This document shows, one piece after another, positions 1 to 64,000 of a stretch of 64,000 nucleotides of DNA (position 1 is its first letter; each line of letters starts with the position of its first letter). The DNA comes from Lingula anatina (lineage: Eukaryota; Animalia; Brachiopoda). The stretch covers positions 4,584,587 through 4,648,586 of the forward strand of contig CM120648.1 of assembly GCA_051362555.1 (NCBI GenBank), written 5' to 3'. The position numbers and the translations under genes are program-made. The notes below the pieces were generated by a model, which saw nothing but the letters and a program-made list of their open reading frames with translations, did no database searches and was not told the origin of the DNA.

Positions 1-47
1 TCAACAAAGAGCGCGGCAACGGTTTCACTTGCCATTGCAACGTATTA

Positions 48-869
48 ATGCTATCAACCGAGAGGGAAGATGATGAATATTTCAAATATAGTACGGATTT
101 AAGACGAAATGATGAATATTTTGGAGTACCGGTAGCAAGGGGATTTTTACCAACTTCAGGGTTTTTCTTTTTAAAATACGATCGATTCAAAGCTCAAAGG
201 TCATTAATCCAATATTTTTATTAAGCCTGCCTGCTGAGTGCATGACAAGTATTACGCACGTAGTACATGTATATGGTTAACCTGTATCTCTAGGGCATAT
301 AATAATCACACATTAAACAATGTTTATTTTCCCTTTAATAATTACAATATATAACAAAATCTCGTAATACCAGTATCATTTAATCCGTCACGGGTTTGTT
401 AAATGAAAAGCATGAATTATCCTTTTGATTGATTTTATCTGACCACATTTCAGAGAACACCGCCTCTGATGCAAGCCCAAAGGATGGCCAATGCGAACGC
501 CGAGGGCGACGCCAGCTTTCTCGCACAGTTACTAGCTGTGCGGCAGTCAGGGGGAGGAGCTGGTGTAGGGGTAGGTATCTTACTTGGTCAAGTTAAAAAA
601 TTTAATTTAAAGGGAACTGTAAAGATATTATTCTTTTTTAATCCAAAACAAAATTGTTACCTTAATTAATTGATAACCATGTGCATGACTGAACTGAGTT
701 ATATAAGCTAAGCAGATTATTCAAAAGAATCAGTAAAAACTCATGTTTCTGCAAAATATAATGATTGAACATTTTATATGCCTTACACAGCTTTAAAATT
801 GGACATTTTTTCTCTTTACTTTAATGCCATTACTTTTTAATAAAAATAACCCTTTCACTGTGTATTTAA

Positions 870-926
<57 letters not shown>

Positions 927-3900
927 ATAACATAAAAGTAGCGACAGAGAAGCATTATAACTTTCATCACAACAGTGAAAGTAGAATAGAAGCTATAGGA
1001 AGGAATGTGCCATTAAATATTTTTTTCATGATTTCAGGGAGTATTTGAGAGAATTAACGGACTCGAAGAAGCAGTCACGATCCTTCAGTCAGATATGGTA
1101 GATGCTAAAAAACAGTTACTGGGTGCGCATGCGCAGATTATGAGTTTTTTTTAAATAATGCATCATTTCTCAATTGAAAGTGAAAGTCATAAGCAAGGCA
1201 TTGATAAATAAAGAGAGCGCCTTGTATGGAAACAGTACATTTTAATTTTCAAAAGAATATTTTGGCTATAGGGGGCAGTGCCATCTTCCAACCAGGAGAA
1301 ACCTTAAGGCATTTACAGACATCATAAATTTACCACGAACTTTTTTATATTGACGTTTGTGCATATACGTACCGTTTTTATTATTTATTTTATTAATTAT
1401 TTTTTTTAATTGTTGTGTATGTGTGTGAAAGAGGGAGAGAGAGAAAGAGAGAGAAAGAGAAAGGGAGCATGTTATATTTTTCAGCTATTCGCAAAAAAAA
1501 AAAAAAAAAAAAATTAAGAGACAATAACTCACAGAATAATCCTTTCAGAGATGACTTTGTCCCTAGAGAATATTAAGCGTGACAACGATAACCCCAAATT
1601 GGATCTTGAAATGCAAGAATTACGACAAAGAGTTCACGGACTGGAAACCCAGCTCGACACTTGGGGGCATTTTGAAGACGAATCCATTCGAAGCATACCG
1701 GATCAATTGGAGGGCCTTGGTGACTGTGACATTAACGATGGAGATAGGATTGCCAGTACAGAAGGTGGGGATTTATACTACAATTAAGTTTCACATCTAT
1801 TATTTCCTTCCTGGGTGATTTCATTCAGTCTTATCCGGCCATCGTGGTCAAATTGTTAAGCATGACAATGTTATTGTCGAACATTTTTCTTGAATCTTAA
1901 CAGTCATTCAGGCTTTCTGCACGTAGGTGGATGGTACATGCGTAAGTACGTTCAAATGTTTCTCAAAACGACGACCAATTCATCTTATTTAACTCTAAAC
2001 CAGCTGCACAAGCTAAAATGTTTTATTGTGAAATTGTTTCGTTTTCTTTTTATCGCAGATATCTACACAGCTGAGATGGGAAGTGAAGCAAAAAAGGATG
2101 ACACGGAGGTGACAGGAGCTAACAAGGGGGAACCTGACACTGAGGAGAAGTTTTCTGCCATATTAAAACGTACATATTTATATACATAACAAAATAATGT
2201 TTCATTCATTTAAATAAAACTGGTGCAATACATTTATAATTTTTAACAGATCTCACGTCAGGTCCATGTAAATTTTTATCACTTTCTATCAAATCTTACA
2301 TTATATTGTGAATGACTGTCTAGATTAGCTAAATATCGTCATATGCTAGTGTTATGTGCTTTTAATTTTTAGGACCAATGACAGAAAAGTCGAAGAAAGT
2401 TCTTGTTGATTGCATCGGCCTTCTTGGAAACCATCCAGACCTGAACAGCGTAATTGGAGTACTGTTTGAAAACAGCATCCTCTCCTCGTCTGAGTTGATG
2501 CGTTTAGAATCCGTACAGACGACAGCTGAACAGAGTAAAATATTACTAACGAAGATATTGCCCGCGAAGGCAGAAGGAGCATTCTGGGGTTTTCGAAAAG
2601 CTTTGGCTTCATTACCCCATACAGAATTTTTGATTGGTATCTTGGACGATAAATTACGTACGTATGTTATATTTCTTTTTAGCTAACATAAGTCCATTTT
2701 AATCGATATCGGCTTAATTTATGCGTTAAATAGCATATGAGTTACAAAAACATAACGAGCATGGAAAATATGTAGAAATATGCTATATATTAAAATCAAC
2801 CTCAGCACAGTAATAAATAATGCACGCAAGAACCAACACAAAAACTGAATAATTCTAATAATTTTGAAGTTACGTGTACATCCGTTATGTCTCGAACATT
2901 GCCATTCATCAATGTTTCAAAAAAGAATGCTGCTGTTAAAACAACTTTTATTTAACGTAGACAATTACTTGATTTAACGATTTAACAAATTATTTGACCA
3001 AATATCTGTATGCCAAGTACCGGACACTTTCATTCCCCTCAGGTTGTATCTTCCTGGAACTAACAGCTGAGGTCAAGAGAGCATTTGGGAGGTCAGTAAG
3101 GAACGCCCCTGCGGCCAGTCAGGAAATCCATCAACAATTGCAAAAGTTAACCCCCGAATTGGTGCAGGTCATGGAGCACTTGGGCCTCATTGTATCCCGA
3201 ATAAGACCCGGAAGTATCAAAATCGATCTCGTATTTTGGAATATTGAACAGCTGGACAGGTTTTGGACATGGCTTCACAGCAGACAGAGGTCGCCACTGT
3301 CTGATGCCTTGTCTCGCGTGATTTTGACGGATGAGGTTCGTGGTTTAGTGCCAGACGATGAGCTAGTGGTCATGCTTAGTTCTTCTCTGGATTGGAATGG
3401 CTATATGGCAGCAAGAAAACGTCTTCTAGCAGGTAATAGCTTTAAAATTACAGGGAATTATACCATTACCATCATTCCATGAGTATATGGTAGTGTTTTA
3501 CCTGGTGGTGGTTTGTGTCGTTTCTACATGTATTTACTTCTGCCTTAATTATTAATATGGACCAAACTGTATATCTGGATGTACAATCATACATACATAC
3601 ATAATTATATCCAATTTAAAAACTGCCTCTTTATGTTGTTGAAAAATAGCTTTCATTACATTTAATATAGAAAGCGTTTTTTTATTTTTGTTAAAGATAC
3701 CTTGTCCAAAGTGGCCAGGGACGACTTATACTTTGAATGCCAAAAACTGCACACAGAGGTAAAGATCAGTCCATATCTGACCGTCTTTGGTGACGTCACC
3801 CGATACTCTGACGTATCCCCCAAGGACCTGGTGCGCCTGGCCTGCGCCAACGGGTACCCGGATCTCATTCCTAGACTTCAGTCTAATTTCCCGCTGGAGT

Positions 3901-6900
3901 TGTCCGATTTCACAGCGAAAGACGTCAGATTGGAGCGTGCTCGCGAGTTGGCCAGAATACGAGAGAAAATGCACCGCGTTAAAGTATCCAAATTGATTGA
4001 CAGAATCGGAAAGAAAGATGCTGAAATCAGTTCACTTGAAGGGGAATTAAAAGAAGTGCGGTTGAAGTGTATTTCCCTTGAAGTTGCATTGGAAGATCAA
4101 AGTGACAGGGGTTTGCGGACTGTTTTAGAAAATAAAAATGCTGAAATTGCACGTATTAAAAAAATGTATGATGAAGAAAAGAAAAAAGCGACGAAGTTAG
4201 AGTCTGATCTTGACTTGGCAAACAAAGAGAAAGCTGGCTTGATGAAGCAACTTCATTCGAAATCTATTGGTTTTCAAACTGATCGAGCGAATCAGCCAAA
4301 CGTTCTGGTTGGTAAAGCACCATTACAGGACGAAGAGCAAATACTTGTCAATTTTAACGAAGAAGCCCTACAGGATGTTGGTAGATCACGCGAAGGTTTG
4401 GGAAGAAAGCAGTCGCGGGAACAATTGACAAATATCGCAAAAGGAGAAGTTACCAGTGAATATCCACATGCGTCGTCTAATATTGATGATCCTCGTGAAG
4501 ATTCCAAGAGCCCCCAAGCTGAGGCGAGCCTGTCCCAAAATGAGCAACCGTTGACTGCCCAGGCAGAGAAAACTACCGCTCCATTGACAGCAACTCAAAG
4601 TAAGATCCTGATATACCATATTCTGGATACAGCATCTTAGTTCTTGCTCACCCTACGTGGACAAGATATGGTTGTATGCAACAGTGGCGGATTTAGGGGG
4701 GTCAGAAGGTCCGGATCCTCCTTTCAGCTCCCGAAAAAAATCACACTATTATTTCCTTGTTGAAATTAAAATTCTGACTAGTTGAATTAATAGTTATAAA
4801 CCGTAAATGGCATCGTTTGTCCAGAACCCCAGGCTAAGGGGGCGGGAGTTGGTTTCGTATCCGAGGCCTATCACGCTTAAGATAACGGACCCATTCAAAT
4901 AATCCTGGATCCGCCCCTGTGTAACGACCAATAGGAATTTTAGTATTTTAAATCTATTTCTTAACCATTTTGACTGAGGCTAGGAGATGGGTATGGTAAA
5001 AATTTTAGTATTTTAAATCTATTTCTTAACCATTTTGACTGAGGCTAGGAGATGGGTATGGTAAAAATGTTTGCTTCGTCGCTTTTTGACTACTTGCCCA
5101 ACTCTTAACAATAACAAAATGAGTAATTCTCAAAATTATTCTTTTCAGTTGTGAGTAATATCTCATGTTGTGAGTAATACCTCATGGACTGTTGTTCTTT
5201 TTCCTTATAGATAGAGGAAGAAACGTTGTACGTCCAGACGGAAGGTCTAACGGTCTGGACACTGTGCTCCTGTTGGACACCTCTGGGAGCATGGCCGGAG
5301 AGGCCTTTGACCAGATGATACAGGCCGTGAAAAGTATCCTGGACAGTAGGTGGCCCTTTTAACACATTCTGTCATATTAAACCGAATATATGTGTTTTTG
5401 TAACTATATAGCACAATGACTTGGCCTTTGAAGACTCTCCTTGTTCAAGGTGTCCTATCCTAGATTTAAACCGCCAAATCGGATTTTGTCTGGAAAAAAG
5501 CAATTTCTCACACGAATAAATGGCTTATGTTCAAAATGTCATTCGTGAGGTGCATTTTCACTTCTTCCTCTCCAGATATGGAGTACAGTGCTGACATCTA
5601 TGGTTTCACTGAGAACGTCTCTCTCATTACTGTTGGCGGATATAGACAGTCACGTGTCCTAGTATCCCTGTCATGTGACTATCAAAGAGCCAGGAGGATT
5701 CTGGGTACGTGAGGTGAAATTTAAATTATAAATCAAAACGAAAAACAATGTTGATACCCAAGCGTCACTGCGGCTCTAGACAAACCTCAGTTCTCTTACA
5801 CGTAAATAATGTTTTTTTTTCCTGTGAATTCTATTTTATTAGTAGGCCTGCGTGCAACTCAAGCTACGGCGCCTCTACCATAATTAGGCATTTCGTTACG
5901 CGAAATAATCTTAGTATTTCACTTTTTTAAACATTCACACTTTCGTATTTCGATACGCCATGCATTTCCAAGGTACGACGAGATATATACAACATGAAAA
6001 TACAACATAATATTGATTATCATTAAATCTTTCAGAAACTTTAAAATCTGAGGGAATGTCACCGTTAGCACCTGCCATTCAGGAAGCACAGAGGGAAATA
6101 CAAAGGAACGGTAGGTACCGGAATATGCTTACTGGTGGGTGTGGGTGTTTTTGCTTTTTAATTTAGGCAATTATGGATTTTAATAAAAATTGGTTCTGTA
6201 CTTGTCTATTCTTTTGGTAAAAACGTGTAGGTATTAATTTATTAGGGAATTCTATGTAAGGTTGCATGATTATTTGTAAATTGGAAGCACTTTCATAAGT
6301 CATTAAATTTATCAATCAGTTTATAATCTTGTTGCAAACGAACTATCCAAGTTTATTTGAAGGGGGGTCTGCAGATGCGAAGCCGAATCCCCCCTCCCCC
6401 CTTGGCCAAAAATTTGTGGTATTTTAAAGGGAGAACCGTGCCATATGGTGCTGTTTAGAACTTTGAATCAGCAAGTCAAAATTCTAATTTGAAGAGGGAA
6501 CCTTTTGTGTGATTATTTTTTGAGAAATCGAAAGGGGAGTCAGGACCCTCCTCTAAATCCGCCACTGCGATCGTCCTCATAAATAATGGAGTCACGTATG
6601 TTCACATCCAATGTTCGTCCATATTTCAATATGCTGTACGTTCTGCAGGTGCTTCACTCCACGTGTCCGGCCGCAAGGTGGCGCCCCGTATTTACGTATT
6701 TACAGACGGCATACCAAGTGACGAAGATGAATATCGTACCTCTGACCTTACGGAGGGAAATATGGCCGTGAGTTGCACTTGTTTTATTTTAGGATACAGC
6801 ATTTAGTTATTTTAAAGATTGGTTTTGTTAAATTTGCTTTTAGAACATGGGAACGCAGTAAACTCTTCGATCTACGTATATATATATATAGTAATGGGAA

Positions 6901-8573
6901 AAAATGCTATATTATAATTCATTTTTTTTATAATCAGATGACCATGCTTATGGCAGAACGCGAATTTTAGGGAAACAAATTTCTATTTTAAATGGTGCAC
7001 TCCTTTTGTTACGTTACCTTCGGCAACAGTCTATATATATATATAATGCTGAAAGAAAATTAAGCAATGGTATTTTTCTGTAGGCTAAATACAAAACGAT
7101 GACAGCAGTTCAGGTGTACCAAGATGGAGACCACAGGAATAAAGCCGAAATAAGTTTTGTTGGTTGTGGATCTAAAGTTGATACGGTGAGTGAAATGTGA
7201 GACCGGAACATTCTACATCTTAAACGTAATTGATATGTTACAGTGACAAGAAAGAATATAACATGCAGCGTGTGTGGTTGTGTGTGTGCGTGCTATGTGT
7301 GTGTGTGTGTGTGTGTGTGTGCATATGTATGCACGTGATGTTTATCATTCGTGAATAAAAGAGATGTACAGCGTAATTCACATTGTTTTGTTCCATTCCA
7401 CTTGAAGATATTTTTGGAGTCCGCCTCCAAGATAGGGAAAGGAAAGTATATGCGAGCAGACGACCCAGAGGCTGTGGACAGAATTGGAGGATACTACCGA
7501 AGAGTAGTAAGTCAATATATATATTTTTAAATATTTACCCATATTTACCCAAAGAATCAATCTATTAGACATCATTGTATTTAATATAGTATTTAAGATA
7601 GTTGTTTAAGGTTACCAATCAGAAATTCCTTGCACGGCCATTTTTTTAATACTCTTAAAAGATTTCATTGGGATCGATGAAAGTCATGAAAAAAAAATAG
7701 GCTAAACGTCATTTGACAAATTCCGGCTGGGGAAAAAGATTCTTTACTTATTTATATGATATAAAGAGTGTACGTTTTTAAACTACATGTAAGTCGACAT
7801 TTCGTAATAAAATATATGATGATACCGGTTTTAAAGTGCAATGTAGGTACATGGAAAATTAGTTAAACATGTTGAATAATTGCAATCTACATAATGTTTC
7901 AGGTATGGGTTTACCGATTTGCTGCTCCTTTTCGAGGTATGGGAATAAAGGGTCCTATTCTTTTAGAGAAATTATGCCCGTAACAAATGTACTTTTGTAA
8001 AACGTCTAAAAATATTTAAGCATGAAAAAGTACAAAATTATCGGACAAAATTATCGACAGTAAAAAAGACAGTAAAGAAAGAACGTATTTGAAATAATGT
8101 TTGACTGTCAGTTACATCAACAGTGATGCATGTTGAATAAGATATTATTTGAAGTCTCTTTTCTTTTAGAGAAATGATGCCCGCTACAAATATAGTTTTT
8201 GTAAAGCCTCTAAAAATATTATAAGCATGAAAAAGTATAATTATTGACTGTCAGTTTTATCGTGCAGATACGTCCACCATGAAGCAGTTGGCAGCCCAGG
8301 ATAAGGAAACGTTCCGAAACTGGCTGACGGCCACGAAGTCCGGGGAGATCAACCAGAAGGACCTAAGCGAATTTGATGTGGTAATGTTGAATGTTTTTTT
8401 CCTTCAGATTATTGCATAATGGTTTCGGTTTGATTATTCTATTTCCAAAACACTGCAAGATTATGAAAATAATGCAGAGTAATGGTGGTGTGTAGGTCTT
8501 TGAAAGGTGTGAACTTCAACAGGAATTTTAAGCATTCGTAAGTAAAAAAGTGCGATTTTACAGCCGATGCATA

Positions 8574-8621
<48 letters not shown>

Positions 8622-11600
8622 AGAACGAAATGTACAGCATGCTCGTTGCACTGGCTACGGAGAAAAGAGCGACTGAGAGATACGACGGGTCGGACACTGA
8701 CTCAGACCCCTCCCTTAAAGTGGAACTGCCCCTGGGGAGTAGGGTCAGGCGGGGGCCGGACTGGGCGGGGCAGTCCGAAGACGCCGATGGACCCGGAACA
8801 GTGGTCGAACATCAGAAAGGAAGTATGTGACACAGCCTTTAGATCAAATAATACGCGTTGGGCACCTAAATTGCAAAATATAATTTGTCAAATCGCAATT
8901 TTTTTTACATATACTCAGATATTCTTTGAATTTTACTGATTGTAAGTGAAATTGTGTAGCTATCTGGCCCCATTTAACTCTCCACGTGACTTTGTAATAA
9001 AGACAAGAGAATTAAGATATAAAACCAACCCCCTTTCCTCTAAATTTTAGGAAAAGTACTTGTGAAATGGGACTACACAGACGGCATTGGGGTCTACAGA
9101 TTTGGTGAAAACAACTGCTATGACGTCTTGCCTACAGACGAACCCAGAATCCTCCGCGCAGATCAGTTGATCGATGTTGGTGTGAAAGTTGTAAGAGGTA
9201 CATTTTGCTGTCATATTTAGAATGCACGTGCACCTCTAATTAGATATAGATCTGTGTAGCGGTTTACGAAATGTAATATAATTCATATAATTAACCATAT
9301 TGCAAGATGAGGGTGGCATCATGGCATGGAAGATAACAAACTACATTGCACCAATTGCTTGTTAAGATATACCTGTTCGTACCTTTTTTGGGTGTTAAGA
9401 CAGTGGTAATAAAACTGTAATAACAGTCTATTCACTCAAGGGTGTTAGTTCTACGTTGTATGCTTAATAGCCATTTTGTCGCCAGTCATTTTTCAAAATT
9501 CTTTGAACTATATTTTGTTTCCTAAAGGCCCAGATTGGGAATGGGGAGACCAAGATGGCGGCGAGGGGAACGTTGGAACCGTGTATAAGGTTGAACAGAG
9601 AGGAGCTGTTTGGGTATGACAAATATCTTTATGTGGCCTATGTTTTTAAATTTTTTGATTATATTCCTTCTGTATAACAAAAAAAAGGAACATTAGACAA
9701 AAAATGAAAGATTAACGGAATGTCGTCTACATTTTTGTCTTGGCATTTTCAATCACCTTTTTTAAGTGTTTTTAAAATATATCTTTTATTATTACCGAAA
9801 ACTATTTGAAATCTTGAACGGCCACTGTTTCAACGGACCAGCAATTTTTCAACGTGTTGCTACTCTATTTCACAGGTCCAGTGGCCAAATGGTTCTTACA
9901 ACATGTACCGATATGGACACGAAGGACTGATTGATCTGACGATCGTGTGCGTATATGTTGACTTTATCTTGTATTGCCCTAACAATCCCCTTCCCTTTTA
10001 ACTACGGCACAGGCTATTAGTTCTATAGACCGTAAAATGTTTATTTTATTTTTTGTGAACATTTTGCAAATCGAGGCCATTTGTAAGGTAGTTTCTATAA
10101 AGTTGCTACAATCAATAGGGTGTATACTTATATCCAGGAGCACATTTACTATTGTGAAAAATTAAGTCATATGTCAACAAAACCTGTCATAATTTCAGAA
10201 ACAGTGACGCATTCTTAAGGGTGGTGAGATAATTATTTTGAGTGATTTTATTTGTTTTTTATGTTAGTGACGTAGTTTCATCTGACAACAACGTGCAACC
10301 GAAGACTCTAGCCAATGACGGTGGGATGCCTAATACTAGCCAAGAAAGTACGATAAGCACAGCCTTTAATATACTTTAGTGTGCCTTAATTTACTTTGAT
10401 ATTTGATATATTTGTGCGTATTATCTAAATACATGTAAGCTTATAATTGCCCCTGACTGCTGTTCATTTTAATTCTGAAGACGAAAGTAAAACGGCTTAT
10501 GAAAAGCTTTGTATGAAGTCATAGATATCAATCAGTTGCCATCCCAGCAAAAGTCCACCTTACTATATGATACAAACCTGTACAGAGTTGTGGCTGCTGC
10601 TGTGCTGGTGACCTGCCGATCATGTGTAATGGCGTAATCCCTGTGAAAGACCTTACCTACCTGTATAAATAAATTATGGATGGAAATTGACACGTATTAT
10701 TGGTTGATATGCATTATATTTCATTTTATTATGGTGGTGATATGTTCACTTTTTTTTTTTTTTTTTTCAAGATGGCCATGCTTGGTGGCAATGGAACCGC
10801 AATGGATCATGGGTATTGTACCCTGTGAATGTGAACATGAGGTTGGAGCAGGAGTACCAAGCAAACCCCAGGTCTGGAGTGGAAGTAGAGATCGACTCCG
10901 TCAGGTACAGTGCAGTGAAATAAAGTTACGTGGACGTAAATCAAAATAAGAGTTTAATGGAAAAAAGCATGACGTCATTATGATGTCATGATGACGTCAT
11001 GATGTAATTTTGCATCTAGATAGCATAATTTACCAATTTTTTATTATCAGCATACATATTTATAATTTAGTTGAATGGTAATGTGGGTCAAAAAGAACTT
11101 GCACCAGGAAACGAATGTTTTGTTGTTTTAAAATGGTCTGTGTTATCTAGCAACTCATGAAAAGAAAGCTTTGCATTTTAGTTTATAAAAATAGATTAAG
11201 ATGAATAAGGAAAAAAAGAATCCAGCATAAAGATAAATATATGCATGACTATTTGCTTACTTTTTATTTTTTTGATTTATTTCTCTGTGCCTACATTTTG
11301 TACGTGGTTTACGAGTATGAATAATCAGAATCTGGGGAAAACATGATTGCCTTCAGCTGAAACAAAACTAATAGTAACATTGAACAGAATTTAGAGTAAA
11401 ACAGGTATTTTTATTTATTTCAATCTAGACGGTATGTTGACTTTCAAAACCTTAAGGACCTATGTATGGACACTGGAGAGGAGTTTGAGATTCAGCGTTC
11501 AGGTATGATGGAAAATAAGTTGAAAATACAATATTTACGTGGTCTACTGTGGCTTCTCTCTTTCAGTTTTTGCCTTACTCTCTGTCTCTCTCTCCCTCTC

Positions 11601-11754
11601 TCTCTCCTTGCGTTTTAGGAAGATAGAATTAGGAGTAATAAACTGTTATTGCACTGTTAATATTTCCCTTTTTGTTACAAGTATTTACACCATATATGTT
11701 ATATTTTCAGTTTTCACAGAAGACGAGTATGTAGCTGCATTGTCCACCACGTGA
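48..11754 (+). CDS. Multi-exon gene, ~1,276 aa: CARD-like + TRADD-N-like + coiled coil + vWA + 2x MIB/HERC2 + WWE domain protein
   Basis: 24 GT-AG exons with consistent phases: 48-131, 454-570, 1038-1122, 1549-1764, 2059-2169, 2373-2657, 3043-3432, 3697-4599, 5211-5345, 5576-5704, 6036-6110, 6649-6767, 7084-7185, 7408-7506, 7903-7936, 8268-8380, 8624-8822, 9051-9197, 9528-9613, 9876-9946, 10268-10347, 10772-10904, 11429-11502, 11711-11754 (sum 3831 nt, ends TGA). Start at ATG 48 is tentative; the gene could begin upstream of the window. Confidence 0.75.
870..924. repeat. (ATT)n microsatellite
   Basis: Direct read; source of the spurious poly-Leu ORF 824..1048. Confidence 0.95.
2373..2657 (+). 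other. Exon encoding a CARD-like death-fold domain of gene 1
   Basis: [16 protein letters not shown]...[55 protein letters not shown] matches the CARD pattern (L..L....IL...E...I......+...LL..L..KG..AF..F..AL); single phase 1-1 exon. Confidence 0.7.
3043..3432 (+). other. Exon encoding a TRADD-N-like domain of gene 1
   Basis: [47 protein letters not shown] resembles the GS(I/L)....L..LW......L...L...L.TDE pattern of TRADD-N-like domains next to death folds in invertebrate proteins; single phase 1-1 exon. Confidence 0.55.
4682..4919 (-). mobile_element. MITE family A copy 1 (CAG[T/G]GGCGGAT terminal inverted repeats)
   Basis: Ends CAGTGGCGGATTTAGG ... CCTGGATCCGCCCCTG; the interior is the reverse complement of the copies at 6361 and 43605. 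Confidence 0.75.
4937..5068. repeat. Tandem duplication of ~65 bp in intron
   Basis: attttagtattttaaatctatttcttaaccattttgactgaggctaggagatgggtatggtaaaa occurs twice head-to-tail. Confidence 0.9.
5211..7506 (+). other. von Willebrand factor A (vWA) domain exons of gene 1
   Basis: [13 protein letters not shown] (DxSxS MIDAS), [26 protein letters not shown] across six exons. Confidence 0.85.
6361..6567 (+). mobile_element. MITE family A copy 2 (5' truncated)
   Basis: Shares ggtatttta...gtgccat.tggt.ctgtttagaact...agtcaaaattctaattt.aagaggg with the 43605 copy; ends taaatccgccactg. Confidence 0.7.
8575..8620. repeat. (ATT)n microsatellite abutting a splice acceptor
   Basis: Direct read; followed by aaag|AACGAA exon start. 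Confidence 0.9.
8624..9946 (+). other. Two tandem MIB/HERC2 domains of gene 1
   Basis: [10 protein letters not shown]...DGPGTV...VKWD...YRFG...YDV and [25 protein letters not shown]...VQWPNG...[11 protein letters not shown]. Confidence 0.9.
10772..11502 (+). other. WWE domain exons of gene 1
   Basis: [26 protein letters not shown]...RRYVDFQNL...TGEEFEIQR fits the WWE consensus (W.W....W..Y.......LE..Y ... Y.VDF..M.Q....TG..R.I.R). Confidence 0.8.
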
Positions 11755-12139
11755 TTGGCATCCTGTATAAAAGGACAACCTTGGCTTTAAATCTATCAGA
11801 CGCGATGAATACTTTTAAAAACTGATTGCATGTTGTTATGAACGCCTATTTGTCTTTCAAGACTTCCGGCGATAATTTTGTTTTTCTTTTAAAGTGGTTC
11901 TATGATATATTGAAAAAATTGCTGATCGATATCTATTTATTATGTTAATGTTCTGGCACTTGATTAATGCCTCTATACACTACAGCTAGTATGTCACATT
12001 TGATGAGAATTTTGGTGACACCTACCAAACTTTGAATACAATGTTGTGTGGTGGATTGCTGTTACCATTGCGTTTAAATTCCGAACACATGCACATAAAT
12101 GATTTTTCAGCAGTGACTGTCGTTTATTTTCGTTAATAA

Positions 12140-12369
12140 AAATTTCCTGTAGGACGTCCATTAGGACACTAAGAGACTACAGGAATCCTCGAGGACTCCT
12201 AGGGACTCTATTCATTATTCATATCTAGGAGATATGACCTATAAGACACTGTAGGATTTTGGGTTAATTTACTATAGGGTTTCTAGCACGTCTTTTAGAA
12301 CCCTTAAGGATATTGGACCAATTTCCTACAGGGCGTCTTATAGGACCCTACAGGAAATTTCAGTAAGGG
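12140..12369. mobile_element. Degenerate palindromic MITE-like element
   Basis: aaatttcctgtagg ... cctacaggaaattt inverted ends with internal ggac/gtcc sub-repeats; right end ...cagtaaggg. Confidence 0.5.
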
Positions 12370-14063
12370 CATAACATTAGCACAGCATGTTAAGCCAGAT
12401 CACAATTAAAAACTGGACATCAAACGGTTAAATGACAACCTGAACCATCACACCGGTTCGCTGTGAGAGATTGATAACTTTAAAGCCTAAGAATTATTGC
12501 TTCGTATTATTTTTTACTGAATTTTATAATTGCAAATATGAAAGTTTTGTGCGTATTAGCTGCCAAAACCGGGGCACCAGCATTAGATGATCGATCGAGT
12601 CACAATAATGGGTCCAATGTAAGGGTACATGTAGTAGATGTAATTGCATCTCATGTAAATATTAGAGGAAACTAAATACATCACGATCATCTGTACAAAA
12701 TGCTTTTTATGTAATAGTCTGCAGATGGGTATACAACAATTGCACAGTAGACAAAATTGGGAAAAGCTGACATGGAATTTCAAGCTGTACTCAGAATTCT
12801 TTACTCTGGTCGTGGAGAGAATAAATAGACTTTTGTTGAAAAGGTTGTACAAACATGCAGTTAATCATATTCTGCAATAATATACACATTGAAACAGAAA
12901 ATAAACGCCTCTTTTTTTTGCAAATGCAGTTATTATACACTACACTGTACATATCAGATTCATCTTGGTATCGACTTGTGTTTCACATCTGTTGTCAGCG
13001 TGAAATATGAACTCTTGTTTGTGCTTTCCCCAATCATCTAAAATTGAAATTGTGTATGTTTCGCAAATTAATTACAAGAGTAGGAAACAAGCCTTTACTC
13101 TTACTGACTGTTCCATTTTCCTGGGAATCTGTGCAAGAGTCATTAAAATCCTTACTATCTGTATCTTTTTTCGTTCTGCGGTAAATACGGAACAGAGAAA
13201 AAATGGAGAGCACGTGCCTATCTCTTAGGTTCGGAGGTAACCCAGCGCCTTCCACCCCCTAAAATACAATAATAGTTATACTTATGATAGTAATAAGAAT
13301 GAAAGAACTGAAACAAATAAAACCAAAGAGCAGGAATGTGAGGGACAAGTGCCCAAACCAAGCAATTTTGCTATCCCTGTGTCTTGCATATTATGGTGAA
13401 AAGACTCGTCTGTTATTATGATTTACTACATATAATTTTTTTCCTGTGCCCCCTTCCTGTCCCCTTGAAAACCACGGACCCGCTATTGATGACAGTTGAA
13501 CGAAAGCACCTGTAGCCAACTTTGCCACTCCGCAATTATGGCTTTCGTAAACTTTTCGCAGTTTTCAGAAACTACTTTTTTTACACCATTAGAAGTTGCC
13601 GTCGCTCTCGCTCACACTCTGTCATCTCTGATAGAAGTTGAGACATGTCACGTTATGTCTGTTATTGCCAAGAACACAGAGTATATTGCAATTTGTATCG
13701 AATTCCTCCATCAGTGAATAGGCACCGTATCTGGTACTATACTGTTTATGGTGTAACGGAATTACTTTAGATCCAAAACATACATTGCTTGTGTACATTG
13801 TGTGCTGATTAAGCTGTCAGTAATAATACCATAAGGCATATGGCAGAGCACAAAGACATGTAACGCCTTGTTCTATCTTTTGAAGTCCGATCCCTTGAAT
13901 GTAACAGAAATGATAGATTTTCGTAATACATGATGTAAGTGTTAGGGGTGTCTGAATTGGCGTAATTTAATTGTGAATAAAAGCCCTCTTTGTCCCTCTG
14001 TTTCCCATACCATCGTTCCAGAGGCTGTATATGTAGGAAATAAATAGGGCTGCAATAGGAAAC

Positions 14064-17000
14064 ATGACGGGAAACACAAACAGTGGAAACACTAGCGCAG
14101 GTAATTCTTATATTAATATTTCCCCTTTATTAAACTATACACATTTCTAAGTGTTCTATAAATAGGCCTATAGTGGCACATTGTCCACGTCCAAACTATG
14201 TAGGCCTACCATATTTTTAAAATGAGATATGAACATCATCGTGGTGAAATTAAGTTAGCTAATTTCGTTTTATTAGTTCTCTCTGAACTGAACACCAGCC
14301 ACAGTGGCCCAGATGATGGCCCAAGGTACACAAAGGAGGCACTGGGTACCAAGGGTGGATATCGGACCGGCCATTATAGCGCCGCCACAGGTAACGGCAG
14401 TTCACTTCCTGTATCGCAATATCTAAATATATGAAACGCTCCAGTAGGGGCCTACTTGCTCGGGTATGTAAATAAGTAGGCTATAGGCCTACAAAAAGTA
14501 TTGAATATATACTTAAAAAACATTGGTTAATAATGCATTTCACACTCCAGTTATGCCTGGATCGTCTTATCTTACTTTAAGTTTTACCAATTTTCAAAAC
14601 ACCTATCTCAAATAATCTCTAGTAACGTTATGACCTATATGTAGGCTCTACGCTTGAAGCAGGAAACAGCATCCACAATTAGAATGTTCTCAGATTTACC
14701 ACCGAAATTCCGTTTAAATGCATTTTCTCGATATCTACCCTTTCAGTTCAATAGGAATTCCTATTTAATCTGATGTTATCTATGTGTTTCAAAGAAAATG
14801 AGTACACGGTTCCGAGAAAACTGCCTCCCATAATTAACAGAAGTGTAGATGACGTTGGTGCAGCCAAGACAGGACAGGCTACATCAGTGAAGAAGAGGAC
14901 ACTGGTAGTTGTTACCGTGACCTTGACGCTGATTGCCCTTGGAATCCTAGGAGCTTTCCTGGCCAGGGAATTCACAGGTTGCAAGTTAACACTCTCAGAT
15001 TATTAGATACTTTATAGCTGCAAAATTTTGTAGGCCTACCATAACAATTTATACAATTTGTTCAAAATGGGCACTGGCAATTGCAATGATTTTCTTGGAG
15101 ACAACTGACCTATAGTCAGTGACCATTTGTCTTGATTGCAACCACTAGATTGTCAAGCATGTTTTAAAATCCAAACAGAAGTATCCCATCCAAACATCCC
15201 ATTTTGAATTATCAATCAATTCTTTAGCTTCCAGAGCAATTGCTGTAAACACGAACACAACAGAGCGCCCCGGAAAATTCAAGGGAAGCTCACCCTCAAC
15301 AACGATGTATTTCATAACGGCACATTCAACACTGAGAACAAAAACTCAAAGCACTACCACCGGTGACGTAACGAAACGAATAAATCCCGGTAAGATTCAG
15401 AGGGTGAGAGGTTTTAAGGCTATAATTGAATCCAGATCAAAGATAAAAGATTTTACTATTGCCACAAATAAATAAAATGCAAAGACCTTTTTAGAGGAAG
15501 GATTGGAGGTGCAATAAGATCCTTGTATAATACTTTGTTACTTCTATTTTCATTGGAAAACCGCGGGTCATCACTAGCAAATGGACAGCAACCGACACCT
15601 TTTCACTTGTTGTCAAACTGTCCCTCAAGTGCATATTAAATGAACAAACAAATGAGTAAAAAAAATTAATATATGTAGATAAGAAAGAATAACTGATCTT
15701 AATATTGTACTTTTTTCATATTTTCCATTCTGGAGCCTGCACACATAACGGTACGATGGCCTGGGTGATGACAAACGTGTACTTCAACGATGGCACGTTT
15801 CTCTCAGCGGAATTGAAACACAGCCTGGACGACTGCGTTGTGAAATGCCGAAATGACAAGGCATGCAAGGGCGGCACGTACCACTCGCCGTCTTATAGTT
15901 GTTACATACTGGATGAAGTAAGACAGACAGGTATAATGTGTGCTGTCCTGTCAATGAGTGAAGACATGCTGTTCATAATTGTACCTTGTTTGTGAAGGTG
16001 TAAATCGTGGAATCAATCTAAATCTCCCTATTACTCCAGGTTACAGCGTTGGCTGGAGTGCCTTCGTGATGGCGCCGGAATGTGGCTGTGAAATGATGGA
16101 GTTCCAAAATTTATCCCTGTTCCGTATTTATGAATTCATTACAGGTAAGGGTATTTTACAGCTATAATCAAACTGAATTAGAGTTGCAGTACTTTGGTAA
16201 TATGGATTATTTACAAATACAGTGCATGTTCTTATGTGTTATTTCTATATTTCTGTAAGTTTTTAAACGTTACGTTAAGCATTCTACGACCTCGCCATAC
16301 TGACTGAATTTTTTCTCCCTTTTTAAACATGTTCAGGATTTGTCTTATGTGCATTTTTATATATCTAATTTAATGGTACTTTAGGCATTCCATGATCATG
16401 CTATTCTGGTCGAAGATATTTTTTCAGTTTAAAATATGTTCAAGGGAAGGGTCTGGAGGTTCGACAACAATCGCTTTTTTGGTCGGAAATGGTCTCCTTG
16501 GAATCAATGTTTAATCAATGTTCTAAAAACATGTTTTCCATGTCACAAATAAGATCAACTTAAAGGGGGAGGGGGGGGGGCAAAGGGTCAATTTTTCAAA
16601 ATAAGACCCCCTTTGAAATTACCAGATACAGCCCTGACAATGGCACATGTATGTTTGTATGTATATGCTACGTGTTAAATCCACCTATCCTTTAAAGATG
16701 TGTATATGCTACGTGTTAAATGCACCTATCCTTTAAAGATGTGTATATGTATCTTTGTAGAGGTATCGTACGTGTCGTACTTCGCCGAGACAGCACAGAA
16801 TTGCTCTCAATCATGCAGAGTGTCTGCTACCTGCGAAATGGCCGACTTTTACCCCCCAGGAAAGGTGAACGTGTAAACATTTCAAAAATAGTTTTCCATT
16901 CATCATCTACATAAAAATCCGCTCTATAGGAAAATAATACAAGATGTGTAAACTTAATCTATTTCATTTGAACGGTTTGTCATGTTTTCTCTGTGTTGGA

Positions 17001-17148
17001 ACGCTTCTATACTCAGTTATATATCTCTTTCAAGAATTGCTCCCATTATGAGGGCTGGCCATTGCTTATTGCTCCCGCAGAATATGGAGAAACGTTCTAC
17101 TTGAAAAGTGCGGGATGTTATAATATGACTGAAGACGTCAACCATTGA
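14064..17148 (+). CDS. Type II membrane protein with Thr-rich stalk and two PAN/apple-like domains (paralog A)
   Basis: Exons 14064-14100, 14277-14390, 14795-14977 (KKR + signal anchor), 15228-15389 (Thr/Ser-rich), 15736-15930 (C...C.....C.G......C), 16040-16144, 16761-16864, 17035-17148; phases consistent; start tentative. Confidence 0.7.
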
Positions 17149-18883
17149 CACTTCTCCGATTACATGCACATGGAACTTGACAGTGTGTTATCATCTCCTT
17201 TCGGAATATTTCCGCAATTTGCCGAGTAGTTTATATATTGCTCCAATGCACCATATTCACCGCACTACGTACATTTTTGCTCCGGGCACGGCTTGTGTAT
17301 GCTTTACAATATAGAAATATATAGAAACGGATGTTTGATTCGATTTGCAATTTCTTGGTTTCGCGACACTGAAGAAAATACAGTCTGCAGAAAAAAAACA
17401 CGAAAAACTAAACGTGAAATCATGTGATTAAAAGAAAAAAATTTCAAATTATTGAAAAGTGTTAGGCATGTAGAGATCTATGAATAGTCGGTCGACAAGA
17501 CAGATCTATAGATTTTCGGTACTTCTCAATATCTTATAGATTAATATAGAGGTTTATGTGTGGCAAGTCAGCTTTATATAACTGAAATATATCATGTATT
17601 ATGTTATGAAAAGTTTGAGAGAGAGAGACATAAAGGGTTGTCCGTTTGACAAAAATTGATCAACTGTAGGAAAAAAGTAAGTTTTCTATACACTGTTAAT
17701 CATAGATAGAAAGATATAGATTTCATAGGTGAATGAAATGATACAATAAAAATTCCAAGACCAAAGTGAGCTTGTAAAATTCCATGTGAACAAGTAACCA
17801 ACTCTTGTAGTTGTGATCCCAAGATGTGGTAAACAACTAATACTAGTATCTGTACAGATATAGTAATATAAAGGAGCTTTCAATAAGGAATTGTACTAGT
17901 GCGGTATAATACGAAATACTTCAAAGATTTCATTGCATTTAAATACCTTTCCAAGAACTAATTTAATTGTGTAAATTCGTGAATGGTGGATCTCGAATAA
18001 ATTGAAATGCTGTTAGAAATCATTTTCTTTATATGATTAATCAATTTGATATTCCAATCGAATAATTATTCTTCTGTTTACATGATACTCAAATGATCCA
18101 ATACTTTTAAGCAAGCTCTTCCTTATATTTCAATTTTGTCTAAACCGGCCATTTTGACCCATGGAACTAATCAAAACAAATTTGAAATGACTACCGTAGG
18201 CCAATATGTCAGTCCTGGCTCGAATTTTTGGTTTTTATCTGTAATTTGGTTGTGGGCAGAAAAGTTAGGTTCACCACACACCCCTCAACGACCTTTGCGG
18301 TTTAATCACGTCAATGAATTACAATCTATTATCTCTTACAATAAAATGGCTTTATTCAACCAATGAGAAATATACATACACCTAATTTGTGTATACATAT
18401 CACAAGCTCGATAGGTGTGACATAATAAACCAACGCATGGCACTGTTATATTTATGTTGCTATAACTTATACATTTGTTATATTCGTACGAAGAAAAGCG
18501 ACACTTTTTCTCATTTAAAATTAAGATTACTTGGAATCCTATTCAGGTATATTTAGAGTCCAATTTGGCTGCTTTTTCTCTCTGTCACGTTTTATGCAAC
18601 ATCCACCGTGATTCACGAGTTCATTGTATATCAATGTGAACACGGTATGCCACGCCCAATTGACATTGCTAGCAATTAACTAGCAAGGGCCATTTACAAC
18701 ACTAACCAATATGTCATTGCCATATGGTTAGTACAGCAAGGTCAGTCGGAGTATTGGGATTAGCATATATGGGACGAATGTCACCTGTAAAAAGTACTCG
18801 AGAACGGACTACGGTTCTTAGTAGACTACCATCCCTGTCATACTGGTACAACTTCAAAAACCGCTGTTACATGTGAGCGATCG

Positions 18884-21800
18884 CTAGCACCCGCGGCTTT
18901 TGACGTAAAAGTTTTCTTCCGCCGTACCGAATCCAATGAATGGCCAAGTGTTGTAGCTGTGACATTTCTGAAACACAATCAAACAGTCATAAATGATACC
19001 TCATCGCATTTTTAAATAAGGAGTAACTTTGCCCATTATTGTTGATGGTCATTTACACTGGAAATAGTTCAATGTATATTTTGTAATGTTCTTCATGAAA
19101 AAAAATGATACATAAACCAATAAGGCTATACTATCCACTACACTACAGCTCGTTTAACCTCCCTATCAGGCCCACAGTTTGATTTTTCACTTGATATTCA
19201 AAGATATTCTCTGGTTAATTCATGACACTTTTCTCAACACAGTACGCGTTAACTAGAGCCATGTTTGTATCAGAATTCCCGCTGGAGAGAAATGTGCACA
19301 GCTAGTGAACAGCCAGAAAAAACATCTGTGGAGAAAAATCTCTCTGTGACCTTGTCGAAGTATAGTTTTCACCATAATATAACGATTTTCATTGCAACAA
19401 ATGCATCCTTATACATGTGCGCCGGAAAAATGTACATACAGTATGCTAGCATATTCTAAGAATGCAAGATGTCACTAGGCTACAAAATAACCAAATAATT
19501 TTGGCATGTAACCCCCCTTTAAAAACTGGATGCAGTTTATTTGAAGAAATAACTTCCTTCTCGGTTTCTCGCATGAACTAATGTGGTATTTGCAATGATA
19601 GCAGACTGTCTTTGACAACGTTTCTTTAAATTACACACCTGGCAAAATTTAACGATCGTGGTTTTCTGTACCGTTACCTTATCAATGGGATTGAACTGTG
19701 TCAAGAGGCAGAGAGGTTCCGCCAGACAAGCCTCTGGACAGTCATCTGGCTTACTGGCTGGAAATGACCACTTGTTGACACCTGTGTAAAAATAGAAGGC
19801 GAGTTCAGATATCTGACTTACTATGGCAGCGCGGCAATACAGTTATTAGGCCTATAAACCGCAGCGACATTTTAGAAACGATAAAAGACACACATATTAT
19901 ACCATTTATGCACACACATATACACGAGCGAGCGCTGCGCATGCACATAAATACACGCACATAGGATAATGCATTGACTATAAATTGCAACATCATTAAA
20001 ATACGATAATGAGCATCATCCGAGAAATCCGGATGTCTCGTGAATTACGTCGCGTATTTTAGGCATACATATTATTGCAAAACACGACGCACGCATGCAC
20101 GTAAACACACATGCATGAAAATACAGCTTCTATAATTTGCAGCATTTACACATTTCAGTAATATGCAGCAGTTATACATGTACATGTACACCAATATCGC
20201 ACGTGCGTGCACACACGCATTCTCACCCGCACACGCACACAAGCACGCATGGGCATGTCTACACGTCGTGCATTACCTGGTGGATATGAACCATGAACGT
20301 AGAGGGTCATGCCAGTGTGCTTCTCCATTTCGCAGTTACATTCCGATGACTTTATGATGGTTATCACGCCGACATCGGTATCTGGAATTAATTTTTTTCT
20401 ATCATAACATTCCTATTTGGTAAAATAATTATTGTTCCGGCTTGTGAGATTGAAATGGCTCACGCTGTTAGTATTATGTAGCCAGACTGACTGCAAATGT
20501 ACAATAAAAAGTTAGAGGGATGGGAGGAAGTGTTCGTCCCCTCAAATACTTCCAGGGGGTCGCACTCTGAAACCGAACGACGATGTATATGTACACAGAG
20601 TAAACTAATTATAACCAACAACACGGATATATTAATAAATGGAAAACCAAACAAGAAATAGATCAATCAAAGAAAAAATAATAATTTAACTGTAATAAAA
20701 TCAAAACTTGTAATCAATTAGTGCATAATTCTCTCCATACACGTGGACTGCACTCCGGCCAAGCCCATGCTACACACCATCCCCGTGATAAAGTAGACCC
20801 CGGCACCGCACTGACGGTCGCTGGCACATCTCTGCTTACAGTTCTCAAAGGTGAGGCCGTAAATCAACCTGTGCTCGACGAAGTCGAAGTTCATAAGCAT
20901 CCCAGGTATCTCGTGGAACCCGTATGTACAGCCAACTGAATGAAGAACAAAAAGAAGGTCATAAAAGGATAAGGGCGATTTTGCATTTGGAAAATGACGA
21001 ATAATGATGTTCATTGATCGATTGGTTTGCCATTTGTGGTTAGATATTCTGTTTCTGACAAACCTGCATATACTATAAAGCTCTGTAAATTAAATCTTGA
21101 CACCTGAATACAGCTATGATTTGGAAGGTTGGTCGCAAATCGTCGACAGAATAGACGTGGCAAATGTTCATGTTTCACCTGTTTTCTATAATAAAAGATC
21201 CTTTAATAAAATGATAAATACTTTTAAGCCTTTGATTTTGCCTCTGTTTATTCTCTGACTATTTTGCTCCTTATACTGCATTTTGATAATGGGACAGTGT
21301 GTGAACCCCTAAAGTAGAGCGGGAGTAGGGGAGGGGGGAGGTGTGCGTGTTCTAGCTACGATCCATTGTATTTGGTTGTTATAGGAATTAAATTCCTTAA
21401 AACAGTTGTCTACTGGTGATAGTTCACCAAGGTTCAGTGTCCTCACTTTGTGTCAGAAACTTTCTATCCTACTTGCGGTATGCTGCCTTGGAAATAATAA
21501 AGACGCATTAAATTCTGTGACCATTTTCATCCAATCTCCACAAGAAAGACACATATGAGCTTACCTTAATGCAACAATTTGGCTTCATTACTTTTCATTA
21601 ATTCACGTTTGTACCTACCAGTGGTGGATTGCTCCATTGTCGATTTTACGAGAGTAGTGGTATTTGGTTCTGCAGGATCCACAGTAAGTGTGGTAGTGTG
21701 AGGAAGTCCAAAATTAGCCGTGGTATGGTTCTGCCCTTTAAAGGTGCCAGACACAGGGGCCGTAGTTATTTTGGCATGACCTGTTCTAAGTTCGGTAGAT

Positions 21801-23011
21801 TGAGGAACTCCAAAACCAGCCGTAGTAAGGTGCTGTTCTTTAAAGGTGCCAGTCCCGGAGGACTGGCGAGCACTTGGTCCAGGGTTCGCTGTGGTAATGG
21901 AGTGATTGCTCAGTTCCGCTGTCGACTTCTGTGCGGTTGTGTGGTTGCCGTTAATTTGGTGTGTTGTGTGGTGTTCTTCAGTGTTGGTCGTGTCGTACCA
22001 ATTGGTTACAGTTGAGGTTTGTGCCCCTGTGACTTGTACACTGGCGCTGCTGTGTGAAATATCTGGCACTGTGCCGGCTTCTGCGGCCTCAATGGTACCG
22101 TTTTTCTTCTTGACGTCCACTAAAATTGGTTTCTTTGCTGGAAACCCCGGTACATACTTTTTAGTTATAGGTCACTAAAATACAACCGACTTAAACATGA
22201 ACCAATGCATCTAAAATGTATCTGCTTATTGCTTAATCCGTTTTAACTTACAACTAAAATACTTGTGAAAGTACCTGTCGTGTCACCTATCCGTTATGGC
22301 CTATGTAATATTGTACAAGTTTCGTTCAACAAAGACGGCTAACGATGGTGTATAAAACATAATAGACCAGATATCTAACTTTGTCTTTATTGAAAGTCAA
22401 CATCTAGCTATGGTTCATTGTATGGAGGGTGAAGACCTGTTAGCACGTGTCTGTGGTATTGATATGCGCATTGATTGATTAGTTACAATAATTAATATAT
22501 CCATTTACAAAAGCCAAGAAAAAATCCGTGAGTACAAGTTCCGGATGAAAAAGTACAAAACATTAACCCTTACGAACCTCTAAATGCCACTCCCAACACC
22601 ACGCCCAGCACAACAACAGGAACTAACAACACAATTAAAATGATCATAGTTTTCCTCTTGATTCTTATTGTAGTGTCACTGGACGCCCGAATTTTTTTCA
22701 TGGTGGTTTGTCCTTCTTTCCTCCCATTGGTCTCCGTGGCTACAAATATGGCAAGTAAATAGCATAGTTGGCTAGGGAGTAAATCATTTCCTAAACAACA
22801 GCATCTTTTACAGGGAACAATACCGTACCACTCTCAAACATCTTAAACCAATCAACGAAATTTAACACAACTGTCTACAGATCTAAAATTCTTGCTGAAT
22901 AGTAAAAAACTTAAATTGCAAGTAAATGCAGAAATGAATTACATAAGATAATTTCACAATTCATGAAACATTGTATCTACCTTTAGCGCCATGACGTGAT
23001 GACTCCTTCAT
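18884..23011 (-). CDS. Type II membrane protein with mucin-like stalk and two PAN/apple-like domains (paralog B)
   Basis: Exons 23011-22981, 22739-22578 (KRK + IILIVLLVPVVVLGVVLGVAF anchor), 22119-21619 (Thr-rich), 20935-20741, 20381-20277, 19781-19678, 18967-18884; the PAN exons have the same lengths (195/105/104) as paralog A; first exon tentative. Confidence 0.72.
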
Positions 23012-25171
23012 GTTCACAAGTGACGTCAGATTCTTGTTTCTTTTTCTGTTTTTTTTTTACCTGCTCAGTGAAATGGGTGCAATTACGTCTCCTTGCATCA
23101 CTTTCACGATGCATAAACTTCCACTGCAACAGCAGCATCAACTATGGTTGAACTGACATCGTGTTATTAGTGTAACATCTGCATTTACTCCCTTTTCAAT
23201 CACGAAATGGGTTTTGCCTCATGGCGGTTTAGAGTTTCCTATTCTATCAAAGCGTCCACATGGCATCACTTCATTCAAATATATAGAAATGTTGGGTAAG
23301 TTTTCTTATAAAAGATGATAGGAATATGGAAAATCCTTGTTCTAATTTTAATAGACAGATGACGTGTTGTATTTTGTTGTGTTTGGCTGGGCATTTGCAC
23401 TGATTGAACCAAAGACTTCAGATATAATCAAAATAACCCCCTTTAGGGACCATCCATTCTTATCATCATTTGCTCAAGTCTACAAAGAGTAGACTTTTTT
23501 CCAGACTCCTTCTCCCCTTCAGAGAATACAAAATGAAAAGCTAAAAATGATGGCCTTTGAGAGCAATTTGATTCAACATTTTAATCATTTTTTAAAAGCG
23601 CGCACGGGGCATTACCCCAACCCCTGAGCGTACGGTTGGTGGATGACCAGGGATGTTGACTATGAAAGCACTTCATTTGTGGAGAAAATGTAAAATATAT
23701 GAAAAAAATCCCATAGGGTTCTACAATGTATATATAGTGATAGAAACCAATGTTCAAATCACATTGGCAACTAAATTGGGCTAATATCAGTCTTAAGCAT
23801 TAAATATGGATAAAAGTGTCAAATTAAAGAAAATTATATCATACAAAATTATCATAAGGACATAACCTTTATTTGTTGGAAATGGTAGAGTGAATGCACC
23901 CAGAATACGCCAAAATTTTCATTTTCTATTTTCTAATTTTATTTTAAAGATAAAAGTTTAAAAGGATTTTTGGTGTCAGTGCATGTGCTAGTAGTTTGTC
24001 TCATTCAGATTTAAATATAGTCCAAGGTAATACTGTATATCATCTGCCCTAGCGGTAAAGTGGCCTTGTGTGACTGCAGCTATGGCAACCGTCACCAGTA
24101 TCAAAATATTAATCTGAAATGAATATTAAACAGTATAAGTGTGGCATGATACCGATCATATCATAAATCACTCCCTGCTCGACTCCTTTGCTAGAATTAA
24201 ATGTAATAAAACGGTACAGACTTGCATGTCTGTTCTGTGTGCGCGTGTGCATACAGTTTGTATTTGTGTTTGTTACGCATCTTTACCCCCCTCCCCTTTG
24301 ATCCTGGATTGAAACCGGGTTTCAACACAGTTAACAGACCCTTAGGGTTGCTCCACGAGAGTCGAGATAATTAACTCTATGGGATGTGAGGAGATCTCAG
24401 GGTTGGTGAAAGTCAAAAGGTGTACGTGTAAAACTGCCTTGTGACGTCAGTCAAAACCTAACCGGTGTAACTTAGTCCCACACTTAACACTGGCACCGGA
24501 AGTCAGGGCCACATGGTCACCGCCGATAACGTCTTTCATCCACGCGATCTTTTCGATATAACTTACCCCTCTTCCTGTACACTACTACATGTAATGGTGG
24601 CAAAGACATTGTTATTCATGTTTCCGGGTTGCTAAGGGAACCGTGGATACCGGACTGTGTGTAGCTATATGTGGCTGGGGCTGCATTAATTATTGTGGAG
24701 GGACGTTTTAGGACTGTCGCTGTCTAACTTAGGTGATGTCTATTGTAAGTTCTGTTTGCATGGAAATGGTTCAATTTATGTCTACAGGGCGTGTAAGTGT
24801 CGCGGGGTTAATATAATGGAAATAGCCCAAATTTATTACTTCGTGAGAAAAAGTGAGGTCCGTTATTTGCAACCGTATTTTCAAAGGAGCTCCGTTCCTT
24901 GACGGATGCAGTCTTTCTATGGGACGATCAGATATACCAGTACATCGATCTCGAAGTGGACGAGGAAGATTTTATGTTGCGTACATTGACACCGAAGTAC
25001 ATAAACAATAGCAATCTGAGAATTCTCATGTAAGGTCAATTTGATCGATGTAGCACAACGGGGTGAAAAGGAAAAAGTCTGCAACATCACCAGTGTCACA
25101 TTTAACAGCGGTGAGAACAATTTAAGCAGCGTGTGGATAGGGCCTATATCAAAATGTTCACAAGAACTCAA

Positions 25172-28100
25172 ATGATGGATCATTTAACAAGAAACGCCAT
25201 TCCTTTACTTAGTCTGTTTCTCTGCGTAGTCTACTTACAACCGTCTACTGCAGAGCTCGTAACAGTCAATACCAAATATGGGGCTCTTAGGGGAGAATTG
25301 ATTTCCACGGACAACGGTAACATCACGCGATTTCTAGGCGTCCCCTATGCTCAAGCCCCTATCAAGTCCTACCGGTTCCTTCGACCAAGGGCACTTCTCA
25401 ACTGGTCTCTGCCAAGAAACGCGACCAGCTTTGCTCCAAGCTGCCCCCAGAATATGGCCAAAACTTACAAACAGCTTGGCCGGTTTGGCGACGGGTATTT
25501 GAAGGCCAGAGTTGTGCACAACGTCACAAACGAAGACTGCTTGTATCTGAACATGTACATACCCGGGAGGGTGAGTGAAAAGAAAACACTGCCTGTATTG
25601 GTGTATATTCACGATGCCTCGGAGGGTTGGGACTCCGGGTTTGGAATGAACTTTGATGGGACACGGCTCGCACTGGGACAGCAACTGATCGTTGTTAATT
25701 TCAACTATCGGTAGGTTTGTGAACCACAATTAAAATGGGTTCACCAGACCTCGAGTCGTCTCAATAATTCATTTTATTATTTAAATAATATTGGCAGTTT
25801 TAAAAATCACTTTCTTTCTTTTTTTTGTGAATTGATTTTCTTTCAATTGATTTTCTTTTCTTTTCAATCTGGACTAAACATATTGATGTCTATTTTTTGC
25901 AGCAATCCAAAGTTTTCTTCATTGCTTGAAATAAAACCACATTCAATTTTACCTGCTTTAAAAGTATATGATGTTGAACGAATAAATTAAATGTGGTTTG
26001 TTATGGGTTGTAAGCTGTTTCATTTTCCATATCAGGCTAGGAATCCTGGGTTTTCTTGCAGCAGGGAACGAAACCCACTGGGGAAATTATGGGATGTGGG
26101 ACCAGGTGGCAGCACTGAAGTGGGTCCATGACAACATCCACAGCTTCGGTGGAGACAACAGCAGGATCACCATCTTCGGTTATGGAACAGGTGGAATAAG
26201 CGTCGGCCTGCTTCTTTTAAGCAACGCCACCAATGGTCTGTTTAAGAGAGCAATTTCGCAGAGCGGCGTCGCTTTGCATTTACCGGAGGAAAAAATGAAG
26301 AAAATGTTCTACGAACATACTGCCTTTTTCTACAAAACGCTCAACTGCACGAGTGGAAACGCAACCCTGGTGTTGGGATGCCTCCAAAACGTCCCCTTGG
26401 AAGTGCTGATGGAAGCATCTGAGCGTTATTCGGCAAAGATAAATAAAGGAAAGCCGGGAGGATTATTTTTGCCAGTTGTTGACGGAGAACTTATAGGTGA
26501 CCACCCGTTTCGTCTGCTGTCATCCGGGAAATTCCATCGTGGCGTCACATACATGGTTGGTGGCGTAAGTGGCGGTACCCTACGAGGATTCGAACAACTC
26601 TCCTTGAAGCAAATTCAAAACGGAACAAGCAAACAAGAGTTCTCAAATCTAATTCAGAGCAGTTTCTCAGAGGGGTTCGGAGAAGAAAAAGCAACTTTAC
26701 AGCTTATTAGTCATGAATACAATGATGAAAGAGACGACCCAATTGTACTAAGAGAACTATTTCTGAGATTGCATTCGGATAATTTTTGGTCTTCGATATA
26801 TCAAACGGCCGATTTTTACAGTAGATTTGGGGATATATACATAAGCATATTTTCCCATAAACCAAGTTATTCTTCTTATCCGGATTTTGTTGAAGCCATG
26901 CCGGGGGAAGACATCTTATTTGCGTTTGGAGACGTTACAGACGACGCGCTGGGCCTTAATTGCACGTTGGTTGAAAAATTCCTAAGTGGCAGTGAAATCC
27001 AACCGACAATAAGAATGTTTGCTAGCTCCAAGTAAGTTATTACGTTCATTTTATGTCAAATATCTTACTTTTGATTTCTTCAAAGTACATTGTGAATACT
27101 ATGATGTAATTCTTAAAAAATCTTCAAGCACCCCCATTCATATTCATGAGATTTCCTTTTACTACTGGATTATAGACGTTTATTTTTATTTATCACAATC
27201 TTCGAATATTTTTGTGATTAAATGGTGTATTTGAGCGAAGAAGCACAAAACCAAACAAATAAACCTTGACTGGAGCAGTAACAAAGGTTATCAAATGAAA
27301 TTGCAGTACAAGTCGTGATGACTTTTTGGGACCGTGGCGCCCGTACACGCCTCTGCACAGAAACTACGTGAAGATTACCACTGCCACCAACGGTGACTTT
27401 CTGAACACCAACTACAGGCGCCGAGCCATGCGTTTCTGGAGTTCTATCGTGCCTGAGGTTGTCGCCCTTGGCAACCGTAAAGGTGGGTCATAAATAATGG
27501 AATTTGATTGACAGCTGAAAGTCTAGGTGACAAAATAAAATTGACTCTACTGGTAGATCTATTCTACAGGCCATCGTATTTGTTTTTTTTTGACGAGAAC
27601 TTTTGAATTTAATATACGGTTACAGAATCATAATATGATATCATAGTTATGGTAGAATGAAATTGGAATACCAAGACCGATAATGCTAGAGCTAAGCCTA
27701 AGTGATCGTGCCTTTCGGCAACTACCGTATAAAATACAATTATTGTGCCAGGTTAAAATGGATCTATAACTTGTACCAATAGAACATCAAGCGTAAGGCT
27801 TAGGCTGTATTCCCAGAGCTTTTAGATCGATCTATCCCCGCGGGGAGTCTCACTAGATTACTGTCAGATAATCCGGCTTAAATGTCCGTCCCGCCTACTA
27901 CAAGCTGTGAGAGGGTAATTAACTTTCTCGTCTGCTCGGCTGACAGCTATTTAGCGTGAACCCCCAGGGAGTTAGGTCGATCTAAAGTAGATCGATCTAA
28001 TCTCTGGAAATGGGGTCTTAGTCTTTAAGAGCAAGGGCAGGAATCTGCTGCAAAATGATATATTTATATTAAATGAAGATGCTCAATTGTCAGTAGCTGG

Positions 28101-28526
28101 AGAATTAAACTTACATGTATTTACAGCCAATTATTTTGCTTTCACTAGCGAGTCCATAAAATGAGAAAGAAAAGAGTGGGGTGAAACTCTGAATCTACTT
28201 ATTTTAAAGACACCAGGTGACATCTCATTAAATCACTTGTTTCAGAACGCGTCGAAGTATATTTGGATCCACCTGGGGAAATTCTGCGAGTAGGTAGGTA
28301 AAATGCAAGGCTTTCCTTTCTTTTTTGTTCTTACTTACCCAGTAATTCATAATTTGACTTTAAATACTGTAACAACATTGGTCTATTGTACCATTCTTTA
28401 TTCTAGACACCTGTTTAGGATTTGGTTTAAATGCAAGCTTTGTAAATCATTTCGATGGTCAAATGAGTTAGATAAATCTACATTTGAATACCCTTCGTCG
28501 CCATTATTCATTATTCCTGTCAGATC

Positions 28527-28563
<37 letters not shown>

Positions 28564-29355
28564 CCACCCGTTATGGTTGCTAATTATCTTTTTGTATCTT
28601 AATTAATTTCAGGAGAATTAAACCTGACGGCAAAAGAAGTAAGTGCAGTATATCATGTTCCTGGTTTATGCGTATATCTTTTTACCGACTGCAGTGAATG
28701 GTGTAGAAATTGTACATAGAAGTTAACCAAGTGACATTCAGTTTGATTTATCGCACGTTTAACTCGGCAACACGCATAAAATTCCAATGATAATTAGTAG
28801 GTCAGTGTCTGCTCATCGCTTATCTACTCCTCTGACAAAAATTATAATTGGAGGGATAATGGAAGATTTTAATGTGTCTAATTTAAACAAGTTTTACTGT
28901 ATTTTACAAAAATAAAAAGAGTTCTATTACTTTCGCGCCTCACATTTGGAAAGTTTACAAAGAACATCTTAATAATAGTCTGGACTGTCTGGACGGCAAA
29001 AATCGGCTGTACGTATACAACAAAATAGCTCTAGAAGATGCTTTTTCATTATCTCCCCCCCCCCCCCCGTGATGGGTGCCTCTTCATATGATATACCTTG
29101 AGTAGATTACAGATTTTTAGTTCACATTTTGTCTTTGATTAATGATTGGGATTGAAATTTTCCGACAAATTATACCGCCCCCCCCCCCGTCCCGCTTAAA
29201 AAAAGACAAAACTCGCCAAGAAACGGGAAGCTTAATTTTTCTAACCACGTTCCACGCAAGACTTAACACTATTTTGCAAACATTACTCATGAGCAAATCC
29301 AGAGAAGCAAAAAAGAATAAGAATAATCATAATAATATTTAAATTATAATAATAA

Positions 29356-29386
<31 letters not shown>

Positions 29387-29707
29387 AAAGAATAATGAAG
29401 GAGGTTTCAGGAGTAAATCTCGTTCAGGAGAAGACACAGACGTAATTTTCCAATATTCACATTTCAGGCCCACATTGCTCTCTACGTCCTGGGTGTGAGT
29501 GCTGGAATCCTGCTCGTCCTGTGTGTGATATTGCTGTGGATAGTGTGCCTCCTCTCCTTCTCCTGCTGCCAGTGCTGCGCATGCTGCTGGTACAAGGACC
29601 TTCCGCGAGGAAAAGGAAACCGAAGCGTGAACCACGAGATCCAGACGTTCGACGCGACCAACGGAGTGAGAAACAAATATGATAGTGAATCATCGACCAC
29701 TTTTTGA
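25172..29707 (+). CDS. Carboxylesterase/cholinesterase-fold type I membrane protein, non-catalytic (neuroligin/CLAM-like)
   Basis: Exons 25172-25710, 26036-27031, 27307-27482, 28246-28293, 28613-28638, 29468-29707; signal peptide, FLGVPYA, EDCLYLN, NYRLG, GNYGMWDQVAALKWV; TM helix, Cys-rich juxtamembrane segment, C-terminus SSTTF. Confidence 0.88.
27801..28020 (-). mobile_element. MITE family B copy 1 (PIF/Harbinger-like)
   Basis: Reverse complement of 30173-30397; imperfect TIRs containing agatcgatct; TTA flanks. Confidence 0.75.
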
Positions 29708-30172
29708 TTGTAAATTAGAAATATACTTTACTTAGAGACTAAGTAAGATCAGTCTGATTGTTTATATAGAGTGAATTATTTAGAGCTTATATACACGGCT
29801 TTAAGTTACAAGTTTGTGTTATCTCAATAGTTAAGTTATTCAAGAGATAGAAAATGAATCATTAAATATTTTTATACAATTTGTATGAATGTTTAAAGTA
29901 TAAGAAGAAAATGGTATTATGACAACAATATTCAAGTCATATTATAGCCCACAGTCAATTTAGGAATTATTTAGGAATTATTCATAGTATTTCAACTACC
30001 GATACATATCAGTAAATTCGCTTTAATCAATACACTATTTTGATTTGAATGGGTACTTTGCTTTGCTGAGTTAACTTCGATCCTAATCCAATAAATATTT
30101 TATCGTTTATTTTTCAACTCCAGTGCTCACTCCATCATCGCTACTTGTGTGCTATCAGGGCGCTAGAGAGAA

Positions 30173-30397
30173 TTAGACCCCATTTCCAGAGATTAGATCG
30201 ATCCAACTAGATCGACCTAACTCCCTGGGGGTTCACGCTAAATAGCTGTCAGCCGAGCGGGCACGAAATTTAATTACCCCCTTATAGCTTGTAGTAGGCG
30301 GGACGGACATTTAAGCCGGATTATCTGACAGTAATCTAGTGAGACTCTAGTGAGACTCGGGGATAGATCGATCTAAAATCTATGGGAATGCGCCCTT
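30173..30397 (+). mobile_element. MITE family B copy 2
   Basis: agaccccatttccagagattagatcgatc...ctccctgggggttcacgctaaat...gatcgatctaaaatctatgggaatgcgccctta. Confidence 0.75.
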
Positions 30398-31861
30398 ATT
30401 TTCAGCTATTTCTATGACTGTACACTAGTTTGCATATTTCTGCTCTGTCGTTTGCACAACAGCTAGCTACCTGTTTGTCAACAGCTAGATAGGGGACAAC
30501 ATAGTTCGAATAAGGCCCATATCATGCTGCATTCCACATTTTGTATTTGCCTTCATATTTTTACAACGCGTTGTTTGTTCTAATGTGTTTGGGTAGAGCG
30601 TTAAGTGTGTCTATAATTCTAGTCTATATTATTCGGAATATTAGGCCTTGCAATCGTTTTTCTATGGTTGAAACATGAGATATGTACAGCACGGTACGTC
30701 TGCATGAATAATATTTATGACAAAGTCAATGATCTAACCTAGAAAAATGATACCCCCTCACAAAGCTGGTTATGAATCAGCAACGAATGTGGGAGAGGCC
30801 CATAATGACAATAAAAATATCTTTTTAAAATTCTGTTTCTGTCGATTTTATTCCTGATCTATTACACTGGACACAAAGTTTTACGAGGAAGCATACTGCT
30901 TATTGGACAATACGTATGATCGATCACAAAATAAGCAATGGTTATGTTACGACACGTATTATGATCAATGACACGTACCACACGTGCAGCTCTCTATGCT
31001 GCGGAGGACAGAAAATGTACGCTATTTACTATCACGACCAGCTACTTCCGTGTGGTGTATCAGTTTAGTACGTGTCCAGATATACATGTCACTGTCACTG
31101 CGGGTCTGGATGTAAACAGGTACGCATGACTTTTTAATGAGATCGTGCTATATGTTTAGTTGGCGTAGACAGTATGAGAAAATTGCACATATTGTTTTCT
31201 ACGTAGAGAGGTTAGGACAGTAGCCTACAGGGCCTACTTAGCTGTCGTCTCATTCAATCCATGTAGGCCTACATGTAGGCCTACTGTACCTTCCCTATTT
31301 GTTTTACTTTGCATGTTCATGTACATACATTTGTAGATCTACCCTCACATTATTTTCTGATGCCTTTTCTACTTCTCAGCCTCTGGAGGTGGGTAACATG
31401 CTAAAGAGGTCCCATAGCATTTAATAGTAGGCCTACCTACATGTATACTATGGTACCGTGTACCAGGAGTTGCGGAGGAGCGTAGTGCACGTGCATGGGC
31501 GTACTAGTAAAGTGTACGCATGCGCATGTGTGGTTACATTTTGCATGAGGGGTGGGGTGGAGGGATGAATTGAGGAATAACCTCCCTTCCACTCGGTAAC
31601 AAACTATTTAAACACAGGTAGTTTAGTGTCGACATGAAACTGTCATCACTTATTACCTGTGTGTCCTTGGACTATATTTTGTCATACTATGACCTTATTT
31701 ATTAATTAAAATGTGGCTTTGGGGGAGTGTGTGCAGCCTTTCTGTACTGGGTTAAGCTGTCTAGACCACCCTCTCCTACCCAGCGAACAAAGAAAGGAAA
31801 ACATCGACAATGGTGGTCACAAAGATACTATAATTTCTTTATCTAATATTTTCCCCCTTAA

Positions 31862-31863
<2 letters not shown>

Positions 31864-31912
<49 letters not shown>
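31864..31912. repeat. Poly-A tract
   Basis: Direct read. Confidence 0.95.
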
Positions 31913-31913
<1 letters not shown>

Positions 31914-32156
31914 GAACTTAGTATTCGAATATACGGGTGGATGTTTGATCCCGGTTTATAATTTATGACTTAGCCTGGCACACTGAATAATAGAGTGGTT
32001 TTGCCATATGCTTTGTGTCTCAGCAGTAGCAGCCATAAAGCACGTGTGCCATGATGTATTCACGTAGTTTTGTTTAAGGTGGAACAGAGTCGACCTTCCT
32101 TGTAGATAACTTGTCACTAATATACAGAACGACCTTGAGTCTGTGGCCAGCAATTT

Positions 32157-32158
<2 letters not shown>

Positions 32159-32203
<45 letters not shown>

Positions 32204-32614
32204 CCTATATATATATATTTATAGTCCTTTTTTTGAAAAAGTGAACATTTTTACAATGGCATAGAATCTAGATCAAATTTTGATTCAGATGTGGAGTCAA
32301 GACGGAGGTTCGTTCGACCCTCTCTCTTCCCCCCCCCCCCCAATCCCCCAGAAACCCCCCATACCGTAGGGCTTGGCGTTTTATTTGATTTTTTAAGGTT
32401 GACATAGCCAAGTATCTTATCAACAGTACGTGTAGGGGGTCTGCTTGCGTTCGAATTTATTTATCCTATTGCTAAGATACAGGGGGCATCCTGAAAACAA
32501 AGGGCACTTACTGACGGTGAAAAGGTATCGAATTGAAAAATGTTTATGGAATAAGGAAAATGTAGTGTTTGATGGACGGATGGTTGATTATAATTGAATA
32601 CTCGATTGTGTGAA

Positions 32615-32672
<58 letters not shown>
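32159..32672. repeat. Two (TA)n microsatellites (about 32159-32217 and 32617-32672)
   Basis: Direct read. Confidence 0.95.
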
Positions 32673-32677
<5 letters not shown>

Positions 32678-33685
32678 GAATATATTGATTTCTATATATG
32701 CAAAAATAATAGGCAAATTTTGGATAAACATAATACTGGTAGAAATAAATGATTAGTTCTTCATTTGTGATAAACTGGTGGTCTGCAGACGAGGAGAGAG
32801 AAAAGAACTAAAAAACTATAATTTTATGCTTACCAAATGTTTATTAGCAATTATTCGATACTTCAAATTTGACAAAGTATTTAAGGATAACTTGTATATC
32901 ACATACATAATTCTTTCAAGTGTCGTTAATTACGAAGTTGCAGCAATTAACCATTCATAAAGGTTGAATCAAGGTTGATTTTCATTTACCACACTAAAGA
33001 CAAACCATAAAAATGAAACGGAATTTAATCGCGTTTTCGATACTTTGCCTTTAACGGCCAAGTTTAAATACTTTGATACAAGAAATGTGTCCTCTTTGCA
33101 TTTACTTTAAAAATCATTGGAAATTCTGGAACATGCTACCTTCATATTTCTCTTAATCCTTGTAATGTGTGCGAAGATGATTTTCATGCTTTTGGGTGCT
33201 CCTTATTTAATCCAAAAAATAAAAAAAAAATAAATAAATAATCTCTTAAACGGACTCCTGTTTTTGTATTCTAATACAATATGTATGTCTTAACCTGTGC
33301 ATCACATTGATTATAGGGTCAAGTAATACTACCCCGTTTATCTTTACCGTCATATACCGGCACAATCGTTTAACCTAACTCGACTTCAGATCCTTTAAAA
33401 ATTAAAATGTTTGGTTACTTGTATTCTCCAGAATTTAAGGTGGAGAATATGGCCAAAAATGTGGGCCAACGTTGTCAAGTACATGTAAGCTTTCATAACA
33501 TTATGTTATATTATCTCCACATCTTGAGTTTTTTTTTGCTTAAGGATAAGTGGTTCTGATTAATTTAATCAATTTTGTTAATTTCCAATTAATTTAAATT
33601 AATTGAAAATGTAAAACATTGCCGTTTACGGTTACATTAATAATGGCACGATAAACGTTTATTCGTTGCACGCGAAAACACTACA

Positions 33686-35446
33686 TTAGTAAGGCATAAC
33701 AGTCATGTTAACATCAAAACCGAAGAGTCTACCATCTACCTTGAAAATTTCACTTAATGTTCTGCGGTCTTCTCCAGACAGTTTTCTCAACGCCTGCGCC
33801 ATCATTTGTTGCGTGTTCCCATAGCCGTGTCTGTTACCCTTTCGGTAGCTCTCAATAAACTCTTCGCTGGGGAATGTGACGTTTGTTCCCAGCAATTTCA
33901 GCACGTTTGACGCATCCTCCGTCAGGGTGTCGTAATGTCCTATGATATCATACCTCACGTTGCACGGATCACACAGCTGGTACATCTCCCCCCAGTGGAT
34001 GTGCCCCGGAACTGTTTTCAGAGAACGCGATCTTGGATCGTAGGAGCTTATAACACGCTTCACGAAGTTCTCAAAAGTTGCTTCGTCATCATGGAGGAGT
34101 CTTTCAAACGGATGTCGCACAAACATTACTTTGAGAAAACCATCATGGCGGCCGTCGAGTTTGCCCTCAATTCTTGGGATGTCTTCTTCCCACGAATCAG
34201 AACTTTGGATGATGTCCATTAAACTCTGAGCGGAAAGGTGTTTACCGGATAACTGCAGGAGAACCACCCTCCAGTTCATAATGGCCACTTTTGGTACCCC
34301 GCAAAAGAGGAATTTATGTTTCTGGTCGACATACGTTAGGTACCCAATTGGGCCCCCAAATTTAGACAAAGGAGGGGCAGGGGAAGAGACCAGTTCGTCG
34401 GAGACACCGTCTTGGTTAGTAAAACGCGAGGTCCATTCATCTTTCATGGCCTGGCATTGTTGTAGAAGACGTGAACGTCTTGCTTTCATTTCGTTGACCC
34501 AAGATGGCGGAATTGACTCCAAGTTGAAGTCGCTATTTAAGAAGGGATCCTTGGTCTGTCGGTCTATTGGACGGTTACCACTGTGGACAAATGATTTACA
34601 GAACGGTGCCATTATGCTCGCAACAACCTTCCATATAATCCCTAATTTAAGGGGCATGATTTTTCAAGTGTTTAAGGGTCGAAAATTTAAACGGAAGTAT
34701 CATCATTGGCTCGTGTACTGACGTGTTGTAGGCCTATGCCAAAGGCGTATTAATATGATCGTTAAAATTCACTAAAACTGATCAGTTCCAAATATTCCAA
34801 TGCTCTTCATTTCTGTAATTTATCTATAATTGCATTTATACAAATGCCTAATATTATATCGGGTTCATTAGAGGAATTATGGCCTCCATAATTTAGGGAA
34901 ATTATAATATATAAACTATAAATGTGAGAGGAACATCACTTAACCTTCTTCCGGGATTGGTGTTTCCAGACAGTGGATCGACAAGAAGGTCTTTCTGGTA
35001 AAACAGCCCTAGCACGAAGGTCACGATGAACACAACTGAAATGTAGCTAAGTTTTGCTATTTTGGCAACCGGGCATTTTGGCGCGATCTTGTGTCTGAAT
35101 GAAAAATTATTAAGTTTAGAATTTATGTGGTAACATATTTTCGTCTCAAAATTTCAAATAACATTACATAATGCATGCAGAGGGCTATTTTAGGTGCCAA
35201 TCTTTCAAATCATACCGATGCAGCTGCATTGCTGAGATATAACGCTGGATGTGCAGAGGTCCTTGAAGGTTAAAAGGTTAAAGCTTAAAAGGTTAGGAAA
35301 TCGCCCCAGAAAGCAAGCAAAGCCTTTTAAACTACATTCCATTCTTATAATACAGTACGTACAATCAAGAATGTATGCATAAGGCGTTCTACTCACCGTG
35401 CGTTCTTTAGGTGAGAACGAACTTGCTGCATGTTGAGCTTCCACAT
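33686..35446 (-). CDS. Carbohydrate sulfotransferase (Sulfotransfer_2; CHST8-14/HNK-1ST-like), type II Golgi membrane protein
   Basis: Exons 35446-35397, 35094-34945 (TM: YISVVFIVTFVLGLF), 34580-33686; motifs FCGVPKVA, FVRHPFERL, HWGEMYQLCDPCNVRYDIIGHYDTLTEDA. Confidence 0.85.
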
Positions 35447-36739
35447 CTGCCGTTGCAAACTTTCGTGTGTGTGTTTTATGGTTATGCCCTTGTCAAAGCT
35501 CCGTCTACAGCAGATGTATGACCTGTTTACTTCATTAACTCATAAATACTTAATTATGACCGCGTATAGTAGGGTTTATACAAAACTCATATTGGTTTTT
35601 ATTTAAGAAGTGGATGCTTTATTGTAACCATCGAAGCCGATCTGGCTTTTTTATAATTAATGCAGAGATTGCGGAAAGAGCGTTGCAATAATGATTATAA
35701 TGGGCCTATCTGTTTATGTTTAAACGTAAATTTTTTTTGTTATTTCTATTTTACCGTGGTCTATGAAGGATTTATGCGGGTTCATCAATTCTGTATTCAT
35801 TGAGTTCAGAATGGGAGAATAATATCTCTGAAGCATAGTACCATAAGGTATGAAGAACAAGTAACGTTTGTTTACATAGTGAAAAACCATTCAAAAAGCG
35901 TTTCAATTTTTGCATTGAATAGCCAAGCATGTTCGCTATATTTTAGGGAATTTTGAATATTGTCAAAGTTACATTTATACAATTTCCTTGTAAATAACAT
36001 TTCCAAATATCAGGTATGGTGCTTATTTTCAGTTGCCATAGCTACTCGGGTTAATTTATTTTGGTATGTACCGTTACGCAGTCGTGAAAAATATCAGTTG
36101 CCTTCTTATCCATATTTAATATTTATGAGGTGGTAACGGAGGACAGAAGGCAGTACCAGTATAATTTGAAGCGGTTAATAAGGAATACGTGCTTTCCGCA
36201 TGGGCTGATGGCGTAATGTGCACGGAAGAATTGACATTGTTGGAGGAAGAATGAATCGCTTTTCTCTTCTGCTTAAATGAAGAAGAATGTAAAAAAATTT
36301 TTTTGTAGAACTATGGCTTATTTCTTTTTTTTTAATATACTGCTCTGCTGCTGTGAATGGAGATTGACAGCGCAGTTATTACCATAGTTGATTTATTGAG
36401 ATTTTTACAGGGGTAGTTTTAGATTTTTTATTAAGCTCTTTTGACCAAGAAAGCTTAGTCACAATTCGACTGTTTGGTTCTCGGGGGAATTTATCGAGAT
36501 GGCTATTTTGTGTCTTGTTGCGTTTTAAGAATATTCCAAATGACCTATTTATCAGGTGCCAGGTTGGCGTTCACGCACCACCGCTGGAGTACAGGTCATC
36601 TTGCCGTGACACTGGTATCCCCTGGCTGTGACAACATAGGTTGACAGGGTACCCTTGGCAGTTGACCCACTCGAGCTCCATTCCTGAAGGAAGATTTCTG
36701 AAAACGAGGCTAGGCCCTGGAGACAGCTAGCAGGAAACC

Positions 36740-38048
36740 ATGAAACAAGTAACAGCTGTCGTCATTGGAGCAGGAAACAGGGGACACAATTATGCAGAAT
36801 TTGCTGATGAATTTCCGGAAAAACTGAAGGTTTGTTGTCTTACGCGCACGTGGCCCTAAATGGGCATTTAACGATCATATTTGTTTCCGTCATTCTATCC
36901 AGTTTTTAAAAGAGATACCTCTCTATAGTGAAATCGACTGTTCCCCTGGTATGCATTCAGGTCCTACTATTTTAAGACAAAGGTGTCTAACTGATTTTAA
37001 CTGGTTTCAGAACAAGTGAAAAGAGCTTTCACGAATTAAGATCTCCATGATTTTACACTTGTAAAGATATGATAGTTTCAACTATGGCTTCTCTATGCTT
37101 TTGTGGAATAAACCGTCATTTCAAAGTTTAAATAAATGGTGAACACACGAGTAGATTTAGGCTAATGTCTGTAGCTTGACAAAACTGAATTCAAAACACG
37201 TCTTTGGGGATCTTAATTGTACAGTTTTACTCCTAGATATTAATTTTGTATTATTTTAAATAGAACGACGGCCTCAAACCGTTTAGCCGACATATGTGTC
37301 TGATTAGATGAAGCGCGCGGGATGCGGATATATTGTAAATATAAATTTTGTTATTTTACTTCGCATGCTGAAAGGTTGTCGGAGTGGCAGAACCGAGGAG
37401 GTTTTATAGGACGAAAATGCAACAGACATATGGAATACCAGACACGGCTGTCTTCTCAGGTAACATTAATCTGTATTCGAGCAACCAACGTAACTTACTT
37501 AGTACTCTTACACACAATGTAACCACATAAAAAATGTACACACATAAAAAAATATAAATAACCTATATATTATTATAGGGGAAGGCGAGACTTGTCCACC
37601 CCTGAGGCGAGTCCACACACCCCCTTCCTTAATCTCAAAAGCGAAACGATGCATCTCGCCCTACGCCTTTTTGAGAGGTCACGTGCATATGATATGCGCA
37701 AGTTTAATAAAATAAAAAATGACTGCTATTCAGTTTTATCGAGTAAAATGTATAGTATTTCTTTTCGATTGTATATGTGTGCGGACTTACCCCTGGGTGG
37801 AGCAAGTTAGCACACTTTGTCTAGACATTTTAAAATGGAAATTTCTGTAAAAATAACAACAGCGCAAGTCTCAAACTTGTACCAAAAATAGAGCATGGAC
37901 TTCCTTCTAAAAATCTGGAAAACTGAAGATAATAGTTTACCTTCTACCTATTTTTTATTAAAAGACGGTGCACTAACCCTGCCTTCCCCTATATACCATT
38001 ATCTTGTCACAAGCGATGGACATAGGCTTGACATCGGATCTAGTGTGT

Positions 38049-38107
<59 letters not shown>

Positions 38108-41100
38108 TAAGTATAATTTCACGTCATTTCAGACTGGAAGGAGTTGCTCAAAATTCCCAAAATGGCTGATTTAGCGATTATTGCAACTCCTGATCAATTG
38201 CATAAGGTGGGCAAATGATATATTGAATGCAAAAAGTGAACATTTTCTACAGACGTCCATAAATCATAATATGGTATATTTTATAGTGTGATATGTGCAA
38301 GCTTACGTTAATTAAAAAAGATATAGTAAATACCCTACAGGTACGTTACTTGTTATGCGTAATTATACTTGTTGTTGTTTGTTGGTTCAGACGTTTAGCC
38401 AGAATACATTTTCAGAAATGTAAAATCAATTGATTTAAAATGTTCTCACAGGAACCTGCCGTTGCACTAGCTAAGAATGGATATCACATTCTGGTAGAGA
38501 AACCCATGGCGGTAAGTGATACATTGCAACTTGGGCTGGTATTTGCTTTGTTCGTCCAAGATTGCAACAATACAGAACGCGTTTTGTTGTTATTAATTTC
38601 AGTATCATTTTATGGCGCTCTCAGTTAGCCCATGAAAATACCAATAAAGTTTATAGAATCTTTTCGCTTAAAACATGAATTCATGTACAATTGCAAACAA
38701 CCGTACACCAAAAAACAATTTTATGAAGACTGTCATTTTTTGTTAAGCACGACTATAAATCTAGAAAGGGGCCCCTATGTATAAAAATCTTCACTCAGTT
38801 TTCACAATCAGCGGATTTGTGGTAATTCTGAGAGAAATGTAGGCGTACTCAGATACAGTATCGCCTTTATACATTACTGAAATAGCACCCCTTTTATTTA
38901 TCAAAATTATTCAAAAATTCAGACAACGGAGCAAGACTGTATAGAGATCGTGGAGACATGTAAACAGGCCGGGGTCATGCTAGCCGTGTGTCACGTGTTA
39001 AGATACACGTTGACTGCCAGGAAAATCAAAGAAATCATCGACAGCGGAGTGATTGGAGATGTCACACACCTGCAGCTCCTGGAACCAGTGAGTTAGTTCC
39101 TAGAATGTCGTACAGTTTTAGTTTAAATTAAATTTCATTCTACATACATGTTGCACCTGTATGGTCCACATCGTTCAATTTGAAATAATATAAAAACTTA
39201 GCTTGAATTCAGATCATATACGGTTCATACATTAATCAAATCTGGAAAATGCCACTTGTTTCTTTGCTGTACATGTATAGGCCTATAACATACATTTTGT
39301 GTACCCCGGCACATGGTATATTTCATAATCCAATATTAAAGAGTTACTTTTTACACAGGTTTTTGTGCAACCTCTAAAATGCATTGTATTGTATGTTATT
39401 AAGTTATTAAAATGCCCTGTTAAATGTGCATTACACCGTGTAATGTAGGTAGGGTTTTGGCACTTTGCCCACTCCTTCGTGCGAGGTAACTGGAGGAACG
39501 AAAGCACGAGCACGTTCTCCCTATTGGCTAAATCCTGTCACGACCTTGACCTAATTATGTCTTGGATGCTGCCAGCAAAATGTGTTAGGGTTTCCTCATT
39601 TGGGAGTTGTATGCATTTTAATAGAAAAAATAAGGTGAGGAGAACCCAACTCTGCACATATTGAGATTTTTTTATATTCCTACTTATTATTTTTTTTTTC
39701 GTTTTTGCTGGTCCATTCACTTCCTGTCATTTCTCTGCAATTTTTTGGATATCACACAGTCTCAAAATTAAAAATTTGGATGAGATATTCCGAAAGTGGA
39801 ATTTGCATATTTTGTGTTATGTTCATGCTGATTAGATGCGTTTTTAAAGGTTCTTTGTTGGAGGCAAAAAACTCTCACGACTAACCTTTGCTGGCTGCAT
39901 CCAGAACTCGGTTGAACCCCATGGCATAACTCTACTTTTTTTGTTTACATCTATGGATTCTTCTAAGCCCAATTAAAACAATATTTTCAGGTAGGGTTTT
40001 GGCACTTTGCCCATTCGTATGTCCGTGGAAACTGGAGAAATGAACGCCAGAGCTCTTTCTCCTTATTGGCTAAATCCTGCCATGATCTTGACCTACTGAA
40101 TTTTTGGATGCATCCGGCAAAGGTCGCCAGGATCTCATCTATGGGGAGTCTGATCCATTTTACCAAAGAAAATAAGGTGAATGGAACCAAGCATAAACGA
40201 ATTATAATACTTAGTAACTTGGGCTTGTTTGACAGATGCTTTTCTGGTGAAAATATTTCATTCATACAAATACAGAACGCAATTACCGTAGATGGTAAGA
40301 AAACAAAATTAACCTATATGTGAACGCATTTTGTACCTATTTGTAATTAGTTCGTAACAGAAATGAGTATTGATATATATATTTTTCCAAACTTCAAGTT
40401 CAGTTAAGCTGTTTACAGGGCCTACTCGTATGGTCTACAATTAAACAAAGTGGTATATATTTCAAACTGAAAGTCTGTTAAAAGAGCAGTTTCTTCTATT
40501 TAAGTTAAGTGAATAGATCATTAGTAAAATTTCTAATATTACAACCATGTCAAATAAACCATTTATGATAATAAAATAGCATTGCACATGTATATTAATC
40601 TTATTGTCTCAACTATGCACTCAGCCTCAGGGAGCATCGTCAAGATGCATGGACTGCTCAGTAGAGAACTCGTGTCCGTATTCGGCCAAGAAACTCTACC
40701 TAGACGAAATGGTTAAACAGGTTAGTAAAAAGTCACGTTGATAATCTTCTTGGTTGAATTATTAATACATGTTGGCCATTTTCATAAAGATTATTAGATT
40801 ATGAGAGGTAGCGATTATAAGCTGAGATTTAAAAAAACTGAATGAGTCACTGTGGGTATGAGCGTGCGTGTGTGCGCGCGCGTGTGTGAGAATTGCATGC
40901 GTGCGTGTTAAAGATGTACTGGTAATAACAAATAACATTATTTCCAGGGCAACACTCGCTGGCCAGTGTCTGTCATCACTGAAGTCCCTGACATAGAAAG
41001 TGTCACCGAGGCTTTGAAGACTGGACCGTATGGGAGGTGTGTCTACGACTGTGACAACGATGTTATGTCCAACCAGGTAAGATGCACTTAAAATACAACT

Positions 41101-42544
41101 TGAACTAAGGCCCTTTTGCCTTCGGCAGTTGGTCAGATATAATAAGCCATGTGAACATGCACGCACTGGAAGGCCTATTCTATCATTTACTTATGATGAG
41201 CACGTGTGTAAGATGCATGTTTTTTTTAATGTTCTTATAACCTGTCATTAACTTCGGTTAGTTATATGGCTGTACGCGATACTTTAACTCTTATTGTTTA
41301 AGTGTTCGAATTTACTAGTACCTGACTATCGTTTGGGTTCATAAATTGCACTGTGTATTTTCAGGTTGTAAACTTCCAGTTTGATGGGGGGCAGACCGCT
41401 TCGTTTACTATGGTCGCATTCACGGAGAAGATTTGTGCCAGGCAGGTGCAAGTGTATGGAAGCAAGGTGAGGCACAGCTAACACAATCTGATGCCTATGT
41501 GTGGCTTACGGTGTGCCATTGCATGCACTCTACACTGTACACAAGACTATTGTCACTCCTACCACAATTATAATGAATTCTTATATGTAAATATCAAGAT
41601 AATAAATTGTAGAGAATGTTTCATGAACGGTACACCCTTTGATTTATTGAATTCATTAAATGCAGTTTCATAAATTTTGGCAAAATCCTCGAGGATTGCC
41701 TTTAGATAACAGACTTATTTAGTAAGGTTGAATCAAGGTTAAGGTTGACGCGTAGAGCTAAAGGATAGTATGATACCAATGTATAAATACACTTGAGACT
41801 ATATAGTAAAGCGGCCAACTTGTATAACGTCAGGGAGAGCTTCGTTGTGACTTTGACAGCCAAGTCGTCCACCACTACGACTTTCTCAGCCAAAGCACCA
41901 CCAGTCACAGCTGCGTTAACCCCAGCAATGTCCGGCTGAGAGGCCACGGCGGCGCTGACCACATGATGATGGTATCCTTGGTGGACGCCATTGCGGTAGG
42001 TTACGGACGTAGAAAATGGTGGTTATATGTAGGAATGGTTTTTAACCATTGTCTCATAATTTAAAAAAAAATGTTATGTTAATAGGTGGGACGAGACTCT
42101 TTTCGATAAATTTATGTATGGAAGAGCTGGAGGGAAGTTTGTGTTATAAGATCAAATCTTTAATTTTAAGATAAATATTGTAGGCCCTAATGGTAGATTT
42201 TGATAGTTGGTAGGAGTGGTTAAATCGTGATGTTAAGAGATGGGCCGAGTCCCTTTAAAATACATATTTTGGAGTGGTGGAGGTGGAGGGAAGTTTGTGG
42301 TATTACGTGTAAATCTATTTTTAACTTGAAGATTAACATTAAAATGTTAGATTTTGAGAGATAGCAGCCAGTTGCGTATTCTGGTTTTGCAAATAGCTCG
42401 TTTATAGCTTATGGTCGTTTGTTTCAGACCAATGATCCGTCAAAGATTCTCACCGGGTCAGAGGAAACCTTGCTCAGTCATAAACTGGTGTTTGCGGCAG
42501 AAAAGGCGAGAAAGGAAAATCGAGTTGTAGAATTCAGCGTTTGA
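36740..42544 (+). CDS. Gfo/Idh/MocA-family NAD(P)-dependent oxidoreductase (YteT-like)
   Basis: Exons 36740-36829 (VIGAGNRG), 37375-37459, 38133-38206 (IATPDQLH), 38452-38511 (EKPMA), 38923-39087, [39449-39634 or 39991-40176], 40625-40720, 40948-41076 ([14 protein letters not shown]), 41365-41466, 41834-41995 (GHGGAD), 42428-42544. Confidence 0.92.
39449..39634 (+). other. Duplicated exon 6a of the oxidoreductase
   Basis: 186 nt, phase 0-0, [17 protein letters not shown]...AKSCHDLDL...NK. Confidence 0.9.
39991..40176 (+). other. Duplicated exon 6b of the oxidoreductase
   Basis: 186 nt, phase 0-0, [17 protein letters not shown]...AKSCHDLDL...NK. Confidence 0.9.
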
Positions 42545-43604
42545 TTCTGGCATATACAAATAATAATAATGCAAATCGGCCATATGATATGACAAATCAT
42601 ATCCAAGCGATTGTACGGTAATGTGACGAACGGCAGACGAGTATTAGGGCTTAAAAATTGATTTAGAATAAAAAATGTGCCAATGTACTTTCACACTTAC
42701 CAAGTCAGATTTAAATCAGTTCTAGTCAACATACATTTTTCCTGTATAATACACAGACAGCGGCAATTTTGTTCCGTGAGATTTGACAATCATTAGGAAG
42801 TATCAATACCCTAGATTATAACTGCTGATTGTAACGAATAAAGGTATAGTCTCTTGAAATAATTACTAAGTACTATTTTGACGTTTATCCCACCAGATGA
42901 CGACAAACAAGATTCAATCAAAATCGTTTTAAATGAAATGTTAATACAGTATGTGAAGCTTTCAGAATATGGCTATCTTTGGAATTTACTCTGAACTATT
43001 TTTCAATATACAAATAATTTACCTCTCATAATTGAATGTCTCAGAGGCGATCTGACGTACTCATTGCGCTTACAAAAATAAAATAAAATGATTTAAGTTG
43101 CTTTTATTCTTGCTTTTTGAAACATCCTTGGAACGTCCCCATATCTCGATGAAATTATGGTATCGTGGGCGGATCATTTATTTATTTTTATGTACAGACA
43201 AAGATTTTTTCATTTATCTATTTATTTTGGATAGGAAATAATATTTTTTACAATTGCCATTTTTATTCAAATATACCATGTTTACAACATTGAAATTGCA
43301 TTGAATGCATAACTACAGTGACATGCAGGATCATGTATTTAGTCTCATAATGTTTGGCCTGCATGAACTTTGGTATTCCAAATGGAAATATCAGGACCCA
43401 TTACTTATACACAGTAGGCCTCCTTTTATTTTAAACATTTTTGTACTGTCACGCATTCAAATGCACTCACTAACACAACGAACGCAGTAATTAAGCGTTT
43501 AAATTACCAAAATACTAATTGAAATATTACACGTTCGGCACGTGTGATACCGGTAGGCCTAGTTTAAAAATGATGAGTTACCACGTTTAGTTATTTATCA
43601 TTAT

Positions 43605-43880
43605 CAGGGGCGGATCCAGGATCGTTTGAAAGGGGGAGGGGAATTAGGAATGACAGGCCGCGGATGCGAAGCCAACCCTCGCCTCCTTCCCCTCCCCATT
43701 GGGGTGGGGTTATTTATGGTATTTTAGAAGTCGAACGGTGCCATTTGGTACTGTTTAGAACTACTGTATGATTCAACTAGTCAAAATTCTAATTTCAAGA
43801 GGGGAGCATTGGTGGGATTTTTTTCAGAAATCGAAGGGGGGTCAGGACACCCCTGACACCCCCCCTTTAATCCGCCAATG
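43605..43880 (+). mobile_element. MITE family A copy 3
   Basis: CAGGGGCGGATCCAGG ... TTTAATCCGCCAATG ends, flanked by AT on both sides; interior homologous to copies 1 and 2. Confidence 0.75.
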
Positions 43881-44020
43881 ATTATTTACCCACTCACGGT
43901 AGGTTATAAGCCAAGATGCACGGTGCAAAAAAAGGAAACATATAATTACTTTCATTTTCTCCGGAAAATCATCAGCTAAATCTACATACAGAAGTTTCCC
44001 TCCTGATCAACTCAGCGAAA

Positions 44021-44063
<43 letters not shown>

Positions 44064-44299
44064 AAACTGTCTGAGTGTTTATATTATAAATAGCGCGTGT
44101 TGACTCCAGATTGCAACCTAATATATTTTGGGTTCAGACAAGAGTGTAGTTTGTAATTGTCATTAGCGCCATCTATCGTTAAAACTTGTGGAAGACGTGA
44201 GTGCCGTAGTGCTGCTGCATCAAAACAATTAGTGTATTTGTGTCCCAATTTGAATGGTAGCAATAGTATTTAACACGGTATTCCCAGCGATGATATAAA

Positions 44300-45878
44300 A
44301 TGTCTCTATTGACATTAAGGGGTATTGGAACTCACCAGGTTCTTTCACGGGGACTATGTCGACACACCGTTGTTTCGAGGTTGCATAAGCACTCACTTGC
44401 AGCCGCTGCCGACAGGGTAATTCTCTTTCGTAATGCAAGACTTTCTCAGGTCAGTAATATTTTTCATGTCAGCGATCCTGCTAAAATTTGTGTTTTGCAT
44501 TTACCTATTTGAATAAAATTTTGTTATTATTTGAGTAACTCTACGTGTATTAATAGTTTGTGTGTGTGTGAGTGTGTGTGTGTGTGTGTGTGTGTATGGG
44601 GGGGGGGGGGGGGGGGAGAAGGAGGGGCTGTGTGAAAGCCAGGATTCGTAGCCCACTAGTTACTGCTTCCCGTTGTACAGGTTACAATTGTCTCATAAAA
44701 TGATGTAGGTGCTCACCCTGACCTGTGCTAATCATGTTGGATACAGGACTGCCATTCCTGAGACTTCAATAACCTTGCACACTGTTTAGTAGCATGAATA
44801 AAGTCACCATCACCTTCAGTGGCAAGATTCCATGAGATGAGGTATTTTAGTCTGTTTAGAATGAAAATTTTTACCAACTTGTACAGTAACATATTTTGTA
44901 TTTATTTTGTTTTGCAGATACAAAGTCACATTTATTCAAAATGCCCATTGAATTCACGATACAGGCTTCATTGTCTCTCCACAAGAAGATATTCCACTGA
45001 AGATGAGAAGCAGAGAAAGGAATTGGAGAAAAGGCAGAAGATGGCCATGATGAGTCAGCATCTAGAGAGGAGTGATGCAGTGCGTAAAGAAATCAAAGAA
45101 ATTCGAAACGAAGTGCTCAGTAAGGAAATACTCCAAGTATGTGTTATCCAGGATGTCTTATTTAATTGTTTAAAAATTATGACAAAGTTAAATCAGAAAT
45201 GATTGTGTGTTAAAGCATGTGGTTCTGACTATATTTCTGGCATGAGCAGGGTAATAGGTTTTCTTTTATGGCACTTTGTGCTGCAATCATGCAATATGTT
45301 CCATTCAAGACTAAAACATTACTGCAACAGAGTGCATATTTTAACAGACCTTAACTTCAATAAGGAAGAGTGTTTTATTTTGATATTTTTTATGTATCAC
45401 TATAGGATAGTATTTCCGAGGTTCTTAGTGCTTATTGACATCTTTAGAAAAAATCTGTAAATATTATGTCATAGTTTACCACTGTTTATTACTAGATCTA
45501 CAAAACAAATATTTATTTGTTTGCACTCTGTTTTTCAACTTTTTCTATAAATGTTTTGAACTAGTATCATTTTGTAAGTCATGAGACGTGAGTGTATTGA
45601 ATGTTCACATCTTTACTGTTGCAGTTCAAGTACAGGTTAGTTCTGGTCTTGGTGATTGGAAGTTTACTCATAGCTTATGCAAGCTTCATGTGGCTAGAGT
45701 TAGGTAAGTATTATAAATAAGGTAGACTGGCATATAGCCAGCAATTTTGAAAGTGGGTTTCTTTCTCTGGAAAAATTCTTTGGTTGATCCAGCGTGAGAA
45801 TTGGCAAGAACCAAGATCAAATTCTGAGTAGACCTTTTCCAATCTATATAGTAGTTTTTTTTACCCCCCCCCCCCCTT

Positions 45879-45923
<45 letters not shown>

Positions 45924-48900
45924 GTAATTAAATGTAAGAATAATAATGATCTTTATTGGTCTATCATATTTTTTTACAAAAAAAAAAGAAAAAGAAAAAG
46001 AAAATCTGTGACCTAACAATAACTTGATACAATAGTAGCATAATCTAGTTATCAAAAAAAGAAAAAAAAGGCTTAAAATGCTGATATATAAATAAAACAT
46101 GCAACGTGATACTGTATGATCTCAAATTAAAATCATAATTTCTACATTGTAATGGCCTGCAGAACTTAACACCCCTGCAAATGTAGGGGGAAACTTCGAC
46201 CTGCTGGACCAAGATGGAAATCCTCGGACACTAGACGACTTTAAGGGAAACTGGTCAGTCTTCTACTTTGGCTACACCAACTGCCCGGATGTCTGTCCTG
46301 AGGAAATGGAGAAACTGAGTGCCTCAGTTAGTTTACTCAGTGAGTTCTGTTTTGGACACAGGAGAAAAGAGGAAGACATTTTGATAATTAAGAGCTCGTC
46401 CACGAGAGAACCAGCCCAGGGTGGCAAGGTGGGGGTCAGCGGATTTCAACCAAATTTGTTGTATGGAGGCATATTAGGAAGTTATTCATGAGTTAGGAAG
46501 GAATCCCAAAAATATCCTTTCTTCAGAGAATTAATGCCTATTATAAGTCATGGCTTATGTAGCCTCTTTGAGACTCCATTTTTACCTTGGAAAAATAATG
46601 ATATATTTTGTGTAAATTAAACAAAAATGGAGAAAACTAAAAAATATTAGACCTTACAAACATTAAAAACAATCATTTGGCTTGCCACAGATATATGTAG
46701 AATTCAGATAAGACCCTGCTTGGGCGAGCCACACCCATTTATAACACCCCTCCCCCCAAAGTCCAATTTTGATACTACCATCTTTAATTGCATATATCTC
46801 CATCTTCACAGGGTTTACAGCTATAAAACTGCATGAATATTTTAGGCAGATATGGATCACTCCAAATCAAGTTTCAAAAGTTACTGCTGTATAAAAACAG
46901 GTACTGAAAAATACCCCCAAAGTTGGCCATTTTTAAGGCAAAAAATCATGGTGGATTCATTCCAAGTCTATGTAGACAATGGGTTTGATTAATATATTAA
47001 ACCATTTTGCTCTACAATAATGTTACTTAATCAATAGGGCTGGTGAGCATGGAAAGTGGATGTGTACTAATGAATATCAGGTCAGTGGGTCATAGGTCAA
47101 GGTCACTGGGCTTCATATTTGTAAATTGCCATATATGGACTTTTTAATTTGTATGGACAAAAAGTTTAGAGGAAATAAATCTTAGATTCTGTTACTTTGG
47201 ATAGGCACTGGCAATTAACTTGAGAGTTTACATGATAATTTTAATATATATATATTTTTAATATCATCAATTTGGTGAATACAAATTAAAAAAGTTTAGT
47301 AGCGATTTCTTTTTGGTGCAATATTTATCATATAGAGATCAGGATATGCCATAGTATTTATGAGAGCAAAGCCAGAACAAATCTTTTTTAATTATCAAAA
47401 GGTTTTTTTAATCATCCACACCACTTTTTGGTGACTATTTATGAGCATACAGTAACTAAAAAATTATTCAATTTAGTTTATTGTTGTCTCAGATGAATAA
47501 TTACAAATAATAAAAAAATCACAAAATTGTAATACAGCAATACATGCAAAGCAGTGCAACATTAGTTGTGATCATAACAAACTATATCATAATGTAGCAA
47601 AACAAGATAATTTTCTATTCAAAAAGCAAAACTAACACAACTGCAAAATATACCCTGGTGTTATGAAACATCTTTGCAGTTTTATATCAAACATTACAGC
47701 TCATAACATCAAAGTTTTTAATACATTTTTCTTCCTGAATAGTCTGTAACCCTCCTTACTGACATTTCAATCTCCTCTTCATGCTCACAAATGCTAGGTT
47801 CTGCTGGCCTGTTTCTTGTGCCCTTCTAAACTCAGTCAGTAAAACTCCTTTACTTTATTTGAATATAGTTTCAAAGGTTTAGATGACTTTAAAGCTCATC
47901 CATTGTGTAACTCAGTGAGATATTCAAGAGGGTGGAGTTCTCTCACAGCTGATGTGCTTTAAGTTTTTCTTTAGTCAGATTGTTGGCCCACTAGACTTTA
48001 ATTTGATCAAAAGCTGTTTTTTTTGGCACATTTCATAACTGTGGTCTAAAAAAAGGACCTTACAATTACTCTTCAGTCTTGGTAGCAAAAGATTTCAGAG
48101 AAGACTTCTCTGGACAAGAAAAATTTCCTTGTTTGTGATCTTGCTTGGTATGGTTCCAGTTGGCACATTTGCCTCAGAAAAATCCAAATTAACTTTAACA
48201 TCAGTATCACTCATGTTAAAACTGCTCAAGGAAGGGAGACACCTTTTCTCATGTTGTAGGAATCAAGAAAGTTAAACTGTTGTAATTGGACACTCCAGTC
48301 CACGCAGGTTTGGAAGATGTCTGTCTAGCTGGATGTAGAAAATGGCTCCAACAGCAGAAACTAGGGCCTCATGCATCTCCTCGGCATTTGTTATATTGTG
48401 GCTTTCATTTACACATATGCCTTTCTACAACAGCCATCATTTCCACACTAGTTTCAGTTTCTGCAAGGCTTTGGACTCTTGCTGACCATAAGATCAGTGT
48501 GTGTCAAATAACACTTCTCAAATATGCCTGAAATATAAATATAGCTTAATATGTAGACACATAGAAACACTTATCTGAAAGTTAATTGATACATTGATGA
48601 AAAATAAATTATTATCCCATTTGTCCATGTTTTATAAGTAAGGCATGGTTTCGAATATTAATTATGAGGAGCCTAGCAATTTTGCCAAGACCAGCCATAG
48701 CTTCAATCTAATTCCAATTGTTACCCTTAAATTTATTTTACCCAAATACATTAAACCTACATAAATACCCACACAAAGATAGCTTAAAAGAAAATTATCA
48801 CAGGTCCTTAGGCTGCAATTTCATTATTTGAAAGGGGACATTTTTCTTTTTTAAAAATGGACCGTTTACCATTAAAAAATTACACCTAGATCATTTTTCT

Positions 48901-51900
48901 GAGTGAACTTTTTTTTCTGGCTTTTAGTCTGTATTAAAATACAAACACACCGGTTTCTTACCTGAACCAAGTGGCACCAGTAGATTCAAATGGCTTTTTG
49001 TCTACACTGACATCTGCAAGTTAATCCCATGACATATTTCGTTATAGGCTCGTTTTTCCCTGTGTGGATGGTTTCCAGCACAAACCAAGCCCATATCCCA
49101 GTGCTGGTCACATGGTGTAACCCATTCATTCTCCCAAAGATACTTGGAAATGTCATCGGAGACAAAATAATCCACACCTGACAAGAATCAGTTTGCTTTC
49201 GTAACTCACGCTGTTTTGCTCCACGTAAACGCGACGAAGATGACTGTTAATATCTCTGTTGCAATTTTTCAATACACTACATGCTTTTTTATATCTGTAC
49301 ACAGAGTATAAACCACATGATATACGACTTCGTAGAGGAAGATGTGCAAAGAAACAGTCTGCTATTTCCGCCATGTTGGATAATGACGTTGTGTTGTTCT
49401 GACGTTAGTACATTAGTTTCACATGATTTTAAAATGTGTTAGATGCTTGTTTTAACCAGAAAAAAATATAAATAGGTAAAATGAAAATAAAAAAAGTTCA
49501 ACTAACAGTGTTTTAAACCATTTGTTGAGTTGAAAGAGATAGCTGAAGTTGAGTGCACCGATATACACGTCCGGATAGATTGACGAAAAATGAAGAAATT
49601 AGGCCATGTTCTATCTGTTACAACGGACAAGTTGTAGAACAGCAGTAAGTTTTGATTTCATGTATAAATAGATTAATGAGTTATCTGTTAGTCCTGAACA
49701 AGCTTTACCCCAAAGACCTGTGAAGATGAAGATATTGTCAAAAATAGAAGGGGGGTGTTAAAAGCATGTGGTTTGTAGGCCGGAGAAAAACGCTTGGTTT
49801 GTTACCATGGAAACAAAGAGAGTGAAAAAAGTGTATATCATTTTAATCCCCTATCTTTAGGTTATAATATATCACCAAACTAAATCATTCAGTGACACCT
49901 GTATAAACTTTAAGGCCAATCAATATAACCCTGTTTTTCAGAAGAATTTTTGGTTGATAATACCCCCAAATTGTCACTGGCCATATCTCTGTAAGTAGGG
50001 ATTTTTTTCAGGAAATATTGCAGCCTCAGATATTGTTCATATAAAGGTTCAAACACACCAAATATGATGTAAATCCGTTCACCCCCACCTTGCCGCATTT
50101 TCTACATTTGGGCTGGTTTTCTCGTGGACACACACTTAACTGACTTCAACATTGAATTAAGCAATTGATAATATATACAAGTACTCTGTATGGTCAGTTT
50201 GCATTTTTTGGGGGGTGGGGGGGAGAGCAGGGTGGTTTTTAGACAAAGGGCATAAAATACCTGGTGGACAGACTGCAGTGTGCCGGGGGGGGGGGGGGGG
50301 CGCTCTACTATCTTCTGTAGGCAGTCTAACTGTAGAAATCCTGTTTATTTAACCTAATTATAATATTTAATAATAATATATTATTATAAATATATATTAT
50401 TATAATATATCATTTTTCCTCCAGGGAAGAAGGTTAGTCCTCCCACAGTAGTCCCTGTATTTGTAAGTGTGGACCCCGCACGTGACGATGTGGAACGTTT
50501 GAAAAACTATGTGAAAGGTTAGTGTGTGGTGTGCAGAGCAACTTTTTTTGGCCACTCCCCAAGATGATCTCTTAATGAATGGGGATTATGTGGTGTTTAA
50601 ATAGGTCGTTAGGGCACCTGTTTAATGGCTGTTTGAAAGTGAAGAAGTTCTTCCAGCAAAAAAATAATTAAAAGCTATGTTTATCAATCTAAATTAAAAT
50701 AATGGTTTCTTCAAACAATGGCTTAAACTCAGTGTTGCAGTGGTTTGGTCATGGCTACAAGTTTTAGCTGTCACTCAAAGAAACTGTTATGGAAACTTGA
50801 AAATAAAACAATAACATTTCATTTATTAATTTTATTTTTTTTAATGCAAAGCTTTATGATTGATAATTTGCATGACGTGGCTTAAATATAGCATATTTAA
50901 AATATTTGAACTGCCACGTAGTATTTATTAATAATCATTTGGATATTCAGTCATATAAATTGGCAGACTGAAGTAAAAAAAACTCAAGACAAAAATAGCC
51001 TCAGTTTTTTTTTTTTTTTTTTTTTTTGATGGAATACTATTAATAAAAGGCATCAAGAAAAACAATTAAAAACATCATCACAACAGGTTATAATGAAGTA
51101 CTTATTAATTCAAGTGTGGCATTTATTTGAAGATCAAGAAAGTGAATCACTTGTACTAATAGAGTCTTTTCCACGAAATCGTGAGCATGCGCAGTTTGCG
51201 CCATTTTGTGCGGGACTGTTTCTCAGGGGGAAAGAGTAGAAGGGGCCTTCGGTACTTTTGTAGTATACCCCCCCCCCCCCCCACCCTGTAACTTTCTGTA
51301 ACTTTCACTTTTCAAACAGTTTTTTACATTTTATTGTTTATCTATGTCAAAGCTGTTGAAATAAAATGCTTTTGTAATTACATGTGGACTTTTTATTAGT
51401 GTTAATCACGTTTAATCCAGCCCATTGAAATACAAAGTTAGAATCTTCAATTTACACCCGCAGTCAATAACTTGCCGCATTTTCGTTGGCAAACTCTAAG
51501 GTAATTTTATGTGAACAAGTAGCTCATAATAATTTCACAGAGGAAATCTAAGTATACAATGTATCAATTCTATGTTCACACAAAATAAGGTAGAGTTAGT
51601 CAACGAAAACGCAGCAAGTTATTGACTGCGGTTACATTGTAAATTTTCACATTGTATTTCAATGGGGTGGAGTAAACGTGATTAAAACTAATAAAAAGAC
51701 CACAGGTAATTACAAAAACATTTTATTTCAACAGCTTTGACAAAGGTGCAAAAGACACTGTAAAAAAATGTTTGAAAAATGAAGGTTTCAGGAAGTTACA
51801 GGGTGGGGGGGGGTATACTACAAAAGTACAGAATGTCCTATCTTTGCTGGCGATGAGGTACGTTTTTAGTTCTTTCATTGAAAAGTCATCAGGTACTTCT

Positions 51901-54015
51901 GCTAAATTTCTATTCCAACTGCTCCCATGAATGTGTTTTCGAAAAAAATCAGGTGTTAACATGTTACGAAACTTTGAAAATTCAGATTGAAATGAGCACT
52001 CCTCGATATGGCGTCCGTCGTGTACACTCCACACTTTCCCCCTGAAACTTCAAATCCCGCAAAATCTCGTGTTTCCACGGATAATTTAGCGGAAGTCACG
52101 TGACCGTGGAAAAGACTCTATTGGGTTGTTTCAACTCTGCGTAGACTCCTGCTAAGTGCAATTAGCTTAACTGAATGACACGCTTCCTCGAGCAGCTTGT
52201 TAAAAGGTAATTATATTCTAGCTGCTCAAGGAGGCATGTCAGACAATTAAGCTGATTGCAAATGAGAGCCCCTCGCAGAGTGGGACCGTCCCAACTAGTA
52301 TGATGTGACTATCTGAATGGAGCCTTTGTTTCTTATAGACTAGCCAAGGTTTGCCTGTTGAAAAAAATTTGTCAAGGTAGAAAATATATTTTTCATGAAA
52401 CAGTGTGAATATTTAATACTGATGGGCCAAGACTGATATGTCTGGAAGCAAGTAAAAAATAGACCATAAAAAAATAAAAAATATAATTTTTTTACATAAT
52501 ACATACTGATATTTTAGTTATTATTTCCAGACTGGCCGGGACTGGTCGGGTTGACGGGCAGCCATGAGAGCATAAATGACATCACCAAGAAGTTCAAAGT
52601 TTTCAGTGAGAAAAGTCTGATATTGGATGCTGACAATTACTTGGTAATCACCATTCTATGTTGGAGACTTAGACTGCATTCCCACAGATTTAGATCTATC
52701 CATCTGGATCGACCAAACTCCCTGGGGGTTCACGCTAAATTGCTATCAGCTCAAGAGGCTTAAATGTCTGTCACGCCTACTGAATCAGCTAGGTATAAAG
52801 ATAATTACCCCTAACAGTTTTACTAGGCGTGACAGACGTTTAAGCTGGTTAGTTTGATAGCAATTTAGTGAGACTCCCCAGGGAGAAAGATCGATCCAAA
52901 TATCTGTGGGAATTGTCCCTTAAATCCCTGTAATATTTTAGTTGTGCCCTATAAATTATTATTATTACTTCCTGGCAATTATTAGGGGGGAGGTGGGCAT
53001 GCATCATGCATGAGTTTCAACTGTATATTAAAATATTTATTTATGGAACACTTTATATCAAGCTTCATGGGAGTTACAGGTCCACTATACTTTGGGGGGG
53101 GGGGGTATACTTAACTGGACAGGCTTATTTTGATAGATAGACAAGTTAGAAGCCTGTCTTTTATGGAGAGTTTCACCCATGAACATATTTCTGAAGCTTT
53201 GCAAAAACTGGAAAGCGGTGCTGCAGCTTTGCTCAAATTCAAAGAAATTCTCTTGTCCTAAAATACCAGTCATTTTCTGATCTGATTATTCCTTCTGTTT
53301 TTTATATTTTTTCAACAGTTTTGGCATTGTTAATGGGAGTATCATTGTTTTTGTTTTCACCTATATATTAAAGGGATAATAACTCTTCGTATGAGATCTA
53401 TATTTCACAATAAAAACATTGTGAACAACTCATAGAAATATAATATATTCTGTTTTACCACAAAAACGGCAGTTATAGCTAATATTCTGATATCTGAGTT
53501 TGTCTTTGGACCACGAGACCTCCATTGATGGCTATACTCCATTATAATCTCTTAAGAGATTATAACAAAAAAAACAAACTTTTTAGAAAAAAAACAGGTA
53601 CTAACTTTGAATGTAAAAATGGATCCACTAACCATTGGTAAATATGGGGAAATTGTTGTTAACTCCAGGAAAATTCATTTTTTGACCAAAACGAAGACTT
53701 ATTATCCCTTTACAAGAGCATTCCAATTATTTTCAGGTGGACCACACCTCCCTTTATTTCTTCATGTCTCCCGAGGGCACCTTTGTAGAGTACTTATACC
53801 CCAGGGAAATGGATGAAGAAGAAATTGCTGACTGGATGTACAAAACTACCAAAAGGTACTGGTTAACAAACACATGGCTTTATAAGAAAGCCTTAAGCCT
53901 GACTGAAAGGATACACACGTTTCTGATGGCGAGGCGTAAAGAGAAAATTGAGCAAAAAAGGAAGGATCTGAGGGAACAAATGCTTGCAAGAACCACGAAA
54001 GATGAGAGGTCTTGA
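44300..54015 (+). CDS. SCO1: SCO1/SCO2-family mitochondrial cytochrome c oxidase copper chaperone
   Basis: Exons 44300-44449 (Arg-rich presequence), 44918-45136, 45625-45703 (TM), 46163-46339 (GGNFDL..., YFGYTNCPDVCPEEMEK CxxxC), 50425-50517 (SVDPARD), 52531-52643 (GLTGS), 53737-54015 (VDHT); SCO1 vs SCO2 orthology not resolvable. Confidence 0.9.
46392..50135 (-). mobile_element. Non-autonomous Sola3-like DNA transposon in the SCO intron
   Basis: TTAA on both flanks; imperfect TIRs gagctcgtccacgagagaaccagccca...ggcaaggtggggg versus the reverse complement of 50071-50135; frameshifted Cys-rich ORF remnant 49374-48961 (MAEIADCFFAHL...CNRDINSHL...LVPLGS) with a GT-AG intron. Confidence 0.65.
51161..52119. 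mobile_element. ISL2EU/Harbinger-related non-autonomous element with an internal foldback
   Basis: TIR agagtcttttccacg / cgtggaaaagactct with AT on both flanks; minus-strand remnant WNRNLAEVPDDFSMKELKTYLIASKDRTF. Confidence 0.55.
51252..51830. repeat. Long imperfect inverted repeat (~250 bp arms, ~90 bp spacer)
   Basis: gtacttttgtagtatacccc...gtcaaagctgttgaaataaaatg...cgcagtcaataacttgc mirrored at about 51590-51830. Confidence 0.9.
52122..52294. mobile_element. Short hairpin MITE
   Basis: gcaattagcttaa...cctcgagcagct / agctgctcaagg...ttaagctgattgc arms; actctgcg / cgcagagt near the ends. Confidence 0.6.
52669..52923 (+). mobile_element. MITE family B copy 3 (diverged)
   Basis: Shares ctccctgggggttcacgctaaat and tagtgagactc...agatcgatc...tgggaat with the 30173 copy. 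Confidence 0.7.
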
Positions 54016-55041
54016 TGTTGATGTTGGATAAAATGGTGGAACCTAGCAGTTTCTTCACATTTCTCTATTTTGTGCTTTTTTTTTGTGAGTTAAAAAACAA
54101 GGATATCCAAAGGTCAGATCTGTGTAATGCATCTGGTGGTTTAGTTGGACCAAGAAAACTGGTGACGTAGGGAGATAAAGGTCAAGGTCAAATTGTGGGT
54201 TATAACCTACGTTAAGGATCTACATCTTTGATGTCACCGTCACTGACTACACTGGCTGAATATTACACCAAAATTTAAGTCTGCATTTTTAAATTGATAT
54301 TTATTTAATATGTCTATAAAACAAAATGAACATTCTGCATTGATTCTATAAATGCTCGTGTACATTTTCTTTGTTTATAAAGGAATACCAGTTGTATTAA
54401 ATAAAAGTGAAAAGCTAGAAAATTGTCTAAACGATTCGTTGTTGATTTGGATTTGTGCTGCTTTCTTTTAAAAGCGAAACAAAATATATCCCTATAAATA
54501 AATCCATAATGCATTTCTAGCAAGTTGTTAGGGCTGGTCTTTCTTAAAATGCTCTGCTTGACTTGTATCAACTGGGCACGATCCCACAATAATAATGAAA
54601 GACTTCCATTGAAGACTTAGGGGGGCAGTTATCCAGGAATATTTGACACCATACAGTACTTTTTATTGCCCTACACAAAGATTTTGGGGTGTAGCTTTAA
54701 TACTTTTTTTTTTCAAATGCTCAATGTCCTCTTTACGTTATTCACTTCTTTATCGTCACTAATCATGATCTCTTGTAACTAAATGTTTATGACATGACCA
54801 CATTTTATAAAATACATTTTTAAAAATCTACGGATGTAAAATTTGGTCACTTATGCCCAAAAATAATAATTAACTGTCCTTTAACAACAAAATACACATC
54901 AAAATTATCAAATAATAAATAAAATCAAACTGTAACTTGAAACCCTTCGAAGTACTGAGCACGAAAACAATACGATTCATAGCCTATAAATAGTTCCAAC
55001 CCCCTCCTGTCCAATATCCAACAGGTGCCCGCTGTGGTCAC

Positions 55042-58000
55042 TCAGACCAAGGACAACTGACCGCTGGCCAGTGTATGGTACGCCCCTTTCTTGGCCAGGA
55101 GTTCTTGATGTGACCCCTGCTCCACGACCGTCCCGTTGTCCAGTACGGCGATAATATCCGCGTTCTGGACAGTGGACAGGCGGTGGGCGATCATTATACA
55201 TGTCCGGCCCTCCCTGGCCCTGTCCAGCGCCGCCTGGACCACCTGGAATGGGGAGGATTTTTATTTTAGCAAAAATGGAAAAGCATAATATGTATGAGCA
55301 GTTGAATTAAAATGCCAACTTGGGTCAGAGAGGAATAAATGTGCTTTGGTGAAAACAGACGAGTAATTTTATATCGGCTGTCCAACAATTTTTCATTAAA
55401 TAAATTTATGCACTTTCGTTATGAAGACTCTGCTAAAATTACGCATTTTAGGATTGCGTTAATCACTGATCTCAGCTTAGGTGCGTTTTACCGCTAAATG
55501 CATATGATACGGCATCATGTTCTGTAACAGTTGCATTTACTTTTCTGTTCTTTCAACGATATGGACTCGCTGTAGACTCTGATCATGACCTATCTGTTTT
55601 GATATGAACCTAAAAAACGCGTCCAGTCTTAAGTAATAAATTAAGAGTCTAGTTTGTGGCCAACTGACCTTCTCGCTCTCCGTATCCAGCGCCGAGGTGG
55701 CCTCGTCTAGGAGTAGGATGACCGGATTGCACAGCAGAGCACGTGCAATGGCTACCCTCTGTTTTTGACCACCGGACAGCTGCGTTCCTTTCTCACCGAC
55801 CACTGTGTCGTAACCCTGGAATATGGAGATGGCCGGGAAAACGAATAAAACTGTCCGCTGAATTTAAATGGAATTAAATAAAAAATGCGGGGATTCTTTC
55901 TTGTAACGAAAGTGGCGCAGGTCTGGATGGGAAAGCCAACCGCTGCATGCGTTATCACTGTGTGAATCTTTTGTCTAGTGATGGGATACAGTTACACGGT
56001 TTGGATAATAAAAGATTTGATTGGAATCGCAATACAACATAAAATACATGTCAAAAACCATGTTTTAAATAGAGTCTTATATATGACGAGGTTATTTTTT
56101 TCTTTTTTTTTTGCCACATCTGCCCAGGCAGTGCTAGATATGGGCGTGGCCTTACCTGAGGTAGTGATGTGATGAAATCATGGATGTTAGCAGTTCTCGC
56201 TACTTCTATTATCTCCGACATTTCTGCAATGAAAAAAGTCGTGTGTGATGACATTTCAGTGTATTATCCATGTTTTAACCACGTACGCGATTAGGCCAGT
56301 TTAATTTATATGCCAACCTAGAAACGCTGCCCAAGTTTTGGTTGGGGACTTATTTTACATTACATTAAATGTTAGGCGTTTCGACGAAAGCACGTCGACG
56401 ATATAAACTTTGCGCTCGGACCCACGTATTATGGGTCTAAACCTTGCGCCACATATCAGCAACGTTAATATTTAGAGGTCATCTTAAAATGAATAAATTC
56501 ACCTCCAAGCACGATATTTAATAAAATATATAAAAAGAAAAACATGATATTAAAAAGAAAAAAAGAACAAGAACTTTAAAACAAGTAATTCAAATTGGGT
56601 GATTTTTTTCAATCGCTTAATTCGACACTTACCTACGTCTCTCTCCACGCCGTAGGCTATATTGTCCCGTATATTACAGTTAAATAACACCGGCTCCTGG
56701 CTCACGACGCTGATACAGGAACGCAGAAAATTGATGTTCATGGAGCGGATATCTACACCATCTATACTCTGGAAGTGGATCATTTTTATAGTAAGTCTGA
56801 TTGAATGAACAATATAAGAGAATATCATACAGAAAGAGAAATAATATAGAAATTGGTGAAGAGTTTGTTGCACTGAAAAGGGCCAGAGTTCACCGTATCA
56901 TCGAACTAACTTTCCATGGCTTTTCTAATAGCATCCACAATAAAGGCAACTATCTATTATTTTTGTATTTTTATATATATATATAAAGGCGAGTTGCTCG
57001 ACACAGTAGTTGTTATTTTCTATCCCTTTTTCTTGTTGTTATCTGAAACCATTATCTGTTTTTCGATACATTTCAACCCTAGCGCGTGCCCATGCCCATG
57101 CCCAAAAACGCACAAGCTATTCAAAACAAAGGGATACAACAAAAGGAATTCTCTAGCAGAGCTAGGTTTCGATCCTAGGACCTCGGGGTTATGGGCCCCG
57201 CACGCTTCCACTGCGCCACTCTGCTGATGGTTTTCAAATGATGTTCAGCAGGCACTACTATTATCCGATAATTGGCATTGATGCGCATCAGCTGCGGTAG
57301 TTGGTATTATATTTTAATATTCATCACAACTATAGCAACCACTTTCCTCTCTTTCAGTCACCATCACATCTTCATTTATCTTTTCACAAAACCAGCTTTT
57401 TGCTTTAAGAAGTTTATATTCGAAACCATAAATTTGTTTTTCTTTTCTATGTCCATGCCTATGAAAGATACATATTCAATTCAATGGACCATTTTTTCTT
57501 CCTTCCTAGAATTACGACACAATTATTTTAAGTCACAAGTTAAATTATAGGCCTAGACCCTACACGAAGTTGAAATTAGTATCTAGATAAAATTTAACCA
57601 TAGGAAGAGGAAACTTTATTATTAGATATATAAAATGAATTTAAAATAATAAAATATGTATTGTTCTTCAACAGCGATTGACCATTAAAAGTTGTGAAAA
57701 CTACTTACAATACTTCCTGCGTCAGAATCATAGAACCTCTGCAGCAGGGACATAATTGTGCTCTTCCCACAGCCGCTCTGCCCAACTAACGCAATCGTCT
57801 GACCTCGATGGACCTGTAGACTGACACCCTTCAGCACTTTCACGTTCGCGCGACTGGGGTACGTGAACTCTAAATTTTTGATGGTGATGTCCCCTGTCAC
57901 TCTCTCCTGAAAAACGTTCAAATTTGTTGAAATATTAGAGTCTAATCATTTTTATTATCCTGATTTTATCTTGGCTAATTGCAAATCAGCCTTTGACTTT

Positions 58001-58568
58001 ATTTAATTCTGGAATATTATCGCGTGTCATGAGGAACAAATAATAACACACTTATTATTTCTCGAGGACAGTTTTGGGGTCCGCTGCTCTGGATTAAAAA
58101 ATCAATTATTTGTTTTGGATTTCAAAATAAAATCACCTGCGTCCATCAAATAAAAGAATGATCATCGTTTTAGATTTAACGAAGCTTTCATTGGTGGGAA
58201 AATATCATCTCAGAAATATACCCATTCATAAAGAAACACGACAACGTTTTCTTCTACATGTAAGTTACCTCTACCTAGTAAATCTTTAATATCTCAAACC
58301 AATACTAAAATGCCCATATGTGGTCAACCGGCATTACTCTTTATAACAATTGATTAAAAAAAGTGTGTGCATAGGTATAAAAGTGTAGACGATAATTTAA
58401 TCCATAAGTACCAGTCTCGTTCCTTTCTTAGAGTAACTATCAATGGAGGGTCTGACGTCCATTAGTTTATAAATTCTCCCGGTGGCCAGGCGGGCCTTGG
58501 AGTAGTCCGGGAGGAAACTGGCCGCTTGACCCACGGCCAATCCCGTGAACGCTATGGCGAATATTACT
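55042..58568 (-). CDS. ABCB1: ABCB1/P-glycoprotein-type ABC transporter, 3' part (TM12 + NBD2); upstream exons not found in window
   Basis: Exons 58568-58412 (PDYSKA), 57906-57709 (GQSGCGKST Walker A), 56768-56633 (VSQEPVLF), 56223-56156 (ANIHDFI), 55815-55669 ([19 protein letters not shown]), 55242-55042 (IAHRLST, stop). Confidence 0.93.
57154..57225 (-). tRNA. tRNA-iMet: Initiator tRNA-Met (CAT), intronic in ABCB1
   Basis: AGCAGAGTGGCGCAGTGGAAGCGTGCGGGGCCCATAACCCCGAGGTCCTAGGATCGAAACCTAGCTCTGCTA: 72 nt, A1-U72 pair, ATCG T-loop diagnostic of eukaryotic initiators, intact stems, downstream TTTT. Confidence 0.97.
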
Positions 58569-58866
58569 CTGAAATGGTCAAAATTTTGTTTCACGTTGAA
58601 TTGTGATTGCAGAGCGTGTTAGAGACGATGAATAAATACCAGTACATAAATAGATAATTTATAAATAAAATAACGGGTTGCTTTGAAAACTCATTCAATG
58701 TCCTAAACCGGATAAAAAAAACTGAAATGGTAATAATAAAATATATTCTCAATAAGATGAAATGTGCTTCAAATCAGCCTGATGCAAGAAAATGAATAAG
58801 AAATTAAAACAAAAAAATCATAATAAATTTTATTTTAATTATTTTATTTCAAGATTAAGAAACTAA

Positions 58867-61328
58867 CCCAGACAGCCTCAGTAATCTGGCCCACGTCTGG
58901 CCCAGATCTGGCAACGTCTGGCAATGTCTGGCAAAACGTATGGCCCACATATGGCTTGCCAGATCTGGGCCAGATGTGGCAATGTTTGGGCCAGATCTGG
59001 CCCAGACATTGCCACATCTGGCCCAGTCCACATTTGCTCATGTGGCCAGATGTCGGCCCAGATCTGGCAATATCTGGCAAAGGTATGGCATGCCGGATGT
59101 GGACCAGAAGTGGGCCAGATGTGGGCCAGATTAGGGCCGGACATGGACCACATATGGCCCAGATTGTTTTTTTTTTCTTTTTTTAAAATTATTTTTAATT
59201 ATTCAATTAAGATTACTATAAAAAAAGACATACAAGATTCAAAATTCAAGTATTTATTCTGTGCTAAAACCCTAAACAAAATTATTACACATTATATAAC
59301 CTTGCTGGCAACTAACATGTAACAAATTAAGGGCCACTCCTTGTCTTTTTGTACAAAACAATGTATGTTTGAAAAAAAAACAAAAAACTACACTGCAAAA
59401 AGGCAAATATACAGACACTTAACAAGAGGAAATGTCACTTACATACATGTAAAGAAAACAGTTATAACAGCATTTTTTTTTTCAACACAAAGCTGCTCAT
59501 CGAATCTGAATTAACACAAATTACAAAAATTGTAATTAATTATGCATATACATGGGGGGGGGGAGGATTTTGAGGGGGAAATATTTTTTCCTTGACAAGC
59601 TTATAATTATTAAAGGAATCAACAATGGAACAAGTAACTACCAAGTTAACAACAGTTCATTCAAATGTCAAGTCAAAACACAACATCCCTTCCTTTCTTG
59701 GAGAGAAACGGTCCTTTCAAAACATGTTAATTGACAGTTCAGTCTTTAAAATGTCTTTTCAAACATTTGCAGAATAGCATATGAACTCCAACTTTTATTC
59801 CTTAAACCACACTGAAAATTCTCAAAACTAATCAACTCATATCAAATCCCATGTCCTTTCACTACTACTGGTCTCTTCCTTTGCTTGCCTTTACATCACA
59901 TTCAAATGTTCCCTTCACTTTTAAAGGTTTCTCAGACGTGTATGAATAATACTGTTTGTTTTCTGGTCCTCCACAAGAGCCGCATTTATTTTTCTTGGAC
60001 TTCAGAATTCTCCATGTATTTTCATCAATGATATTACAATATGCACCTGAATCTGGTAATACACTGAGATTAACACCGCCTCTATTTATTCCATGTCTTC
60101 TGTGTATATTGCATTGGATCCCACACCAAATGTATGTGCACTCCTGGATTATCATGTTCAAAGCTGTCATTTACATGAATAATAGTTTCAGTTTTGCAGA
60201 CTTTTGCAAAGTGATCCAACGTTCCATGTTTTCTCAGTCGGGGAGTTTCTACTTCGTTTTTCATGTCTAAACTCGTAATGTTAAGACTGGCTTGGTTTGT
60301 CAAATGACTTCGGTTTCATCATACTCACAGTTTCTGGTGTTCCAATTTCATTTAAAGCGTTAACTGTCTTATGTACATTCATGTTTATATTCATGTTTCT
60401 AACCTGTGTTTGGGAGAGTCCTGAAAATATCTTGTACACCTGTCCCTGCTGAATACAACATAACATAAGCGCGCGTCTCCTCTGTCATGTATTTTTAATT
60501 TTCTAGCTTTGTTCATTATTCATGCCGTCCGTTGGTTCTGAAACGATCAATCCTTCTCCGTCAGCAAAGAGTTTAAAACTGTCTAGCCATCGCGTCGAGC
60601 GTGACCCTAATGTCTCCGGACTTCTGTACGGTTCGAATTTCGTATTTTCACATTTTTCCTCCATTTTCTCAAAGAAAATTGGCTCACAGTTTTGCACTAG
60701 TGTTAATCCTCGTCGCCAGTGTTGATGCCTTCGAAATAAATCGCATCACGAATCAAATCACTCAACGAATTGTATCAGTTTGATAAGCTTGTGCTTTTTT
60801 CATATCCATAACTCTTTAGAAGAAACGCTACATCCGGGTCCTTGACCGGCTTATCATAAAAAGCGGAATCTTAAAACAGCGGAACGAGTAGTTCAAAAAA
60901 GTTTTAGAACAGTGAATTCATTCAAATGTCAAGTCAAATTAAACAAATAGCACACTTATGAGGGGACTTTGAAGGAAAGAGAGAGAGATAAATTAAATCA
61001 AAATTTATCAAATGACGTCAGTTCACTGCATTCAACTCACTATAGTCCTTAAAAAATAAATAAATAGAAAAAAAATTGAAAATGAAAGTACCATATCTGG
61101 CCCAAGTCTGGGCAGCATCTGGCAAAATGTGGCATAAATGCCAGACTTTGCCAGACTTGGCCCAGATCTGGCAAGTGTCTGGCAAAATGTGGCAAAATGT
61201 GGCATAAATGCCAGACTTTGCCAGACTTGGCCCAGATCTGGCAAGTGTCTGGCAAAATCTGGCCCAGATATTGCCAGACGTTGCCAGATCTGGGCCAGAT
61301 ATGGGCCAGATTACTGAGGCTGTCTGGG
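58867..61328. mobile_element. Non-autonomous CMC/EnSpm-like DNA transposon
   Basis: TIR CCCAGACAGCCTCAGTAATCTGGCCCA at both ends, 2-bp AA flanks, subterminal arrays of ~11-bp CCAGATCTGGC-type units (58885-59162, 61091-61310). Confidence 0.8.
59865..60890 (-). pseudogene. Decayed Ty3/Gypsy fragment (LTR end, PBS, gag, protease) nested in the EnSpm-like element
   Basis: ...ATCAACA-C-TGGCGACGAGG PBS at about 60709-60726; gag-like FEPY...RWLDSFKLFADG; knuckle remnant HFAKVC; protease PDSGAYCNII; multiple frameshifts; upper bound approximate. Confidence 0.75.
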
Positions 61329-64000
61329 AATTGAAATAAGTTGAACCAAACCATAGATATAAGCACATACACTAAATTCCAGTAATATTTAGAAATACAA
61401 AATGTCAATTTCCATTATAACAAGTCGTCAATATTAATGAAATTTAAAGACCTTTTGGTAAAATAGAAAGTGAATATCATCAAATGAGAAGACCCATCGA
61501 CCGGAACTACAACCCGGGCCAAGGAAACTGGGTCAAAGGTAAATAGGTCATATGATCTCATATGCATGTTTCCCATCAATTTGAAAATTCAAGTCGGCAT
61601 CTCTCGGCAGGTGAAAAGGCACTTCCAGGGGAAACCTCCTTCGTGCAGGAAACTAACAGGATGACTTAGTGTTGGAAAGGATATGTAACGTAGATCTACA
61701 GGTAAGAGGGACGTTTTATTCATTGTTTGTGCGTTGTGTGTGTTGGCAATGATAATCAGCTGATTCAGAAAAGACGCAATCGACAAGAATGGATTAACGA
61801 AGAATAGATAGATTCAAGCCTTGGTGTACAGAGTGCAATATTTCCCAATACTTCTTCAAGGCATGAGTCAGATTTCTCCCTCACACAGCCGCCACTAAGG
61901 GGTGCAATATCGCTGGAAACACTCCCCGGTGGAAGTAGGGGATCGACTCCCAGACGGATGTGTGGTAAGAGAAAGCAAGATAAGGTTCATTTTGTAAACA
62001 CAGCAGCAACTCGGGTTCGTGTAGGTTTCACGATCGAATCTCTGACTGCGCCAAATTCAACGCACCAATTTTCACTTGATATATCTAATTTTTATTGCCA
62101 TTTATAACTATTGTAAGTCCTATTAGAGAAATTGAAGGTTTGAGTACAGTGTGTGTAAGTGTGTGTGTGTGTCAGAGAGAGAGAGAGAGAGAGAGAGGAT
62201 GGGGAGGAGGGCAAGGAATAATATACCCCCCCCCCCCCCCCATTTATTCAATTTAAATTTACTGCATGCTTGTTTTCCACACTGCATAAAATGACATGTT
62301 TTACAAGGTTATCACCACAGGATATATATGTACCGAAAATAAGGTTAATTGCCAAATCATAATGGGCTGATGTATGCACATAAATATGTATGTGTTTATA
62401 CATGCATCACAGAGCACAAAGCAATTCTTACATACTTCAACATTCCTCTCTTTATCTCCCATAAAACATGCACATGCAAACACAATTGTGTGTTACGAGA
62501 TCAACACACAAGATAAGGAGGTGCAAGCCTAAACTCCTTACAACCCAGGACCTAGTCACATTTAACACCCAAATACTCATTGATTGACAGCCAAGATAAG
62601 AAGGTGTGATACACAATAACGTAATGTTAAGTCCTTTTTAAGTGCATTTTTCAATTACGTCTACTTGATTCAATCTCAGAGTACCTGATATGGTGATCAG
62701 CATTGGGTTTGGCTTCTTTAAGGCCTTCAGACATTTAAGTTTGAGTTATCTGATGAAAGCTAGTCTGTGACGTGAATGTGAGAAGGTGCTCAAGATGGTT
62801 GTTAATTGCCATCGGGATCGCTATTCAGTGCTTTTCTTTTTTGAAAATCATGTTTTCTGTAATGTTTTTAGAATAAAGGTCTGCATGTAGGCCCTATTTT
62901 CTATGTCTTTAAAAGCTGTTTATTATTTTTTATCAAAACTTGCATGAAGCTGCATCTGAGCTAAGATGTTTCATTATGTCTGTGATACAATAAACAGTGT
63001 ATAAATAAAAAAATAAATATATAAAATAGGTACATATATTTTGCTGTCACATCATATATATATATATATATAAAATTCACATTTACACATTGTTGAAAGA
63101 TAAAAAAAAAATCAAGAAAATAATACAAATATTTTAGGTATTGGTCACAGGTTAACAGAGTACTCTGAACCAATTATATAATTTGCCTGAGTGAAAATGA
63201 GGAATGTAGTTTAATTGAAAATTGTCCAGGTGACAAAGTACCTGCCAAACCAGGTAATTATCACCTGTTAAGTTATACAAAGGCACATCTCTCACATTTA
63301 ATGGCATAACTGTGTGCCTTATATGCGCCAGTCAGGTCTATGGCCAGCAATTTAAAAGGGGGGGGGGGGGGGGTCTGAATAACTCCTGGGACCTTTTTAC
63401 TCTCTTAGTTGATCCAACTCGAGGATCTACATGGCAGCAAGACTTGTATCTGGCAATTATTAAGTAGGGAGAGGGCTTTTTCTGAATAAATGGATATTTT
63501 TTCTCTCTTAATTTATTATCTGCTTAGTTAATCCAATTTTGAAAAATGACATGTAACCTAGTTATTTTTAAGAAGGGAGGGAAGGTTTTTTTTTTCTTAA
63601 AAAAAATTGACTTTTTTTAATGCATAAATGAATTTCATCTTCTTGATTTTTTTTTTTTTTTTTTTGCTGAGACCTTTTTATTTTTAGCGCATTCAACAGA
63701 ACACCAAGAGCCATAAAATTCATGTCCTCCTGAGGGTAATATTTAATACAATACAGGCTTTCAATTTTATATTTACTTTCATGTTATATGGGATTATTAT
63801 AATGAGCTTACCACTGTCAAAGAGGATTATTAAACATGCATATAATGCACCTGACCTTATCTACTTACACCTGTGTTCTAGGTTATATACCTGTGATACC
63901 TGGATTTACCTGGATTACCTGTATTGGTGACTGTGACTGTGTGGAGAGATTTGGTCTCTAGGAATAGTTGTAACTCTGAGGTAAGTTAAGACTGTATTTA

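Follow-up and report, generated by a model that had tools for sequence, protein, structure and literature searches.

The Lingula anatina gene LOC106162821, at 454-11754 on the + strand of a 64,000-nucleotide window (the whole stretch of DNA analysed), encodes a protein with a CARD, a TRADD-N-like domain, a coiled coil, a vWA domain, two MIB/HERC2 domains and a WWE domain (Table 1). We read this protein, with a probability of about 0.55, as a cytosolic, non-catalytic innate-immune or cell-death adaptor in which a CARD-TRADD-N exon cassette was grafted onto an older vWA-MIB-MIB-WWE protein. The immune role is suggested by domain company.

In the mechanism that we propose, recruitment to another CARD protein or a filament would fall to the CARD and dimerisation to the coiled coil, and the Gly-Ser turn of the TRADD-N-like domain might act as the switch between flanking domains that Kaur et al. 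(2021; PMC8195603) put forward. The TRADD-N-like domain might also fold back on the vWA-MIB part. The vWA domain would use a metal ion to hold an acidic residue of a partner. Short peptide motifs in client proteins would be bound by the MIB/HERC2 pair, and these clients could thereby reach the CARD platform, where ubiquitin-ligase or protease activity would be supplied by other proteins.

Table 1. Exons and domains of LOC106162821 in window coordinates
Feature	Position	Strand	Remarks
First exon inside the window	454..570	+	ATG 484 in public models; frame open at 5' end
N-terminal coiled-coil exon	1038..1122	+	Reads join to 1549, adding 21 in-frame bases
End of N-terminal coiled coil and acidic linker	1549..1764	+	Joint 1764/2059 in reads
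Disordered linker exon	2059..2169	+	Reads at both joints
CARD, one phase 1-1 exon	2373..2657	+	Residues about 169-261 of P0002; profile and fold
TRADD-N-like domain (DEDD2 clade), one phase 1-1 exon	3043..3432	+	Gly-Ser turn 3210-3215
Small helical region (low confidence), coiled coil (about 3948-4262), disordered linker	3697..4599	+	Phase 1-1 exon; joints 3432/3697 and 4599/5211 in reads
vWA, seven exons (5211-5345, 5576-5704, 6036-6110, 6649-6767, 7084-7185, 7408-7506, 7903-7936)	5211..7936	+	5 of 6 internal joints in reads
Alternative terminal exon of XP_023931976.1, cutting vWA short	6938..6970	+	Skipped by reads via 6767/7084; no joint to this exon among those listed
Helical region behind vWA	8268..8380	+	Joint 7936/8268 in reads
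First MIB/HERC2 domain (8729-9136), exons 8624-8822 and 9051-9197	8624..9197	+	Joint 8822/9051 in reads
Second MIB/HERC2 domain, end of 9051-9197, then 9528-9613 and 9876-9946	9179..9946	+	Joints in reads
Disordered linker exon	10268..10347	+	Joint 9946/10268 in reads; low pLDDT
WWE domain, exons 10772-10904 and 11429-11502	10772..11502	+	Pfam
Last coding exon and stop	11711..11754	+	Reads run on to about 12150; AATAAA-type signal at 12135

Gene structure and transcription

The gene comprises 23 exons, which join across 22 GT-AG introns into an uninterrupted frame of 1,248 codons and end at the stop codon 11752-11754. Its frame from ATG 484 corresponds to a public 1,238-aa protein (P0002), differing at three positions only. 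RNA evidence came from six of nine raw-read runs labelled Lingula anatina, in one of which (X1) nearly all reads are repeat-derived. Junction reads, mostly from animals 5-10% diverged from the window or from a sister copy, support at least 17 of the 22 introns at the joints listed; five joints (570/1038, 2657/3043, 6110/6649, 8380/8624 and 10347/10772) are absent among them. The sequence-only reading, an earlier annotation of this DNA, had proposed one transcript across 4599/5211, and this joint is present in reads of three runs (6, 6 and 5 reads in X7, X8 and X9; 0 in X5). The gene is real and is transcribed as one type of transcript. No further copy of either half was found in window positions 12000-64000.

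RefSeq divides LOC106162821 into two models of 855 aa (XP_023931976.1) and 311 aa (LOC112042165), the second starting with a Met at 8279 inside the exon 8268-8380. That this division reflects two adjacent genes, or a mis-joined model on our side, is very improbable: the separate models and the five introns absent among the listed joints would agree with it, and short reads cannot show a whole transcript, but reads join 6767/7084, 7185/7408, 7506/7903 and 7936/8268 in addition to 4599/5211, spanning the RefSeq break, and single chains extend across the whole architecture in the paralogs P0003-P0005 and across the break in P0291. The analysis corrects a split gene model and shows, for an uncharacterised Lingula family, transcription as a single unit.

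At the 5' end, the earlier description of one in-frame reading frame of 24 exons and about 1,276 aa holds for 23 exons and 1,248 codons. As 28 further codons would give 1,276, we infer that its exon 1 was 48-131 on the + strand; this candidate was rejected, as positions 1-410 have no read depth in any of the six runs and the donor is weak. Reads entering at 454 bear a different 5' piece, absent from the window, which translates to the same start as in P0291, a sister copy of nearly identical sequence. The window does not reach the true start exon. The 21-base micro-exon seen in reads between 1122 and 1549 equals seven residues in P0291, and was not found in intron 1123-1548 when up to three mismatches were allowed.

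CARD and TRADD-N-like domain

The 165 residues ahead of the CARD resemble a coiled coil and an acidic linker. On the single sequence, Pfam gives the CARD only E 0.088, but profile and fold comparisons match it to the CARDs of RAIDD (E 3.5e-6) and APAF-1 (Z 14.4, rmsd 1.6, 91 residues), respectively. It is more diverged than the CARDs of the paralogs (13.3 bits vs 27.2 and 42.4).

The CARD exon precedes the exon at 3043-3432, placing a death-fold domain directly ahead of what indirect support suggests to be a TRADD-N-like domain. Its predicted order of secondary structure is beta-alpha-beta-beta-alpha-beta, with Gly-Ser between strands 2 and 3; a Gly-Ser (Tiny-Ser) turn motif between strands has been defined for TRADD-N (Kaur et al., 2021; PMC8195603). 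G318-S319 corresponds to this Tiny-Ser motif of the beta2-beta3 turn and is kept in all five aligned paralogs. The stretch aligns with XP_013414794.1 (hhalign 95.9%; HMM E 1.2e-12, 148 sequences), which is listed as DED+TRADDN-DEDD2+HEPN, and LOC106162821 itself has been assigned to the DEDD2 clade (Kaur et al., 2021; PMC8195603). The solved TRADD-N structure 1f3v ranked only 49th by profile (E 0.53), and CARD filled the wide fold search. Pfam gave no match in this protein to TRADD_N, TRADD-like_N or FIIND (the last at E<=1). In the sister model P0291, the exons for TRADD-N and the coiled coil are missing.

vWA and MIB/HERC2 domains

The C-terminal half carries, in order, a vWA domain with a MIDAS, two MIB/HERC2 domains and a WWE domain (Pfam: MIB_HERC2 x2, 97.6 bits; VWA_2, 53.4; WWE, 29.1 with a cut-off of 21.1). 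The MIDAS motif is intact (D715 at 5276, S717, S719, S789 at 6059 and D825 at 6705); across 92 family rows, the first Asp and Ser are kept in 78 (14 gaps) and the last Asp in 80. MIB1 is matched by profile at E 7e-29, and the two MIB/HERC2 repeats are 38% and 52% identical to MIB2. All six domains had been named correctly from raw DNA, their order being confirmed by Pfam, profile and fold, with indirect support in the case of TRADD-N. The earlier statement that RING, HECT, kinase and PARP domains are missing likewise agrees with Pfam, in which none appears at E<=1. Neither a C-x2-C pair nor a hydrophobic 19-residue stretch above 1.2 was found in the protein.

A RING-less MIB/HERC2 protein could also act as a decoy that sequesters substrates of Mind bomb or HECTD1-type ligases together with CARD partners, thereby dampening signalling. 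The lack of a ligase domain, the 52% identity of the second repeat to a MIB2 repeat and the divergence of the CARD are in keeping with this. However, the vWA domain has retained its MIDAS from sponges through to Lingula, which would be needless for a pure decoy, and the stand-alone ancestors likewise have no ligase domain; we therefore consider a decoy role rather unlikely.

WWE pocket and other alternatives

The WWE domain has a confident predicted fold and keeps the stacking Trp (W1163), but the Tyr, Gln, Asn and Arg positions of the ADP-ribose pocket are occupied by R1201, D1210, C1212 and F1219, so that four of five pocket residues are replaced. Tyr, Gln and Arg touch adenine and phosphate in all solved WWE complexes. 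None of the five complete Lingula WWEs keeps the Gln, Asn or Arg, whereas in the WWEs of the relatives from sponge and hemichordates the pocket is complete, with all five residues. With most ADP-ribose-binding residues lost, the domain probably does not sense the ADP-ribose mark, and is more plausibly a protein-contact or vestigial domain than a poly-ADP-ribose reader. The model of the sequence-only reading, in which a poly-ADP-ribose reader passes its signal to CARD and TRAF proteins, could draw on the Pfam match, the fold, the Trp and the intact pocket of the distant relatives, yet it appears improbable given these replacements. Its TRAF branch is unsupported; MATH domains are not universal partners of these TRADD-N domains (Kaur et al., 2021; PMC8195603). 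The pocket argues against the ADP-ribose hypothesis for this Lingula copy; an adaptor or scaffold, shorn of the links to ADP-ribosylation and TRAF, is still the best reading.

Comparably improbable is that an AAA+ ATPase uses the vWA domain as a co-chaperone handle, in the manner of MoxR-vWA defence systems, the other domains delivering clients for remodelling. The intact MIDAS and the helical region directly behind the vWA domain, at most a candidate vWA-L, would suit such a handle, and bacterial systems with vWA, a helical linker and effectors have been described (Kaur et al., 2021; PMC8195603), but no AAA+ ATPase was seen by eye among the ORFs of at least 90 aa in the rest of the window. 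Still less probable is a developmental regulator of Notch trafficking: although Notch-pathway ligases carry both domain types, MIB/HERC2 in Mind bomb and WWE in Deltex, and the closest solved sequences are MIB1 and DTX1, the repeated expansion and rapid divergence of the bivalve and Lingula copies, together with the CARD-TRADD-N fusion, better fit conflict genes.

Family history

The sequence-only reading regarded the architecture as new, but it had been tabulated for Lingula paralogs within a DEDD2-clade TRADD-N expansion that includes XP_013388646.1, XP_013417662.1, XP_013421821.1 and XP_013421834.1 (Kaur et al., 2021, eLife, Fig. 4 source data 1; PMC8195603) and hence is not a discovery. 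The entry for LOC106162821 in that table has a FIIND label and lacks MIB and WWE. The architecture appears there in source data only, without experiments or pocket analysis, and 'WWE' occurs nowhere in the main text. An immune context is given by the brachiopod expansion of the DEDD2 clade, 33 proteins with fusions to HEPN, RIG-I-like and AIG modules (Kaur et al., 2021; PMC8195603). Open-licence papers yielded no description of a vWA-MIB-WWE family, and the papers found contain no functional tests of any family member.

As a stand-alone protein, the vWA-MIB-MIB-WWE half is old: it occurs from sponge to amphioxus and has expanded in molluscs. For the sponge homolog, Atlas returned only automatically named clusters. 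Trees were built with FastTree on 84 rows and with IQ-TREE on 36 of those 84; in the latter, the Lingula modules form one clade (100/100). A CARD-TRADD-N profile matches six of the 92 family rows, all from Lingula. Bivalves and Lingula show repeated lineage-specific expansion and fast divergence. New in this analysis are the age of the stand-alone half and the finding of CARD-TRADD-N on vWA-MIB-MIB-WWE in Lingula only.

A more speculative and tentative view, unlikely as it stands, is that vWA-MIB-MIB-WWE would be an undescribed, ancient module of animal defence. In sponges and hemichordates it would read ADP-ribose without an enzyme domain and pass ADP-ribosylated clients on to a partner gripped through a metal. 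Lingula would then have swapped inputs, losing the pocket and gaining the CARD-TRADD-N cassette, such that the same output is now CARD-triggered. If this were true, the natural pair of variants would allow a direct test of each of the two inputs.

Comparison with known systems

Like human TRADD and DEDD2, the Lingula protein has a death-fold domain adjoining a TRADD-N-like domain with a Gly-Ser turn; unlike them, it has a CARD instead of a Death domain or DED, and a long C-terminal module. It shares MIB/HERC2 repeats with MIB1/MIB2 and HECTD1, but its two repeats are adjacent and it lacks the ZZ finger, REP, ankyrin, RING and HECT. Human MIB2 binds the linker of RIPK1 through its MIB-ZZ-MIB region and requires the ZZ finger for this; as the Lingula protein has no ZZ finger, this analogy is loose. 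The WWE fold and stacking Trp are common to the PAR-binding proteins RNF146, HUWE1, TRIP12, DTX1 and PARP11, whereas in the Lingula protein the phosphate Tyr and Arg and the adenine Gln are replaced and no ligase or PARP domain is present.

The stand-alone vWA-MIB/HERC2x2(-WWE) proteins of sponge, soft coral, hemichordates, amphioxus and molluscs (e.g., XP_065843372.1 and XP_070574612.1) are homologous across the C-terminal 530 residues and keep the MIDAS. They differ in having no CARD or TRADD-N, and their compact forms begin at the vWA domain. This older family, with its intact pocket, is a better target than LOC106162821.

Gene structure and transcript evidence

LOC106162821 is one spliced gene encoding six kinds of binding domain, with an intact MIDAS in the vWA domain and a degenerate pocket in the WWE domain. 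Its exon chain, reconstructed from splice signals, spans 454-11754 and contains 23 exons and 22 GT-AG introns, giving 1,248 codons with zero internal stops. When exon 3045-3431 was used as a query, one protein matched among 669 candidates, i.e., XP_023931976.1 (855 aa, Lingula anatina), which is the product of LOC106162821. The cluster of this protein includes P0002, a public 1,238-aa form to which residue numbers refer here; as the rebuilt chain (ATG at 484 onward) equals P0002 except at three residues, the spliced ORF is not a chance product.

Six of nine raw-read RNA runs with the same species label were aligned to the window, and 17 of the 22 introns are among the joints listed from these reads. 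The joint 4599/5211, singled out in the sequence-only reading, is present in runs X7, X8 and X9 (6, 6 and 5 reads, respectively; none in X5). Introns 570/1038, 2657/3043, 6110/6649, 8380/8624 and 10347/10772 are absent among the joints listed from the six runs, and all five are used in publicly available gene models, themselves predicted. Almost all reads of X7-X9 depart from the window sequence at numerous sites (about 5-10%), and therefore derive from a divergent population or from the sister copy. X5 reads agree with the window at several listed sites, with eight of the shown joints backed by 1-4 reads each. All of this RNA evidence consists of short reads, which do not prove a single full-length molecule.

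The current annotation divides the gene into an 855-aa model with the last exon at 6938-6970 and LOC112042165, a 311-aa model identical to residues 928-1238. Joints 6767/7084, 7185/7408, 7506/7903 and 7936/8268 are found in the reads, and the RefSeq break is therefore bridged; no joint into 6938 occurs among the RNA-read joints listed. The sister copy P0291 (XP_013416921.1) is also a single chain across this break. The P0291 model passes from the CARD directly to the vWA domain and omits both phase 1-1 exons that encode TRADD-N and the coiled coil; these may be truly skipped, or deleted, or the assembly may have a gap there. At the joint over intron 1123-1548, X8 and X9 reads hold 21 extra in-frame bases, and P0291 carries seven extra residues at the matching place; no micro-exon for these bases was matched inside the intron, which contains poly-A and GA repeats.

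The 1,276 aa originally predicted correspond to the 1,248 codons plus 28 codons of a first exon at 48-131. This exon had to be abandoned: window 1-410 has no read depth in any of the six runs, and 7-10 X7 reads run into 454 from a different 5' piece. That piece has no match within the window at three mismatches and encodes, in frame, a six-residue start identical to that of P0291, a 93-97% identical copy of LOC106162821 on a different scaffold. The true start of LOC106162821 is outside the window.

In the older gene model P0293, LOC106162821 is fused to an immediately preceding paralog that has the same architecture, and LOC106162821 therefore lies in a tandem cluster. Judging from P0201, P0292 and P0293, this paralog appears directly upstream of window position 1 and is seemingly RefSeq-split too. 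Other features of the window are listed below.

Repeats and candidate neighbouring genes in the window
Feature	Position	Strand	Basis or remark
Dispersed intronic repeats, likely small mobile elements	4685-4920, 6360-6570		pull many partial reads from elsewhere
Direct tandem duplication, about 60 bases	4946-5066		in intron 4600-5210
PAN/Apple-like cysteine-rich exons and Thr-rich mucin-like exon	15100-22200	cysteine-rich exons on both	ORFs by eye
Carboxylesterase or neuroligin-like gene, probable membrane anchor	25115-27035, 29417-29707	+	by eye
Carbohydrate sulfotransferase-like single long ORF	33686-34663	-	by eye
Gfo/Idh/MocA oxidoreductase-like exons (about 40000), SCO1-like genes (46153, 53686)	39967-54015	+	by eye
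ABCB/MDR-type transporter exons	55537-56897	-	by eye
Short-unit repeat, two copies, open in many frames; likely satellite or Helitron-like element	58839-59322, 61018-61414

Domain composition

Pfam analysis of P0002 detects two MIB_HERC2 domains, VWA and WWE above the cut-off, and gives no match at E<=1 to RING, HECT, kinase, PARP, FIIND or TRADD families, in agreement with the predicted lack of a RING, HECT, kinase or PARP catalytic domain. The structure predicted for the C-terminal part (pLDDT 81.2) finds vWA domains and Mind bomb as its matches, and the vWA MIDAS is complete (D715, S717, S719, S789 and D825). The CARD exon alone gives E 0.088, and the CARDs of paralogs exceed the cut-off. 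The CARD is corroborated by a four-sequence profile, which matches the RAIDD, CED-3 and APAF-1 CARDs, and by its predicted fold (mean pLDDT 66.5), which matches the APAF-1 CARD (Z 14.4, rmsd 1.6, 91 residues); the first 37 rows of the structure comparison are all CARD entries.

The exon following the CARD has the predicted order strand-helix-strand-strand-helices-strand, and Gly318-Ser319 falls in the turn that joins strands 2 and 3; a Gly-Ser-type turn motif is given for TRADD-N (Kaur et al., 2021; PMC8195603). The solved TRADD-N structure, 1f3v, comes in at rank 49 (E 0.53). The exon profile matches XP_013414794.1, which is tabulated as DED+TRADDN-DEDD2+HEPN (Kaur et al., 2021). For this putative TRADD-N domain, direct structural proof is weak and proof by profile kinship is better.

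The architecture had been considered new, a claim to be refuted if it proved already known; it does stand in a purely computational catalogue describing DEDD2-clade TRADD-N expansions in marine invertebrates, with 33 copies in brachiopods (Kaur, Iyer, Burroughs and Aravind, 2021; Figure 4 source data 1, Lingula places 1-60 of 77 covered). The main text of that paper contains no occurrence of the term "WWE". For the stand-alone vWA-MIB-MIB-WWE family, no description was found in the open-licence literature. One bivalve gene family tabulated in PMC8382680 is a Mib-herc2 orthogroup, which may or may not correspond to this family.

The WWE pocket

The family WWE profile positions 3-63 were aligned to HUWE1 1614-1674, in a register confirmed by the alignments to TRIP12 and DTX1. 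The pocket residues follow a 2024 WWE study by Münzker et al. All solved E3 WWE complexes described there have a stacking Trp, Gln for adenine, and Tyr plus Arg for phosphate; in HUWE1, these are Trp1619, Gln1667, Tyr1658 and Arg1676, with Asn1669 nearby (PMC11269756). In the LOC106162821 protein, the Trp, Tyr, Gln, Asn and Arg positions are W1163, R1201, D1210, C1212 and F1219, respectively.

The comparison included 54 rows, from which 10 gapped rows were removed. The five complete Lingula rows retain Trp in 5/5, Tyr in 1/5, and Gln, Asn and Arg in 0/5; among the 39 other rows, Trp is found in 31, Tyr in 21, Gln in 19, Asn in 20 and Arg in three. The three rows with Arg, including sponge and Ptychodera, have all five pocket residues, and a full ADP-ribose pocket occurs in the compact vWA-MIB-MIB-WWE proteins P0227, P0219 and P0215 (sponge, hemichordate). 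These residues suggest that canonical ADP-ribose binding by the LOC106162821 protein is unlikely, and that ADP-ribose binding by the compact relatives is plausible.

Origin of the fusion

Homologs of the C-terminal half (vWA-MIB/HERC2x2-WWE) were found in oysters, mussels, scallops, clams, abalone, amphioxus, hemichordates, one soft coral and one sponge, with about 8,000 candidates scored in each search; 10 compact forms begin directly at the vWA domain. The fusion to CARD-TRADD-N and its expansion are limited to Lingula: the CARD-TRADD-N profile matches 6 of the 92 family rows, all Lingula, and among the best 150 of 720 matches in a 1.84-billion library, 3 of 148 new proteins have parts of the C-terminal module, again all Lingula. 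In a tree of 36 chosen rows, with the root on sponge as an assumption, the Lingula modules fall into a single clade (100/100), which joins the molluscs (100/100) separately from the compact forms; a FastTree analysis of 84 rows agrees. CARD and TRADD-N are each encoded by one phase 1-1 exon, as would be expected for exon shuffling.

Possible function

The sequence-only reading was sound as to a real gene and wrong as to the first exon; the architecture is a known one, and the proposed PAR/TRAF mechanism finds no support in the sequence. With a probability of roughly 0.55, the protein is an adaptor that lacks enzymatic activity and acts in immunity or cell death. The CARD would drive recruitment, TRADD-N might act as a switch, the vWA domain would dock on a partner in a metal-dependent manner, and the MIB pair would capture peptides. 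TRADD-N has been proposed to keep flanking domains inactive pending a signal, and MATH domains are described as not being a universal TRADD-N partner (Kaur et al., 2021).

The LOC106162821 protein differs from MIB2 in the absence of the ZZ finger. MIB2, which binds the RIPK1 linker via its MIB-ZZ-MIB region and requires the ZZ finger to do so (PMC5912950), is nevertheless the nearest experimental analogy.
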